Below, in pieces: positions 1 through 64,000 of a stretch of DNA of 64,000 nt. This DNA comes from Chitinophagaceae bacterium (GTDB lineage Bacteria; Bacteroidota; Bacteroidia; Chitinophagales; Chitinophagaceae). Positions within the stretch are counted from its first letter, which is position 1; every line of letters starts with the position of its first letter. Both the position numbers and the translations under genes were made by a program. The notes under the pieces were generated by a model. The model was not told the origin of the DNA. It saw nothing but the letters and a program-made list of their open reading frames with translations, and made no database searches. Location of the stretch: contig DATDIX010000324.1 of assembly GCA_036520835.1 (NCBI GenBank), positions 17,332-81,331 on the forward strand, written 5' to 3'.

Positions 1-2001
1 ATAATAAGGTATCAGTTTAATTTTTACCGGCTTTGTTGTTCTACTCACTTCCTTATATAAGGTTTTTCCCCAGCTATTGCCCTGCAGCATCTTTGCTTCC
101 CCGGTTAAAGCCACCAGGTTTCCATTATCAATTTTCATTGGCACAGGTTGAAATTTTATGGAAGAAGCCACCATTACATTAAAAATACTCTGGCCAGGCA
201 AATCAGCAGACTCCAGGCAATAAACCACCGGGCCTTTTTTCACCGCTACCTGGTTCCTTGTTTCTTCCACCATGGGGTTTGACTCGATCAGTACAGCAGG
301 CATATCCAATATCAATTCGATCTTATCTCCCTTCTTCCAGTTTCGCTGAATGGTCTTGTATTGCCCCCCGCTTAATACGGCCTCTGCTGATTTTCCGTTT
401 ATCTTCAACACAGCTTTCTTACACCATCCCGGTATCCGCAGATTGACGGAAAACTGTTTTGCCGGAGCATCGGTAATAACAATATTTACATTCCCATCCC
501 AGGGATAATTCGCTTCCTGCCTCAATGCGATGGCGCTGCCATCCTTCAAATGTGTATGCAGATCGTTACCACCATACATATTAATATAAATGCCATCCTC
601 TCCCATGCTATACATATAATTACTAACCTCGGCGATAGTTCTTACTGTATTCGGCGGGCAGCAATTGGATTTGCTGATATAGGGAACCCTTCCGCCTTCC
701 CATCGTAAATGATAAGGATAATCAGCAGAAGCAGCCAGCGGGTTGGTATAGAAAAATTTTGTTCCATCCATGCTTACCCCGCTCAATACACTATTGTACA
801 AAGCCAGCTCAACTATATCTATATATTTCAATTCACCTGTGAGCAAAAACATCCGCCAGTTCCATAACACGTTCCCAATATTGGCGCAGGTTTCATTATG
901 TGCACTGAAATTTGGCAACTGGTAATCCCTTCCATAACTCTGATGTACTTTCTGCACTGTATCCGGCTTGTAAGAAGTACCATCGACCGATACACCATCA
1001 TATAATGCACCACATCCGCCCGTAACATACATTTTTGTGTTGATTACATTATCCCAGAGTTTATTCAATGTGTTCATCAAGCTTTCATCACCCGTCTCAG
1101 CATATACATCAGCCACTCCTGCAAACAAATAATTCGCCCTGACCGCATGACCCACTACTTTATCCATATCCCTGAACGGCTGCCTGTCACTGTTATCATC
1201 GGTTCCTTCCACCGTACCCCTGATATCAATAAGTTTATTCATTAGCTGCAGGTACTTTTTTTCATTCGTTGCCCGGTACAGTTCAATCAGCCCCATATAG
1301 TGTGAAGGGCAAATAGCATTGCGTGCCTGTTCAGGGCTGGCCGTATTATAAAATCCGATCAGGAAATCAGCCGCCTTCTTTGCTATATCCAGTAAAGTTG
1401 TTTTACCCGTAGCCCGGTAATGCACACAGGCTGCTGTCATCAAATGGCCGAAATTATAGGCTTCAAAGCTGAGTTTATCATCAAACATCTTTGCTTCGCC
1501 GCTTTTGCGTTGTTCAATGATGCTCTTTGTATAAATATATCCATCATCCTTTTGTGCTTTCCCGATCACAGCTATCGCCTCATCCATCCATGCATCCAGT
1601 TTTTTATCTTTTGTTGAAGCATACATAGCTGCCACTGCTTCCAGGGTTTTATAAAAATCACCGTCGTGAAAAGATGGCCCCCTGAACCTTCCTGTATCCA
1701 ATCCTGCGGCGACCCTGAAATTCTGGAAAGAATAACACATGTCTTTGCTGGTATAGGTTTGCCATAATTTCGGCACCATCGCATCCCGGCATACGGCAAA
1801 CCGCTCGGCCCAGAAACCTTTTGTCCATTGTACGTCATTCAACCCGATACTGGTAAGTTTTGCATAAGGGCTGTTAGCCGTATTCACCAAACTGTTTTGT
1901 GAGGCTGCGTTCAGCATCATCAAACTGATTATAACTACCAACACAAATTTGTTTGATCGCCTACCTACTCCGTTACCTGTATTTGTTATTGTTGTGTGCA
2001 T
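1..2001 (-). CDS. Glycoside hydrolase family 127 (DUF1680, HypBA1-like beta-L-arabinofuranosidase / aceric-acid hydrolase class); the 3' end runs off the window
   Basis: This CDS is not in the supplied ORF track because there is no stop codon inside the window. My own minus-strand translation from the ATG at 2001..1999 stays open for 667 codons down to position 1 (MHTTITNTGNGVGRRSNKF...IKLIPYY). It contains HDGDFYKTLEA, HNETCANIG and SNCCPPN, which correspond to the Glu/Cys zinc site and Cys nucleophile motifs of GH127. Confidence 0.85.
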   Translation of the reverse strand, partial: MHTTITNTGNGVGRRSNKFVLVVIISLMMLNAASQNSLVNTANSPYAKLTSIGLNDVQWTKGFWAERFAVCRDAMVPKLWQTYTSKDMCYSFQNFRVAAGLDTGRFRGPSFHDGDFYKTLEAVAAMYASTKDKKLDAWMDEAIAVIGKAQKDDGYIYTKSIIEQRKSGEAKMFDDKLSFEAYNFGHLMTAACVHYRATGKTTLLDIAKKAADFLIGFYNTASPEQARNAICPSHYMGLIELYRATNEKKYLQLMNKLIDIRGTVEGTDDNSDRQPFRDMDKVVGHAVRANYLFAGVADVYAETGDESLMNTLNKLWDNVINTKMYVTGGCGALYDGVSVDGTSYKPDTVQKVHQSYGRDYQLPNFSAHNETCANIGNVLWNWRMFLLTGELKYIDIVELALYNSVLSGVSMDGTKFFYTNPLAASADYPYHLRWEGGRVPYISKSNCCPPNTVRTIAEVSNYMYSMGEDGIYINMYGGNDLHTHLKDGSAIALRQEANYPWDGNVNIVITDAPAKQFSVNLRIPGWCKKAVLKINGKSAEAVLSGGQYKTIQRNWKKGDKIELILDMPAVLIESNPMVEETRNQVAVKKGPVVYCLESADLPGQSIFNVMVASSIKFQPVPMKIDNGNLVALTGEAKMLQGNSWGKTLYKEVSRTTKPVKIKLIPYY

Positions 2002-2008
2002 TTTTAAA

Positions 2009-4237
2009 TTATTTAACCGTCTGGTATTTTACCCTATAACTTTTATATGGCTGCATGGTTAACTCGTACAGGTTATTTCCTTTGCTTTGAATAGAAGCCT
2101 GTTCGCATTCGGGTACATTGGCACTTTTAAAACGCAATGTACCTGTACCTGCCGCACTGGTGATCAGTATTTCTTTTGTACTGCAGGTGACCCCGATAGC
2201 CCCGTTGGGTGTTGGTACCCTCCCTTCCATCCATTCCAGTCCGCCAAGACTGGGTTCTATCAAATAAGTAGCATACCCCGGCGACGTTGGCTTTACTCCA
2301 ATATAATACTTACCCAGCAAATAAATGGGGCTGGCACCCCAGGCATGACAAAGACTTTTACCAAACTCTCTTCCGTACATAGCCAGGTGCTCTGCTCCTT
2401 TTTTGGATGGATTATACTCCTCCCAGAAAGAGGTAGCACCAAGTTTCAGCATGCCACCCCAATAATCTTTCATCTCTTTTAATACATAGTCCTGTTCACC
2501 CATTGCACATAAAGCTTCCAACTCATAGAAGCGCATATACGGAGTGGTGATCTTCTGGATATTATCGTTCAGCAGCACTGATCTCTTTACTGCCTGTTTT
2601 TGGGTTTCATTAAAATAATCAAAGAAGATAGAAAACATGTTCGCATAGCGGGTCACATTCTCTGTCTGTTTTCCATCCACACGGCTGTGCACCAGCGCCT
2701 GTTTGTTTTCGTTCCAGTAAATATCAAATAATTTTTTCTTCAGGTCATCTGATAATTGTCTGTACTTACCTGCCCCTTCATTGTCATTCGCAAGACTGGC
2801 GCATAAGGCCATCGTTTCAAGACTGCGGCATAAAAGCAATTGTTCAAAACTCACTTCCCCTTTTTTGCTCAGCTTATCCGCCCAGTCAATAAAGATCCAG
2901 TCACCGGGCATACCTTCCATCAAACCATCTTTATTTCTTCTTCCAAGGCAATACTCCATCAGGCTTTGCATACGGGGATAGAACTGGGTAATAAAATTCT
3001 TATCGCCGGTATATAAATAGTAATCATAAATACCCAGGAACCAGTAAAAGGTATAATCCATGATAGTATTGATATGACCTGTCACCGGGTCTTTGCCACG
3101 CAATGCGAGCAGTGTTCTTGTAACCGTCTCATTGTCGAAATAGAGATAATAATTCATGAGATAGCTTTGCTGCGCATCACCGCTCCAAACCCAGCGGTCA
3201 CGTTTGATACCATCTATAAAAAATTCCCTCGTATTCAACCTGAATGTATATTTAGCAACCTCGTATATTTTATTGATCTCTGCATCAGAACATTTGAAAG
3301 AACCATTTTCTCTTACATCGGCATATTCGTATAACATGGAAACAGAATCAACCCTGATCCCCTCGTCCGTTACCATATTTACATAGCGAAAAGCTTTTGA
3401 TAAAGGCATTACAGAGTCTTTCTTCGTTACATTCTGAAAAGAAAGTCTGTCCAGCGTTACGGCGCCCTTTTCACTTAGTGCTTCTTCTTTGCTTTCCCCA
3501 TAATATAAAATGATATTCCCTTTCCCTTTAATGCCATGCAGTTTAATAAAGCCAAAAGTTTCTTTTCCGAAATCTATCAGTTGCGACCTGCCTGTTTTTG
3601 TAATAATGACTGCTCTTTGTGGTGTTACAGGCAACTTAAACGCAGATGGCGGCTTTGTTGGCTCATTGAAATTCCAACTACCCGCCTTCAGCCATTTAGT
3701 AGCAGAGATATCTGAGGTCTTGCCTGTTTCATCGATCCATTCCTTGTCTTCAAATGTTACCAGCCAGCTGGCATCAGAATAGATCGCTTCACCCGATACG
3801 TAGATGGCGGGCACATTGGCCTGGTTGAATACTTTAATATTTATTTTATGTTTACCGGCAGGGACGGTGATCTTTTTAGGCGTTCCTTCCAGGGGCTGTC
3901 CATCCAACTTTACATTATAAGTTCCCTCCGCATATATACTCACCTCTTCGGGTTTTGAAAGATAAAACTCTTTATGAAAATCAATTAACGGGTAATGGCT
4001 GTCAATTTTCCAGAAAACAGGAAAGAAAGTTCCCCTGTCAGTACGGCGGTTCTGCATTTGATTACTCAACCATATCTCGTAGTCACCGGGATACCATATC
4101 CAGGTTGTCGCTGGTCCATGTAGTCCCGACCTGGGATTATTGGGTTGCTGAGCATTCATTGCCTGGCACAAGGACAGAAAGATGCAAAGAAGAAATATTA
4201 TGCTATGAAACCGGGTTATAAAAGTTTTCCTGATCAT
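2009..4237 (-). CDS. GH78-related alpha-L-rhamnosidase-like six-hairpin glycosidase, secreted
   Basis: The ORF encodes 742 aa with an N-terminal signal peptide (IIFLLCIFLSLCQAMNAQ). The motif DGIKRDRWVWSGDAQQSYL is the RxRxxWxGD signature of the bacterial rhamnosidase six-hairpin domain, followed by a C-terminal beta-sandwich. Confidence 0.7.
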   Translation of the reverse strand: MIRKTFITRFHSIIFLLCIFLSLCQAMNAQQPNNPRSGLHGPATTWIWYPGDYEIWLSNQMQNRRTDRGTFFPVFWKIDSHYPLIDFHKEFYLSKPEEVSIYAEGTYNVKLDGQPLEGTPKKITVPAGKHKINIKVFNQANVPAIYVSGEAIYSDASWLVTFEDKEWIDETGKTSDISATKWLKAGSWNFNEPTKPPSAFKLPVTPQRAVIITKTGRSQLIDFGKETFGFIKLHGIKGKGNIILYYGESKEEALSEKGAVTLDRLSFQNVTKKDSVMPLSKAFRYVNMVTDEGIRVDSVSMLYEYADVRENGSFKCSDAEINKIYEVAKYTFRLNTREFFIDGIKRDRWVWSGDAQQSYLMNYYLYFDNETVTRTLLALRGKDPVTGHINTIMDYTFYWFLGIYDYYLYTGDKNFITQFYPRMQSLMEYCLGRRNKDGLMEGMPGDWIFIDWADKLSKKGEVSFEQLLLCRSLETMALCASLANDNEGAGKYRQLSDDLKKKLFDIYWNENKQALVHSRVDGKQTENVTRYANMFSIFFDYFNETQKQAVKRSVLLNDNIQKITTPYMRFYELEALCAMGEQDYVLKEMKDYWGGMLKLGATSFWEEYNPSKKGAEHLAMYGREFGKSLCHAWGASPIYLLGKYYIGVKPTSPGYATYLIEPSLGGLEWMEGRVPTPNGAIGVTCSTKEILITSAAGTGTLRFKSANVPECEQASIQSKGNNLYELTMQPYKSYRVKYQTVK

Positions 4238-4240
4238 AAA

Positions 4241-5824
4241 TTAATGTCCATTAAAGATGATGTATAAACCAAGTATGACAAGCCCCAGCAGGGCAAATAA
4301 AATTTTTACACGTTTGGTTGTCACGGGCATATCGGCGGCTTCAATAACCTGCGCATTTGTCTGCGGTGATCTGTCGGCCAATGATATAACTATCGCTGCC
4401 ACAAACAGGATCGCAAAAATGTAAAAAGACAATAATAAAAAATGCGGCCACCAGGGGTATTCGTCGGTAGGCAATATCCATAAATATAAAACGCCTGTCG
4501 CTAAACTGAACGCTGAGCCAAATGAAAGAATACCGTTCACCGCTTTTTTGGTGGTTCGCTTCCAGAATACTGATAACAAAAACACGACCGCTAATGAAGG
4601 AGCGAGGAAACCAAGCACCGCCTGGAAAATATTGAACAGGTTCTGTCCCTTAATATTATCAATGGCTATAGCCATCAGAACGGCAAAAACACAACCTACT
4701 GCAATAGTGATACGTCCTACTTTGATCTTTTGCTGTACTGTAGCAGACGGATTTATTTTCTTTACATAGAGATCGGTTGTAAATACGGTGCTTAAGGCAT
4801 TGAGTGATGAACCAATTGTCCCCACCAATACAGCTATCAGTACCACGATCACCAACCCATTCATACCCGGCGGAAAAAGATTTGTCACCATCGTCATATA
4901 TGCCAGGTCTGATTTTTCCAAATTGGGAAATAAAGCAAAACACAATATACCTGGCAAAATAAATAATGGCAGGGCAAGTACTTTCAACCAGCCAATAAAA
5001 TTCACGCCCAATTGCCCCTGTTCTAAATTCTTTGCCCCCAATACCGATTGCACCATTGCCTGGTCCGTACAGAAAAAGGCAACAGCAGCAACAGGATAGC
5101 CTAATAACATGGCGGGCCAGGGATAACTTGTGTCATTGGCGGGTCGTATCAAATTCCAAAAGTTAGAAGGCACTTTATCAATCAATGCCTGTATGCCGCC
5201 AACTTTTTGTAACCCGAGGTAAGATAAAGTGAGTGAAACAAGGATCAGTAAGATCATTTGAAACACATTTACTTTAGCGATAGCTTTTAGCCCCCCCGCA
5301 AAAGTGAAGATGCCTGCAAATACCACTAATACCATTACCGATTGCCACATGGGTATTCCTAAAATTTGCCGCACCAATAAGCCTCCTGAAAATAAACCCA
5401 GCGATAACCAGGAAATTAAAATTTTGATCAGCGCATACCAGGCTAAAATATTCTGCGTACTGTCGCCATAACGCTTGCCCATATATTCCGGCATGGTGGA
5501 TACTTTTGATGCAATATACCGTGGAGCAAACACCATTGCCAGCAAGAGCAGGAACATAAATGCATACCATTCAAAATTCCCGGCGACAATACCGGTGCTG
5601 TAACCAACGCTTGCAAAAGCCAGCAATGATGAGGGCCCGACATTGGTGCCCCACATGTTAAAACCGATATTATACCAGTTCAATGAATTACCTGCCAGGA
5701 AAAGTGTCTCATTCTTTTTCTTTTTCCCAAAACTGGCCCGGTAACCAATGTACAGCAATAGCAACAGGTACACTGCTACTATGATAAAGTCAACCGGCTG
5801 GAGTTTGCTGTATATATCATTCAT
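4241..5824 (-). CDS. Sodium:solute symporter (SSS/SGLT-type) inner-membrane transporter
   Basis: The 527-aa product is polytopic and hydrophobic with an SSS-like N-terminal region (FLAGNSLNWYNIGFNMWGTNVGPSS). It starts with ATG 4 nt after the upstream stop. Confidence 0.85.
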   Translation of the reverse strand: MNDIYSKLQPVDFIIVAVYLLLLLYIGYRASFGKKKKNETLFLAGNSLNWYNIGFNMWGTNVGPSSLLAFASVGYSTGIVAGNFEWYAFMFLLLLAMVFAPRYIASKVSTMPEYMGKRYGDSTQNILAWYALIKILISWLSLGLFSGGLLVRQILGIPMWQSVMVLVVFAGIFTFAGGLKAIAKVNVFQMILLILVSLTLSYLGLQKVGGIQALIDKVPSNFWNLIRPANDTSYPWPAMLLGYPVAAVAFFCTDQAMVQSVLGAKNLEQGQLGVNFIGWLKVLALPLFILPGILCFALFPNLEKSDLAYMTMVTNLFPPGMNGLVIVVLIAVLVGTIGSSLNALSTVFTTDLYVKKINPSATVQQKIKVGRITIAVGCVFAVLMAIAIDNIKGQNLFNIFQAVLGFLAPSLAVVFLLSVFWKRTTKKAVNGILSFGSAFSLATGVLYLWILPTDEYPWWPHFLLLSFYIFAILFVAAIVISLADRSPQTNAQVIEAADMPVTTKRVKILFALLGLVILGLYIIFNGH

Positions 5825-5828
5825 AGCG

Positions 5829-6920
5829 TCAGTGGTGAGTGGTGAGTGGTGAATCAGCCAGTCCGTATTGTTTCAAAATATCCGCCGGCTTGACCGGTTG
5901 TCCTGTTTGCAAACTTTTATCCATTGCCTGTAACAGGGCAATGGTTCCGACACCTTCTTTCAGATCAGGATAAGCTGTAAAATTTTGCTCAATGGAATCA
6001 ACAAAATATTCCAGGTAGTTCTGATATTCGCCGGCATGATGGCTTTGTCCTTCAAACCGGAAATAATATTTTAATGTGGCATCGCCCCAATTAATTATTT
6101 TCTCTTCCCCATTCTTTGTGGTGACGGCATAACGCAATTCATGATAGTCAGCCTGGCTGGCACCCTCTGTTCCTCTTAGTATGCAGGTCATGCCGCTATC
6201 TCTTTTAACTGGTTGTGTTGGCCCTGTATAGCTTCCGCTCACCCTTGCAACTCTTCCGTCAGTTGTCTTAAAAATAAAATGCATGGTATCTTCATTCTTC
6301 AACCCCGCCTTCCTTCCGTTTGCACTGATCATGCCATAGCCCATTACTTCCTCAATGTTTGGCAGGTACCATCTTATAAAATCAACAGGATGACTTAAGC
6401 CCCCGTATAACCATTTGAACGACCTCTCCAGTGCCCACTTTTTTTCGAGGAACCAGCGATGATCTGCATTGTAATGGCTTTCTACGGTGATCAGTTCCCC
6501 GATCAGGCTTTCTTCAAAATCCTTTCGCTGCTTTTTGTAGGGCTCGAAGAAACGGGAACTTTGTCCAACAAATACTTTCTTTCCTGTTTTCTTTTGCAAT
6601 TCTATAAGTTCATTTGCTTTGCTTAAATCATCAATAAATGGCTTAGTGCAGACAACATGCTTATTATGCATCAACGCCAGTTTTATGTGCTCAGCATGCA
6701 AATGATCGGGAGTATAGATAGCAATTATGTCAATGCTGCCATCATTCAGCATTTCCTGGTATTCGGTAGTGTACTCATATACTTTAAATTCATCCGCTCT
6801 TTTCCTGCACATATCGAGGTTCATATCGCAGATCATTTTAAGATGCAGCTTATTACTTTGCAACGCAGCCGAAATAGTGCTCCGGCCTTCCCCTAATCCA
6901 AGTATTCCAATATTTAACAT
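5829..6920 (-). CDS. Gfo/Idh/MocA-family NAD(P)-dependent oxidoreductase, cytoplasmic
   Basis: The 363-aa product has an N-terminal Rossmann motif (MLNIGILGLGEGRS) and a conserved xxKP motif (VVCTKPF). It has no signal peptide. Confidence 0.8.
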   Translation of the reverse strand: MLNIGILGLGEGRSTISAALQSNKLHLKMICDMNLDMCRKRADEFKVYEYTTEYQEMLNDGSIDIIAIYTPDHLHAEHIKLALMHNKHVVCTKPFIDDLSKANELIELQKKTGKKVFVGQSSRFFEPYKKQRKDFEESLIGELITVESHYNADHRWFLEKKWALERSFKWLYGGLSHPVDFIRWYLPNIEEVMGYGMISANGRKAGLKNEDTMHFIFKTTDGRVARVSGSYTGPTQPVKRDSGMTCILRGTEGASQADYHELRYAVTTKNGEEKIINWGDATLKYYFRFEGQSHHAGEYQNYLEYFVDSIEQNFTAYPDLKEGVGTIALLQAMDKSLQTGQPVKPADILKQYGLADSPLTTHH

Positions 6921-6927
6921 GTACCTC

Positions 6928-9453
6928 TTAGTTTTTTAAATTGCTGATTTGCTTAAGAAAAACCCAGGTTTCCCCTTTCTTCGTTCCTTTAATGCCTTCC
7001 TGGTATTTCGTCATTCGTTTATTCCATTCGATCATACGTGGATTATTTTCGGTTGTTTTTGGATTTAACATATCCAGGTTTTCCCCTTTCGGTATACTTA
7101 TTACCAGTACTAACTGCCTTCCATTTTTAAACAAGATTAACTGCTGAAAATTTGCATTACAAAACCCTTTTGCCACTTCCGGCCATTCTTCAAATTGGGT
7201 GGCATGATAATCCAAGTATTCCTGTTGCAGCTTTTTATCAGCAACGAGGTTGGCAGTTAGCAGGATGTGATCCCATTCACTTGCGACAGTCTTGCCGTTG
7301 CAATGCTTTTGCCTGTTATACTCATAAAACAGGTCGTGATATACTTTAACATCCACCCCTGGGAAATTATTTTTCAGCCGGCCCTGCATTACTCCAATAT
7401 CCTGTACTTTACCAAACAACACATAATGATTCTGCCATTGGTAGATAGCTGAGGTATCCATTTTGTTTTGGAACAGAATAGCTTTTAATTTATCCAGGTC
7501 AAGTATTTCGTTTTCCTTTACCACCAATTCGATCACTTCACTGTGTTCTTCATTAATTGACAGGCGGTGCAAGACTGGTGATCTTTCTTTTAACAAATAC
7601 TGATACTGCATTTTCAAACCGGCGTTAAGTTTTATGCTTTCACCTACCTGCGGCCCATTATTATTCCATTCATTACCGGGACCGTTGGCATTCTGTAAGT
7701 ATTTTGGGGAAGGCGTCCAGTTATCTTTTACGATGAAATAAGAAGATCCTTCGTCTGTATAAACATAAAACCAGTGAGAAGGCAGGTGAGCATAAGGAGC
7801 TTTGTAAATGCTGTCAATATAATTCTCACTGATAACAGAACCCGGCTGGGCACTCAATGTGTAAATGCCGGCGCAATCATAATTATGTTTGCCATAGTGG
7901 TGAATCTTATTCCGGGTAATTTTATTATTCCTCATGGCATTGGCAGTTGGTGACCACCCCCAGCCCATACTGATCCCTGTGTAAGACACATTCCCTATTT
8001 CATTCTCTTCGATCGTTGTATTTTTTGCATAGCCAATGCCAATACCCACGCAACTCCAATCTTCATTCGTCGCATCAGTAATTAGGTTATTGCTGATCGT
8101 CATTTTATTACAAACTTCTCTTTCGTCTTTGGGATTATAGGGTAAATGAATTTCGGTGGCCTCATCAGAATATACCCCGGCAAGAATGGCTGTACCGCCA
8201 ATATCTTTGAATAAATTTCCTTTGATCACATTATCATGTACTGCTTTGTTATAGTCCAGCCCGGTTGACGCCAGGTGTTCAAAGCGGCAATTTTCAAATC
8301 CTGTTTGATCCGCATAGGAAACTTCAACAGCCGCAGCAGGTCTGCCAACCCATGCCTGGTTATCCAATGTTGGTTTATCAGGCGTTCCGGCGGGTCTTAA
8401 TTTATAAGCTTCGAGCATATACATTCCCGCCTGGTGGAGAACATGACCATAATGCGATGGCCGCAGCCAACCAGTATGCTGAAATGAAATGCCGTTGAAA
8501 AAAATATTTGAAACTGGATGATCAATAGTTCCCTGTATGCTTACCAGTGTTTCTAAAAAAGGGGCAGTAACAGTAGCAGTCAACAAATTCTCATTATCGC
8601 GGGGCCAGTAATATAATTTCCTGTTTGCAATATCCAGCCACCATTCGCCGGGTTCATCCAGGAATTGAATAGCATTCGTTAAGTAAAAAGCTGAATTGCC
8701 TGTTTCATTGGATATCCATGGGGCGGGCCAGGGATGTTCGCTTTGTATCTTACTTTCAGGCTGATGAAAAAATAATTTAGCACTATCTCCCTGTACTTCC
8801 ATTTTCCTGATCCGCAATATCGCCACTGCCCACCATTGATGAATGAACATTTCCAACCCGGCCATATTTCTTCCCGCCAAAGATTTCGGGGCAGGTATCC
8901 AACAACTCTCTTCATTTTTATTCCAGCTTAATATCCTGTTCATGCTTTGGCCATTCATATCCTTTGCACGAACAGCTTTTTCATTATTGACCCATAATTG
9001 CCGGAACTCAAACAATTTTCCGCCTATTAACGGTACATCAGCTATCCAAACTTTTCCTTTTGACAAAGAAGGCAATCCGGCAATAGTTGTAACCGGCCTT
9101 TTCCAACCACTGATCCTGATACCGCCGCTAAGTACAGGTTGCTCACCCGGTGCTGCTTCGATGTATGTTGGGCTTGTCGTTGTTCCTGCATCTTCGGGAC
9201 GAATAAATAAAGGTTCGGATAATTGGTAAGTTCCACCTTTGAGGATAATATGAATACCATTGGTAAGGGATGCATCATTCAACCGGCGTAATTCTCTTGC
9301 CTTTCGTAAAGCAGCAGTAAGAGTAGCGAGTGGCTTATCTTTTGTTCCGGGATTGTTGTCAGATCCGTTAGGGGCTACATGTATATCAACAGCATTGCCG
9401 GTAAGAGCAACCAGCATTAAAAATGCAAAAAGGCATAGTGGCAATCGTTTCAT
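6928..9453 (-). CDS. Secreted right-handed parallel beta-helix protein fused to a C-terminal L-rhamnose mutarotase-like (RhaM/DUF718) domain
   Basis: The 841-aa product has a signal peptide (LCLFAFLMLVALTGNA). The N-terminus is typical of beta-helix proteins (VDIHVAPNGSDNNPGTKDKPLATLTAALRKA). The last ~105 aa (QQEYLDYHATQFEEWPEVAKGFCNANFQQLILFKNGRQLVLVISIP...) follow the RhaM pattern Y..H....WPE. Confidence 0.7.
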   Translation of the reverse strand: MKRLPLCLFAFLMLVALTGNAVDIHVAPNGSDNNPGTKDKPLATLTAALRKARELRRLNDASLTNGIHIILKGGTYQLSEPLFIRPEDAGTTTSPTYIEAAPGEQPVLSGGIRISGWKRPVTTIAGLPSLSKGKVWIADVPLIGGKLFEFRQLWVNNEKAVRAKDMNGQSMNRILSWNKNEESCWIPAPKSLAGRNMAGLEMFIHQWWAVAILRIRKMEVQGDSAKLFFHQPESKIQSEHPWPAPWISNETGNSAFYLTNAIQFLDEPGEWWLDIANRKLYYWPRDNENLLTATVTAPFLETLVSIQGTIDHPVSNIFFNGISFQHTGWLRPSHYGHVLHQAGMYMLEAYKLRPAGTPDKPTLDNQAWVGRPAAAVEVSYADQTGFENCRFEHLASTGLDYNKAVHDNVIKGNLFKDIGGTAILAGVYSDEATEIHLPYNPKDEREVCNKMTISNNLITDATNEDWSCVGIGIGYAKNTTIEENEIGNVSYTGISMGWGWSPTANAMRNNKITRNKIHHYGKHNYDCAGIYTLSAQPGSVISENYIDSIYKAPYAHLPSHWFYVYTDEGSSYFIVKDNWTPSPKYLQNANGPGNEWNNNGPQVGESIKLNAGLKMQYQYLLKERSPVLHRLSINEEHSEVIELVVKENEILDLDKLKAILFQNKMDTSAIYQWQNHYVLFGKVQDIGVMQGRLKNNFPGVDVKVYHDLFYEYNRQKHCNGKTVASEWDHILLTANLVADKKLQQEYLDYHATQFEEWPEVAKGFCNANFQQLILFKNGRQLVLVISIPKGENLDMLNPKTTENNPRMIEWNKRMTKYQEGIKGTKKGETWVFLKQISNLKN

Positions 9454-9504
9454 TTATCCTTTGTTGACGCTATTAAATATCCTTAATTAGCAGGCAATTA
9501 GCAA

Positions 9505-9573
9505 CTAAATGTACCCCTGCAAGACGCCCTGAAAAATGTAAGTATTTGCTATAATGATGGAGGATTTTACTAT
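9505..9573 (-). promoter_or_regulatory. Operator-promoter module, copy 1: a 25-nt direct-repeat operator, a -33-like WACATT element and a -7-like TACATTTAG box
   Basis: The minus strand reads ATAGTAAAATCCTCCATCATTATAG (9573..9549), then 35 nt, then TACATTTAG (9513..9505). The ATG at 9453 lies 52 nt downstream. The same architecture occurs at 14551-14619 and 59248-59316. Confidence 0.6.
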
Positions 9574-9715
9574 AAATAGGTGAGCAAAGCTTTTGGCTAT
9601 CAGTCTTTAACGCTTATTCCCACCCTATTTTACAGGATGTCATTATATACAATGACCTGGCCGCTCGCCCGGAGGATAAACATCAGGATCCGGAATTTAC
9701 CTCTCACAGCATCGC

Positions 9716-9742
9716 AAAGAAAAACCGGGGCCAAACCCCGGT
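9716..9742 (-). terminator. Rho-independent terminator following susD-like gene 1
   Basis: The minus-strand RNA reads ACCGGGG-UUUGG-CCCCGGU followed by UUUUCUUUG. It lies 56 nt after the stop at 9798. Confidence 0.75.
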
Positions 9743-9797
9743 CTTCTTGCTTTAAAAACTGCTATATGAATAAAACAATTGCCCTGTATTGAAAAAT

Positions 9798-11354
9798 TTA
9801 ATATCCATCATTCTGTATTAATTGCGGGTTATTGTCCAGTTCACTTTGCTGAAAAGGCAGCAGATAATTTTTCGTCTCGAACTTCAGCGGTATATTGGCA
9901 GGTGTACTAAGTGTAGGCAACTTGATGTGTGCAATATTCCATCTCTTCAGGTCATTATAGCGTTGTCCTTCCAACGCAAATTCTATTCTTCTTTCATGCC
10001 TTATATAATCTCTCAACTTTTCCTTCGTATCATATTTTACCTGGTCGGTCGGGGGCATCGCAATCCCGGCTCTGCCTCTTACCTGGTCTATTGCCGCATA
10101 GACTGAAGCATCAGGACCACTCACTTCATTTTTCGCCTCAGCAAGCATTAATATTATATCTGCGTAACGCAAATGAATATAGTCCTGGTCTGTTGACGTC
10201 GCTGTCGTTGTGGTAAATGGCGCCCGTGTAAGATCAACATACTTCTCAGTGATGAAACTTGTTGCCGGCACATAACTACCCGACCACACCACGTTTGTAT
10301 TAGGGTTCCTCCATACTTCACCGGGAAGTTTTACCGTAAGATCAAGACGCGGATCACGGTTTAGGTAGGGAGTTGTGGGATTATACAAGGGTGACTCAGT
10401 AATAGATCTTCCGTCGGTCATTTCATAATCATCTATAAGATTTTTGTAAGGCTGCATCAATGAATACCATCCAAGCTCGATATCCATCCCGGCCGCACCA
10501 GGGCTTGTTCTCTGCGGATTGGATGTGGTAAGGTACTGGGTAGAGAACATGATCTCGATATTAACCGCTGCATTTGTTTGGCCTGACGTTTTAAAGATGG
10601 ATGCATAGTTATTGGATAATCCAAATTTGCCTGCCGCATTGCTCATGATCTGCTGCAACAGGGTCACAGCATTTGTCCATTTTTGTTCGGTTATCAAAAC
10701 TCTTGCTTTAATTCCCTGTGCACTTCCCCTTACCGCATGACCATTATATTTTTCATCGGGCAAATTGGCAATTGCATAGTCAAGGTCTTCTTCAATAAAG
10801 GCATATACCTCTTCCTTTGTACTCTTGGGGATCTTTACAGCATCCAGCGTAGTCGGGTAATTTTTATATACCACAACGCCACCGTAACTCTGCACAAGGT
10901 CGAAATAACACAATGCCCTGATAAATCTTACCTCCGCTTTGTATAAATTCTTCTTTGCATCTGTCAGTGGTGCCTTGTCAACATTGTCAAGAAAAAAATT
11001 GCAGGAAGAAATAGCCCTGTAAGGCGAGCTATACATATTAGCCAACGCACCACCTAAAGTAGGAGATATCCCGCCGGTTGTCATCAATAACATATTTGGC
11101 TGGTTGGTATTACCATCGAGATAAGCATTGTCTGACAGACCGTCGAGGTATATTCTTTCGTAACCAAGAAAATTCTGCTGCAGCCTTGTATAAACACCGG
11201 CCAAAGCACTTTGCACATCCGTCTCCGATGCCCAGAATATCTGGGTCGATACGCTGTCAAGGGGTGCCTTATCCAAAAAGTTTTTCTTACATGATGTAAC
11301 ACCGGCTACCAGGCAAATGCAAATAAAGGTGACGATTTTATTTTTGATAGTCAT
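9798..11354 (-). CDS. SusD/RagB-family nutrient-binding outer-membrane lipoprotein (pair 1)
   Basis: The 518-aa product has a lipobox (LVAGVTSCKK) and lies immediately downstream of a SusC-like gene. It shows TPR-like SusD features and the typical C-terminal NPxLxQNxGY. Confidence 0.9.
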   Translation of the reverse strand: MTIKNKIVTFICICLVAGVTSCKKNFLDKAPLDSVSTQIFWASETDVQSALAGVYTRLQQNFLGYERIYLDGLSDNAYLDGNTNQPNMLLMTTGGISPTLGGALANMYSSPYRAISSCNFFLDNVDKAPLTDAKKNLYKAEVRFIRALCYFDLVQSYGGVVVYKNYPTTLDAVKIPKSTKEEVYAFIEEDLDYAIANLPDEKYNGHAVRGSAQGIKARVLITEQKWTNAVTLLQQIMSNAAGKFGLSNNYASIFKTSGQTNAAVNIEIMFSTQYLTTSNPQRTSPGAAGMDIELGWYSLMQPYKNLIDDYEMTDGRSITESPLYNPTTPYLNRDPRLDLTVKLPGEVWRNPNTNVVWSGSYVPATSFITEKYVDLTRAPFTTTTATSTDQDYIHLRYADIILMLAEAKNEVSGPDASVYAAIDQVRGRAGIAMPPTDQVKYDTKEKLRDYIRHERRIEFALEGQRYNDLKRWNIAHIKLPTLSTPANIPLKFETKNYLLPFQQSELDNNPQLIQNDGY

Positions 11355-11358
11355 TGTA

Positions 11359-14300
11359 TTAGAATTTAACGTTTAAGCCAAGATTAAGAATTCTAGCTTG
11401 CGGGTACTGAACATAATTACCCGTAGTACTTGCCCGTTCGGGGTCACTTCCTTCATACTGTGTAAACGTTGCAAGATTATCCGCAGAAAAATATACCATT
11501 AGACCTTTGGCTTTTATGCGGGAACAAATGGATGCGGGAAGTGTATAGGAAAGCATGATGTTTTTCAATCGTAAATACGATGCATCCATCAGGTAATAAG
11601 TGGAACCCGTGTAAGCAGCTACTCCTGTATACCCTGCTGTATAGATAGCCGGTAATGTATTACTCCGGTTCTGTGGCGTCCAGGCATCACGCCATTTTGT
11701 TGTGGGTGGTGTACCCTGCATAAAAGGATCAACACCCCAGTTATTTACCCGGTTCTTTAATCCTTCAACACCCTGGAAAAAGAAAGTCAACTCAAAATTT
11801 TTATACCCAACATGTCCGCCGAAAGAATAGATGAAATCAGGATAAGCGCCATCAACGGCCATACGGTCATTGGCGTTTACAATCTTATCACCATTTATAT
11901 CCTTCATTTTAAGATCGCCTGCTTTGGGTGAAGCATTCAAGGCATGTACCGGAACATTGGGATTACCGATATCTTCAACCTGGAAAATACCATCCCATAT
12001 GTACAGGTAATGTGCATCATAAGGATAACCCACCTGCCTGATCGATGTACCAAAAGAAGGTGTGATGATCTGGTCTACCTGATTTTTCGCGGTTGAAAAG
12101 AGACCATTAAGACCATATCTTACATCGCCGATCTTATTCTCGTGTCTTAACTCAAGCTCTATTCCCTGCGAATGCATCTTTCCATTGTTAGTTGTTGGAC
12201 CGGATAAACCCAGGCTTGCAGGCACAGGTATTGAAGAAAGAATATCAAACGTGTTTTTCCTGAACCAGTCAAATGTAACACCCAGCAATCCTTTGAAAAT
12301 ATCAAGGTCGAATCCAAAATCAGTGATCTTTGTTGTTTCCCATTTAATGCTCTGGTCCCTGAATGAATTTAATACAGCTCCGGAAACCGGGGTGCCATTG
12401 CCAAAAGGATAACTAACATTAAGAGACAGAACATCCTGGTAAGGATAATTACCAATATCCTGGTTTCCAAGTGTACCATAAGATGCCCGGATTTTAAAAT
12501 TATTTACCCAGTCAAGTTTATCCCTGAAAAAATCTTCACTTGACAGCAGCCATCCTGCCGATACGGAAGGAAACAATCCCCATCGGTAATCCTCTGAAAC
12601 CCTGGATGTGCCATCATATCTCAGGTTTGCTTCCAATAAATATTTGCCTTTATAATTATAGTTGACTCTTCCAAAAAATGATTGCAGTACGGCTTCAGAA
12701 GGTCCCGACAATCCCGGCAATCTCGGATATGTATTTAACAAGGCCTCGCCGGTTGATGAATACCCGGCAATCTCGGTCAGGGTAGATGACACGCCGTTAA
12801 ATCTTCTGCCACGCAATGTCTGGAACTTATTATAAACCTGTTCATATCCTGCCAGTGCTTTCACAGAGTGATCGCCGAACATATTGTCGTAGGAAACGGT
12901 CGTGTATATAGTGGGGGATAAGGTTTTTGAATACTGGTCAGTAACACCCACAAGGTCTGGTCCAAGAGTGAAAGCCTGGTAATCATTTGTTGCAGGATCT
13001 TTCACCTGTAAATAATAGGATTGATAAGGGTGCTGGTACATTTTGTAGTACTCGTCCGTGTAGTTCACTGCTACTTTGGACGACCAGGTAAATGATTTGA
13101 GGAATTTGACATCCATATATGCCTGTGCATTCAGGTTGTATTCTTTAAAATTCTGCCATCCCATGGCAAAAGCCTCCTGTGCATTCCGGTTCTTTCCTTC
13201 GTTAACGTAAGCCTTTGTAACAATCCTTCCGCTGCCATCAGGTAAGAAAGGCCCGATCAAAGGTCCGGCTGCATAAACCAGCAGCGAAACATTCTCGCTT
13301 GTAAAAGCTGGTTCCTGCCTGTCCTTATAGGTGCCGTTTAATATTGTACCTATCGTTACTGCTTTACTGACCTGGTTAGTGTAGTTCAGCAAAATATTAT
13401 ACCGTTTGAAACTATACTCAGGCAGCATGGCATCCTGGTCAAGATAACTTACAGAAAGATTATAGGCGCTTTTGTCACTGCCTCCTGAAAGCGATAAGTT
13501 ATGATTCATGACAAATGCAGGCTGGAAATAGTAATCTACCGGATCAAAATTGGGATACTGGTTGCGGTCTGTTGCATTCCTGTACTTGTCGATCTCAAGA
13601 GGGTCATATTTAAAAGCTACCCCGCTGCGGGTAGCAGCTGCATTATACATTTCCATGTATTCTGCTGAATTTGTGATGAAGTCCGGGAATGCTGTAGCAG
13701 CCTGTCTTGAAAAATTGACAGTATAGTTAACCAGCGTCGCTCCTTTTTTACCTTTTTTTGTTGTGATCAGAACTACACCATTGGCCGCTCTTGATCCGTA
13801 GATAGATGCGGAAGCTGCATCCTTTAATACTGTGATATTCTCTATATCATTTGGTGAAAGGTTATTGAAATTCCCGATCACACCATCTATTAATACTAAT
13901 GGAGCAGTGCTGGTAGAAAATGAGCTGCGGCCACGTATCAGAAGCGCCGGGTTATCACGGCCAGGCTCGGAAGAAGGTTGTGTTACCTGTAAGCCTGTTA
14001 CCCTGCCTTCGAGCAGGTTGGCAGAATTAGGAGCGGGTCTTCTTGTCAATACACTACCGGAAACAGTGGCAACAGAGCCGGTAAGATTTGCTTTCCGTTG
14101 TGAGCCATACCCGATCACTACAACATCAGACAATGTAGATTCTGCAACTTTCAATTGGATGGCAATCGTGCTTTTGCCACTTACATTCACTTCCTGTTCC
14201 TCATGACCGACATAAGAGAATACCAACCGGGTAGCACCCTGCGGCATTTGTATTGAAAAATCGCCGTTTGCATCGGTAACAACTGATACTTGTGTTCCTT

Positions 14301-14478
14301 TCGCTGTAATCGAAACTCCGGTCAATGGTTCACCATCCTGGTTGGTAACCTTACCAGTGATCGTTGCCTGGAATGGTGATCGGAAGTGATCAACGTGATT
14401 GTTGGAGAAACCGGGAGTGGCCAGTGCCGGGAAAGACAGGCAAAAAACTATCCCTACGGCAAGCAGTTGTCGTTTCAT
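11359..14478 (-). CDS. SusC/RagA-family TonB-dependent outer-membrane transporter (pair 1)
   Basis: The 1039-aa product has a signal peptide and a carboxypeptidase-regulatory-like domain (ITGKVTNQDGEPLTGVSI). It also has a plug region (VVVIGYGSQRKANLTGSV) and a C-terminal beta-barrel ending in F. No N-terminal STN extension is present. Confidence 0.9.
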   Translation of the reverse strand: MKRQLLAVGIVFCLSFPALATPGFSNNHVDHFRSPFQATITGKVTNQDGEPLTGVSITAKGTQVSVVTDANGDFSIQMPQGATRLVFSYVGHEEQEVNVSGKSTIAIQLKVAESTLSDVVVIGYGSQRKANLTGSVATVSGSVLTRRPAPNSANLLEGRVTGLQVTQPSSEPGRDNPALLIRGRSSFSTSTAPLVLIDGVIGNFNNLSPNDIENITVLKDAASASIYGSRAANGVVLITTKKGKKGATLVNYTVNFSRQAATAFPDFITNSAEYMEMYNAAATRSGVAFKYDPLEIDKYRNATDRNQYPNFDPVDYYFQPAFVMNHNLSLSGGSDKSAYNLSVSYLDQDAMLPEYSFKRYNILLNYTNQVSKAVTIGTILNGTYKDRQEPAFTSENVSLLVYAAGPLIGPFLPDGSGRIVTKAYVNEGKNRNAQEAFAMGWQNFKEYNLNAQAYMDVKFLKSFTWSSKVAVNYTDEYYKMYQHPYQSYYLQVKDPATNDYQAFTLGPDLVGVTDQYSKTLSPTIYTTVSYDNMFGDHSVKALAGYEQVYNKFQTLRGRRFNGVSSTLTEIAGYSSTGEALLNTYPRLPGLSGPSEAVLQSFFGRVNYNYKGKYLLEANLRYDGTSRVSEDYRWGLFPSVSAGWLLSSEDFFRDKLDWVNNFKIRASYGTLGNQDIGNYPYQDVLSLNVSYPFGNGTPVSGAVLNSFRDQSIKWETTKITDFGFDLDIFKGLLGVTFDWFRKNTFDILSSIPVPASLGLSGPTTNNGKMHSQGIELELRHENKIGDVRYGLNGLFSTAKNQVDQIITPSFGTSIRQVGYPYDAHYLYIWDGIFQVEDIGNPNVPVHALNASPKAGDLKMKDINGDKIVNANDRMAVDGAYPDFIYSFGGHVGYKNFELTFFFQGVEGLKNRVNNWGVDPFMQGTPPTTKWRDAWTPQNRSNTLPAIYTAGYTGVAAYTGSTYYLMDASYLRLKNIMLSYTLPASICSRIKAKGLMVYFSADNLATFTQYEGSDPERASTTGNYVQYPQARILNLGLNVKF

Positions 14479-14550
14479 AGCAAATCGTTAGTTTAATATT
14501 TAATTAATACAGGCTTTCTATAAGAAAAGTAACAAGAACTTTAACCTTTG

Positions 14551-14619
14551 CTAAAAGTAGATTCATGTAAAAGGGAAGACAATGTTATTATTAACTATAA
14601 TGATGGAAGATTTTACTAT
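14551..14619 (-). promoter_or_regulatory. Operator-promoter module, copy 2, upstream of susC-like gene 1
   Basis: The minus strand reads ATAGTAAAATCTTCCATCATTATAG (14619..14595), then exactly 35 nt, then TACTTTTAG (14559..14551). The ATG at 14478 lies 73 nt downstream. Confidence 0.6.
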
Positions 14620-14675
14620 TTTATTTTCCGGATATGATTCAATACATGCGGGGTGCAATAAAAAACGGGAAGTTA

Positions 14676-16967
14676 TTACTGGAATATTTTTTTCAGATAC
14701 ACCGTATTTGCTCCGTAATTATATTTTGTATCTGAGGCCTTTTTTGCATCGCGGCTTCGTTCGATCACCAGCCAGCCGCTCCAGCCCATTTCATCCAATG
14801 TCTTTTTCACTTTATACATGTCTATCTGCGGGTCCTTCTCCAGCCATACGCTGTCTTTGTTCGTGGCATGTATCATGCAGATACGGTCTTTCCCTAATAT
14901 TTTCAATTCTGATAATAGATCCCTGCCTTCTTTTAATGGATTGGAGAAATTGAAATAGATCTTAATGGCAGGCGAACCGATTTCCTTTAACAACTGTACT
15001 TCTTCTTTCGCACTCAGGGCGGTTTCAATACCAATCACTACATTGGCGGTTTCAGCCATCTTACCCGCTACTTTTAACCTGGCTACAACAGAATCCCTTA
15101 CAGAAGGATTTTTCTTTAAATCGCATTGCACACCCAATGGAAGAAATGCTGTCTTTACATTCATCAGCTTCATAGTAGTGATACAATCTTCAATAGATCT
15201 TTTATATTCCTCCCTGTTGCAGAATGACTGGGCATAATAACCCGTCATAGCTAAGGAAAATATTTCCACATTATTCTCTTTAGCGGTTTGCAAAAACTTA
15301 TTGCGTACTGAGTCAGTCAATAGCTGGTTATCAAATGTCGGTCGGGTGCCTAAACCTCCCATATCTACTTCTACCCCATCTGCTTTTAACTCGCCTGTAA
15401 GCGTGATAGCGCCTAATCGCTGTCTTTTTAATAACATCAGGTCGATCAAGCCAATTTTATACCGCTGGTTGTTCTTTGCTTTTTTTATTTCTTCGTCAAA
15501 AACCATTTCGAGGTTTTCAAACCCTTTAATGGCGTGTGCCGGTAGTCGTTCCCCTTTATCACCAAAAACATATAATGCCTGCTCAGGCTCAATAGTGATT
15601 TTTGATTCATCGATCTTACCAGCTACATCCTGTACAGCTTTTAAGTTCAATCCTAAATATTTCGCCATGAATTCGTACACTGCTGTTCTTTTATTGATAC
15701 CGAAATCATGTTTCTCATCCGGCAGGTGAACATTCACTACATTCTCCTTTTTACCATACCAGCTATACATCTTTTGTAAATAAGGAAAATCATGCTCTGG
15801 CATACGGTCCGTCCAATCACCGCCATCGCTTACTATTAATTGCGGGCGGGGCGCTGCCATCGCTGCAATCTCTACATTGTCTGTTCTTCCGCCACAACTA
15901 TGAATATCCATTCCGCTTTCACAGGGACAACCGCCATAGAAATAAGAAGAAAGCGAAACAACCGGGGCGGATACTTTGATGCGGTCATCCAGGGCTGTCA
16001 TCAACACGGTATGACTCCCTGCACCGGAACCACCGGTCATAGCTACACGATTGATATCTGCGTCCTTTAATGATAATAAATAATCAAGAATTCGGATACT
16101 GCCCAATGCCTGTATCGTCATCGACAAACTCCTGCGGTGGTCTTCAAGTTTAAATTGCAATAATGATTCGCCCCAGGCAAACAGATCGTAACTGAATGCC
16201 ATAGCTCCCATTTTTGCTAATGCCGCACAGCGATACTGGCAATCGGGGCGATACCGTTGTTTTTCCCAATGACCATCGGGATTAAGTATTACCGGTATCT
16301 TACCTTTATACTTTGCAGGTTTGTATAAAGATCCATTGATCCATACACCGGGTAATATTTCTAAGGCGATATTCTCAACTGTATATCCATCAAATTTTCT
16401 TTGCGCTGTGATGACAGGTTTGCCCTTGGGTGCGGCAGGCAAATGTGACAACTGCAACGCTTCAAGCAAACAGGGTTTTAATTCCATTTTCCGCTTTTCC
16501 CATTCTTCTGCTGTTTTGTATTGCGCAGCTATCCTGTCCAGTTCTGCCCAGCCTTCCTCCGGGTTCCAGCGATAATATTCATAATAACTCAGCTTATACA
16601 CTTTATCCTTTTCTTTTTTCACTTTCATGTCCAGCGGCTTCAGTATATTATCTAACGTAACTTCGACATCACTCCTGTATCTCCATTCAGCGTAGCTCAC
16701 TGTTTTATTGGCCACCATGCTATCGGGGTATTTGATGGTCACGCCATACTTCTTTTGAATATCTGTCAAAACCTGTTTTAAAGGTTTGCGGTACGCATTG
16801 TCAGCATTCAACTGGGCAAGAGTTGCATTAGCCCACAAAGACACCAGCACACAAAGAAGAAAGGTATATATCACGCAACGGCGCAAAGCCGTGACGTTTA
16901 GGTTTACTATTCCGGTGTTTCGTTGCCTCGTTGCACCTTTCCCGTAACCTTTAGTATTATTTCTCAT
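14676..16967 (-). CDS. Secreted tri-domain fusion: STN/DUF4974-like module, alpha/beta-hydrolase (esterase) domain and xylose-isomerase-like TIM-barrel domain
   Basis: The track ORF starts with TTG at 17018, so I use the ATG at 16967 (MRNNTKG...). It overlaps the upstream stop by 11 nt. The signal peptide is FLLCVLVSLWANATLAQ. The STN-like stretch reads PLKQVLTDIQKKYGVTIKYPDSMVANKTV...LDNILKPLDMKV. The hydrolase core reads VAMTGGSGAGSHT. The C-terminal ~270 aa (GVEVDMGG...VIGIETA...IYFNFSNP...CMIHATN...WLVIERS) resembles sugar-phosphate isomerase/epimerase TIM barrels. Confidence 0.65.
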   Translation of the reverse strand: MRNNTKGYGKGATRQRNTGIVNLNVTALRRCVIYTFLLCVLVSLWANATLAQLNADNAYRKPLKQVLTDIQKKYGVTIKYPDSMVANKTVSYAEWRYRSDVEVTLDNILKPLDMKVKKEKDKVYKLSYYEYYRWNPEEGWAELDRIAAQYKTAEEWEKRKMELKPCLLEALQLSHLPAAPKGKPVITAQRKFDGYTVENIALEILPGVWINGSLYKPAKYKGKIPVILNPDGHWEKQRYRPDCQYRCAALAKMGAMAFSYDLFAWGESLLQFKLEDHRRSLSMTIQALGSIRILDYLLSLKDADINRVAMTGGSGAGSHTVLMTALDDRIKVSAPVVSLSSYFYGGCPCESGMDIHSCGGRTDNVEIAAMAAPRPQLIVSDGGDWTDRMPEHDFPYLQKMYSWYGKKENVVNVHLPDEKHDFGINKRTAVYEFMAKYLGLNLKAVQDVAGKIDESKITIEPEQALYVFGDKGERLPAHAIKGFENLEMVFDEEIKKAKNNQRYKIGLIDLMLLKRQRLGAITLTGELKADGVEVDMGGLGTRPTFDNQLLTDSVRNKFLQTAKENNVEIFSLAMTGYYAQSFCNREEYKRSIEDCITTMKLMNVKTAFLPLGVQCDLKKNPSVRDSVVARLKVAGKMAETANVVIGIETALSAKEEVQLLKEIGSPAIKIYFNFSNPLKEGRDLLSELKILGKDRICMIHATNKDSVWLEKDPQIDMYKVKKTLDEMGWSGWLVIERSRDAKKASDTKYNYGANTVYLKKIFQ

Positions 16968-18510
16968 TCGTATTCCTTTTTTGCTGTCTCCAATTACTGT
17001 ATAATAAATTTCGGTCAATTACCGGTTTTGGAAAAAATAAACTGGCAATATATCCCACCACGATCACGATCAGGTGACTGTACACACCAAGCATCAGCTT
17101 ATGGTGTGTAAAATTATAGTCACCCAGATCCAGTAATACTTTTTTATTATGGACACCAACCGGTGTTGAGGTCAACAAAGCATAGGCCGTAAATAAAATA
17201 CAAACAATAATGCCGATATTAACTCCCTGCCGGTTGGCCCTTGCGCTCAGTATCCCCAGCAGGAAGATACCAACAATACCCCCGGAAAAGATCGCATATA
17301 AGGTAAAGACCACACCGAGTACCCCCTCGTTGCCTGTACGTAGATATAATGCCCCGATACCTGCGGAAATGATACCGGATAGCACAACGAGAATTTTCCC
17401 GGTGCGCAGGTATTGTTTGTCAGGTCTGCCGGGTTTTAGTTTTTTATAATAATCTTCCACTCCCACAGCAGCCAATGAATTCAGGTCAGCACTGAGGCTA
17501 CAGATAGCTGCGGATACCAATGCTGCTACAATGAAACCGACAATACCAGTCGGCAATTGCGTCATGATGAAATGAGGAAATGCGGCTTCGGCCTTCATCC
17601 CTTCCGGTAATCCTTGTTGCTTATAGAAAACAAATAAGGCTGTGCCAATAAACATAAACATGGTCCAGATTGGAACAGTAAGCGAGATACCCAGCAAGGA
17701 AGCCCTGATAGCTGATTTATCAGTCTTGGCGGTAAGATAACGCTGCACTACTGTTTGGTCAGTACCGTATTTCTGGATAGCATAGAAAGCACCGTTGATG
17801 ATCATAACGATGAGTGTCAACTGTGTAAGGTCTGTATTATAAGGCCCAAATCCTGCCCGATCATTTTCAGAAGCGATCTTTATGGCTTCGGGTACACCGC
17901 CTTTGATAGAGAACAATAATATGCCGAGGCAGATGATACCGCTGGCAAACAACATGAAACCCTGGAATACATCGAGCCAGATAACGGCCTGCATACCTCC
18001 TTTCAGGTTCACAATGATCAATACCAGGCTCACGATGGCAAGAATGGCAAATGCATTGATGCCGGTTATTTTGCTGATGGCTACAGCTATCAAAAAAAGA
18101 ACGGTCCCCATGCCCGCAAACTGGCGGAGAATAAAAGATGATGAGCTATAGTACCGGGCAAAAATCCCAAATCGCTTTTCAAAATACTCGTAAGTGCTTA
18201 ACCCGATCACTTTCCTGTAGAGTGGTACAATGAACCAGATAGTACCAAGCAGAACTATTGGAACCATCAATCCCTGCACTAATAAGATCCAGTTGCTGGT
18301 GAATCCCTGTGCAGGATAACCAAGAAAAGTAACACTGCTGATCAGGGTTGATAATAAGGAAAGCCCCAGTGCCCAGGAAGGAAAATTCCCTTTCGATAAA
18401 AAAAAGTTCTCCGTTGTGTTTTGCTTTTTAGAGAACCTGAAACCAAGATATAATGTGACCCCCATTACAAGCAGGATAATGCAATAATCTATAAAATGTA
18501 AGTGATTCAT
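16957..18510 (-). CDS. Sodium:solute symporter family transporter (SSS paralog 2)
   Basis: This is a polytopic membrane protein. The track start at 18525 is TTG, so I prefer the ATG at 18510 (MNHLHFIDYCIILLV...). Confidence 0.85.
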   Translation of the reverse strand: MNHLHFIDYCIILLVMGVTLYLGFRFSKKQNTTENFFLSKGNFPSWALGLSLLSTLISSVTFLGYPAQGFTSNWILLVQGLMVPIVLLGTIWFIVPLYRKVIGLSTYEYFEKRFGIFARYYSSSSFILRQFAGMGTVLFLIAVAISKITGINAFAILAIVSLVLIIVNLKGGMQAVIWLDVFQGFMLFASGIICLGILLFSIKGGVPEAIKIASENDRAGFGPYNTDLTQLTLIVMIINGAFYAIQKYGTDQTVVQRYLTAKTDKSAIRASLLGISLTVPIWTMFMFIGTALFVFYKQQGLPEGMKAEAAFPHFIMTQLPTGIVGFIVAALVSAAICSLSADLNSLAAVGVEDYYKKLKPGRPDKQYLRTGKILVVLSGIISAGIGALYLRTGNEGVLGVVFTLYAIFSGGIVGIFLLGILSARANRQGVNIGIIVCILFTAYALLTSTPVGVHNKKVLLDLGDYNFTHHKLMLGVYSHLIVIVVGYIASLFFPKPVIDRNLLYSNWRQQKRNTNEK

Positions 18511-18587
18511 TGGCGGCCTCCCCAAACCCCTCCTATGGAGAGGGTTAGAACCCTACTTTCGTAAAAGTTCAAACAGGTTCGTTAGTT

Positions 18588-19727
18588 TTATTTTATTAAA
18601 TACAATTTCACAATTTCTTCAGGCAGTTCATAACTACCCGGCTTTACAGTTATATATAAATCCTTTGCTTTCATCCGCACCACACCCCTTTCCAATTCAT
18701 TTACCAATGACAGCGTTTTAATATCCAGTTCGTTCAGAATGGACGCAGCGGTGGAACCACCTTCAATAAATAATTCTTTTACACTTCCTTTCTCCAGTAT
18801 CTTTTTAACAGCTGTAGCCATGATCGTCCGCAGGTACACGGGGGATGCATTCCATGGGTTTACATCCTCGTCATCGATCGCTATTACTGCCTTCTTATGT
18901 TTATCGAGCATTTCTGTTACCGTATTATACCAGGATTCATTATTGACATTACCTGTTTGCATCATGGCAGCCGGCATATAAGCTACACAGTTCAGTTCAT
19001 TTTTTATTCTTTTAATAAAATCACGGCTTTTCCCAAATGCTGTTCCGCTTACATACAAATGCGGTGATCCAACAGGGCTTACCGGTTTTACGGCAGCTTT
19101 GTATTTCCTGGCAAGTAATGCGTTGAAAAAATCACCGGCTCCGGCCAGCACCCAGTCATTATCTATTTTAGTTGCCCAGCCCGTAATATCCTTTTCAAAT
19201 ACCGCTTCACCGATAACAATACCCTTATCCGGCAAACTATCGGTATGTTTTAGAACCTTCACTTCACCGGTGCCGGCTCTTAACATCTGTACTACTGATG
19301 AATCCCTGATCGCAAACTCAGGATCAGTTTCAAAATCCGTTTCACTTATCGGGTCACCGTTGACAAAATAATTCCCGTTTTTAATTGTTCTGCCTAAAGA
19401 GGGGTTAGTTCCCAGGACCAGTGCCTTCGTTTTTCCTGACTGCTGCATCTGTATCTTCAATTCATCCAGTACATGACCACGAAAGACAGAATCAATTTTT
19501 TTATATATGAACTCCGGTTTTAATTTCAGCACTTCTTTCATCACCTCGTCTGTGATCCTTTTTGCATCAGTTTTATTCAAAGACCTGCTATCCGTGCAAA
19601 CAACAAACAGGTCTGCCCCGGTTTCCGGAATAACAGACGTAACTAACTCTACGGCCAGATCATACCGTAAACCTATCCCGGCAATTTCTGCGGCACCTGT
19701 AAGGTCATCTGCTATTACTGCAATCAT
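18588..19727 (-). CDS. DUF1537 four-carbon acid-sugar kinase family protein (D-threonate/D-erythronate kinase class)
   Basis: The 379-aa product begins MIAVIADDLTGAAEIAG, the characteristic ADDxTGA motif of DUF1537. Its start overlaps the PdxA-family stop in an ATGA arrangement. Confidence 0.8.
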   Translation of the reverse strand: MIAVIADDLTGAAEIAGIGLRYDLAVELVTSVIPETGADLFVVCTDSRSLNKTDAKRITDEVMKEVLKLKPEFIYKKIDSVFRGHVLDELKIQMQQSGKTKALVLGTNPSLGRTIKNGNYFVNGDPISETDFETDPEFAIRDSSVVQMLRAGTGEVKVLKHTDSLPDKGIVIGEAVFEKDITGWATKIDNDWVLAGAGDFFNALLARKYKAAVKPVSPVGSPHLYVSGTAFGKSRDFIKRIKNELNCVAYMPAAMMQTGNVNNESWYNTVTEMLDKHKKAVIAIDDEDVNPWNASPVYLRTIMATAVKKILEKGSVKELFIEGGSTAASILNELDIKTLSLVNELERGVVRMKAKDLYITVKPGSYELPEEIVKLYLIK

Positions 19728-20755
19728 TTCCTGTTCTTACTTAGTTGTACAGCGCTTTCGATCGCCAGTATCATGGCATCTGCGCTGGCAATACCTTTCC
19801 CTGCTATTTCAAAAGCAGTACCATGATCAACAGATGTGCGGATGATCGGCAAACCCATTGTTATATTCACTCCTTTCACACTATCCATTTGTTTCTTTTC
19901 TGCATTCCATTTGAAACCTGCGAGTTTAAAGGGGATATGCCCCTGGTCATGATACATAGCGACAACACCTCCATAAGCGCCGGTAGCTGCTTTTGCAAAT
20001 AAAGTGTCAGGAGGAACCGGGCCCTCCACATCAAAACCCATTTTCTTTGCTTCTTCCACTGCAGGTAATATCTCCAGGTCATCTTCCGTACCAAATAAGC
20101 CGCTATCACCGGCATGGGGGTTCAACCCCGCGATGCCAATTTTTAAATTTGTTTCACCCAGGCTGATCATACCATTATATAACAGCTGTGTCACTTCCAG
20201 TATGCGGTCTTTTTTTACCAGGTCGCAGGCCTGTCTTAATGATACATGCGTGGAAACATGGATCACTTTCATTTTGTCCTCCACCAGCAGCATGGCGTAT
20301 TTCTTTGTGCCCGTATAGTGAGCATAAATTTCTGTATGTCCCGCAAAATGATGCCCTGCTTCGTTGATCGATTTTTTATTGATAGGCCCGGTCACTGTTG
20401 CATCCACCTCTTTTGCCAATGCCAGTTCAATTGCTTTCTTCACTGCCTGGAAAGAGGCTTCCCCGCACATCGCAGCTATCTGGCCAAACACTAATTTGCT
20501 GGTATCAGTATTTTTCAAATCGTAGACATCAATAGTACCCAACTTAAATTTTGCATTGGCCACTTTATCAATGGCATTCACTTTTGCTTTTAATTTCAGC
20601 AGAGCAATGATCTGTTCAAACACGTCAGCGTCGCCCACCAAAACTGGTCTGCATATCTCATGAATCTTTTTTTCCAGCAATGCTTTTACGGCGATCTCCG
20701 GCCCGATACTCGCAGGGTCACCCATCGTTATTGCTATGATCGGTAATGAAGCCAT
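19724..20755 (-). CDS. pdxA2: PdxA-family NAD-dependent decarboxylating dehydrogenase (PdxA2-type, 4-phospho-tetronate dehydrogenase class)
   Basis: The 343-aa product carries the motifs IAITMGDPASIGPEI, HTEIYA and AMYHDQGHIPFK, which are typical of PdxA. Its position beside a DUF1537 kinase is the PdxA2 signature. Confidence 0.75.
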   Translation of the reverse strand: MASLPIIAITMGDPASIGPEIAVKALLEKKIHEICRPVLVGDADVFEQIIALLKLKAKVNAIDKVANAKFKLGTIDVYDLKNTDTSKLVFGQIAAMCGEASFQAVKKAIELALAKEVDATVTGPINKKSINEAGHHFAGHTEIYAHYTGTKKYAMLLVEDKMKVIHVSTHVSLRQACDLVKKDRILEVTQLLYNGMISLGETNLKIGIAGLNPHAGDSGLFGTEDDLEILPAVEEAKKMGFDVEGPVPPDTLFAKAATGAYGGVVAMYHDQGHIPFKLAGFKWNAEKKQMDSVKGVNITMGLPIIRTSVDHGTAFEIAGKGIASADAMILAIESAVQLSKNRK

Positions 20756-20757
20756 GA

Positions 20758-21660
20758 CTATCTCTCTATTTCTTTTAAAGATTGAACTAATTTTATTTTT
20801 TCTTCCTTTGATACTGGCTGCAAAGGAGGCATCACTGTCTCTTCACACAGGCCTTTTTCATTCATCAGTACTTTCAGCGCCCATAAACTCTCTCCTAAAG
20901 TTTTGTTGCTTTGGTACAGGTTACCATACGCATCAGACAATTGCTGCATTTCATAGGCTTTTTTATGATCAGCATTATCAACAGCTTTCAGCATTTCTGA
21001 ATAAATCTCCGGCACAAGGTTACCTGTACTCGGTACCAGGCCATCACTACCCCCGATAAGGGCAATAGCCGATTTGGCTGCCCAGCCCAGGAAATGCCCA
21101 AAATCCGTTCGTTCTTTCCATTTCTCCAAAGATTTCATCAACCGCTCTTCACTTCTTTCAGAATCCTTGGTCGCCACAATATGCGGATGATGACTCAATT
21201 CATCTATCAGTTCAACCGGGATACTCATATGTGTAGTAGCCGTGATATTATAAATGATCAACGGAGCAGCTATCGCATCCGCCAGGTCAATAAAATATTT
21301 TTTCATCTGGCTTTCTGACAAAGCGTAATAAGAAGGCAGGGTCGCAGCTACTGCATCCACGCCATTATCAAAACAAAACTTTGCAAAATCAACTGACTCA
21401 CTTAAACAATTGGAGGAGATGCCCGCATACAAAACCGTATCTTTCATTTTTACCTGTAACGCTTTTCTTACGTACGCCTCTTTTACCGGTAAGGACAATG
21501 AAGCTGATTCACCGGTGGTGCCTAAAATAAATGGTGATATATTCTGCTGATAAAACCTTGTAAATATTTTCTCAACAGCTCCCTCGTCCAGCTTGTAACC
21601 GGGGGTAAGCGGCGTAATTGCCGGCACAATAATTCCCTGGTATTTTTTATCCTTTCTCAT
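20758..21660 (-). CDS. DHDPS/NanA-family class I pyruvate aldolase (paralog 1)
   Basis: It contains the LGTTGESASLS motif and a Schiff-base lysine context (IVATKDS). The track start at 21663 is TTG. The ATG at 21660 overlaps the upstream TGA by 1 nt (TGATG). Confidence 0.8.
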   Translation of the reverse strand: MRKDKKYQGIIVPAITPLTPGYKLDEGAVEKIFTRFYQQNISPFILGTTGESASLSLPVKEAYVRKALQVKMKDTVLYAGISSNCLSESVDFAKFCFDNGVDAVAATLPSYYALSESQMKKYFIDLADAIAAPLIIYNITATTHMSIPVELIDELSHHPHIVATKDSERSEERLMKSLEKWKERTDFGHFLGWAAKSAIALIGGSDGLVPSTGNLVPEIYSEMLKAVDNADHKKAYEMQQLSDAYGNLYQSNKTLGESLWALKVLMNEKGLCEETVMPPLQPVSKEEKIKLVQSLKEIER

Positions 21661-22808
21661 CAATAAGCGGCTTTATAAATTTCAACGGCATCTTTTTCTT
21701 CGATCGGTCTCGGGTTATTTTTCAGCAGGCGTTGGATCTTCAAAGCGTCAACCGCCATTTGTGGGATAGCCGATTCAGGCACATTCACTTCTTTTAACGT
21801 GGCAGGAATACCACATGCTTTGATCAGGCTTTTTATTTTGCTGACACCGGCATAGGCTGTTGCTTCATCATTACTTTGTCTTTCACAACCCAGGGCAACA
21901 GCTACATCTGCATAGCGTTTCTCGGCAGCAGGAATATTATACTCCATTACATAAGGTAATAACAATGCATTGGACAAACCATGCGCCAGGTGAAACATAC
22001 TTCCGAGCGGATAAGATAAGGCATGAACCCCTGCTGTATTGACGGGGCCTAAACAAAATCCTCCGTACAAACTACCCATCGCTACCTGTGTACGTGCCTC
22101 AACATTGTTACCCTCTTTTACGGCTGTTTCAATATTTGCGGCGATCAAACGGATGCCTTCATAGGCATACATATCTATAAAAGGTAAAGCAAATTTGTTG
22201 GTATACGCTTCAAGGCAATGGGTCAACGCATCTATCCCTGTAGCCGCAGTTATAGCGGGAGGGACGGAGATCGTCAGCATCGGGTCAACATATACTATAT
22301 CCGGAACGAGATAAGGACTGATGATCCCTTTTTTTTGATTGTCTTCATCTACCAGTATCGCATTGGGTGATACTTCGCTGCCTGTACCGGATGTAGCAGG
22401 TACACAGATCAGTTTTTTCTTTCTTCCTTTCAATAACCCGATACCGACATATTCTTGTAACTGTTGTTCATTTTCTAATTGTGCAGCCACCAGTTTAGCG
22501 ATATCCAGTACACTGCCACCCCCAATACCGATCACTATGTCGGGATTGAATGGTGTTACTGTCTGCATGAGCTTTTCAAAATCACTGAATGTGGGCTCCT
22601 GCACAATAGAAGTATCGGTTAATATTGTAATCCGGCTTCTTTCAAGCAGGGCAATAAAATCAGCAATAGCTTCCTTTAAAGGGATGATGGTAGCAATAAA
22701 AACTTTAGCCGGTTTTAACTCCAGTACGTCATCTGCCAGCTGTACCAGGGTACCATTACCAAAAACTAATTTACCGGGAAAGAATATTTTGAGAGGATTG
22801 ACAGGCAT
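21660..22808 (-). CDS. Iron-containing (group III) alcohol dehydrogenase, FucO/lactaldehyde-reductase-like
   Basis: The 382-aa product has GIGGGSVLDIAKLVAA and a His-rich metal site (HALSYPLGSMFHLAHG). Confidence 0.8.
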   Translation of the reverse strand: MPVNPLKIFFPGKLVFGNGTLVQLADDVLELKPAKVFIATIIPLKEAIADFIALLERSRITILTDTSIVQEPTFSDFEKLMQTVTPFNPDIVIGIGGGSVLDIAKLVAAQLENEQQLQEYVGIGLLKGRKKKLICVPATSGTGSEVSPNAILVDEDNQKKGIISPYLVPDIVYVDPMLTISVPPAITAATGIDALTHCLEAYTNKFALPFIDMYAYEGIRLIAANIETAVKEGNNVEARTQVAMGSLYGGFCLGPVNTAGVHALSYPLGSMFHLAHGLSNALLLPYVMEYNIPAAEKRYADVAVALGCERQSNDEATAYAGVSKIKSLIKACGIPATLKEVNVPESAIPQMAVDALKIQRLLKNNPRPIEEKDAVEIYKAAY

Positions 22809-22821
22809 CTTTATTGATAAA

Positions 22822-23799
22822 TTATATAGCAGGATCCAAAGGCACTTTGGGTAGCATCAGGCTTTCAATATCAACCGGTTTTATTTTCAACCGCTCACAC
22901 CACAACCCGAAACTATCATGTATCTCATTCAGGGTTTGTTTCTGTTGGGGTGTCAACTCCAAAGCTGTTGCCCGGCTGATCGTTCGTATCGGCAATCCTC
23001 TTTTACGTAAAAAATATTTAGCACTCATGGGGTATGCCACATGTATCAGCGGGTCAACGCGGCTGATCTCCGATTGCAGCCATTTCACTTCTTCCTGCTT
23101 ATCCGGGTTAGTGGCATTGTTTACCATCCACACTAATATCTCGGGGTAAAAATTACCGGAAATAGATGACATCCCCTTTGCACCCATCTGCAAACTATAC
23201 ATTGCATTGGGTGAATGAGCATCGTAGAACTCCAGGCTATTCCCTGTATCTTTTAATATATCCAGCTTGGCCTTTACCCTTTCCAGTTCGATAGACGTGT
23301 CTTTATGATACACCAGCCGGTTAGCCGACAACAAGGTCTTGAATGTATCCGGCCCAATGATCCTTTTATACGGTGCCGGGCATTCATACATTCCCAAAGG
23401 AATATTGCCGGTAAGTTTGAACATCTTATCAAAATTGCGCAGCAGTATATCGTCACTGTCTTCAATATTGGCATAATGGCCGGTGATCAGTATCACCGCA
23501 CTAATTCCCGTATCATATATTTTCTTCGTAAACTCTGCTTTGTCTTCGATCGTCAGACCGAATGAACCGGTAGCCACTACCGGCACACGGCCATTGACAT
23601 ACTTCACAATATGCTGCGTCAGCTCCAGTCTTTCATCCTCTGTAATACTATACATTTCACTGCTCAGGCAATTAGCGAAAAAACCTTTGACACCCGCAGC
23701 TAAATAAAAATCAATGAGGTTACTCACCACATCCAGATCAACCTTTGCTTTGAGGTTGAAGGGGGTGATCATTACCGGAACAAATTTTCTGTCACTCAT
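22822..23799 (-). CDS. DHDPS/NanA-family class I aldolase (divergent paralog 2)
   Basis: The 325-aa product starts VPVMITPF and has a lysine context of VYHKDTS. The usual GxxGE motif is replaced by ANCLSSEMYS. Confidence 0.7.
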   Translation of the reverse strand: MSDRKFVPVMITPFNLKAKVDLDVVSNLIDFYLAAGVKGFFANCLSSEMYSITEDERLELTQHIVKYVNGRVPVVATGSFGLTIEDKAEFTKKIYDTGISAVILITGHYANIEDSDDILLRNFDKMFKLTGNIPLGMYECPAPYKRIIGPDTFKTLLSANRLVYHKDTSIELERVKAKLDILKDTGNSLEFYDAHSPNAMYSLQMGAKGMSSISGNFYPEILVWMVNNATNPDKQEEVKWLQSEISRVDPLIHVAYPMSAKYFLRKRGLPIRTISRATALELTPQQKQTLNEIHDSFGLWCERLKIKPVDIESLMLPKVPLDPAI

Positions 23800-23819
23800 A
23801 TCTCGCTTATTTAGAAGGT

Positions 23820-23887
23820 ATAAATATTCGATTTTTTAGCCCCAAAAAGATGTAGGATACTACTATTGTCCTGTATTATTTTACTTT
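23820..23887 (-). promoter_or_regulatory. Degenerate fourth copy of the operator-promoter module (candidate internal promoter)
   Basis: The minus strand reads AAAGTAAAATAATACAGGACAATAG (23887..23863). ATAG is retained at module position 22, TACATC (23854..23849) sits at module positions 34-39, and AATATTTAT (23828..23820) falls one nt short of the usual spacing. The ATG at 23799 follows. Confidence 0.35.
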
Positions 23888-23890
23888 TTA

Positions 23891-25459
23891 TCAGCTGGCA
23901 GCCACTATCTTACCGGTCCTGAACCTCGTTAGCAATAACCCCGCTAAAAAGATCGTCAGTGTTCCCACCACTATGATCATATTCTTGTGCAGCGGGCTCT
24001 TCAGAAAATTGTATTCCCCGCTGATCCTGTCGGAGAAGGTCATCCATAAAATAACGATAATACCAATGATCGTAGCCGTTAATGCTTCCGCATTCTTTGC
24101 CCTGCGGCTGATCAGTCCCAGCAAAAACAATCCCAGCATACCCCCTGCAAAAATACCTGACAACTCCCACCATATATCCAATAAACTTTTTGCACCGATC
24201 ATCGCCAGCCCGGTACCCAGCCCGATCAACCCGAATATGACTGTCGCCATATGCAGGATGAACAATTGCTGTTTATCGGTGATGCCCGGTCTGAAATGTC
24301 TTTTATAAATATCCATCGTGAAAACAGTAGCTGATGAATTCATATTAGAACTGATGGTACTCATAGCCGCAGACAAGATAGCAGAGACTATTAAACCCAC
24401 TAAGCCGGTTGGAACATTCGTCACCATGAAATGCGGTAACACTTTATCTCCGTAATCTGCGGCTTTAAATGACGCAGCCATTTCTGTTACCTGTTGTGAA
24501 GTAGCAACACTTCCCAACTTTTCTGCTGCCGCTTTTAATTTTACCGGTTCTATCATTTCCGGGTGCACCTGGTAAAATGCATATAAGGCAGCGCCGATGA
24601 TAAAAAATAATAAAGAAGCCGGCACATACATAGCTACACATAGCCACACAGATTTACTTGCTTGTTTTGCCGAGGTAGCGGTATGGTATCGTTGAATATA
24701 ATTCTGGTCCATACCAAAATTATTCAGGTTGATAAAGAAGCCATAGAACAGGATGACCCAGAATGTAGATTCGGTAAAATTGGGTGAAAGGCTTCCAAGA
24801 CTTAATTTATGATCCGCTTTAGCAATATCGATCACCTCCGAAAATCCACCCGGGATCTCTTTCACCACCAGGAACAATATTAAAACAGCACCCAATGTTT
24901 TAATAATACCCTGCACTACTTCCGTCCATATCACCGCTTCCATACCGCCGAGTACCGTATATATAATGATACAAATACCCATCACGATCATGATGGAAGC
25001 CATGGAGAAGCCTGTCAATGCCTGCAGGCTTAAAGCCATTCCAAAAAAAATAGAACCCATCCTCGCAAACTGTGTCAATAAAAAACAAACAACTGCATAG
25101 GTTCTTGCCCAGGAGCCAAAACGTTTTTCCAAATGTGTGTAGGCTGATATTTCCCCGGTGCTCCTGTAAAACGGGACAAAATATTTTGACGCAGCCCATG
25201 CAGCCAATGGCATAGAGATGCTGAATACAAAAGCATTCCAGTTACTGCCAAATGCCTTACCTGGTACGCCTAAAAAAGTATTGCTGCTTAAAAAGGTTGC
25301 ATAGATAGAAAGTCCGATGGCCCAGCCGGGGATCTTTCCAGATGCCCTGGTAAACTGCTCTGTATTCTTATTCCGCCGGGAAAAATAAAAGCCAATTGCT
25401 ACCATCGCAAGGAGGTACACAATGATTATGGCAATATCAAATACAGGCAGGCTATTCAT
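23891..25459 (-). CDS. Sodium:solute symporter family transporter (SSS paralog 3)
   Basis: The 522-aa product is polytopic. Its N-terminus is similar to that of the 16957-18510 paralog. Confidence 0.85.
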   Translation of the reverse strand: MNSLPVFDIAIIIVYLLAMVAIGFYFSRRNKNTEQFTRASGKIPGWAIGLSIYATFLSSNTFLGVPGKAFGSNWNAFVFSISMPLAAWAASKYFVPFYRSTGEISAYTHLEKRFGSWARTYAVVCFLLTQFARMGSIFFGMALSLQALTGFSMASIMIVMGICIIIYTVLGGMEAVIWTEVVQGIIKTLGAVLILFLVVKEIPGGFSEVIDIAKADHKLSLGSLSPNFTESTFWVILFYGFFINLNNFGMDQNYIQRYHTATSAKQASKSVWLCVAMYVPASLLFFIIGAALYAFYQVHPEMIEPVKLKAAAEKLGSVATSQQVTEMAASFKAADYGDKVLPHFMVTNVPTGLVGLIVSAILSAAMSTISSNMNSSATVFTMDIYKRHFRPGITDKQQLFILHMATVIFGLIGLGTGLAMIGAKSLLDIWWELSGIFAGGMLGLFLLGLISRRAKNAEALTATIIGIIVILWMTFSDRISGEYNFLKSPLHKNMIIVVGTLTIFLAGLLLTRFRTGKIVAAS

Positions 25460-25474
25460 CGTTAGTGTTAACCG

Positions 25475-26596
25475 TTAATCATCCGAAGGTTTTGTCACCG
25501 TGTTCACCACCCCCGGCCATTGCTCCTTTTTGATCTCTTTCAGCTGTAGTTTTTTGGGATCAACCACTACGTATTTGATCCTTTCCCTTCTCCATGTATA
25601 AACAATATGCACCAGCCCGTCTTTTGATTCTATCACTGATGGATAGGAATATTGACTGATGGGCGAATCTTCCAGGATCAAAGCGGCATACCATTTTTTC
25701 CCATCTGTTGATACAGCTACATTTAAAGGCGTTCTCGCTCCTTTGCCATTGGGCAAAGTATCATGTGGTTTTACATGATTATACACCAGTAACTGTTTTC
25801 CGTCCTCCAGGGTTACGGCATCTGTGCCGGAATTATTATTAGGCAATGATGAAGCAGTCATAGCGCTCCATGTTTTTCCGCCATCTTTGCTCCAGCTTTC
25901 ATTGATCGTTCTGTTCTTGCTCCTGCATAATACCTGCAGGCTCCCATCCTTATATTTTAAAATGGATGGTTGTATGGCACTGATGATCTTACCATCATTG
26001 ATGGGTTCTGATTTTGTCCATGTCCTGCCAAGGTCATTGGTGTATTCAAAATGCACTTTCCAACCGTTTTTCTCCGTACTCGAAGGACATATCAATGTGC
26101 CATTGATCAGTTCAGGCTTGTTTTTTATGGGGCCCAAAAACCCGGCGGGTAATGCTTCCCGCTGGCTCCAGGTATGGCCATTATCTTTTGAGCGTATCAT
26201 CCATCCTGTCCAGCCTCCTACATTAGGACCTATTTTATAGAACAATAACAATTCCCCGTTGGGTACCTGGAACAATACAGGATTGTAACAGGCATAACGG
26301 GTAGTATCATTGATGACCCCTTCAGCCACTTTAGCAGGCGCTGTCCATTTATTATTTACAAGATGGCTTGTCCATATACATACATCTTTATGTCCTTCCC
26401 TTGTACCACCAAACCAGGCAGCAATAATGCCTTCAGGAGTTTCTGCAATAGTGGATGCATGTGCCGACGGAAAAGAGGCTTCGGTATAGATGAATTCATC
26501 CACCAGGATGCCTTTTTTCCATTTGGTATCCTGTGCCTGCATACAATTGAATCCCGCAAGCAGGATAAATATGCCGGTTATAAATTGTTTCTTCAT
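25475..26596 (-). CDS. Secreted sialidase-fold (BNR/Asp-box) beta-propeller glycosidase; candidate ulosonic-acid (Kdo/Dha) hydrolase
   Basis: The 373-aa product has a signal peptide and four Asp-box-like motifs (SKDNGHTWS, TNDLGRTWT, SKDGGKTWS, STDGKKWY). Confidence 0.7.
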   Translation of the reverse strand: MKKQFITGIFILLAGFNCMQAQDTKWKKGILVDEFIYTEASFPSAHASTIAETPEGIIAAWFGGTREGHKDVCIWTSHLVNNKWTAPAKVAEGVINDTTRYACYNPVLFQVPNGELLLFYKIGPNVGGWTGWMIRSKDNGHTWSQREALPAGFLGPIKNKPELINGTLICPSSTEKNGWKVHFEYTNDLGRTWTKSEPINDGKIISAIQPSILKYKDGSLQVLCRSKNRTINESWSKDGGKTWSAMTASSLPNNNSGTDAVTLEDGKQLLVYNHVKPHDTLPNGKGARTPLNVAVSTDGKKWYAALILEDSPISQYSYPSVIESKDGLVHIVYTWRRERIKYVVVDPKKLQLKEIKKEQWPGVVNTVTKPSDD

Positions 26597-26597
26597 A

Positions 26598-27323
26598 CTA
26601 CTGATTCGTTTTTTGTTTTTCTGCTTCTTTTTGCGCTTTTACTTTATCAACATAAGCCTTGTACAACTGTCGCCAGTTACGGCCATTATTATTCAGGTAT
26701 TGCTCACATTTCGTTTTATAGATCTCGAAAATAGCAGAGATCTGTGTCATACTTTTATAATCAATCGCCTGCTCCCTTGCCTGCTTGAGGTGTTCAAGGA
26801 TCTTTGTCGCTTCTTCTTTTGTCAGATCAGGAACGATTGATTTGTACCCGGCCAGGGTAAATGCCACTTTACCTATTGTATACTTATCCAATATTAACTC
26901 TACCTGCTCAGGCGCCAGTTCTTTCTTTAATACACTCATGAGGTTCTCATGCACAGATGCAGGCTTTGCAGAATTAGCGATCACCTGCCGGTCAAGCTCT
27001 GACAATTTATTACCGGTGACGGGATTAATACCCGCAGGAACAGTGGTAAAAGGATGCTCGTTATTCCAGTCACGGACAGCCTTCAAATGCGTGGCAACAG
27101 CATCGGCAACTCTTTTCTCCTTTGCCGGATCATTTAACTGTAACCCTGCGACCCATTCAGTGGCTTTCGTTTCCAGTTCAGTATTTGCTTTAGCTACAGC
27201 TTCTTCCGCTGATAATTTTGTTGAAACTGTGCTTTGTGTTTCCTGCCCCTTCGCAGTTTGAAGAACGGTACCGGTAATGAACAACACAGTGCACAATAAA
27301 CAATTGGTAATTTTTTTCAGCAT
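26598..27323 (-). CDS. DUF3826-family secreted protein (paralog 1), function unknown
   Basis: The 241-aa product has a signal peptide and is helical and Lys/Glu-rich (LILDKYTIGKVAFTLAGYK...EQAIDYKS). It is recognisably paralogous to the product of 58399-59181. Confidence 0.65.
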   Translation of the reverse strand: MLKKITNCLLCTVLFITGTVLQTAKGQETQSTVSTKLSAEEAVAKANTELETKATEWVAGLQLNDPAKEKRVADAVATHLKAVRDWNNEHPFTTVPAGINPVTGNKLSELDRQVIANSAKPASVHENLMSVLKKELAPEQVELILDKYTIGKVAFTLAGYKSIVPDLTKEEATKILEHLKQAREQAIDYKSMTQISAIFEIYKTKCEQYLNNNGRNWRQLYKAYVDKVKAQKEAEKQKTNQ

Positions 27324-27330
27324 TGTTTAA

Positions 27331-30090
27331 TTATTTAATGGTGAAAGATTTACTGGTAAATGAATAATTGCCGCTCCCGATTTCCATTACCGCATTACCA
27401 TTTTCCATTCCAATAAAACGTATGCCTTCGGCTGTGGCAACAGTATTGCCATTATCCTGTACATCACCCGGCCCTGCAGCAGGTATATATATAATTGCTT
27501 TTGCATTAGCCGGCACATTAATATTCCAAACCAGCCCATTATCTCCTTTTGTCCAATGACTGATGATCGTTCCATAAAAAGACCGGTAAGAAGCATCCAC
27601 TTCGTTCAGACCTTTCACAAAAGATGGTTTCATGATGATCTCTTTGAAAGCAGTTGTATTCGTATTTGAACTGATCCCTGCTATATCTTCATACAGCCAG
27701 ATCAGGAAATCACCCAATAACATTACATGGTTCTGTGAATTCATTTGCGGGCTGGCCGTGTTGCCATTCCACAATTCCCAGATGGTAGTGGCTCCCTGCT
27801 CGGCCATATAGCCCCAGCTTGGATAAGTCTTATTGGAAGCCAGTGCATAGGCAATATCCGGATAGCCATAATCTGTTATTCCCCGCATCAGCCACTGCGT
27901 ACCGATAACACCCGTGCTGATATGCATCCCGTCTTTTACCGTGATCCTGTCATAAATATTATTGAATATGGTTTTCTTCAGGCTGTCGGGTGCCATACCG
28001 AAATACAGCGGGAGTAAATTTGCCGTGATCGTGTTATTGTCATAACATTTCCGCTGGTTATTATAAAATTTTTTATGAAAAGCGGACCTGATATTCTCAC
28101 CCAATACATCATAACTTTTCACATCCCCGTTATTACCACTCAGTACGGCAAACTTTTTCATCAGTTGCAGCAAGCGGTAATAATAAGCGGTAGAGATCAA
28201 CTCCCCGTTAGTTGTACGAAGGCTGTCTCTTGATCGTATGATCTCTAAGCTCTCGGGTGGCACGCACCAATCTCCGTATTTATCCTTTGTTACAATAAAG
28301 CCTTTCATATATTTAGTTTGCATGTACTGCATCCATTTCTTCATAGAGGCATAATGTTTACTAATAGGACGTTCATCCCCGAACTGACGGTGCAACATAT
28401 CAGCAACAAGGAGATAAGTACCTGGCCATGTCACATTATCCGTATAATAATTCCAGAATGCGGGTGCTACGTCAGGGATAGCGCCTGCCGTTGTTTGTGA
28501 TTCTTCTATATCATCCAGCCACTTTGCATACAATTTTGAATTATCAAACATAAAAGCTTCTCCACCCGATCCCGTAGCCCGGTCACCAAGCCAAGGTTGC
28601 CGTTCATTCCGTTGCGGACAATCTACGGGCATACCTTTATAATTGGAAGCAATTCCCCACCAGGCATTCCGGTATATTTTATTGATCACAGAGTCAGAAG
28701 AAACAAATGAACCGGTTGTTGACAGGTCATCATATATGAACTTCCCTTCAAAGTCGCTGATCGCAGGATTACCCGGGTATCCATTAATTTCCACGTAACG
28801 AAACCCGTGGTATACAAAAGATGGCTGCCACTCTTCTACGCCTTCTCCTTTCAATGTATAGATATCCGTCACTCTGGCGTCGCGGAGATTGGCAATATAT
28901 AATTCACCGTTTGATTGTAAACTTTCCGCGAAACGAAGTTTTACAGCTGTGCCGCGGTTCCCTTTTACTTTAATTTTCAGCCACCCGGAAAAATTCTGTC
29001 CCATATCGAGAATATGTTTCCCATTACCGGTATTTTTTATTCCCACAGGCATAACAGATCGCATTATCCGCATCGGCTCATTCATCTGGGCTTCCAGCTT
29101 TCCTGCAGGCGCCTGCACTAACTGTGGTTTTATCCATTTACTATCATCAAAACCAGCATCTGTCCATCCTTTCAATTCTTTAGTGGCATCATACTCTTCC
29201 CCATCATACTCATTGTTGGTCCGGATCGGGCCATCTACGTTCAATTTCCAGCTCCCATCACTGATCACTGTTTGTTTTGTGCCATCAGCATATTCTATTT
29301 CCAGTTGCAGCAACATTTTAGGATAACCAAATGTGTTGTGCTTTTGTGTCTTATAATTCTGCCGCATAGTAAAGAAGCGGCCATTTCCCAAAACGGTAGC
29401 CACTGCATTATTCCCTGCTATTATATCTTTTGTAACATCATAAGTATTGTACAAAACCGATTTCCGGTAATCTGTGGGTGCAGGCGCCAATACATGATCG
29501 CCAATCCTTTTTCCATTGAGATATAATTCATATAATCCAAGCCCGATAATATATACCGTTGCCCTTTTTACACCTGACTTCGATTCAAACTGTTTCCTGA
29601 AATACCGGGCCGACAGCCTTGACCATTGAGTAATGCTATCCCAGGGAGATGCTTTATCGTAACCGATCCATTTGCCCTGCCAGTCATTGCCTGACAGCAG
29701 GCCCATTGTCCAATATGACATCTCACTCCATGCTGATTCACCTTTATTTGTAAAGACTTTCACTTTCCAAAAAAATTGTTCCCTGCTCGCTGGTTTTTTC
29801 CCTTTATAAACAACATGTATGGATTGAGAAGAGTTTACTTTCCCGGAATTCCAGAGATCACCTTCGTTGTTTGCAGCTTTCTCCTTTGTAGAAGAGACAA
29901 TGATATGATACGCTGTTTGCTGAACGTTCCGTTGATTTGATTCTATTTGCCAGCTAAGCCGGGGATCTTTTACATCAATACCCAAAGGATCTACCAGCAT
30001 TTCACAACGCAGGTTACTACTATGCACCTGCGCCTTAGCTGCATACAGGCACAGGAGACAAAAAAGAAATATGACTAGTTTTCGTTTCAT
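27331..30090 (-). CDS. GH78 alpha-L-rhamnosidase
   Basis: The 919-aa product has a signal peptide. The N-terminal domain pattern is LRCEMLVDPLGID...PRLSWQ, and the catalytic-domain hallmark is PVDCPQRNERQPWLGDRA. Confidence 0.88.
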   Translation of the reverse strand: MKRKLVIFLFCLLCLYAAKAQVHSSNLRCEMLVDPLGIDVKDPRLSWQIESNQRNVQQTAYHIIVSSTKEKAANNEGDLWNSGKVNSSQSIHVVYKGKKPASREQFFWKVKVFTNKGESAWSEMSYWTMGLLSGNDWQGKWIGYDKASPWDSITQWSRLSARYFRKQFESKSGVKRATVYIIGLGLYELYLNGKRIGDHVLAPAPTDYRKSVLYNTYDVTKDIIAGNNAVATVLGNGRFFTMRQNYKTQKHNTFGYPKMLLQLEIEYADGTKQTVISDGSWKLNVDGPIRTNNEYDGEEYDATKELKGWTDAGFDDSKWIKPQLVQAPAGKLEAQMNEPMRIMRSVMPVGIKNTGNGKHILDMGQNFSGWLKIKVKGNRGTAVKLRFAESLQSNGELYIANLRDARVTDIYTLKGEGVEEWQPSFVYHGFRYVEINGYPGNPAISDFEGKFIYDDLSTTGSFVSSDSVINKIYRNAWWGIASNYKGMPVDCPQRNERQPWLGDRATGSGGEAFMFDNSKLYAKWLDDIEESQTTAGAIPDVAPAFWNYYTDNVTWPGTYLLVADMLHRQFGDERPISKHYASMKKWMQYMQTKYMKGFIVTKDKYGDWCVPPESLEIIRSRDSLRTTNGELISTAYYYRLLQLMKKFAVLSGNNGDVKSYDVLGENIRSAFHKKFYNNQRKCYDNNTITANLLPLYFGMAPDSLKKTIFNNIYDRITVKDGMHISTGVIGTQWLMRGITDYGYPDIAYALASNKTYPSWGYMAEQGATTIWELWNGNTASPQMNSQNHVMLLGDFLIWLYEDIAGISSNTNTTAFKEIIMKPSFVKGLNEVDASYRSFYGTIISHWTKGDNGLVWNINVPANAKAIIYIPAAGPGDVQDNGNTVATAEGIRFIGMENGNAVMEIGSGNYSFTSKSFTIK

Positions 30091-30095
30091 TATAA

Positions 30096-32912
30096 TTATT
30101 TACCTGAAAAATCAAAATACAATACCAGTTTCAAAGCCCTTGCCGGGTCTTTTTCATAATCATAAAAAATATTTTTTGACCCCATCGGGCCGGTGGTTTC
30201 ATTGCGTTGCGTCTTGGTGCCAATACTGCTGATACCCTGCATAAATGAAATATCGCCGGATGGAAAGATGGGTTCATAATTATGCCACTGGTCTGTTTTC
30301 CATGCAGGCGTGAACAATCGCAGGAATAAACCTTCTGTTTCCGTGACAACAGCAAAGCGGTTTTTCTTTGTAAAAAACAGTCCACCATAAAAATTGGAAT
30401 AATATCCTTTGAATTCAGGATACTCCCATGGATATTCCCCCGTCTCTGTATTATTGTAACTTTTTTCCCATGCCCCAAATTGATTGCCTTTCATCCTGTT
30501 TTTCCATACCCGGTATGGGCCATCACCCATATAAGCAATGGATTCGATCTCGTTTTCCGGGAAAGAAAAATTGATACCTGCGAAATTGCTGAAGTAAGCA
30601 CCGGGAAAATAGTTTACTTCAAGCTGTACCCATCCCGAAGGATAAATGGTCCACTTTAAGGTATTGTAGCTCTCCTTCTTTTCATAAGTTGATTCAACAA
30701 CATAATTATCCCCCTGCCGGTATTGCCTGATACCTTTAAAATTATCCAGTCCTTCCTGGATTATCGGGCCATTGTTAAATGGCAATTCACCATTTTTGTT
30801 TTTGACGGACACCAGCATGCCGTTAAATTGGTTAAACGCCAGTGAAACATCCTTCACATTCACATAAATAAGTGTCGTATCAGCAACGGGAACCGTGATT
30901 GAGTTACTACCTTTTTTTACCACCTCCCGCTCACTCATTGCTTGAGGGCTACTGATAGGGAAACTCCAGGTAAAAAGCTCCCTGCCGTAAGCATCCTTTG
31001 CTGTCACATACAATACATCATAATTTTTCCAGCCTGCAGGCAGCTTGATTTGCATGGTTCCTTTGCCTCCTGGTTTTATATCCGGGGCCGCTGCCACACC
31101 TTTTATCTCCTGCGATGTGATCTCTTCAAACCTTTTTAACTTCCAGCTAAAACTGCATCGGTTGATATTGGTAAAATGATACCGGTTTTCAATATTCAGT
31201 TTACCATCAAAAGCACTTGTAATTTCTTTTCGCTCAAAATAAACCGGGCTCCATATTTCTTTGATGGCATAATAACTCCCCTCCTTTTCAAGATGAGGTC
31301 CAAGAATACCATCAGCCCCGCGGTGCTTATCGGTATCCAATGAATCATTCTTATCCTTTCTTACCACTCCCTGGTCGGCAAAATCCCAAAGAAACCCACC
31401 TGCACTCAACGGATCATGCCACATTTTTTCCCAATAGTCTTCCAACCCGGCGCCATGGCCGCCATCAAATTGTCCGTGTAAAAATTCGGTGGGCATTACG
31501 ATCTCTCTTCCATTTTCATAATTACCGATACCGTAGTTGTATTCCCGGTAATGTTGTGTTTCAATACTCCCAAATAACTGCCATGGGTGAATAACCGGCC
31601 GCTTCTGTATGTCAAATTTTTTAAACAAAGTATCCAATTCCAGGTTATGACCTCCTTCATTTCCATTACACCAAACAATAATTGAAGGGTGATTCATATC
31701 GTGTACAATCATTTCTTCTACCAGCTTTGTACCAGTTGGCGTATCATAATGGCCATGCCAGCCAGCCAGTTCATCCAATACAAACAGCCCCAGAGAATCA
31801 CATACATCAAGAAAATGATCATCCGGGGGATAATGACTCATCCGGACTGCATTCATGTTCATGTCTTTCATGAGCAGTACATCCTCAATACTGATTTGCC
31901 TGCTTAATGTTCTGCCTGTTTCCGGTCTGAATGAATGCCGGTTAACGCCTTTCATTTTTATTTTGACTCCGTTTACATATATGCCATCTCTTTGTTTTAC
32001 TTCTACGGTTCTGAAACCAAATTTTTGTGATACGGTGTGAACAGGTTTTTTGTCTTTGTAGATCGTAAATATTGCTTTATACAAATAGGGAGATTCGGGA
32101 TTCCATAACCTGGGACGTGAGAAGTTCGTGTCAATTGAAAACACACCGGTGCGTCCTAGCAGAACAGCACCTGCTTTCGCAAACAATTTACCGGCAGCGT
32201 CAAAGATTTGAACCTGTGCTTTACCACGAAAATTGTCCGCATCGAAAAAAGCAAAAAAACCTCCATCGGCCGTTGCTTCGATTTCTATATTTTCAATATG
32301 CACCTGTGGCAATACTTCCAGGTATACCGGCCGGAAGATGCCACCAAATATCCAAAAGTCCGCACGTCTTTCAGCGGAATTCACCGATTCATTCGCCGAA
32401 TGCTTTGAAACAGTTACTTCCAAAAAATTCTTTCCCCCATAGTTAAGGAATTCTGTGATATCATATTTGAATGCATAAAAAGCCCCCTGGTGAATGTCAC
32501 CGGCTGATTGGCCATTGATCTTTACTTCGGTGTCTGTCATTGAGCCTTCAAAAACAATTTTTACAACTTTATTCTTCCAGCTTACAGGCACATCGAAAGA
32601 ATGTTTGTATAACCCCTTTTCTTTTCCCCTCACACTATCCTTCGCAAAACCATAATCATACTTTCCAAATCCCTGCAGTTCCCAGCAGGATGGAACAGGT
32701 ATAGTTGTCCATTTACCAGAGTTCATCCCGCCGGTACACATGAATTCCCAGTTCACAGTGTTATCACTTCCTGTGCCTGAGAGATAAACCTTTTCAGTTT
32801 GTTGGGAGAATATATTGTTTGATGTGAGTAATACAAAGAACACAACGAACCACGAAGAACACAACGTTGTGTACTTCGTGTAGATCTTTGTGTTCTTTGT
32901 GCTCCAATTCAT
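30096..32912 (-). CDS. GH2 glycosidase (beta-galactosidase/glucuronidase/arabinopyranosidase class)
   Basis: The 938-aa product has the GH2 TIM-barrel motif NAVRMSHYPPDDHFLDVCDSLGLFVLDE and the acid/base region WCNGNEGG. Its start overlaps the upstream stop in an ATGA arrangement. Confidence 0.85.
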   Translation of the reverse strand: MNWSTKNTKIYTKYTTLCSSWFVVFFVLLTSNNIFSQQTEKVYLSGTGSDNTVNWEFMCTGGMNSGKWTTIPVPSCWELQGFGKYDYGFAKDSVRGKEKGLYKHSFDVPVSWKNKVVKIVFEGSMTDTEVKINGQSAGDIHQGAFYAFKYDITEFLNYGGKNFLEVTVSKHSANESVNSAERRADFWIFGGIFRPVYLEVLPQVHIENIEIEATADGGFFAFFDADNFRGKAQVQIFDAAGKLFAKAGAVLLGRTGVFSIDTNFSRPRLWNPESPYLYKAIFTIYKDKKPVHTVSQKFGFRTVEVKQRDGIYVNGVKIKMKGVNRHSFRPETGRTLSRQISIEDVLLMKDMNMNAVRMSHYPPDDHFLDVCDSLGLFVLDELAGWHGHYDTPTGTKLVEEMIVHDMNHPSIIVWCNGNEGGHNLELDTLFKKFDIQKRPVIHPWQLFGSIETQHYREYNYGIGNYENGREIVMPTEFLHGQFDGGHGAGLEDYWEKMWHDPLSAGGFLWDFADQGVVRKDKNDSLDTDKHRGADGILGPHLEKEGSYYAIKEIWSPVYFERKEITSAFDGKLNIENRYHFTNINRCSFSWKLKRFEEITSQEIKGVAAAPDIKPGGKGTMQIKLPAGWKNYDVLYVTAKDAYGRELFTWSFPISSPQAMSEREVVKKGSNSITVPVADTTLIYVNVKDVSLAFNQFNGMLVSVKNKNGELPFNNGPIIQEGLDNFKGIRQYRQGDNYVVESTYEKKESYNTLKWTIYPSGWVQLEVNYFPGAYFSNFAGINFSFPENEIESIAYMGDGPYRVWKNRMKGNQFGAWEKSYNNTETGEYPWEYPEFKGYYSNFYGGLFFTKKNRFAVVTETEGLFLRLFTPAWKTDQWHNYEPIFPSGDISFMQGISSIGTKTQRNETTGPMGSKNIFYDYEKDPARALKLVLYFDFSGK
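32834..32899. repeat. 66-nt nested imperfect palindrome inside codons 5-26 of the GH2 gene
   Basis: The outer arms caaagaacacaa (32834-32845) and ttgtgttctttg (32888-32899) are perfectly complementary over 12 bp. The inner arms cacgaagaacacaa (32851-32864) and ttgtgtacttcgtg (32867-32880) pair over 14 bp with one mismatch. Confidence 0.8.
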
Positions 32913-34441
32913 AATTTACCAGTTACCTTTTGCAATACAGCAGATGAGGCTGTTTTTTTCCCATTTACCCATACACTCAGCCCCTTTCCTTTTTTATACT
33001 TCATCCCGGTTTTATCCCAGATGATGGTAATGATCTTTCCATGATATAAAACGTTGTCCAGGCAAAACCAATCCCATTTATTATCCGGCAATAATGGATT
33101 TACTTCGATCACATCATCTGCCCGGGGTCTTAAACCAACAAGTCCCGTTATAATAAGATCATTAAATGTTGAGTGATTGTAATAACGGCTTCTTTCTTCA
33201 TCACCTTTCAACCAATAACCTGTTTTTTCATCCAGGTATTCACCTATATAAGGACGGCCACGGTAATATTGTGACTCCACATAGGTTTCCAGCAGGTCAA
33301 AATAATTACTGTCGGCTACATAGTCCTGTTTATAATTATTCAGCAGGTTGGCCATAGCAGTCAGCGTTTGCGATGTGGCAAATGGCCACACAGCGCCATC
33401 CCATTCACATTTGCAGCAGCCATGTGTACGAAATTTCGGATGGCTCCTGTCAGCAGTAGTAATACCAAAGGGCGCACAAAATGTTTTGGTATCTGTCAAA
33501 CTTTTCCACGCATCATTGTAATTGTTATCCGGCATACTAAAATACCAGGGGATAAAACCAATCTCCTCCTTTACATTCGCCGATGTATCACCCTGTTCTT
33601 TCAGCACTTCAAAAAAATCATGTCCGTTGTTCCAGAGTTTCGATTGGGTCAATTGTTTTACAGTATCCGCTTTACGGTTGTATACTGCGGCAACATCTGA
33701 CCTGCCTGCCATCGTTGCAATAGATCCAAGCCCTTTTGCATTGCCATACATGTACCCGTTAATAGAGGGTCTTGCATTCTTCTCCCTTCTTCCCCCGCTG
33801 ATCGTTTCCTCCATTGCATCTCTCACATCAAACTGCCAGTACAAACCATTCAATGATCTTTTCTCATTTTCCCAGGCTGCATAATCTGCTTCCAGGTCAG
33901 GTAATAAGTCAAGAACAAACTTTTTATCGCTGTTCACCAGGTAACGGTTATAAACAGCATCCATATTCCAGCCGCTGTAAAAGCGGAGTTTGCTCATGGG
34001 TTTCCCGCCATTCCCACGGTACCACACATGCAGGTTGTTATCCATGTATCGCTTATCATGTAGCCACCTTGACTCATAAATATGATGCCCCAGCGCACTG
34101 CTGATCAGGTTGTATTTATCAGCATAACTTCTTTGTACCAGGAATTCCGTAAACACAAAGCCCTGGTCTGTTTTTTTGATATGCTTCCGCAATGTCCACC
34201 AGCGGTAATAGAATATCTCTTCAAAATTCTGCTGCGGGCATTCAAACAGGGGAATATTCTTTTTCATCCATCCCCATGCACTGTCATTCGGAATGGCCTG
34301 CCTGATATTCTCATCTTCCATTTTGTTGAAGTAATCAACATAATGCCTGAATGACTCCGCTTTCAACAGCATCGGTTTGATTTGTGCTGAAAGGCATGTC
34401 ATCCATAGTAACACAAGCGATATGACAATTATTCTTTTCAC
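32909..34441 (-). CDS. Secreted (alpha/alpha)6-barrel glycoside hydrolase (GH63/GH37/MGH1-like; family uncertain)
   Basis: The 510-aa product has a signal peptide. Motifs seen are LFECPQQNFEEIFYYRWWTLRKH, CEWDGAVWPFATSQTLTAM and GLRPRADDVIEVNPLLP, which are typical of six-hairpin glycosidases. Confidence 0.55.
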   Translation of the reverse strand: MKRIIVISLVLLWMTCLSAQIKPMLLKAESFRHYVDYFNKMEDENIRQAIPNDSAWGWMKKNIPLFECPQQNFEEIFYYRWWTLRKHIKKTDQGFVFTEFLVQRSYADKYNLISSALGHHIYESRWLHDKRYMDNNLHVWYRGNGGKPMSKLRFYSGWNMDAVYNRYLVNSDKKFVLDLLPDLEADYAAWENEKRSLNGLYWQFDVRDAMEETISGGRREKNARPSINGYMYGNAKGLGSIATMAGRSDVAAVYNRKADTVKQLTQSKLWNNGHDFFEVLKEQGDTSANVKEEIGFIPWYFSMPDNNYNDAWKSLTDTKTFCAPFGITTADRSHPKFRTHGCCKCEWDGAVWPFATSQTLTAMANLLNNYKQDYVADSNYFDLLETYVESQYYRGRPYIGEYLDEKTGYWLKGDEERSRYYNHSTFNDLIITGLVGLRPRADDVIEVNPLLPDNKWDWFCLDNVLYHGKIITIIWDKTGMKYKKGKGLSVWVNGKKTASSAVLQKVTGKL

Positions 34442-34450
34442 TTTCTTTTT

Positions 34451-35986
34451 TTAGTCACGACCGATAATTTCTGTCCACCTCTTGTAACCTTTACCGGCCA
34501 AACCATTGCTCCTGCCGGCCCTGTAAACTTTCTTTTCGCCACTCAACTGCTTTAATGCTCCGATACCAGCAAATATGCCGGCCTTTAATCCGGCCATATA
34601 CGCAGCACCCATGGCCGAAACATCAGGCATGCCGGTACAAACAACACTCTTATTTAAAAGATCGGCCAGGAACTGCAAAACAAATTGATTGGCCGTCATT
34701 CCCCCGTTTACCATCAGCTCTTTTAATGACAACCCTGCATCTTTTTCCATCGCGGTCACTACATCCATCACCTGGTAGGGAATGGATTCGAGTGCAGCAC
34801 GGACAATATGATTTTTATTTGTCCCGAAACTCATCCCGGATAGAGTGGCCCGTCTTTCCATTTGCCAATGAGGTGAACCTAACCCGCTAAATGCCGGCAC
34901 CAGGTAAACGCCTCCATTATCACTTACCGCATTCGCCATCGTTTCCGTTTCACGGCTATCTTTAAAAAGGGCTAATTCATTTTTCAGCCATTCGATAGTA
35001 GCGCCGCAGGAAACAATGACCCCTTCCAATGCATAATCAATTTTTTCTTCAGTACTCCAGCAGATCGTCGTCACCATTCCATGGTTTGACTGAACCGGCT
35101 TATCTCCAATATTCATCAATAGGCTGCAACCGGTTCCCAATGTGGCTTTTGCTGTACCCGGTTCAAAACAACCTTCTCCAAATGCAGCAGCGTGGGAGTC
35201 ACCGATCATCGCTGTAACAGGAATTGATCTTGGAAGAAGCCCGTTTAACGAAGTCTCCCCGTAAAAAGCAGAAGATGATTTTAATTCAGGCAGCCGGATT
35301 CCTTTCAACCCGTAAGCTTCGATCAATTCATTATCCCAACCGAGTGTATGAAGATTGAAAAAAAGTGTTCGGGACGCATTGGTATAGTCGGTTGCATACT
35401 TTTCCCCGTTGGTGAGTTTATACAGTAACCATGTATCTATGGTTCCAAAAAATGCATCGCCATTCTTTACCGCTTCCCCTACTGAACTATTATTTTGAAA
35501 AAGCCAGGTCAGTTTCGTAGCCGAAAAATACGGATCTATCACTAATCCCGTCTTTTCCCTGATTATACCTGAGAGACCTTTCTGCCTGAGCTGTTCGCAA
35601 ACACCGATAGACCGTTTGCATTGCCACACTACGGCATTATACAAAGGCTTACCCTTTTTATCCCATACCACGAATGTTTCCCGCTGGTTGGAAATTCCGA
35701 TCGCCTCTATTTCAGTTTCGTCGTATCCTTTTTCCCGGAACTGCAATAAGCATTTCTTTACAGAGGCAAGCACATTGGTATAGATCTCTTGCGGGTCCTG
35801 CTCCACAAAACCATTATCAATATAGTTTGTATGCAACGGCTCCGATCCTTTGGCAACAGCCTGCCCCTTCTCATCAAAGATCAATGATTTGGTAGAGCTG
35901 GTGCCCTGGTCAATGGCCAATATGTACCTGTTCTTATTCAATATTGAAAATTCTTTAGTCCTTTTTATCTCCTGCTTTATCAACAA
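34451..35986 (-). CDS. FGGY-family carbohydrate kinase, glycerol-kinase-like but with an altered substrate pocket
   Basis: The product aligns by eye along its whole length with E. coli GlpK (YILAIDQGTSS, NQRETF, DPYFSATK, LEGV..., PAFSGLGSPHW). The GlpK motif GDQQAA is replaced by GDSHAA. There is no ATG start; candidates are TTG at 35986 (32-nt overlap with the permease gene) or TTG at 35941. Confidence 0.8.
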   Translation of the reverse strand: MLIKQEIKRTKEFSILNKNRYILAIDQGTSSTKSLIFDEKGQAVAKGSEPLHTNYIDNGFVEQDPQEIYTNVLASVKKCLLQFREKGYDETEIEAIGISNQRETFVVWDKKGKPLYNAVVWQCKRSIGVCEQLRQKGLSGIIREKTGLVIDPYFSATKLTWLFQNNSSVGEAVKNGDAFFGTIDTWLLYKLTNGEKYATDYTNASRTLFFNLHTLGWDNELIEAYGLKGIRLPELKSSSAFYGETSLNGLLPRSIPVTAMIGDSHAAAFGEGCFEPGTAKATLGTGCSLLMNIGDKPVQSNHGMVTTICWSTEEKIDYALEGVIVSCGATIEWLKNELALFKDSRETETMANAVSDNGGVYLVPAFSGLGSPHWQMERRATLSGMSFGTNKNHIVRAALESIPYQVMDVVTAMEKDAGLSLKELMVNGGMTANQFVLQFLADLLNKSVVCTGMPDVSAMGAAYMAGLKAGIFAGIGALKQLSGEKKVYRAGRSNGLAGKGYKRWTEIIGRD

Positions 35987-36932
35987 TCACTGCCAGCAGG
36001 ATCACTCCTCCTTTCACTACCTGTTGCCAGAATGGTGAAACATTCAGCAGTACAAGACCGTTGTTCAGTACGCCGATAATAATGGCCCCGATCACGGTTC
36101 CCCATACACTTCCTTTTCCCCCATTGAGTGATGTGCCGCCGATCACTACTGCCGCTATTGCATCCAGTTCATAACTGATCCCGGCATTGGGTTGTGCTGA
36201 ATCCAACCTGGATGTAACGATCACTCCCCCTAATGCGGCCAGTGCAGCACCCATGCTGTAGACGATCAGTTTTACTCTATTGATACGGATACCGGAAAGC
36301 TTTGCGGCTGTTTCATTTCCGCCAATAGCATAAATATATCTTCCCAACCTTGTTTTTCGGGTAATAAACACGGCCAGCATCACCACCAATGCTGCTATCC
36401 ATACCGGGACCGGTATCCCTATCAGGGAGCCGGTTCCGATATAAGTAAAACTTTCTCCGAGATTGCTGACGGGATGCCCGCCTGTATATAACATGGTAAG
36501 CCCTCTTGCGATAGTCAGCATGGCCAGTGTAGCCACAAATGGTGGCACTTTGAAAGAAGTGATCGCAAACCCATTGAACAATCCGAGCAGTGCACCGGCA
36601 ATAATAGCCGCCAGCACCGCACCCAGAATAGTAAATCCAACAAACAGGTCAGCCGATGGGAATTGCAACCCGTTTTTTAATAGCCCGGCTGTGATAGCTC
36701 CGCAAAGTGCCAATACTGATCCAACAGACAGATCAATGCCCCCGGTCAGAACGATCAATGTCATTCCTGTGGCAATACAAATATTTACGGCTACCTGCCG
36801 GAGAACATTCAGTCCATTTGCCGTAGTAAAGAATTTATCAGTCAGCAGGCTCAGCGTGATGCATAAGATCAACAAAGCGATCACTGATTGAAACCTGCCG
36901 ATATTTTTATTATATGAAACAGAAGCAAGCAT
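35955..36932 (-). CDS. Sugar ABC transporter permease (RbsC-type)
   Basis: The 325-aa product is polytopic and resembles ribose/monosaccharide ABC permeases (GGIDLSVGSVLAL, TRLGRYIYAIGGNE). Confidence 0.85.
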   Translation of the reverse strand: MLASVSYNKNIGRFQSVIALLILCITLSLLTDKFFTTANGLNVLRQVAVNICIATGMTLIVLTGGIDLSVGSVLALCGAITAGLLKNGLQFPSADLFVGFTILGAVLAAIIAGALLGLFNGFAITSFKVPPFVATLAMLTIARGLTMLYTGGHPVSNLGESFTYIGTGSLIGIPVPVWIAALVVMLAVFITRKTRLGRYIYAIGGNETAAKLSGIRINRVKLIVYSMGAALAALGGVIVTSRLDSAQPNAGISYELDAIAAVVIGGTSLNGGKGSVWGTVIGAIIIGVLNNGLVLLNVSPFWQQVVKGGVILLAVIVDKAGDKKD

Positions 36933-36939
36933 TCCTATA

Positions 36940-38445
36940 TTAGTTTTTATGGATGGCGCATTTTAATATTTCCGTCTCTGTTGCATTTTCAATAGGTATG
37001 TTTGCGGTTAATTCACCCTCGCACATGACGAGCACACGGTCGGACACTGCCAGTATCTCAGGCAACTCTGATGACACCATCATAATACCCATACCCTCTG
37101 CGGCAAGTGATTTCATCAGTTTGTATATCTCTGCCTTAGCATTTATATCAACACCACGGGTGGGTTCATCCAGCAATAATATTTTTGGATGAGTAGCCAG
37201 CCATTTAGCCAGCACGATCTTTTGCTGGTTGCCACCGCTCAGGTTCTTTGCCGCATTATTACCTGATGAAGTTTTAATAGCGAGACCTGCAATATAATTT
37301 GCGGTTAGCTCCTTCTCTTTTTTTGCATTCAGCATAAAGCCCAAGCGCTGTAGTTTCTGAAGAACAGCGATACTGATATTAGCCCTGACTGTTTGCGACA
37401 GGATAAGTCCCTGTAGTTTCCGGTCTTCAGGTACCAATGCAATTCCGGCTCCAATAGCCTGCGCCGGAGACTTTATTTTCCTGTCCTTCCCGTTCACTGT
37501 AATCTCCCCGGAAGAATTTTTGGGATGCAAGCCAAAAATAGTTTCCATCAGTTCGGTCCGCCCCGCCCCCATTAGTCCATAAAGACCCAGGATCTCTCCT
37601 TTAGATAATGTAAAGGAAATATTATTCAGCAATTTTGTGATCCGCAATAACGGGTGCTTTAAGCTGATGTTCTTAACCGATAATAACTCCTGCTTATCTT
37701 TCAGGGTGCAACCTGTCTTTTCAAAACTTAATTTCCTTCCCGTCATTTTTTGAATAAGCTCATCCGATGTGATGACGTCCAAATTGCCTGAGCTGATCGT
37801 CATCCCGTCTCTCAGCACTACGTAGCGGTCGGCGATAGCAAAAAGCTCTTTCAGTTTATGAGAAATATAAACAACGGTCTTACCCTCTTCCTTTAATTTC
37901 CGGATAATCGAAAACAGGTTCTCCACTTCCTTATCACTGATCGCTGAAGTGGGCTCATCCATGATGATAACGGAAGCATTCGAATACAATGCCCTTGCGA
38001 TCTCCACGAGCTGCTGTTGCCCGACTTTCAGTTCAGCGATCTTTGTACCGGGATCTACTGCAAGATTTAACTGCTTCAGTAATTCTGCTGATCTTTCTTT
38101 CATCATTTTTTTGTCCAATATCCCCAGGCTATTAGTGATTTCTCTCCCCAGGAAAATATTTTCAGCTACAGATAAATAAGGAACAAGATTGAGCTCCTGG
38201 TGAATGATGGCGATGCCGGCTTGTTCAGCGCTTTTTGTACTGGTAAACTTTACCGGCTGCCCGTTGTAAATGATCTCGCCGTCATACTGTGTATGCACAC
38301 CCGAGAAAATCTTCATCAGGGTGGATTTACCGGCTCCATTCTCCCCGATAATGGCGTTGACCTTACCGGGATGCAGCTCCAGGTTAACCCCGTTCAACGC
38401 GGTGACCCCGGAAAATCTTTTCGATATGTTCTTTGCAACCAGCAT
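36940..38445 (-). CDS. Sugar ABC transporter ATP-binding protein with duplicated ABC domains (RbsA-type)
   Basis: The 501-aa product has two Walker A motifs (GENGAGKST and GLMGAGRTE) and two signature motifs (LKVGQQQ and LSGGNQQK). Confidence 0.9.
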   Translation of the reverse strand: MLVAKNISKRFSGVTALNGVNLELHPGKVNAIIGENGAGKSTLMKIFSGVHTQYDGEIIYNGQPVKFTSTKSAEQAGIAIIHQELNLVPYLSVAENIFLGREITNSLGILDKKMMKERSAELLKQLNLAVDPGTKIAELKVGQQQLVEIARALYSNASVIIMDEPTSAISDKEVENLFSIIRKLKEEGKTVVYISHKLKELFAIADRYVVLRDGMTISSGNLDVITSDELIQKMTGRKLSFEKTGCTLKDKQELLSVKNISLKHPLLRITKLLNNISFTLSKGEILGLYGLMGAGRTELMETIFGLHPKNSSGEITVNGKDRKIKSPAQAIGAGIALVPEDRKLQGLILSQTVRANISIAVLQKLQRLGFMLNAKKEKELTANYIAGLAIKTSSGNNAAKNLSGGNQQKIVLAKWLATHPKILLLDEPTRGVDINAKAEIYKLMKSLAAEGMGIMMVSSELPEILAVSDRVLVMCEGELTANIPIENATETEILKCAIHKN

Positions 38446-39074
38446 TAGTGTACGATCTTCAGCCTGACCGGGATCAATTCGATGTTTCTAAAATCAATAT
38501 GCTCTTTATTGAATTCCACCGCAGCTACTACTTCTATTGTATCTCCCTGTTTTACTTCTTTCTTAAATACGGGCAGTATGGAATTCCTCACCGTTTTGTT
38601 CAATTCCTCCGAAATACCATTAAGGTCAGCTGTATTGGTAAAGTCTTTTATATCTACCAGTTTCGATGCGTCGCGTATTGCATTGCCGTAGATGAACTCC
38701 GTAGCAAGCCTTGTGATCAGCAGGGAATCTGCATGGTTTATTTGCAAAACAATTTCGTCTTCATTAATAACAGCAGCGGTGGCCTTTGTTTTAACCAGGC
38801 TATACCGGTAGTTGCCGATGCCAAGAACATTCGAGTGCTTTGCAAATGCATTTTCCGGGTCAGTTTCAATTGAGCGGATCAGGTCTGTCAGTGCAATAGC
38901 GCTATCAAGTTTTGAAGGCAATTGCTCTTCCCATATCTTTTTTGAAAAACTGGCAGCGTCAAATTTTCCGGTGGCTGCAGCTTTTACTTCACCCAGCTTT
39001 TTAAAATAAACTGATTTATACCCAGCCAGTGCAATGACAAGTGCCAGTATGAGATATTTTATCAATTTCTTCAT
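38445..39074 (-). CDS. DUF2291-family periplasmic/membrane-anchored protein associated with sugar ABC transporters
   Basis: The 209-aa product has an N-terminal anchor and the motif IYGNAIRDASKLVDIKDFTNTADLNGISEELN, as I remember it for DUF2291. It is coupled to its neighbours through TAATG overlaps. Confidence 0.6.
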   Translation of the reverse strand: MKKLIKYLILALVIALAGYKSVYFKKLGEVKAAATGKFDAASFSKKIWEEQLPSKLDSAIALTDLIRSIETDPENAFAKHSNVLGIGNYRYSLVKTKATAAVINEDEIVLQINHADSLLITRLATEFIYGNAIRDASKLVDIKDFTNTADLNGISEELNKTVRNSILPVFKKEVKQGDTIEVVAAVEFNKEHIDFRNIELIPVRLKIVH

Positions 39075-39083
39075 TTGCGTGGT

Positions 39084-40022
39084 TTATTTTTTTCCATAAG
39101 CAATATAATCGCTGATATTCCCGGCAGTCACCAACTCCACGGCCACGGGTATCTTTTTCGGAAAATCCCGTTTGCCTTTGATATACTCGTTGGCAAACTG
39201 TGCCGCTGTTTCTGCCATTACTTTGGGAAACTGCATACCGGTAGCGGCCACTTTGTTTTCACTGATCGCCGTGATCACATCCTCGGCGCCGTCAAAGCCA
39301 AACACTTTTACATTACTGGCCTTACCTGCTGATACCAATGCCTGGTATGCACCCATTGCCATGGCATCATTGCCGCAAAAAACACCATCGATATCCGGGT
39401 GTGCCTGCAAAATGGTTTCCATTACTTCCATCGCCTTGTTGCGATCGAAATCTGCACTCTGTTGCGCTACCATTTTCAACCCACTGTAATTGTCCGCAAC
39501 ACTATGAAAGCCTTTTGACCTTGCCCAGGTATTATTATCGCCAACGAGGCCAAGCAATTCAACATAATTTCCTTTTTTATTCAGTTGCCTGACAAAATAC
39601 TTTCCAATAGAAACAGCCCCCGAATAGCTGTCAGATAATATTTGCGAGGTGGCCCCGTCCGCAGAGTTGATCTCCCTGTCCATACAAAAAACAGGTATGC
39701 CCGCAGCTTTGGCTTTTAAAACATTCGCTACTGATCCATTCGCATCAGTGGGGTTAAATAGTATTGCTCCAAAACCCGCCACAATTATATTTTCGAAATG
39801 GTCGCTTTCCAGCGCAGTGTTATTTTGTGAATCGAATATCCTGGCATCGTATCCCAATGCCTTTGCTTTGGCAGCAGCTGTTTCGGCGAGAAAAACAAAC
39901 CAGGGATTATTAAGTGTGGACACAACTACTGCTATTTTGTTTGAGGTTTGCTTGTCCTGGTTTTTACACTGGACAAAAAACAATGCACCAAACAATGGCA
40001 ATAACAACAATTGTTTTATCAT
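39084..40022 (-). CDS. Periplasmic monosaccharide-binding protein (RbsB-type SBP), lipoprotein
   Basis: The 312-aa product has a lipobox-like sequence (ALFFVQC). It shows a type I periplasmic-binding fold pattern ([36 protein letters not shown]). Confidence 0.85.
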
Positions 40023-40024
40023 CT

Positions 40025-40987
40025 TTATCGTTTTAACAATGACAAAGCAGTATCGGCGATCCCCTTTTCACTGATACCATAATGGTTAAATATATCCTGT
40101 TGTGAACCCGTTACCGTGTACTCATCCGGAATACCGACGATCTTAAAAGGCTTTACAAGTCCCAGTTGAAGAAGGAACGATGCACAGGCTTCACCTAGTC
40201 CGCCATATACACTGTGCTCTTCCACAGTTATAACAGCTTTGCATTTTTCAGCCAGTCTTTTCACCAGGTCCGTATCCAATGGTTTTATCGTATGCATACT
40301 CACAACAGTAGCTTTGATATTTTGTCCGCTTAATTTTTTTGCAGCCTGCAATGCAGGATATACCGTTTCGCCTGTAGCTATGATGGCAATATCATCACCT
40401 TCCATGATTACTCTCCCTTTGCCAAAAGCAAAGCCGTCATCATTTTTTTCTTTCAACAGCGGCATTGGTTTTTTACCAAAGCGCATATATACCGGGTGAT
40501 CGGTCTCCGACGCCAATTCAACCGCCTTTTCCGTTTCGTAATTATCTGCCGGCGCTACAATAGTGATATTATTAATAGCCCGGAGCACTGCGAAATCATG
40601 AAGGCTGTGATGGGTGGAACCCAATGGACCATAACTAACCCCGGCGCTGATGCCGATCACGTTGACAGGATTATCGCTGTAGGCTACATCATTCTTTATC
40701 TGCTCCAATGCCCTGGCTGTTAAAAAACAGGCAGGCGATACTGCAAACACTTTCTTTCCACAGGATGCAAGTCCCGCTGCCACGCCAACAAGGTTTTGTT
40801 CAGCGATGCCTACCTCGATAATTTGCTTAGGAAATCTTTTCCCAAACGGAACCAATTTACCTGACCCTCTCGAATCGCTGGTTACGGTAATAATGTCTTT
40901 ATCATTCTCCGCCAACCGCTGGACTGTTTCAGAAAAAACATCCTGGTTAGGTTTATAGCCGTTATTGGATACAACTGTTTCCGCCAT
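40025..40987 (-). CDS. Transketolase, C-terminal (pyrimidine-binding) subunit of a split transketolase
   Basis: The 320-aa product contains [16 protein letters not shown] and [14 protein letters not shown]. Its ATG overlaps the stop of the N-terminal subunit gene (TAATG). Confidence 0.88.
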
Positions 40988-41811
40988 TATATTGCCGTTA
41001 AAGCTTGATTTAATTCTTCTACTGCCTGTTCGTATTGCTCTTTACTGGGTACGCCATGATGCCATTTTACTTCGTTCTCCATAAAACTTACTCCTTTCCC
41101 TTTTACTGTATTGGCAATAACAAGAGATGGCTTTCCTTTTTCGAACGGTAAACTGTCAAATACTTTTTTCAATTCGCCGGGATCATTACCATCAATACTT
41201 CTTACAACCCAGCCGAAACTTTCGAATTTTTTATCAAGGGGATCGGTATTGCAAACATCCGCAGTGGATCCCGTTATCTGCAGTGTATTTTTATCCACGA
41301 TAGCGCAGAGATTATCCAGTTTATAATGTGCCGCGGTCAAAGCAGCCTCCCAATTTGAGCCTTCAGGTAATTCCCCATCACCCATTAAAGTAAACACCCT
41401 GAAACTCTTCTCATCCAGTTTTGCAGCCAGCGCTGTTCCGGTTGCAATAGGCAATCCATGACCCAGTGCACCTGTATTCTGTTCGATACCGTTCACCTTC
41501 TTCGTAGGATGGCCGATATAATGTGACCGATATTGGCAAAGAGTGTTCAGGTCTTCCTCAGGAAAAAATCCTTTATCCGCCAATACCACATACAATGCTT
41601 CCACGCTATGTCCTTTACTTTGAATGTAGCGGTCACGATCAGGTGAAGAAAAGTTTTGAGGCGATACATTCATCACCTGGTTATATAAAACATTCAATAT
41701 ATCCACACAGGACAAACTGCCCCCGGTATGTCCGGCCTTTGCCTGCAGGATATATTGCAATATCTTTTTACGGTATTGTATTGATTTCTGTTTAAGTTCC
41801 TTTGTTGTCAT
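40987..41811 (-). CDS. Transketolase, N-terminal (TPP-binding) subunit of a split transketolase
   Basis: It contains AGHTGGSLSCVDIL and GDGELPEGSNWEA. The track start at 41892 is TTG and would overlap the upstream gene, so I prefer the ATG at 41811 (MTTKELKQK...). Confidence 0.85.
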   Translation of the reverse strand: MTTKELKQKSIQYRKKILQYILQAKAGHTGGSLSCVDILNVLYNQVMNVSPQNFSSPDRDRYIQSKGHSVEALYVVLADKGFFPEEDLNTLCQYRSHYIGHPTKKVNGIEQNTGALGHGLPIATGTALAAKLDEKSFRVFTLMGDGELPEGSNWEAALTAAHYKLDNLCAIVDKNTLQITGSTADVCNTDPLDKKFESFGWVVRSIDGNDPGELKKVFDSLPFEKGKPSLVIANTVKGKGVSFMENEVKWHHGVPSKEQYEQAVEELNQALTAI

Positions 41812-41851
41812 TTGCTTTAAACTTCCTGGACCTTTTAAACTTGTTAAATCT

Positions 41852-43267
41852 TTAATTGTGCTGGTAAGTTTCCCAGCCGAGGTAATTATCAAACGCCTCT
41901 TTCAATATCCCTGCTGTTTTACTTGCATTCATCACTACGTGGTGCTCAAAACCACTGCGGCATACATACTGCATCAACCCCTGCAGGTTGTTGATCTGTG
42001 CAACTGCCCGGGTACCAAATGTATTCAATGCATCATTTGTCAACTCACCCTCGCCAACGTAGGCTTTGATAACACCTTTGCAATCATCCGTGCTGATACG
42101 GCCATAAGTCAACGGCATGGCAGGAGTACGCCCATCCAACGCACCATAAGTATTCTCAGTTCCTACACTGGTGCCAAGAATAGGTGCAGTGCTAATAGTT
42201 ATATCGGGCAGAAATGATTTGGCCCAGTTTCCGCAATGAAACAACACGCATTTGGTATCATCATCAGCATAATTATTATTCCAGTCCACCAGTGCAGAAG
42301 GGGAACCGCTTGCCAACTGCATGGCATACATGCTCAGCGTGCCGGTCACATCCACTTCACAGGCAGAAGGCAACATGTTCTCACTCATCATACTCATGCT
42401 GGTACACACATTACAGCCATAATTTTTTTGGATCGATGTCCAGCACTGAATAGCCGTTGCATCCAAAGCATTCTCAGTCATAAAATCAGCCAGCACTACG
42501 TCCAGCTTTGCAATTTGTACTAATCTATCAGGCGGTGTTGATCCTGTATTGGTGTAAGCGTGAATTTTTTCCAGCTTTTCCTTTACTGATTTGTCATCAG
42601 CCGTTAACTTATTGGCATTACCTAATATTTCTGATAAGTCAACTGTCGTTACGGAAATACCATTGCGCTGCAATAATTTTTCGCTGTAACGTACGGTATT
42701 AAAAGCGGTGGGTCTTGCACCAACCGCACCAATGCGAACTTTGCGTAAACCATTAACCACGCGGCAAATGGCAGTAAAATTTTTTAAATCCCTGGTAAAC
42801 GATTCGTCTTTCGGGCTTACCACATGTTTTGTAGTAAGTGAATATTTTATTCCATACTGGTACAAATTGTTGCAAACAGATATCTTACCGCACCAGGCAT
42901 CTCTCCGGTTCACCACATCCATCTTTCCTAAATCATCAGGATAGCCCTGTACCAGTACCGGTACATTTAACCCGGATAACTTGATCGTTTCTGCAACGCC
43001 CTTCTCATCTCCAAAATTGGGCAGCACCACCAGGATACCTTCAATGGCATCAGCATGTTGCTTAAACAATGCTGCACATTTCCGGGCTTCCGCAAAAGTC
43101 TCCACACCTCCAAGTTTGGTATCAGCATCACTAAGTAAGACCGGCGTTATATTGAGTTTTTTGAAAACACTGATCACTTCTGACCTGGCTTCAGCTACCA
43201 GCTTATCGGGAAAAAAATCCCGGTTACCGATAATGACACCCATGGTACTATTTCTTTGAACTGCCAT
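41852..43267 (-). CDS. L-fucose/L-arabinose isomerase superfamily protein (short, 471 aa)
   Basis: The N-terminus reads MGVIIGNRDFFPDKLVAEARSE...VLPNFGDEKG, typical of FucI-like proteins. It is cytoplasmic, with no signal peptide. Confidence 0.7.
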   Translation of the reverse strand: MAVQRNSTMGVIIGNRDFFPDKLVAEARSEVISVFKKLNITPVLLSDADTKLGGVETFAEARKCAALFKQHADAIEGILVVLPNFGDEKGVAETIKLSGLNVPVLVQGYPDDLGKMDVVNRRDAWCGKISVCNNLYQYGIKYSLTTKHVVSPKDESFTRDLKNFTAICRVVNGLRKVRIGAVGARPTAFNTVRYSEKLLQRNGISVTTVDLSEILGNANKLTADDKSVKEKLEKIHAYTNTGSTPPDRLVQIAKLDVVLADFMTENALDATAIQCWTSIQKNYGCNVCTSMSMMSENMLPSACEVDVTGTLSMYAMQLASGSPSALVDWNNNYADDDTKCVLFHCGNWAKSFLPDITISTAPILGTSVGTENTYGALDGRTPAMPLTYGRISTDDCKGVIKAYVGEGELTNDALNTFGTRAVAQINNLQGLMQYVCRSGFEHHVVMNASKTAGILKEAFDNYLGWETYQHN

Positions 43268-43279
43268 AATATATTACAG

Positions 43280-45106
43280 TTATTGGGTTTTTAAATACGA
43301 TATATAGTAAACAGCCTCTTTATCTTTTTTATCTGCTCCCGGCAGATCATAATCCTGGTCGGTCGGTGTATCTGCATCAGGGAAACGGCGCACTGTTCCT
43401 GTCCTGAAGGCGATCCGTTCCACTGATTGCACCGGGGCAAAACATAAGTTGTTATTTGGCCTGCCATCATTGATACTTACCGTATAGAACCTTGTTCCCA
43501 CATTCAGTTCAATTTTTATGGCCAGTGTTTCCCCGGCTTTGTATTTGCCAAGACTTTTATTACGGTATCCCTGTTTTGTCAGCACATTAGCTGCTGAATC
43601 AAGCATTACCCGAAGGCAAGCCGTTCCCTTTGCATCCAGCATTTCAATTTCAAGGTTACCAAATTGATCTTGTACAGGCGTAACAGAAAATTCTATTGTG
43701 ATTTTTTTTGACTCCGGGAATACCCGCTCTGCTTTTGCATAATCAAAAGGATCACTATCATGCAATGCCAGTACTTTTTGCCCTTTAAAATTTTCAATGC
43801 CGGTTCTGCACCAGAGCGGGCTATATAAATTCCATTCGTTCAGTTCGGCTCTATACTGCTTTGAATTGAATACATCATTCACATGAGTTGTTACTTTATC
43901 CCGGACCGGAACAGGTATCCTGCTCACCCACATATCTTCCTTATTCATGCTGTACGTCACCCACATATTACCATCAGCAGGCTTTCCATCCATCTCCTGG
44001 ATACCGCGGACATACTGCGGACCATAACTTTTATAAGCACCGCCATAGCGCATGGAAGTGATCTCCCCGTTCACCAGCAGGAGGTTTTTATATTTCAATC
44101 CGTCATCACTCACACTTACAGCCAGCGGCCAGCGAAATTCAGAAGGATTATATACTGTGGCATATTTCCTGTCATTGGTTCTTTGTCCCCATATTTTTGC
44201 ATTAGCATTCACAAACCCGGGCGCCCTCGTTGGACTATACTGCCATGTTTTTCCTTCATCTTTGCTGATACTGGTCAAAGCGTATTTCCATAGTGCCACT
44301 GCCCGGCCATCCGGTAAATGATAATAATTAAACGCTTTGAAATCTTTTTGTAATGGGATCAGCGGATCATTCCTGTCACCCTCCTCTACGGTTTGCATCA
44401 TTAATAAAGGTGTAGTGAGTATTTCATCACCGGCTGCTACCAGCCCTTTATCATTTGAGGATTTGTAAAACGGGTAAGAAGTGTTCTTTTCATTAAAGGA
44501 ATGATTATACCTCAAAAAGTAAATGGACCCGAAACTTCCGTCCGCTTTTATCTCCCGTATCACACGGCCAATACCATTCCCATCATTAGGATCATCTTTT
44601 TGACCTAATGCAATTCCATAAAAAGCCAGCGCAAATAATCGTTTTGATTTTGAAGTATAAAAACCAAAACGCTGATGCATCACCGCATAGCTGTTCTTTG
44701 CTGTATCGGTCTTTCCTTCTTTTGCAAACCCATCGGGAATTTTATATGGCGGAAAGACCACTACAGGATAAGACCAGTTGTAACCATCTTTCGAGGTCTG
44801 CAACAATGTTTGACCGGGAGGGATATGCTCGCCAACAGGATCACTTAAATACTCAAGATAAAATGTATTGTTCCAGTACGCCAGCATCGGCGCATGGTTG
44901 TAGGTCCATGAAGCAGCGCCTGTGTCAGCCCGGTTGGCCCTCATGGTTTGGATATTATGTACACCAACAGCAGGTGATAACTGCCCGTGATGATAATCAA
45001 CATTGGATAAGGTACTTCCAATATAGCGAACTGTATCCTGTGCATCCGATGCAAGAAATAATAAGTGCAGTGTGACAACACCCATTATATGATAAAGCAG
45101 CTTCAT
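43280..45106 (-). CDS. Secreted sialidase-fold propeller plus C-terminal beta-sandwich; candidate Dha/Kdo hydrolase (GH143/GH33-like)
   Basis: The 608-aa product has a signal peptide and Asp-box-like motifs (TSKDGYNWS, SKDEGKTWQ, VSDDGLKY). A C-terminal module of ~170 aa has a lectin/beta-sandwich-like composition. Confidence 0.55.
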   Translation of the reverse strand: MKLLYHIMGVVTLHLLFLASDAQDTVRYIGSTLSNVDYHHGQLSPAVGVHNIQTMRANRADTGAASWTYNHAPMLAYWNNTFYLEYLSDPVGEHIPPGQTLLQTSKDGYNWSYPVVVFPPYKIPDGFAKEGKTDTAKNSYAVMHQRFGFYTSKSKRLFALAFYGIALGQKDDPNDGNGIGRVIREIKADGSFGSIYFLRYNHSFNEKNTSYPFYKSSNDKGLVAAGDEILTTPLLMMQTVEEGDRNDPLIPLQKDFKAFNYYHLPDGRAVALWKYALTSISKDEGKTWQYSPTRAPGFVNANAKIWGQRTNDRKYATVYNPSEFRWPLAVSVSDDGLKYKNLLLVNGEITSMRYGGAYKSYGPQYVRGIQEMDGKPADGNMWVTYSMNKEDMWVSRIPVPVRDKVTTHVNDVFNSKQYRAELNEWNLYSPLWCRTGIENFKGQKVLALHDSDPFDYAKAERVFPESKKITIEFSVTPVQDQFGNLEIEMLDAKGTACLRVMLDSAANVLTKQGYRNKSLGKYKAGETLAIKIELNVGTRFYTVSINDGRPNNNLCFAPVQSVERIAFRTGTVRRFPDADTPTDQDYDLPGADKKDKEAVYYISYLKTQ

Positions 45107-46029
45107 TGTTTATTAAAATGTGTCAATAGTTTTTTAACCGTTTTTCGCTTCACCAGTACGATCGTTCCGTGTTTATGTCCTTCCGGCAGTTTTACTTTGG
45201 TTGTTATCGTGTCAAAATGAACAAAATCCTTTGTCGCCGAAGCATCATATATCTTTTTCCTGTATGAATCATAATAGATCAGCCATTCATCTTTCACTTT
45301 TACCACGGATGGCCCTTCTGTAAAATTCTCCGTGAAGGCTTTTGAAACATTCTTCCATGGCCCTAACGGGGAATCACTGAATGCAACTTTAATGTCCCTC
45401 TCCGGTCTCGTGTTATCTTTTAATACAAGCACATAATCCTTAGCTGCCTTTTTTACGATTACCGCATCGATCACACTAAAGCCCGGATCAAGAAATAGCT
45501 TTGCCGGGGAAAAGGTTTTAAAATCTCTTGACGTTGTCACATACATCCGGTGGTTATTACTGTCTTCTTCTATGCCCCTTTCAAATCTCCCGGGGATACA
45601 GGAAGCCCAGATAATGATAAATTGTTTTTCATCCTCATCATAAAACAATTCCGGCGCCCATACATTCACCGTCGTTGGCTCATGCGCCATAACCGGTATG
45701 AATTGCTGTTCGCTCCAGTGAACAAGGTCATTTGATGAAGCATAACCAAAACCTTTATCACCTTTCCAGCTGCTCGTCCACACCAAATGAAAAGTGCCAT
45801 CCGGCGCCTGCACCATCGATGGGTCACGCATCACTTTCTGGTTACCCACTTTTGGTTGTAAAAGAACTGTATCAAAATCGCTCCAATTCTTGCCATCGAA
45901 ACTGTACAACATTCGTAAACCTTCATTCGCCGGCTCATGAAATGAAGTGAAGAGATATGCTTTACCCGTACATGCAACAGATCCAATTATCACAAAACAC
46001 AAAATGATATATTGTATGACCCTCCTCAC
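45103..46029 (-). CDS. GH43 five-bladed beta-propeller glycosidase, lipoprotein
   Basis: The 308-aa product carries the GH43 catalytic contexts VMRDPSMVQAPDG, VWAPELFYD and FTEGPSVVK. It uses a GTG start that overlaps the upstream TGA, and has the lipobox IIGSVAC. Confidence 0.85.
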   Translation of the reverse strand: MRRVIQYIILCFVIIGSVACTGKAYLFTSFHEPANEGLRMLYSFDGKNWSDFDTVLLQPKVGNQKVMRDPSMVQAPDGTFHLVWTSSWKGDKGFGYASSNDLVHWSEQQFIPVMAHEPTTVNVWAPELFYDEDEKQFIIIWASCIPGRFERGIEEDSNNHRMYVTTSRDFKTFSPAKLFLDPGFSVIDAVIVKKAAKDYVLVLKDNTRPERDIKVAFSDSPLGPWKNVSKAFTENFTEGPSVVKVKDEWLIYYDSYRKKIYDASATKDFVHFDTITTKVKLPEGHKHGTIVLVKRKTVKKLLTHFNKQ

Positions 46030-47426
46030 TGCTTGCTGGTTGCTTTTGATTTTTCAATGACCAATACCCAATCATTACCATCCTGTTTCTCTCCCGGCGG
46101 GTTAAATCCTTTTATATCATTCAGCCTTGCTTTATATACAACCTGTATACTACCATCTTTCGGATTGAACCAGTAAGCATCCGTTAAACCAAAACCTAAT
46201 TTTTCAGTAGCCACTTTAAAGTTTCTCCCGTTATACACATAAAACATCGCATAGCTTTTTCCCCTTGTAGCAGCAACTCTTTCATAGCGTTCACCATTAT
46301 CTGTTACCAGGTCCTGTGCAGGTACACGATCGAAATAAGATCTACTATAAATGAGTTTCTTTAAATGGATCATCTGGGTGGCGCCTTCTGCTTTGATGGT
46401 TTCCTTCCAGCCTGAAGTAACACCATAATTCGCTGTCCAGTCACCCATTTTGTTGAACTGCATTACTGCATTTTCACCATAGGTAAACCCTGCACCACCT
46501 GCAAACACATTCCAATAAGCATAACGACGCAGATCAGCACCTTTCCAACGTAGTTGTAAACTATCATGCAATCCATGCGGAATGTTTTCATACGAAGGCT
46601 CCCCGTCCAATGTTGGTTTAACGGGTTTTAACTTGTAATCCATGTTGACATATTTCCAGTTGTCTTCCCCGTAATGATTCGTTTCGTTACTGCTGGTATC
46701 CTGTGCATAATTTTTATGACCGCTTTGAAACATATTGAAATCAAGCCATGCTTCGTTATGAAACCAATCGCTGGAAGAAGTTCTGCCACGCGGATGATAG
46801 GTCATTAAATGTTTTGCGTCATTTTTCTTAATAGATGTGCCGATGATTTTCCATACTTCCATCCCATCTGTTCCTTTTACATCGCCACCGTTAAGCCAGA
46901 TGATATTGCTCCTGCTCTTGTAACGTGTTGCCAAAAATTTCGCATAAGCTTCAGCCTGCTGCACATTTACTTTTCCTCCTTTTACATTGCTGCCCCATAC
47001 CGGCACCATGGCCATGTAGATACCTCGTTTGGCTGCTTCGTTCACAATAAAATCAACATGGTCCCAGTAATCGTATGCAGTTTCATTTTTATAATCGCTA
47101 CCAGGCGTAACATTCGGTTGTGATACATCTTCGTTGATCAATGCGCTATCGCCATACACATTTTTTGTATTGTTCATATCGTGCAGCACCATTACCTGCA
47201 CCACGTTGAAACCCTGCTGTTTTCTTGTTTCGAGATAATGCACCGCATCTTCCCTGTTGCATTTTACAAACAACAACCAACCCGTATCGCCCAGCCAGAA
47301 GAATGGTTTGCCATCTCCAGTTTGAAAGAATCTTCCGTTGGATGACACTTTCAGCCGGGGCAGATTTGTCTGCGCCTGCACTAACGAAAACATCATCATC
47401 AGTACTATGGTAAATATCTTTTTCAT
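46026..47426 (-). CDS. GH140 (DUF4038) glycosidase, the family of the RG-II apiosidase
   Basis: The 466-aa product has a signal peptide and the DUF4038 hallmark GRFFQTGDGKPFFWLGDTGWLLF. Its start overlaps the upstream stop in an ATGA arrangement. Confidence 0.8.
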   Translation of the reverse strand: MKKIFTIVLMMMFSLVQAQTNLPRLKVSSNGRFFQTGDGKPFFWLGDTGWLLFVKCNREDAVHYLETRKQQGFNVVQVMVLHDMNNTKNVYGDSALINEDVSQPNVTPGSDYKNETAYDYWDHVDFIVNEAAKRGIYMAMVPVWGSNVKGGKVNVQQAEAYAKFLATRYKSRSNIIWLNGGDVKGTDGMEVWKIIGTSIKKNDAKHLMTYHPRGRTSSSDWFHNEAWLDFNMFQSGHKNYAQDTSSNETNHYGEDNWKYVNMDYKLKPVKPTLDGEPSYENIPHGLHDSLQLRWKGADLRRYAYWNVFAGGAGFTYGENAVMQFNKMGDWTANYGVTSGWKETIKAEGATQMIHLKKLIYSRSYFDRVPAQDLVTDNGERYERVAATRGKSYAMFYVYNGRNFKVATEKLGFGLTDAYWFNPKDGSIQVVYKARLNDIKGFNPPGEKQDGNDWVLVIEKSKATSKQ

Positions 47427-50400
47427 CTTTTTGCTGTTGCCGGCGTTTTCTCCAGTCTCTTTGTTTCCCTGTTATAAATAATGCTGGTCTTACCGTTGCT
47501 CAGTATATATTCATCGCTATTTTTCGAAGTGACGGGTTTCATTGTCGCTGCAGCCTTCAACAGGTCTTTATCTATACTATCCGGCAATACCGGCAAACTG
47601 CCTCCCGCCATAAACGCTGCCATACCGAACTCCGGGTAGCTGTCGCCTGAATAGATAACTGCTTTTGAAGGGTACTTATCTCTGTACTCTTTCACGGCGC
47701 GGTATACCTGTTCAAAACTTGTTTTCTTTGGCTTTAGCAATCTCGCATGCTGGCGGGGAGCCAGGTTTTGTCCTCCTTTTGGTTCATAGGCGGTCCCATC
47801 AGCCTGGTAATGCCAGTAACGAATATCGATCAAATCAACTATAACCGCATAGGCCGGATCACTTAATATAGCATCCTGAACATCTTTAGTAGTGCTCAAC
47901 CCTATGATCTGTTTTTTGCCTGTTTCCTTTTCCCAGTCTTTAATTACATCCAGCCAGAATTTTACAAAATGAACCGGGCCGGTGAATTCTTCTCCTATCA
48001 GTTGTATGACGCCATTGTTGTCTTTGAAGTTATTTAAGCACTGCCGGATATACTTTCGATGCAGTTCCTTCCTGAAAGGATTTGAAATATCATAAAACTG
48101 TTCTGCATAGAATATACGTTTGTCCCCGGCGTAATTTACAGGCTCCACAAAACCTGTATTATTGATATTGTTAGCTGTGCGCCAGGGAAAATCGGCATAA
48201 TGCGCCCCGGCTTCTATAATATTATGCTGGAAATAATTCTGGTGAACAAGCAATAAACCTTTCTGATCTGCCAGGTCAGCAAATTGTTTCAAGCGACTCC
48301 AGTAAAAAGCATTGTATTTGGTCAGGTCATACTTGCTTAAACCGTCCCAGGCTGTTTCTTTGCCGCTCCTGGCAAAAGGCAATTCATAAAATGGCGGCCA
48401 AACTTCTCCATCCATTCTTCTTATACGTTCATGATCATCGCGTCTTCTATCGTACCACAAACCATAATTATGTTCTATTGCAGCAGTATTGGTAGCTTTC
48501 ATTTCATCGGTCACTTCATCCAGGTTATCTGTCAGGCCCCGGCCATCCCTTCCCGGGACAAAACGGGTGATATGCGGTTTTGCATTTTGCAGATCTTTTC
48601 CCTGTGTGCCACCGCTCCACCACTGCACACCCTGTCGTTTACCAATTATCAACTGATCAGCTCTAACGAGTAAACCGTTTTTTATTTGCATTGACGGAGC
48701 TAAAGCTACCCCGATTATTTTTTTAATTCCAACCTGGTCTATCGTTTTTATACCTTCTGCATTTACTGAAACCGGGTTTCGCCTGGATGACTGGTCGATC
48801 CATTCCTTTAATTGCATGCGTGGCATAGCAGCCTGCTTTGTCAATTCATTGGCTGTTTCTGCAGAAGGACTGCTGGATGCTTCAGTGGGGATATATAATA
48901 TCTGCGAAAGATGATCAACATTTTTATTCAGCCGCTCTGCTAATTGCGCATAATAAAGGCTTCGGGGGCTGATCGTATTGTTGGATTCACCCCAGTAGCC
49001 GTCACCGGCAAACTGGCTCCAGTTACCAAATGCCCAGTTTTGTGCTGTAGGCGGTTTATAACAATCGATCCTCGCTGCTGTACAATTCCAGAACACGCTG
49101 TTTGCAGCAGCCCAACCTGCGCCGTTTGCATCCTGTCCCCGGTTACTAAACCGCAACGCATTGCCATCCACATTCACCACGTCAAATAAAACACCAGAAG
49201 CCCAGCTGTCAATGGTCCCGCTGAAACTGTATGGCAAAACAGATTCACATTGCACGAATGCATTGGGACCCGGAGCGCAATAACCTGTTGCAAAATCATG
49301 GTACCCATTTTCAGCATAACAACGCTGAAATAATGTTTGCTGCCCGGTAGTTAAAAATGTATAGCGTCTTTGTCCGCCGATCTCTGAAACAGGGTGAAGG
49401 GATTTACAATCTTCAACCGTTATACGCTTGGAGGTTTCCAGTACACTTACCGCCGAACCGGCAAAGTTTTCAAAAATTACCTGGCGCACCCATGCATCTT
49501 CTGCATGCTCAATATTAATGGCATTCCAGCGATGGTCCTCATCTTTCAGGTTGCTTTTATTATAAGCAGAAACACAACGCAGGTTTTCAATGCCTGCATT
49601 ATTAATTCTTCCATTCCCCTGGTAAAAATAAACCGAGCCGCCACCATAAGCTGAATCAATAGCAGTGGTAAGCGGGGCATCAATAGTAATGATGGTGCCT
49701 TCTATTTTTGTAATGGTCCTGTCGAAGAACAGGTCACGGTCACCGGGTTTCCAGCCTAAGGCGCTGATACCTCCGCCAAATATTTCAGTACCCAGCGCTG
49801 CAATCCACTCCTTAGTTGAAGGCCGGCGGATAATAATTTTATTTGAATACTGTTTGATTAAAATGGAACTGTCAACATGAAAACTGGTTGCATTAACGGG
49901 CACATACCTATCAGTAATTTTTAACCCGGCCAGGTCTTTGGGTATATCATTCTTACCAAGAATTTTTATCAACGTTTGCCTTCCTGTTCCAGTCCCCGTA
50001 ATTGTTGTACCGTTTGTACCCATGCCGCTTCCACGAAGCACCACCCCGCTTGCCGTTATACGTAACTGCCCGGCTACTTCGTAAATTCCTTTCTGTAATA
50101 AAACCGCTCCGCGAAAACCTTTTGCATCAACCGGTAAGCCCGCCACGTAATCCAGGGCGGATTGAATACGTAGTGTAGCATCGCCTTTTGTAACAGGAAC
50201 AACAATTTTGACAGGAACATCAGGTATCGGCTTTTCAGAAGCCATATACCCGCAATAAGAAAAATCCGGGATGCGGTTACCCAGTGAATCTGCTGAATAA
50301 TTCAATCTCCCTTTTACAAAAGAAATAGGTGGCGCAGGTTTTACTTCTTTTTGTGCAAGTACCTGATTGGAGACAGCAACAATACCTATACATACCAATG

Positions 50401-50455
50401 TGGCATGAATCGCACACTTATTAAAAAAACCCTTTGTTGTTGCTGACCCGTTCAA
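47423..50455 (-). CDS. Large secreted two-module protein: N-terminal pectate-lyase-3/tailspike-like beta-helix plus a C-terminal ~430-aa domain of unknown function (DUF6298-like)
   Basis: The 1010-aa product has the N-terminal sequence GDATLRIQSALDYVAG...GAVLLQKGIYEVAGQLRI. The C-terminal half (IEHNYGLWYDRRRDDHERIRR...LLVHQNYFQHNIIEAGAHYADFPWR) carries no catalytic motif I can name. The start is TTG at 50455, with no nearby ATG. Confidence 0.6.
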   Translation of the reverse strand: MNGSATTKGFFNKCAIHATLVCIGIVAVSNQVLAQKEVKPAPPISFVKGRLNYSADSLGNRIPDFSYCGYMASEKPIPDVPVKIVVPVTKGDATLRIQSALDYVAGLPVDAKGFRGAVLLQKGIYEVAGQLRITASGVVLRGSGMGTNGTTITGTGTGRQTLIKILGKNDIPKDLAGLKITDRYVPVNATSFHVDSSILIKQYSNKIIIRRPSTKEWIAALGTEIFGGGISALGWKPGDRDLFFDRTITKIEGTIITIDAPLTTAIDSAYGGGSVYFYQGNGRINNAGIENLRCVSAYNKSNLKDEDHRWNAINIEHAEDAWVRQVIFENFAGSAVSVLETSKRITVEDCKSLHPVSEIGGQRRYTFLTTGQQTLFQRCYAENGYHDFATGYCAPGPNAFVQCESVLPYSFSGTIDSWASGVLFDVVNVDGNALRFSNRGQDANGAGWAAANSVFWNCTAARIDCYKPPTAQNWAFGNWSQFAGDGYWGESNNTISPRSLYYAQLAERLNKNVDHLSQILYIPTEASSSPSAETANELTKQAAMPRMQLKEWIDQSSRRNPVSVNAEGIKTIDQVGIKKIIGVALAPSMQIKNGLLVRADQLIIGKRQGVQWWSGGTQGKDLQNAKPHITRFVPGRDGRGLTDNLDEVTDEMKATNTAAIEHNYGLWYDRRRDDHERIRRMDGEVWPPFYELPFARSGKETAWDGLSKYDLTKYNAFYWSRLKQFADLADQKGLLLVHQNYFQHNIIEAGAHYADFPWRTANNINNTGFVEPVNYAGDKRIFYAEQFYDISNPFRKELHRKYIRQCLNNFKDNNGVIQLIGEEFTGPVHFVKFWLDVIKDWEKETGKKQIIGLSTTKDVQDAILSDPAYAVIVDLIDIRYWHYQADGTAYEPKGGQNLAPRQHARLLKPKKTSFEQVYRAVKEYRDKYPSKAVIYSGDSYPEFGMAAFMAGGSLPVLPDSIDKDLLKAAATMKPVTSKNSDEYILSNGKTSIIYNRETKRLEKTPATAKR

Positions 50456-50504
50456 AACTGCTGGTTTTAATGCCTGCTAATATCATTATAAATCTACTGT
50501 TTAT

Positions 50505-52163
50505 TTAAAAACCTTTTGCGGCTGCAGGCCTTACATTCTGCAGAGGCACCACACTGTTCAGGTATTCTTCAATATTAGTATAGCCACTTTTGCTTTTGGC
50601 CGCCTGTGCAGCATCTGCTGCATTAGCCGGATTTAATCCATTCTTTTTTTCCCAGTCATCCGGCATGCCATCACTATCGCTGTCTTTATAGGGTGTGCCT
50701 TTGTATTCAGGATAACCACCCACCTGGCTTACATCAGTAATAATTCCCTGCTTATAGCTATCCAATGGTGCACGACGATGCTTGAATTGTGTTGTTGGTG
50801 GCACTATATCCGGCGATACAACTATTTTTCCTGTACGAACCTGCTCTGTAATTCTTTTATCGACAGCATCACGTTTTGGTAATGTAGCTCCTGCATTTTC
50901 GAGTACATAATCCTTTGCCAGCTCTGCGGGCATAATACTCAGCGCCGGCATCGGCAATGGTTTGTTCCATTTTATATTGTCGGTATGTTTTCCTGCATTC
51001 GGCATTTCTTCGACCTGTACGCCGCCATTCCAGTTATCCTTTGTCACTTCCGGGAAACCTTCCATGATATTTCCATTTACATAAGCCCGTCCGTACGTGT
51101 GGTTTTTTATTTTGCTTCTGCCGCTTTCAGGTTTTAAGATACGATGGCCAACATTATTATTCTTCGGAGTAGCGGGACCGGGTTTGAAATAATTGTTGAT
51201 GATATTATATTGTGCCCGGTAGTCTCCGCCGTCAATAGAACGATGAACCCAGTTGAACACTACATTATTTACAAAATTGAAAACGCCATGCCAGCCGATT
51301 GAAGGATTACGACCCGTATTATTAGCCCAGAGATTCCGCATGAATGAACAGTTTTCGCCGCCTAATGTGCTGCCAAATGAATGGTTCCAGGTATCCAATG
51401 CTTCAGCAAAAATTGAATTCTGAATGGTAATATTAACGGTGCCCAATTTTTCTTCCTGTGGTTTACCGGTACTATCATTATACATGTGGCGATACATACT
51501 CATGTTTTCGTCCAATCCCCAGCTCGCACTTACATGATCGATCATAATATTACCAACAGGGTTACCACCGATCGCATCATCTCTTCTTCCCACCCATGTT
51601 TCGCCACGACGAAAACGCATAAACCGGATAATGACATCATGTGTATTAATCCATACGCTTTCACCAGCTACACATACGCCATCACCAGGGGCTGTTTGCC
51701 CTGCAATAGTTATATAGGGTGCCCGGATTATCAATGGAGATTTTAACCGGATGATGCCGGCAACATTGAATACAATAGTTCTTGCTCCACCCTGCTCACA
51801 TGCCCAGCGAAAGCTGCCGGGACCATCATCGTTCAGATTAGTGACAACCAGTATTTTTCCGCCACGGCCACCAAAGCTGAATTTACCACCACCTTCTGCA
51901 CCAGGAAATGCCGGTATTTCTGCCTGCGGCAAATCTGTCGGACGATTTGCAAAATCAATAAAAGGTTTTCCTCTTTTTGCTTCTTCCTGTATGATCGGAT
52001 AGGCGATATTCCATGCAGAATCCGAATGTCTTCGTGCGGCCTTTAATAATGAATCAGAAGACCGCTGCACGTCGTCCGGAATATCGGGATATTGAGCATT
52101 GGCTGATACTGCAAATGTCAGAAATAAAAACCCGGGTAATAATTTTTTCAATTGCTTATTCAT
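50505..52163 (-). CDS. PL1-family pectate lyase
   Basis: The 552-aa product has a signal peptide and the sequence PAFPGAEGGGKFSFGGRGGKILVVTNLNDDGPGSFRWA...ITIAGQTAPGDG. It ends with a C-terminal DSDSDGMPDDWE repeat. Confidence 0.88.
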   Translation of the reverse strand: MNKQLKKLLPGFLFLTFAVSANAQYPDIPDDVQRSSDSLLKAARRHSDSAWNIAYPIIQEEAKRGKPFIDFANRPTDLPQAEIPAFPGAEGGGKFSFGGRGGKILVVTNLNDDGPGSFRWACEQGGARTIVFNVAGIIRLKSPLIIRAPYITIAGQTAPGDGVCVAGESVWINTHDVIIRFMRFRRGETWVGRRDDAIGGNPVGNIMIDHVSASWGLDENMSMYRHMYNDSTGKPQEEKLGTVNITIQNSIFAEALDTWNHSFGSTLGGENCSFMRNLWANNTGRNPSIGWHGVFNFVNNVVFNWVHRSIDGGDYRAQYNIINNYFKPGPATPKNNNVGHRILKPESGRSKIKNHTYGRAYVNGNIMEGFPEVTKDNWNGGVQVEEMPNAGKHTDNIKWNKPLPMPALSIMPAELAKDYVLENAGATLPKRDAVDKRITEQVRTGKIVVSPDIVPPTTQFKHRRAPLDSYKQGIITDVSQVGGYPEYKGTPYKDSDSDGMPDDWEKKNGLNPANAADAAQAAKSKSGYTNIEEYLNSVVPLQNVRPAAAKGF

Positions 52164-52257
52164 TTTTACACTGATTGAATTTTATTAGACGGTTTAACCG
52201 GAAATAAACTGCGGCTAATTCAAAATTTTTTCTTTCAAACCCTGTTTACTTTATCCG

Positions 52258-52288
52258 TATAAAAAAGAGAAAGCACTACACTTTCTCT
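52258..52288 (-). terminator. Rho-independent terminator after the susCD-2/lipoprotein operon
   Basis: The minus-strand RNA reads AGAGAAAG-UGUAGUG-CUUUCUCU followed by UUUUUAUA. It lies 25 nt after the stop at 52313. Confidence 0.75.
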
Positions 52289-52312
52289 TCTTTAAAATAT
52301 TATTGAGAAAGT

Positions 52313-53242
52313 TTATTTCTGCACCTTAACGTCCACTTCAATTTGCGTTTCTTTATTTGGTGAATCACCATTTACAAAACGGATAAGTATTGCCCCGAAC
52401 TTGCCCGCTGCAGTTTTAAATCCAATAACATTGCTGCCGGCGGCCGTACTCACTGTAGTCACCTTGGAAGAAGTACCAGAGTTCATGTTTCCGCCAATTA
52501 AAGTTTGGAGTGCACCTCCCGAAGTTAAACCACTGACAAAATTTACTGATGCAGGCATCTTCTTCAACAAAGTCACATTTTTTGTCCATGTACTGATATC
52601 ATAATAGCCCAGCTGTGGTTGTGCCGCACTCAGTGAATAAATAGTGTGCTTTAAATCATCAGAAGCACTTGCAGTTCCTCTTCCTGTAGTGTCCCAATAG
52701 TAACCAAAATCGATCTTGGCAGAATTGGCTCCACCATCAGTATAACTATAGGTTTTTCCTTCGGTACTTGAGTAGTACGTCTTATTTGTTTTATCGACAG
52801 TATCAGGTACCTGCTGTATTCTGTAACTCCAGAAATAAAAATCTGGTGTAATGGTAACAGTAAACATTTTTCCACCATCTCCCATAAAAATTCCCCTTGC
52901 ATCTCTTGCTACCACCCTGTAGGTATAATCTCCGGCAGCGCTATCAACCCGGTATCCTTTTATTAAGGAAAAAGACCGGTTATTGGTATTATTTAATCTG
53001 AACGTATCTAGCCTTCCACCATTTTTCTGAATTTCGATATAGGACATATCAGTAGGAGAAGAAATCGTAAAATCGAAATAGATACTGTCTTTGGGATTTA
53101 GTGTTACATCGCCCACAACGAACTTGGCGCCACTGCTACGATATTCAACGGTGACATCAAAAGATCCCACGTCTTCAACTTTCTTTTCACAGGCTGAAAG
53201 GAATAAACCTAACACCAATGATCCTAAAATTATTTTTTTCAT
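52313..53242 (-). CDS. PUL-encoded surface lipoprotein, a SusE/F positional analogue (putative glycan-binding protein)
   Basis: I prefer the ATG at 53242 (MKKIILGSLVLGLFLSACEKK, with a lipobox). The product is rich in beta-strand residues and the gene lies directly downstream of the susD-like gene. Confidence 0.55.
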   Translation of the reverse strand: MKKIILGSLVLGLFLSACEKKVEDVGSFDVTVEYRSSGAKFVVGDVTLNPKDSIYFDFTISSPTDMSYIEIQKNGGRLDTFRLNNTNNRSFSLIKGYRVDSAAGDYTYRVVARDARGIFMGDGGKMFTVTITPDFYFWSYRIQQVPDTVDKTNKTYYSSTEGKTYSYTDGGANSAKIDFGYYWDTTGRGTASASDDLKHTIYSLSAAQPQLGYYDISTWTKNVTLLKKMPASVNFVSGLTSGGALQTLIGGNMNSGTSSKVTTVSTAAGSNVIGFKTAAGKFGAILIRFVNGDSPNKETQIEVDVKVQK

Positions 53243-53262
53243 ATACAAGTTCAATTTTATAA

Positions 53263-55107
53263 TTATTGTAATGGGTCAAAAGTTCCATTTATCCAGCCTG
53301 CTGTTTGCTCAATAAAAAAGTTTTGGCTGAAAAAATTGGGCAATGCGTAGAAATAGTATTTCGCCGGTATGTTAATCGAATTTGAACCTTCGAGTGAAGC
53401 AATAGTGCCAGGCGTTGTATAAATAGATGTATAAACTGATTGGTTATTAAGGTTAGCTGTATCTCTCGGTCTTACACCAAAAGCATTAGGTGCATCAATG
53501 TATATTCTGCCAGCAACCGGGGGATTCGGAGGATTACCGGCTACGTAGGGTAGCTTAGCAGCCAGTTTGTACGATTGACGTGCAGAAATAAGACCATAGT
53601 TCCTGGTCCTTCTCAAATCCCAATAACGTTTTCCTTCGATGGCAAATTCGATCATACGTTCATTTAATATCAAACTTCTCATGGATGCTATGTCAACAGC
53701 AACATCTAAACCATAATCAAATGAGCCGGCTACTATTCCTGCCCTCTGGCGGATACGGCGTACATTATCTTTTGCTTCTGCCATCCTGTTTGTTTCATTG
53801 GCGCATTCCGCAAGGTTCAACACTACTTCTGCAAATCTCATCTCTATCCAATCCATACCGCTACCCCCACCCGAATTAGAATTATATACGGATTGAGCAG
53901 GAGTTAATGTGTTATTAGTAAATCGTTTGAAATAAAAGCCTGTTACGATTGTTCCAGCCGCTTCATCAGGAACTCCCGTATGTGACCATTGTTTGCGTGT
54001 AGCTTTCCCACTTAAAGGCCAGGGACCTCCATTATAAGCAATGGAAGCTTCAAAACGAGCATCTCTGTTTTGCCAGAACATAATAGGATCATATTTAACT
54101 ACTGTATCAGCGGCTACTGAGTTTGTTACAGGCATGCCGTTGGATTTTAAATACGCCTGTACTAAGTTCCAGGTCGGTTGATTTGATCCACTGGGTCCAT
54201 CTGTTTCAGAATCAGGCCTGGTAATAGCTTCGGTGTTGGTACCTACATCCCTTGCGGCACTGTATTTCCTTACCAACAGCACCTCAGCATTGTCCTCTGT
54301 TGTAAAAATATTTGCGTACGTTGGAAATAACGAATACCCGTCTCCAACGCATTGGTTATAAGCGTCAAGATTTGCCTGGTATGCATCTTCCCAACGTGAT
54401 GCAATATTCGTAGGATTAAACTGCGGGCTTGCCCAATACATTAGCACTTTTCCTTTCATAGCTGACGAAGCAGCCCTGGTTATTCTTCCTTTATCAGCAG
54501 CGCCCCATGTAGCCGGAAGGTATGCTATAGCAGAGTCCAGGTCTTTTACAATTGCTGCAATACATTCGCTTGTTTTGGCACGGGGAACATTCAACTCTTC
54601 CTCGAGAGTCTGAGATTGTAATACCAATGGTACGCCGCCATATAAGCTAACTAACCTGAAGTAAACAAAGGCCCGCAAAAAGAAAAACTGGCCTTTCAGA
54701 ACCATCCTCGTTGCTTCCGGCAAAGTACTGTTAGAATTAAGACCTTCAATCGCAATATTACAACGACGGATATCAAAATAGCGATTGGTGGTAATGCCAT
54801 TCCCTGTTCCTATATCAGTAACAGAGTTTTCTACTAATGTACCATATAAGAATGCCGTGTTAGCATTGTTGAGCTCATCAGAAGTATTGTGAATACCACC
54901 GAGAGCTGGCCACTGGGGTATAATTAATCCATATGTTCTGTTTAGAAACAATCCTACTGCACCCTGATCGTTCCAAATTCTGGAATCAATTCCCTGCGGG
55001 TCTTCAATATCGAAAAATTCTGAATCTTTTTTACAGGCAGAAAAAACCATACATAGAGCCAGGGCTGCTATAACCATTTTTTTTCCTGTATTGCTTATAT
55101 ATCTCAT
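53263..55107 (-). CDS. SusD/RagB-family nutrient-binding outer-membrane lipoprotein (pair 2)
   Basis: The 614-aa product has the lipobox CMVFSACKKD and SusD-like features (RAFVYFRLVSLYGGVPL, IEFAIEGKRYWDLRR). Confidence 0.9.
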   Translation of the reverse strand: MRYISNTGKKMVIAALALCMVFSACKKDSEFFDIEDPQGIDSRIWNDQGAVGLFLNRTYGLIIPQWPALGGIHNTSDELNNANTAFLYGTLVENSVTDIGTGNGITTNRYFDIRRCNIAIEGLNSNSTLPEATRMVLKGQFFFLRAFVYFRLVSLYGGVPLVLQSQTLEEELNVPRAKTSECIAAIVKDLDSAIAYLPATWGAADKGRITRAASSAMKGKVLMYWASPQFNPTNIASRWEDAYQANLDAYNQCVGDGYSLFPTYANIFTTEDNAEVLLVRKYSAARDVGTNTEAITRPDSETDGPSGSNQPTWNLVQAYLKSNGMPVTNSVAADTVVKYDPIMFWQNRDARFEASIAYNGGPWPLSGKATRKQWSHTGVPDEAAGTIVTGFYFKRFTNNTLTPAQSVYNSNSGGGSGMDWIEMRFAEVVLNLAECANETNRMAEAKDNVRRIRQRAGIVAGSFDYGLDVAVDIASMRSLILNERMIEFAIEGKRYWDLRRTRNYGLISARQSYKLAAKLPYVAGNPPNPPVAGRIYIDAPNAFGVRPRDTANLNNQSVYTSIYTTPGTIASLEGSNSINIPAKYYFYALPNFFSQNFFIEQTAGWINGTFDPLQ

Positions 55108-55131
55108 AATATTTTTTTTAGAAATTTCTAC

Positions 55132-58100
55132 TTATAAACTTACATTGATACCAAAAGAAATAGTCCTTAATGTTGGATAAAAACCAAAGTTAGATGTATA
55201 AGGATCTTTATATTTTAATGGGTTTGCTATATTCCAAAGGTTAGTACCAGTGATCATAAATCTTATATCAGGAATACCTATTTTGGCCGAAATGTCTTTA
55301 GGCAACTGGTAAGAAAGAACCATATTATTTATCCTGCTTTGTGTACCATTAACAGCCCAAAAAGTTGAATTGGCGGTTACAAGCGGAGCATCTGCCCTCG
55401 GGAATTTTCCATTAGGATTTTCAGGCGACCAATGATCTGCCCAGAATTTAGCTGCGTTCCGCACAGTAGTGGGAGCAAGTCTTGCGTCGGAATCATAGAA
55501 ACGTTTACCACCTATTGAAAGGTTGATATTCATTGACAACCTGAAAGTCTTATAGCTGGCACCGATTGTAAATCCAGAGGCAACAACAGGTGTAGTCTTG
55601 TCGAACATCAAAGTAGCATCTCCTGCTTCAGTAATTTGGCCGTCGCCGTTTATGTCTTCAAAATCCATGAATCCAACTTGTGGTTTTACTCCACCTATCA
55701 GGTAATTCGGGTTCTTTGCAAGAATGGCATCAACCTCTGCCTGTGTTCTCAAAATTCCCTTTGCTTTGTAGCCAATGTTGTTGCTGTTGTACGTACGTGG
55801 GTCACGGCCGACCAGAATGCCTAATTGATCATTACCAAACTGACCCAAAAGACTTTCATTATAATATGATTGCGTTAACTGGCTATTTGTAAGTGCGAAG
55901 TTGACATCCACATTGAAGCCCCAATCTTTTCCAAATCTTGTACGATACCCGAGTCCAAACTCGGCACCCCAGCTTAATTGTTTATAGTAATTAACAACCG
56001 GTGGTGTAGTACCTACAGTTGGCGGGAAAACCTGGGCTGAATAAGTATCATATCCGTCGTAAGTATAACGCTGATAAAAATCTGCTGTTATAGTGAACTT
56101 GTTCTTTAAAATAGTGGCATCAAATCCCAGATTAAGGCTTCTTGCCTTTTCCCATGTAATTAAGGGGTTTGGATAAATACTTGGATCCAGTCCACTGGTG
56201 GCAGTATTACCAAACAGAATACCTGTTGTTTGCGAAAAACGTGACTCCCACAAACGGGCACCTAACCTGTCTTCCCCGACTAATCCATAAGTTGCTCTAA
56301 GTTTAAGGCTGTTTACAAAATTTATATTATTGAAGAAGTCCTCATCACTTATTTTCCAGCCTATGCCTATTGATGGGAAAAAGCCCCATCTCTCTTCAGG
56401 CAAAAAATTCACAGACGCATCAGCCCGGCCAATAAACTCGAAGAAATACTTTCCCTGAAAAGAATAGTTGGCACGGGTAATATAAGAACGTTTTGCAGTG
56501 ATGAATGCCTGCGTTGGCCTTACCACTTCGTTTATACTGCCAATAGCAGTAGGATCATTACTGAATGCCCAAAACTCATCTACACCGGCAACTATTTGTG
56601 TAACTTTATTCAAAAGAACATTTCGACTTTCCGATTCGCTTTGATCAAAACCTGCCATTACATCAAACTCATGTTCACGAATTTTTCTTCCGTATGATAG
56701 TGTACCAAAAAATTGATAGTTATTTGAAATAGTGTTTCCTTCCTGTATCTGGTCATTGTTGGCAATTCTTACAGTAGGACTTGCTGGTGGTGGCACCAAT
56801 TGATCGGAATACAATAAACTATTTTGACCTCTGCGCTGTAGATTTGCTACATTATAAGATGCAAAATATCCTTTGGCGATGGCATTCCTGTTGTTCTGGC
56901 CAAATTGTACTCTTGCAGTCAAGCCCTTTACAAATTTCGGCTTCCATTCTAAAGAGGCATTCACAGCAAGTCCTTGAGATCTGCTATCCCTGTAAGACCC
57001 GGACCTTTGCACTCCCAGGAAACTCCAGTTTTGATTTTGCGGAGATGAATTATTTGCACCCTGGAACCCAACCAATTTGTCGCCTAATATTACAGGCACC
57101 CATTTAGGGGTCAGGTATAATGGTCGTATCGTGGCGTCATCGTTGTCCGTCTGTGCACTTGAATGATTATTACTATATTCCTTATTGAAATCAGTGGCAA
57201 AAGTGACATCAGCAGTAAGGCCGTCAATAATTTTCGCATTCATGCCTGCACGAAGACTATATTTATTGACCTCAATTTTGCCATAATTACCTTTCTCGTT
57301 ATAATAATTTCCTCCGGCAAAAAATGTAATCTTATCGGTACCGCCGGAAACGGTTACTGTGTGCCTTTGCACTTTACCATTCTTCCAGAAATAATCAAAC
57401 CATGATTCGTCTTCGATTCCTTTTAATGAATCCAGATCAGCCTGGGAAAAACGTTGATTCAATGGGGCACCAGTTAACTCAAAGCCATTATTTAAAAATT
57501 TGGCATGTTCATAAGCTGTCAGTGTTTGAGGATCTACAGTTGGAGTAGATACCCCGTAATACCCGGAATAGGAAATTTTAGGTTTGCCTACTTTACCTCT
57601 TTTTGTAGTGATCAACACCACCCCTTTTGCACCGGCCGCGCCATAAATTGCTGCGGATGCATCCTTCAGAAATACAATATCTTCTATCTGGCTTGCATCC
57701 AGGTTTTCGAAGAAATCCGCATTTGACGATTGAGCCCATTGTGCAGGGTTGGAAATGATCCCATCAATAACAATTAAAGGCTGGCTGGTAACCCCACCAG
57801 CGTTACCTGGAAAACTAGCCGGAGCAGTAGTTGAATTACGAAGATTAAGTGTTGTAGTAGAGCCTGGTTTACCTGAGCTAAAGTTTACTGTCACTCCCGG
57901 TACCCTGTTGACCAAAGCCGAAGGCAAATTAGCAACATTTATATCTTCAATCTCTGATGCTTTTAAGGTAGAAACAGCGCCTTGTACATTCACTCTCTTT
58001 TTTGTACCGTACCCTACTACCACCACATCTTCCATTTTATTATCCAGTTTAAAAAGGGAGATAGACATAGCAGAACCTGATCCCACTTTTACTTCGTAAA

Positions 58101-58350
58101 CGCCAAAGCCAACATATGAAAAGGTAAGCACCGATTCAGCTGATGGGACATTGATGGTAAAATCACCTGTCGCATTGGTAGTGGTTATATTTTGTGTATT
58201 CTTAACCTTTACCGTCACCCCTTCGAGAGGCGACTTTGTTTCCTCGTCAATTACTTTACCGGTAATTGTTTTTTCCTGCGCAAAAGCGGTGAGGGAACTG
58301 CCGGCAATCAATAGTAATAGCAGCAGCTTGGGTAGTCGCAGTCGATTCAT
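55132..58350 (-). CDS. SusC/RagA-family TonB-dependent outer-membrane transporter (pair 2)
   Basis: The 1072-aa product has a signal peptide, a carboxypeptidase-regulatory-like domain (ITGKVIDEETKSPLEGVTV) and a plug (VVVVGYGTKKRVNVQGAVS). No STN domain is present. Confidence 0.9.
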   Translation of the reverse strand: MNRLRLPKLLLLLLIAGSSLTAFAQEKTITGKVIDEETKSPLEGVTVKVKNTQNITTTNATGDFTINVPSAESVLTFSYVGFGVYEVKVGSGSAMSISLFKLDNKMEDVVVVGYGTKKRVNVQGAVSTLKASEIEDINVANLPSALVNRVPGVTVNFSSGKPGSTTTLNLRNSTTAPASFPGNAGGVTSQPLIVIDGIISNPAQWAQSSNADFFENLDASQIEDIVFLKDASAAIYGAAGAKGVVLITTKRGKVGKPKISYSGYYGVSTPTVDPQTLTAYEHAKFLNNGFELTGAPLNQRFSQADLDSLKGIEDESWFDYFWKNGKVQRHTVTVSGGTDKITFFAGGNYYNEKGNYGKIEVNKYSLRAGMNAKIIDGLTADVTFATDFNKEYSNNHSSAQTDNDDATIRPLYLTPKWVPVILGDKLVGFQGANNSSPQNQNWSFLGVQRSGSYRDSRSQGLAVNASLEWKPKFVKGLTARVQFGQNNRNAIAKGYFASYNVANLQRRGQNSLLYSDQLVPPPASPTVRIANNDQIQEGNTISNNYQFFGTLSYGRKIREHEFDVMAGFDQSESESRNVLLNKVTQIVAGVDEFWAFSNDPTAIGSINEVVRPTQAFITAKRSYITRANYSFQGKYFFEFIGRADASVNFLPEERWGFFPSIGIGWKISDEDFFNNINFVNSLKLRATYGLVGEDRLGARLWESRFSQTTGILFGNTATSGLDPSIYPNPLITWEKARSLNLGFDATILKNKFTITADFYQRYTYDGYDTYSAQVFPPTVGTTPPVVNYYKQLSWGAEFGLGYRTRFGKDWGFNVDVNFALTNSQLTQSYYNESLLGQFGNDQLGILVGRDPRTYNSNNIGYKAKGILRTQAEVDAILAKNPNYLIGGVKPQVGFMDFEDINGDGQITEAGDATLMFDKTTPVVASGFTIGASYKTFRLSMNINLSIGGKRFYDSDARLAPTTVRNAAKFWADHWSPENPNGKFPRADAPLVTANSTFWAVNGTQSRINNMVLSYQLPKDISAKIGIPDIRFMITGTNLWNIANPLKYKDPYTSNFGFYPTLRTISFGINVSL

Positions 58351-58398
58351 ATAGCATTTAGTTTTTATGATGTAGAGAAATTAAAGCAATCAGTTAGT

Positions 58399-59181
58399 TT
58401 ACTGCATTGATCGTTTCTTTGCAGCTTCCCGTTCCTTTATTCTTTTCTGCCATTCTTCTCCTTCCTTTTTCATATCGTAGCCGGCAGCAGAAAGGTAATT
58501 ATTGATCTTCCCTTTATATTTTCCAAAAACCTTGTGTTTATCATCAGATGAGCCTTCGTCCATCGCAAGTTCCCTTGCTTCCTTCAGCCAATTGTATATC
58601 TTATCTTTTTGTTCGGGGCTCAGGTTGGGCAGCATATCCAGGTATGCGCCGTAGGTAATGGGGAAAACCCTGTAGGTCATTCCATCTTTTACTTTTTCCA
58701 ACTGGTCTTCCGTCAGGCTTTCCTTTAAATGAGCAATAAAGCCACTGTGAAGCTGCAATAGCTGTGAAGATTTTTTTTCCTCCAGTCTTTTTATTGATGC
58801 TGCTCTCTCCTCGCCGGATACTGATTGTGTACTTATTTCCGCCATGGCCGCCTTACTTTGTTCATGCACAGCATTAAGCCGGGCATACTGACCAACCAGT
58901 TCATTCAGCACTTTATCATACTTACCCGAGTCCGTCAAACCCAGTGTGCTCACGATCTTAGCCGCCCTTTCTGTGATAACTTTTTTGTATTCTGCTTCCT
59001 TTTGCATCGCATCAACCGGCTGCGCATATACCTGCAAACAAAAAATTGCAGCAGCGGTCAGCAGTAGTATTCTTAAAAAAGAGGATAAAGTAAAAAAGAA
59101 GGATGGAAAAGAAATGCTTGTTTCGGCTATAAAAGCCTTTTTGTACGAAATATCATTATTGGCAAGCAGAACCTGTTTCAT
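58399..59181 (-). CDS. DUF3826-family secreted protein (paralog 2); first gene of the susCD-2 operon
   Basis: The track start at 59223 is TTG, so I prefer the ATG at 59181 (MKQVLL...). The hydrophobic leader is ILLLTAAAIFCLQVYAQ. The product shares the pattern KDGMTYRVFPITYGAYLDMLP.../AREL with the 26598-27323 protein. Confidence 0.6.
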   Translation of the reverse strand: MKQVLLANNDISYKKAFIAETSISFPSFFFTLSSFLRILLLTAAAIFCLQVYAQPVDAMQKEAEYKKVITERAAKIVSTLGLTDSGKYDKVLNELVGQYARLNAVHEQSKAAMAEISTQSVSGEERAASIKRLEEKKSSQLLQLHSGFIAHLKESLTEDQLEKVKDGMTYRVFPITYGAYLDMLPNLSPEQKDKIYNWLKEARELAMDEGSSDDKHKVFGKYKGKINNYLSAAGYDMKKEGEEWQKRIKEREAAKKRSMQ

Positions 59182-59247
59182 CCGGAAAGTTTTTATCGTT
59201 AGGAAAAATGAATGATCGTCCAACTAATACCATTTTCATTCATCCAC

Positions 59248-59316
59248 CTAAAGGTACATGGACACTAAACCCTTAAAAATGTAAGGTTTCGCTATAAAGA
59301 TGGAAGATTTTACTAT
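59248..59316 (-). promoter_or_regulatory. Operator-promoter module, copy 3, upstream of the DUF3826-susC-susD operon
   Basis: The minus strand reads ATAGTAAAATCTTCCATCTTTATAG (59316..59292), then exactly 35 nt, then TACCTTTAG (59256..59248). Confidence 0.6.
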
Positions 59317-59362
59317 TTAATTCAGGAAATAGCTTCCGGGAACGATTGCGTAAATCCCGGCC

Positions 59363-61804
59363 TCAGTCGCTCGTTTTCAGGGATAAAAAGACGGGCAACA
59401 ATCCTGTACTGTCTGCCCTTAATGTAATATTTCCCTTTTTTCCACTGGATTGAATAATGACCAATGCCATTCCTTTCCAGCATTTCCTATTATGACTCTT
59501 TAAAGAGAGGGTGTCTGCCTGGTAACCGTTGTCAGTTCCGGCGATAATGCCTGCTCCTGAAACAGAGAATTTGATAAGATTGTCCGCATCCGGAACCAGG
59601 TTGCCATTTTTATCCAAAACTCTTACAGCGACGAACGAAAGATCTTTTCCATCTGCTTTTATTGCTTTTCTGTCTGCAACTAATTCGATCTTTGCAGGTT
59701 TGCCGGCAGTTTTGATCTGCCTGGTCAAAACGATTTTCCCATTTTTACGGGAAACAGCTTTTAATACACCTGGCTCAAATGGTACACGCCACACTACATG
59801 CAGTTCGTCATTCTCTTTCTTTCTGATACCTAATGATCTTCCGTTTAAAAATAATTCCACCTCATCCGCATTATTATAATAAGCCCATACATCTACGACC
59901 TGCCCCACCTGCCAGTTCCAATGAGGGAAAATATGCAGGACAGGTTTAGTTATCCATTTACTTTGATACATATAATACACATCTTTGGGAAAACCCGCCA
60001 GGTCAATGATGCCATAATACGAACTGCGGGCAGGCCAGGGATAAGGTACAGGCTCACCGAGGAAATCAAAACCGCTCCATACAAAACATCCGGCAATGAA
60101 ATCATGTTTGTTGACTGCCTGTAATGCTTGTTCATGCGTAGCTCCCCAATAAGCATATGCATGGTCGTAAGCGGAAACCGTCATATCCGGGTTGCCCTTT
60201 ACAAAGGGCTGCTTTGAGTCAGGCGGCCAGATGCGCATACTGTCAGAAGGCTGGTCATACACTCCACGGGTAGCCAATGCTGAAACGGTTTCGCTGGCCA
60301 GTATCTTTTGCCCGGGAAAACGGGATGGCAGGTCTTTATAATCATAGAGTTTATAGTTAAACCCCAGTACATCCAATACTCCCGATCGGTAAATAAAATT
60401 TTTATCCGGAAAATTTTCTGTCAGCGCATTGGTCACAGGTCTTGTCGTATCCAAAGCTTTTACTATCGCCGTTAACTCTTTTGTAAGAGCAATGCCTGTA
60501 CTGTCAAACTGTTCCCTGATCTCGTTACCAATACTCCACATAAATACAGAGGGATGGTTCCTGTCACGCAATACCATCGCTTCAATATCCCTTTTATACC
60601 ATTCTTTGAAGTCGAGGTGGTAATCATACCTGTTCTTTCGCTTCTGCCACATATCAAATGCTTCATCCATGACCAGGAAACCCATTTCGTCACAGAGATC
60701 AAGAAACTCAGCAGCGGGAGGATTATGTGCCGTTCGGATGGCATTGCACCCCATTTCTTTTAATATTTTCAATTGTCTTTTTGCTGCGGCTTTATTAAAA
60801 GCTGCCCCCAATGCACCTAAGTCATGGTGCATGCAAACGCCTTTTATTTTTAGTGGCTTGCCGTTGATAAAAAAACCTTTTTGAGCATCGAAGTTGAAAA
60901 AACGAATTCCGAAGCTGGTGGTAACATTATCCAGCAGTTCATTCCTGGTGCTTAATAGCTCAAGTTTTAATTTGTATAAATAGGGGCTTGTTGTACTCCA
61001 TAAAACCGGGTGAGGGATTTTAATACTATAGTTTATCCCTCCGATCTCATTCACACTGCCAGCATTATATGTTTGAGCAAAGATCGTTTTACCCTCTGCA
61101 GACAAAACTGAAACCCTGGCTTTATGCGCTAAGTAATGAGCTGAAACGGTTTCAATAACCCCGGAAACGTTAACAATAGCGGAGTCTTTACTTATAAAAG
61201 GAGTAGTAATAAATAATGATCCGTCATTAATATGATTTGCACCGGTGGCGATCAGCTTCACATTCCGATAGATTCCCGAGCCACTATACCATCGTGAATT
61301 GGGCTGCTGGCTATTATCCACTTTTACAACAATAATATTCTTCACCGGAGCCTGTTTTATATACTCAGTAATATCATACTGAAATGAAATATACCCGTTA
61401 GGTCGTTTACCGAGGTAATGCCCGTTTATCCATACTTCACTGTTACGATATACACCGTCAAATTCGATGCTTATATTTTTATTCTCCGATGATGCGGGCA
61501 CTACAAATGTCTTGCGGTACCAACCGATCCCTCCCGGTAAGGCACCACCCTGGTTAGTGGCTGGATATTCTTTTGAAAAATCACTTTCAATACTCCAATC
61601 ATGCGGAAGATTCAGTGCCCGCCACTTTGCATCATCATAATCAGCCTTAATCGCAGTACTGTCATTGCCCAAAAAGAATTTCCAGTTCTTATTGAAATCA
61701 ATAACACTCCTCGGGGAGGATTGCGCATACGAAAGTTGTACAACTGCCAGCAAAAAAAGCGAGATAAAGTATTTGAGCTGTTTCAAATTATAAAAGAGTT
61801 TCAT
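59363..61804 (-). CDS. GH2 beta-galactosidase-like glycosidase
   Basis: The 813-aa product has a signal peptide, the motif NAIRTAHNPPAAEFLDLCDEMGFLVMDE and the acid/base region WSIGNEI. Its start overlaps the upstream stop in an ATGA arrangement. Confidence 0.88.
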   Translation of the reverse strand: MKLFYNLKQLKYFISLFLLAVVQLSYAQSSPRSVIDFNKNWKFFLGNDSTAIKADYDDAKWRALNLPHDWSIESDFSKEYPATNQGGALPGGIGWYRKTFVVPASSENKNISIEFDGVYRNSEVWINGHYLGKRPNGYISFQYDITEYIKQAPVKNIIVVKVDNSQQPNSRWYSGSGIYRNVKLIATGANHINDGSLFITTPFISKDSAIVNVSGVIETVSAHYLAHKARVSVLSAEGKTIFAQTYNAGSVNEIGGINYSIKIPHPVLWSTTSPYLYKLKLELLSTRNELLDNVTTSFGIRFFNFDAQKGFFINGKPLKIKGVCMHHDLGALGAAFNKAAAKRQLKILKEMGCNAIRTAHNPPAAEFLDLCDEMGFLVMDEAFDMWQKRKNRYDYHLDFKEWYKRDIEAMVLRDRNHPSVFMWSIGNEIREQFDSTGIALTKELTAIVKALDTTRPVTNALTENFPDKNFIYRSGVLDVLGFNYKLYDYKDLPSRFPGQKILASETVSALATRGVYDQPSDSMRIWPPDSKQPFVKGNPDMTVSAYDHAYAYWGATHEQALQAVNKHDFIAGCFVWSGFDFLGEPVPYPWPARSSYYGIIDLAGFPKDVYYMYQSKWITKPVLHIFPHWNWQVGQVVDVWAYYNNADEVELFLNGRSLGIRKKENDELHVVWRVPFEPGVLKAVSRKNGKIVLTRQIKTAGKPAKIELVADRKAIKADGKDLSFVAVRVLDKNGNLVPDADNLIKFSVSGAGIIAGTDNGYQADTLSLKSHNRKCWKGMALVIIQSSGKKGNITLRADSTGLLPVFLSLKTSD

Positions 61805-64000
61805 TTCAACTTTACAATATACTGGTAATTCCCCGACCCGGTCTTTACCGGTTTCTTACCGCCAGGTAAATAAATTTCTGCTGTTGTATTCGCCGGTATG
61901 GTCACATTCAGCACAAATGAGTCATTCGTTTTCGTCCAGCCTGTTTGTATTTTACCATAGGGAGAATGGTAACCGGCGTTTGCATAAGTGATATCCCCAA
62001 CCAGTTGCGGCCTGATCTCAATTTTTTTATAGGCCACTCCATCTTTCGCTTGTTTGATACCACAAAGCCCGGCATAGAACCATTCCATCAGGTGACCAAG
62101 CATAAAATGATTATTGGAAACAATCGTTAAACCCTGCCAGCTCTCTGTTAATGCGGTAGCCCCGTTTTTTAACTGGTACCCATAGCCAGGAACATCATCG
62201 CGGTTGTTCATATCAAATATCACATCGCTGCGGCCGGCATCTTCCAGTGCCCGCAACACATAACGGTAACCAATATCACCTGCCGTCAATGCATTGTTCC
62301 GGCCGCGGATATCTTTTATCAATGCGTTTGTCACTGCAGTTCTGTATTGTGGCTCCACCAAACCCATGAACAGCGCCATAGCATTGGCTGCCTGGCTGGC
62401 AGAATCATACTGCAATTTTTGTTGATCAAAAAAATGCTGGTTGAATGATCTTTTAACATCAGCAGCCTGTTGCGTAAATATGCTTACATCACCAGGCTTG
62501 TTCAGCAATTTTGCTACCTGCATCATGATCGTAAGGTCATAATAATAAGTGGCGGTGCCGGTAATGCCCATCTTCGTCATTTGGGAAACACCGGGACGTG
62601 TAGGCCCGATATCATACCAGTCGCCCAGCCCATGTGATAAAATATTATCCTTCGCTCTATTCTTTAAATACATGATATAGCCCTTCATCATGCTATACGA
62701 TTCCATCAGTGTTTGTTTATCACCATACCATTGATAATTATACCAGGGCAAAATGATAGCAGCACTTCCCCATTCCGGCGATTCATCAAAGGGTGCGGTG
62801 AAGCTGGTGAACTCCGGTGCTATCTCCGGTATCTTACCATCAGGATATTGTGCATGCATCATGTCAATGATCATCTTCCTGTTGAGGAGTGCAATATCAT
62901 AACCATAATGAACAGAACTACCCATCAGGTATAATTGTTCCAGCCAGCCCAATTTTTCACGATGCGGACAATCTGTGAACAAACTAACCGTATTACTTTT
63001 AATGGCCCAGTCGATCAGCCTGTTGGTTTTATTGAACAGCTCATTCGAGCAATTGAAGGAACCCATGGTCTGTGCCGCATTACGTATATGCAAACCTTCA
63101 ATATTCAGCACTTCAGGCTTTTTTTGCAGGCTGTCCTTGGGGATACAGTTCACCTGCAGATAGCGAAACCCATAATAAGTAAACTGTGGTTGCCATGTTT
63201 CATTTCCCTCTCCTTTTAATATATAAGTAAAATAAGAAGGACTGCCCGTAGCTCTTTGATTAGCGCTGCCATCATCATTAATTAATTCTGCAGGGAATAT
63301 CCTGACAGTATCCCCTTTGCTTCCTTTCACAGTGACAGAAGGAATACCGGAAAAATTCTGACCGAGGTCATAAACCCATGACCCGGAAGATAGTTGTGAT
63401 TTTTTTGCGACACTGAACTTCTCCATCACTTTGACCGGGTCGGCCATCTGGGAGTTGAGAATGGCAGGGCCGTCGGTAATAATAACGTTCCTCCATTTAC
63501 TATCATCAAAAGATGAGGTATTCCATCCTGACTGTTCCAGGTTAGCGTCATAATCTTCCCCCCCGAATATGCTGGAATAGATAATGGGTGACGATACGGT
63601 CTTCCAGCTTTCATCGCTGATAATACTTTCCGTGGTACCATCCGTATATTCAATGATCGTACGCAATATCATTTTGGGCATTCCGTAAGCTCCTGTCATC
63701 TTTCGATAGCGCTGGCCGGGTATATAATAAAACCCGTTGCCGAGCATTACGCCAATGGTATTGTTGCCCTGTTTCAATTTATCCGTTATATCAAATGTTA
63801 TATATAATGCATGCTTGCTGTAGTTCGTCCACCCGGGATCGAGGAAATGATCACCAACTTTATTACCATTTATACTCAGCTCAAATTGTCCCAAGCCACA
63901 GACAAAGGCTGTAGCATTTTTGATCTCCTTACGAACCGAAAAATTCTTTCGCAACATTGGCAACAGATTTCTTCTTGTCCCCCATGCTCTTTTCCCGTTC
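61801..64000 (-). CDS. GH78-type alpha-L-rhamnosidase; the 5' end lies beyond the window
   Basis: The track ORF starts at a TTG (63963), but the frame stays open to position 64000 (...NGKRAWGTRRNLLPMLRKNF...). It has the N-domain pattern FVCGLGQFELSINGNKVGD and the catalytic hallmark FTDCPHREKLGWLEQ. Confidence 0.8.
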   Translation of the reverse strand, partial: NGKRAWGTRRNLLPMLRKNFSVRKEIKNATAFVCGLGQFELSINGNKVGDHFLDPGWTNYSKHALYITFDITDKLKQGNNTIGVMLGNGFYYIPGQRYRKMTGAYGMPKMILRTIIEYTDGTTESIISDESWKTVSSPIIYSSIFGGEDYDANLEQSGWNTSSFDDSKWRNVIITDGPAILNSQMADPVKVMEKFSVAKKSQLSSGSWVYDLGQNFSGIPSVTVKGSKGDTVRIFPAELINDDGSANQRATGSPSYFTYILKGEGNETWQPQFTYYGFRYLQVNCIPKDSLQKKPEVLNIEGLHIRNAAQTMGSFNCSNELFNKTNRLIDWAIKSNTVSLFTDCPHREKLGWLEQLYLMGSSVHYGYDIALLNRKMIIDMMHAQYPDGKIPEIAPEFTSFTAPFDESPEWGSAAIILPWYNYQWYGDKQTLMESYSMMKGYIMYLKNRAKDNILSHGLGDWYDIGPTRPGVSQMTKMGITGTATYYYDLTIMMQVAKLLNKPGDVSIFTQQAADVKRSFNQHFFDQQKLQYDSASQAANAMALFMGLVEPQYRTAVTNALIKDIRGRNNALTAGDIGYRYVLRALEDAGRSDVIFDMNNRDDVPGYGYQLKNGATALTESWQGLTIVSNNHFMLGHLMEWFYAGLCGIKQAKDGVAYKKIEIRPQLVGDITYANAGYHSPYGKIQTGWTKTNDSFVLNVTIPANTTAEIYLPGGKKPVKTGSGNYQYIVKLK

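Follow-up and report, generated by a model that had tools for sequence, protein, structure and literature searches.

A probable D-apiose uptake and catabolism cassette with a FucI/AraA-fold isomerase in an RG-II PUL of a Chitinophagaceae bacterium

The DNA analysed here (the window, 64,000 nucleotides) belongs to a soil or freshwater Chitinophagaceae bacterium, and the locus is a Bacteroidota PUL for the pectin rhamnogalacturonan-II (RG-II). A sequence-only reading had described a block of eight genes at 34451–43267 and likened its parts list to the apiose transketolase route; all eight open reading frames were found there on the minus strand (Table 1), and their domain content bears out the match. 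The same reading had rightly placed a GH140 gene two genes upstream of the block, where the Pfam Apiosidase match lies, and its start for the transketolase N-terminal subunit also held, as ATG 41811 gives 274 aa compared with 276 aa for E. coli AptA. Spacing between the cassette genes runs from a 1-nt overlap up to a 40-nt gap. Glycoside hydrolases lie on either side of the cassette, all in one co-directional array, and a scan of the window found no terminator-like site between the genes of this array. The cassette is probably co-transcribed with the surrounding RG-II PUL.

Table 1. Features of the cassette and of the PUL around it, with the junction between each cassette gene and the next
Feature	Position	Strand	Evidence	Junction with next gene
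SusC/SusD pair of the RG-II PUL	53263–58350	-	Pfam SusD_RagB, SusD-like_3; CarbopepD_reg_2 + Plug	
GH140 apiosidase-family hydrolase	46026–47426	-	Pfam Apiosidase 378 bits + Collagen_bind_2	
GH143-type hydrolase (BT_1020-like beta-propeller + sialidase-like CBM)	43280–45106	-	Pfam Beta-prop_BT_1020 385 bits, Sialidase-like_CBM 206 bits	
FucI/AraA-fold aldose-ketose isomerase, 471 aa	41852–43267	-	Pfam Fucose_iso_C 95 bits	40-nt gap
Transketolase N-terminal (ThDP-binding) subunit, AptA-like	40987–41811 (ORF to 41892)	-	Pfam Transketolase_N 150 bits	1-nt overlap
Transketolase C-terminal (pyrimidine-binding) subunit, AptB-like	40025–40987	-	Pfam Transket_pyr + Transketolase_C	2-nt gap
RbsB-like (CUT2) solute-binding lipoprotein (SBP)	39084–40022	-	Pfam Peripla_BP_4 186 bits	9-nt gap
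DUF2291 protein, predicted membrane-anchored and periplasmic	38445–39074	-	Pfam DUF2291 171 bits; N-terminal hydrophobic anchor	1-nt overlap
ABC ATPase, two fused nucleotide-binding domains, RbsA/XylG-like	36940–38445	-	Pfam ABC_tran, two	7-nt gap
ABC permease, RbsC-like	35955–36932	-	Pfam BPD_transp_2 160 bits	32-nt overlap if kinase starts at TTG 35986
Glycerol-kinase-like FGGY kinase	34451–35986	-	Pfam FGGY_N + FGGY_C	
MGH1-like/GH65_C glycoside hydrolase	32909–34441	-	Pfam MGH1-like_GH 293 bits	
Second SusC/SusD pair	9798–14478			

Between the GH140 gene, the proposed source of free apiose, and the isomerase lie a GH43-like gene and the GH143/BT1020-like gene, the latter directly upstream of the isomerase across a 12-nt gap. 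The MGH1-like gene abuts the kinase on the downstream side (9-nt gap), showing that the cassette lies within the PUL array, and it occupies the same position in Ferruginibacter and Lacibacter. Ferruginibacter, Lacibacter and one further member of the Chitinophagaceae keep the order GH140-GH43-GH143-isomerase, giving four Chitinophagaceae genomes in which the isomerase follows these three hydrolases; one of them, Lacibacter, has no ABC genes. The ABC importer is an optional part of the module, as the PUL of Lacibacter sediminis has the catabolic genes in the corresponding place and no importer.

The transketolase N-terminal subunit shared 51% identity with AptA of E. coli SE15 and 59% with its counterpart in the T. 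maritima cassette, and the C-terminal subunit was 43% identical to E. coli AptB (38–43% across characterised-type proteins). A 15-residue motif of the C-terminal subunit is common to the window and AptB (LNAGASYGPLASTHH), unlike the canonical split transketolase 6yaj (THAGLTVGEDGASHQ) and human transketolase (SHCGVSIGEDGPSQ); where canonical transketolases read ‘VGEDGASHQ’, the window protein, AptB and all cassette transketolases examined have ‘YGPLGSTHH’.

The kinase, previously read as an FGGY kinase, was confirmed as such by Pfam and is, more narrowly, glycerol-kinase-like, as AplK is. Its reading frame has no ATG start, and of the candidates TTG 35986 and TTG 35941 the second is more likely because of the alignment with GlpK. 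It passed the NCBIfam GlpK subfamily model (582 bits, cutoff 498) but fell below the GlpK equivalog TIGR01311 (577 bits, cutoff 590), scored 465 bits against E. coli GlpK structures, and scored low for ribulokinase (69 bits) and fuculokinase (100 bits). GlpK residues R83, E84, W103 and D245 are kept, while Q246/Q247/F270 of the E. coli glycerol pocket are replaced by S/H/S in the window kinase and in AplK of E. coli and Pectobacterium, and likewise in all other cassette kinases except at position 247 (S in Pseudothermotoga, Q in Anaerolineae). Overall identity lies slightly nearer to GlpK (42% to the E. coli protein versus 36–38% to characterised-type AplK). Apulose kinase corresponds to UniProt Q6D5T8 (preprint 10.64898/2026.02.12.705490), and we propose the window kinase as an AplK-like apulose kinase. 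From its accession series, Q6D5T8 is presumably a Pectobacterium atrosepticum protein.

The SBP, the proposed apiose-binding protein, has a lipoprotein-type signal peptide (...FFVQC|KNQ) and scored 219 bits with NCBIfam RbsB, under the cutoff of 337. Its best PDB match was T. maritima tmRBP (2fn8, 359 bits), followed by R. etli 5ibq/4ry0 at about 199 bits; tmRBP, the nearest solved relative, was crystallised with ribose, and its name derives from similarity and linkage (PMC2630998). Identity was 40–41% to SBPs of Enterobacterales apt clusters and 34–41% over characterised-type proteins. The DUF2291 gene lies between the SBP and ATPase genes here and in the clusters of E. coli, Rahnella, Pectobacterium, Thermotoga, Pseudothermotoga, a Planctomycete-like contig, Chondrinema and Caballeronia, and its product is a putative conserved accessory of the cassette transporter. 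The ATPase fell under every NCBIfam equivalog cutoff (top, xylose ATPase, 593 bits versus 699) and shared 43% identity with its E. coli apt-cluster counterpart and 52% with that of T. maritima. The permease (NCBIfam RbsC, 347 bits, under the cutoff of 398) shared 56% identity with its equivalent in the T. maritima cassette.

Neither sequence search nor profile search gave a PDB match for the isomerase. An AF2 model (pLDDT 91.7) resembled most closely L-arabinose isomerases (4r1q; TM 0.83, 12% identity), with FucI next, and identity to AraA and FucI was only 12–13%. No NCBIfam equivalog was matched, the sole model touched being SftI, with 89 of the 700 bits required. By contrast, the protein was 52–55% identical to the FucI-like protein of Enterobacterales apt clusters, beyond which the next plasmid-borne relatives were only about 25–27% identical. 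It is more than 90% identical among Lacibacter, Ferruginibacter and Flavihumibacter, and one relative (65% identical) stands alone, without transketolase or kinase. E304, D306, D328, H344, E441, H442 and H443 are invariant in the family, with the putative metal and catalytic residues placed by order and spacing. No PF01261 ApsI homologue was found within the window, and we propose the 471-aa protein as a D-apiose to apulose isomerase that substitutes non-orthologously for ApsI.

Eighty AptA loci of Enterobacterales bear on this proposal. Their first step is represented by two SDRs in 33/80, by a PF01261 TIM-barrel gene in 12/80 (Pectobacterium, Brenneria) and by a FucI-like gene in 30/80 (Yersinia, Buttiauxella, Sodalis, Acerihabitans, Atlantibacter, Mangrovibacter and others), and none of the 80 carries two types at once. 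The FucI-like gene stands where the PF01261 gene would, in many loci (e.g. Yersinia) right after aplK. Between Yersinia (FucI type) and P. carotovorum (PF01261 type) the SBP is 83% identical, the ATPase 81%, the permease 89%, AptA 88%, AptB 78%, AplK 71% and the regulator 83%; the isomerase alone differs. The P. carotovorum apt cluster contains apsI (PMC13001218), and its sole isomerase-like gene is the PF01261 xylose-isomerase-like TIM barrel, from which we infer that the Pectobacterium PF01261 gene is the characterised ApsI. That the window isomerase departs in fold from the characterised apiose isomerase had been suspected, and it does, having an L-arabinose/L-fucose isomerase fold against the PF01261 TIM barrel of P. 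carotovorum; the further suggestion of a non-orthologous replacement is directly backed by the exchange at these 30 loci. D-apiose supports growth of P. carotovorum and of E. coli and E. fergusonii with an apt cluster, and not of the clusterless E. coli K-12 (PMC13001218).

The full eight-gene cassette occurs in T. maritima, Pseudothermotoga, a Planctomycete-like contig, Chondrinema (Cytophagales, with the same gene order) and Ferruginibacter; the Anaerolineae cassette is reduced, with DUF2291 missing. Taken together, the exchange in apt clusters, the AplK/AptB signatures and this recurrence point to the established apiose transketolase pathway, here with a non-orthologous enzyme for the isomerisation. 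We consider it quite probable that this gene block within the RG-II PUL serves the uptake and catabolism of D-apiose, its substrates and products all being assigned by inference. PUL glycosidases including the GH140 apiosidase would free D-apiose in the periplasm, where the RbsB-like lipoprotein would capture it for an ABC importer of the CUT2 type, made up of the permease and the double-NBD ATPase with DUF2291 as accessory. In the cytoplasm, the isomerase, putatively metal-dependent, would convert the aldose D-apiose to the ketose apulose, and the kinase, with its presumably enlarged substrate pocket, would phosphorylate a hydroxymethyl arm to give apulose-4-phosphate. The split ThDP-dependent transketolase would then move the C1-C2 glycolaldehyde unit to glyceraldehyde-3-phosphate, yielding xylulose-5-phosphate and dihydroxyacetone phosphate and so bringing this plant sugar into central metabolism. 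The last two steps would be those of the Carter et al. 2018 pathway, with an isomerisation enzyme unrelated to Pectobacterium PF01261 ApsI; a FucI-type isomerase in an apiose route may already be reported there.

An importer for D-ribose, or for pentoses broadly, with a true ribose-binding protein and enzymes that merely raise pentose-phosphate flux, is improbable. It would agree with the match to tmRBP, with the retention of every ribose-contacting residue of E. coli RBP (pattern NNPxF/DR/R/F/N/D/Q), and with the presence of rbsK and rbsD directly before the T. maritima cassette and of rbsD in Anaerolineae. However, neither a ribokinase (PfkB) nor RbsD was found in the window, in each of four genomes the cassette belongs to an RG-II PUL although ribose is no component of RG-II, the SBP, permease and ATPase each fall under the NCBIfam Rbs equivalog cutoffs, and the AplK/AptB-type pocket changes in kinase and transketolase would be needless for ribose. 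Ribose binding is also compatible with apiose, as R. etli 5ibq, which we take to be an apiose-binding SBP, binds ribose as well (4ry0).

Another RG-II sugar processed by a FucI/AraA-type reaction is likewise quite improbable. L-Ara, L-Fuc, L-Gal and Kdo are constituents of RG-II, and in the classical pathways AraA and FucI work with an FGGY kinase, so that the isomerase fold and the kinase family could suit L-arabinose, L-fucose, L-galactose or Kdo-derived D-arabinose; DHDPS-family aldolases elsewhere in the window could cleave Kdo or Dha. Yet the isomerase is remote from AraA and FucI and matches no equivalog, the kinase is GlpK-like rather than ribulokinase- or fuculokinase-like, and AraD epimerase and FucA aldolase are absent from the module. 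The FucI-like gene moreover substitutes for ApsI where SBP, kinase and transketolase are 71–88% identical to those of the Pectobacterium apiose cluster, in Enterobacterales that presumably carry canonical araBAD and fuc genes already. The AplK/AptB-type active-site signatures lend no support to the D-arabinose from Kdo, or other RG-II pentose, that the sequence-only reading had offered as its alternative. Very unlikely indeed is an ordinary glycerol kinase and split transketolase, housekeeping genes beside a sugar transporter by chance: the kinase does pass the GlpK subfamily model, its Chondrinema orthologue carries the PGAP label ‘glycerol kinase GlpK’ and the top NCBIfam models for both transketolase subunits are transketolase, but the GlpK equivalog cutoff is missed, the pocket has lost Q246 and F270, the canonical GEDG motif is absent, and the eight genes occur together, in varying orders, in at least five phyla, so the arrangement is not chance.

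As a D-apiose cassette, the block is best compared with the D-apiose transketolase pathway of Pectobacterium (ApsI, AplK, AptA/AptB and a CUT2 ABC importer; MetaCyc PWY-8089), reportedly described by Carter et al. 2018. The two share the split transketolase with ‘YGPLxSTHH’, the GlpK-like S/H/S kinase, RbsB-like SBP, DUF2291, double-NBD ATPase and permease, and the logic of isomerisation, phosphorylation and ketol transfer to glyceraldehyde-3-phosphate. They differ in the isomerase (471-aa FucI/AraA fold versus 332-aa PF01261 TIM barrel), in the window having no SorC-type regulator, and in its position inside a SusC/D PUL rather than a stand-alone operon; the window proteins are only 34–51% identical to their Pectobacterium and E. 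coli counterparts. The FucI-variant apt clusters (Yersinia, Buttiauxella, Rahnella, Klebsiella, Sodalis and others) share the isomerase family beside aptA/aptB/aplK, SBP and DUF2291, but have a SorC regulator, another gene order and no glycoside hydrolase linkage. The product of their FucI-like gene is annotated ‘L-fucose/L-arabinose isomerase family protein’. The T. maritima ‘rbs’ locus (tmRBP = TM0958; 2fn8/2fn9) has all eight genes, seven at 46–59% identity and DUF2291 at 24%, and the same kinase and transketolase signatures; the adjacent gene, after its cassette, matches the Apiosidase-like domain (PF13204) weakly, at 52 bits, and showed no BLAST similarity to the window GH140. That locus differs in adding rbsK, rbsD and a LacI regulator, in placing the transporter first and in lying outside a PUL, and its SBP is documented with ribose only (PMC2630998). 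Since its cassette is contiguous with rbsK and rbsD, the transporter may carry ribose also, or instead. The apiose cluster of E. coli ST131 and E. fergusonii, strains that grow on apiose (PMC13001218), shares AptA/AptB, AplK, SBP, DUF2291, ATPase and permease. In place of an isomerase, it has two SDRs for a presumed reduction-oxidation first step. The sulfo-transketolase pathway for sulfoquinovose employs the FucI-family isomerase SftI and a split transketolase that transfers a C2 unit to glyceraldehyde-3-phosphate. Although the window has no sulfonate-handling genes and the sulfo-transketolase route has no kinase step, the two systems each combine an aldose-ketose isomerase of the FucI superfamily with a split transketolase.

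All eight genes that the sequence-only reading had placed in one block were recovered within an unbroken minus-strand gene array, with intergenic spacing ranging from a 1-nt overlap to a 40-nt gap, and the ATG at 41811 that it had proposed as the start of the N-terminal transketolase subunit (TK-N) was borne out. The kinase gene lacks an ATG start; its candidate starts are a TTG at 35986, which would overlap the permease gene by 32 nt, and a TTG at 35941, which is the more plausible of the two. TTG starts are uncommon in Bacteroidota, and the start of this gene could be mis-called by automatic annotation. A CUT2-type ABC importer with an RbsB-like solute-binding protein (SBP) and a DUF2291 protein adjoins the catabolic genes, as do the same components in the Escherichia coli, Rahnella and Pectobacterium clusters. 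The importer scored below the NCBIfam equivalog cutoffs for RbsABC (RbsB, 219 bits against 337; RbsC, 347 against 398; RbsA, 548 against 745). The binding residues of the SBP were also considered as a discriminator between ribose and apiose and were unable to separate the two types of binder. DUF2291 was always found between the SBP and the ATPase in transporters of this type (Proteobacteria, Thermotogota, a Planctomycete-like contig and Bacteroidota). Its N terminus carries a membrane anchor, and its sequence is poorly conserved, with 24% identity between the window and Thermotoga maritima proteins.

Positions and family matches of the cassette genes and of neighbouring genes in the window
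Feature	Position	Strand	Match
Kinase	34451-35986	minus	FGGY_N/FGGY_C (Pfam)
Permease	35955-36932	minus	BPD_transp_2 (Pfam)
ATPase	36940-38445	minus	two ABC_tran domains (Pfam)
DUF2291 protein	38445-39074	minus	DUF2291 (Pfam)
SBP	39084-40022	minus	Peripla_BP_4 (Pfam)
TK-C	40025-40987	minus	Transket_pyr + Transketolase_C (Pfam)
TK-N	40987-41811	minus	Transketolase_N (Pfam)
Isomerase	41852-43267	minus	Fucose_iso_C, 95 bits (Pfam)
GH143/BT1020-like hydrolase	43280-45106		
GH140 apiosidase	46026-47426		378 bits
1010-aa protein	within 47423-53254	minus	DUF6298 in C-terminal half, 846 bits
552-aa protein	within 47423-53254	minus	weak PelZ pectate-lyase match, 139 bits (cutoff 840)
313-aa protein	within 47423-53254	minus	no family match
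DUF1537 acid-sugar-kinase-like gene	within 18588-26596	minus	DtnK model, 113 bits (cutoff 450)
PdxA-family dehydrogenase	within 18588-26596	minus	TIGR00557, 337 bits
Two DHDPS-family aldolase-like genes	within 18588-26596	minus	
Lactaldehyde-reductase-like Fe-ADH	within 18588-26596	minus	
SSF transporter	within 18588-26596	minus	
BNR sialidase-like hydrolase	within 18588-26596	minus	

The SusC/SusD pairs and the glycoside hydrolase families specific for rhamnogalacturonan-II (RG-II) identify the window as a Bacteroidota RG-II polysaccharide utilisation locus (PUL), which contains two SusC/SusD pairs, GH141, several GH78 rhamnosidases, GH2, two DUF3826 proteins and DUF6298 in addition to the GH140 and GH143 genes. 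The cassette starts 12 nt past the GH143 gene and stops 9 nt short of the next glycoside hydrolase, and a promoter and terminator scan returned site counts at the level of the shuffled controls, with no terminator-like site between genes; the cassette is thus embedded in the PUL rather than lying beside it. The proteins closest to those of the window come from Chitinophagaceae, and the order DUF6298-GH140-GH43-GH143-cassette-MGH1-like GH is kept in Ferruginibacter and in one further Chitinophagaceae genome. Lacibacter sediminis (CP060007.1, 10001-15681) has the same PUL order and the same catabolic genes, with a DUF6438 gene between the isomerase and TK-N genes, and lacks the four ABC-transporter genes. 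The catabolic genes are thus linked to the PUL whether or not the importer is there; the importer is not a constant part of the cassette, and L. sediminis must take up apiose in some other way. An ABC importer within a PUL is unusual for Bacteroidota.

Three further genes of the window, encoding the 1010-, 552- and 313-aa proteins and otherwise unassigned, accompany the PUL in Ferruginibacter and Lacibacter as well. The PUL also holds a second tightly packed catabolic module (18588-26596), which may serve an acidic RG-II sugar such as aceric acid, Dha or Kdo; its PdxA and DUF1537 genes form a pair of the ApnO/OiaK type, as in the oxidative pathways for apionate and tetronate, but no RuBisCO-like protein was found in the window.

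The apiose cluster of E. coli SE15 comprises genes for apulose kinase (aplK, ECSF_RS02700) and for the two subunits of a split transketolase (aptA, RS02710; aptB, RS02715), and growth on apiose has been described for P. carotovorum and cluster-positive Escherichia, where apsI, for the D-apiose isomerase, is present in Pectobacterium and two oxidoreductases stand in its stead in Escherichia (PMC13001218); Q6D5T8 has also been named as an apulose kinase (preprint 10.64898/2026.02.12.705490). The gene order in SE15 is SDR, SDR, permease, ATPase, DUF2291, SBP, AplK, regulator, AptA, AptB, and that in P. carotovorum DSM 30168 is SBP-DUF2291-ATPase-permease-AptA-AptB-AplK, followed by a 332-aa xylose-isomerase-like TIM barrel (PF01261) and a SorC regulator. 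To judge by gene position and the statement in PMC13001218, the P. carotovorum cluster offers no candidate for ApsI other than the PF01261 protein, which bears out the tentative view in the sequence-only reading that the characterised isomerase has another fold than the window protein. Across 80 AptA loci from species-representative genomes, mostly of Enterobacterales, the first step was represented by two SDRs in 33, by a FucI-like gene in 30 and by a PF01261 gene in 12 (Pectobacterium and Brenneria), the remaining five being truncated or without any of these types; no locus among the 80 carried two types. The FucI-like gene directly follows aplK in many loci (e.g. Yersinia), the place taken by the PF01261 gene in Pectobacterium, and the isomerase is the only difference between the clusters of Yersinia vastinensis and P. 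carotovorum, the other proteins of which are 71–89% identical (SBP 83%, ATPase 81%, permease 89%, AptA 88%, AptB 78%, AplK 71%, regulator 83%). With kinase, transketolase and SBP so alike, the intermediates must match, and the FucI-like protein should therefore form apulose from apiose. Two lineages of AplK, approximately 45% identical to each other, occur independently of isomerase type.

No ApsI-type (PF01261) homologue was found in the window, where a FucI/AraA-fold protein occupies the slot. The only PF01261 domain in the window (residues 543-758) forms the C-terminal TIM barrel of a 780-aa ORF (14676-17018, minus strand), which was considered as a hidden ApsI and rejected as unlike the P. 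carotovorum protein (E = 0.13); its N-terminal part has a weak glucuronoyl-esterase-like match, and the protein has no NCBIfam match.

The window kinase, which like AplK is glycerol-kinase-like, is 36–38% identical to the AplK proteins of E. coli, Rahnella and Pectobacterium. Aligned with E. coli GlpK, it retains R83, E84, W103 and D245 and has S, H and S in place of Q246, Q247 and F270, a substitution pattern found also in the AplK proteins of E. coli, Rahnella, Pectobacterium and Yersinia and in the kinases of Chondrinema, the Planctomycete-like contig and Bryobacterales. In the Pseudothermotoga and Anaerolineae kinases S246 and S270 are both present, and position 247 is S in the former and Q in the latter; the motifs ‘GDSS’ and ‘GTGSS’ of the T. 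maritima kinase agree with serines at 246 and 270 there too. As Q246 and F270 presumably line the glycerol site of GlpK, the smaller residues would leave room for a larger substrate resembling glycerol, such as apulose. The window kinase passed the broader subfamily model NF000756 and fell below the GlpK equivalog cutoff (TIGR01311, 576.9 bits against 590.35).

TK-N and the C-terminal subunit TK-C are 51% and 43% identical to E. coli SE15 AptA and AptB, respectively, and both lie below the NCBIfam transketolase cutoffs. TK-C lacks the canonical transketolase motif of the pyrimidine domain: where canonical enzymes have ‘GEDGxSHQ’ (THAGLTVGEDGASHQ in the Carboxydothermus split transketolase 6yaj and SHCGVSIGEDGPSQ in the human enzyme), TK-C and AptB both carry ‘YGPLGSTHH’, and AptB and all other cassette transketolases have strings nearly identical to that of TK-C. 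We take the canonical motif to correspond to H461, E468-D469 and H473-Q in E. coli TktA numbering, so that the cassette enzymes would have lost the His and Asp equivalent to H461 and D469, which presumably help to bind phosphate and to recognise the acceptor C2-OH; the change would plausibly suit a donor with a tertiary C3 and without a C4 hydroxyl. From these signatures, the window appears to encode the AptA/AptB-type split transketolase and AplK-type apulose kinase of the D-apiose transketolase pathway (PWY-8089), and the shared derived features outweigh the modest overall identities (36–51%). Identity of approximately 50% to AptA failed as a discriminator on its own, since split transketolases of Rhizobium and Caballeronia reach 47–49%; these sit in the two-SDR variant of the same kind of cluster and provide no counter-example.

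The window isomerase is identical to a protein of a Chitinophagaceae MAG, >90% identical to proteins of Lacibacter, Ferruginibacter and Flavihumibacter, 70% identical to that of a Chondrinema plasmid and 52–55% identical to the FucI-like proteins of the apt loci; beyond these relatives, identity falls to approximately 25% (plasmid collection). An AlphaFold model (AF2) built on 23 family members has the three-domain AraA/FucI fold (pLDDT 91.7, pTM 0.92), and its best Foldseek matches were L-arabinose isomerases, followed by L-fucose and D-arabinose isomerases (4r1q, TM 0.83 at 12% identity; E. coli AraA 2ajt, TM 0.79; FucI 1fui, TM 0.75). The protein does not appear to be an ortholog of FucI or AraA, being 10–13% identical to the solved structures, with no NCBIfam FucI or AraA match and no true PDB match in sequence and profile searches. 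Alignment of the family profile with E. coli AraA in hhalign (probability 0.75%) gave no usable residue mapping. Family-invariant E304, D328, H344 and H442/H443 follow the order and spacing of E306, E333, H350 and H450, which we take to be the Mn2+-binding and catalytic residues of AraA, and may correspond to them. Conversion of apiose to apulose requires exactly a C1/C2 aldose-ketose isomerisation, the type of reaction proposed for this protein. At E ≤ 1e-30 the subfamily numbers about 384 cluster representatives spanning Yersinia (including Y. pestis and Y. enterocolitica), Klebsiella, Thermotoga, Planctomycetota, Chloroflexota, Acidobacteriota and Bacteroidota, and is annotated everywhere only as ‘L-fucose/L-arabinose isomerase family protein’. 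One exception to its otherwise constant association is a 65%-identical isomerase gene standing alone on a contig of GCA_964412555.1 (10001-11410); its neighbours include genes for a glucuronoyl-esterase-like protein and a restriction methylase, but within 10 kb there is no transketolase, kinase or transporter gene.

The full set of eight genes is found clustered in T. maritima MSB8, a Pseudothermotoga contig, a Planctomycete-like contig and Chondrinema, the last with the gene order of the window. Anaerolineae have a reduced form (permease, SBP, RbsD, transketolase, kinase and isomerase) without DUF2291, in which an ATPase gene, if any, would fall in a part of the contig without called genes. 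The locus in Bryobacterales MAGs (Acidobacteriota; 4529-11425) holds catabolic genes only, in the order PF01261 gene, TK-N, TK-C, FGGY, SorC regulator and FucI-like isomerase, and adjoins TonB-dependent receptors, with no ABC importer. Its PF01261 gene was examined as a break in the mutual exclusivity of isomerase types and dismissed, having no ApsI homology.

The T. maritima cassette proteins are 46–59% identical to those of the window, DUF2291 excepted. Encoded inside this cassette (CP007013.1, 8633-20972) is TM0958, the crystallised ‘ribose-binding protein’ tmRBP (PDB 2fn8), which was assigned as ribose-binding by similarity and linkage (PMC2630998). Upstream lie rbsK and rbsD, hinting that the transporter may carry ribose too, and downstream lies a DUF5060/Apiosidase-like/DUF5605 gene (Apiosidase-like domain, 52 bits), which gives a further pointer to apiose release, independent of the first but weaker. 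The physiological ligand of tmRBP may be apiose, or apiose and ribose.

Taken together, it is probable that the cassette encodes an apiose route, the remaining probability being spread over rivals and unknowns; the apiose transketolase module proposed in the sequence-only reading is supported by good comparative evidence, from which we infer the mechanism. A role in ribose use only does not explain the GlpK-like kinase, the atypical transketolase or the placement in an RG-II PUL, and ribokinase is absent from the window. The isomerase fold agrees with a role in L-arabinose, L-fucose or D-arabinose use, the last of which had been offered as an alternative substrate, but the kinase type, the absence of AraD and FucA and the displacement pattern are at odds with all three. 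That kinase and transketolase are simply housekeeping GlpK and transketolase is contradicted both by the active-site signatures and by the synteny across phyla. Database names never mention apiose, even for the AptB of Pectobacterium atrosepticum, which we believe to be among the characterised apiose proteins, and such names are therefore uninformative here.

If the FucI/AraA-fold isomerases do act on D-apiose, this widespread and unannotated subfamily, whose relation to solved structures is undetectable by sequence and which is present in pathogens (Yersinia, Klebsiella), would gain a function, and the picture of bacterial use of D-apiose, a rare branched sugar of pectin, would be complete. 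Soil and freshwater Chitinophagaceae would have RG-II depolymerisation and monosaccharide catabolism directly linked within one PUL, and some Bacteroidota PULs would bear an ABC importer that serves just one rare monosaccharide. The textbook thermophilic tmRBP would physiologically be an apiose (or apiose/ribose) receptor, and the ligand of this widely used model protein would deserve a second look. The assignment is solid and readily testable, and conceptually unsurprising: as the chemistry of the pathway is already known, the advance lies in annotation and evolution.

Our searches, which did not extend to the primary 2018 paper, where such an enzyme may already be described, found nothing linking apiose to the FucI-type isomerase family. 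Tentatively, and with somewhat less than an even chance in our estimation, the FucI/AraA-fold subfamily represents a second, structurally unrelated and unrecognised D-apiose isomerase, the first step having been solved three times independently (PF01261, FucI-like and two SDRs); one step of the pathway would then show clean non-orthologous displacement in three forms. In its chemistry and most of its parts the module is the known apiose transketolase pathway, and the departure from that pathway as characterised is that its defining PF01261 ApsI is missing, with a protein of unrelated fold in its place.
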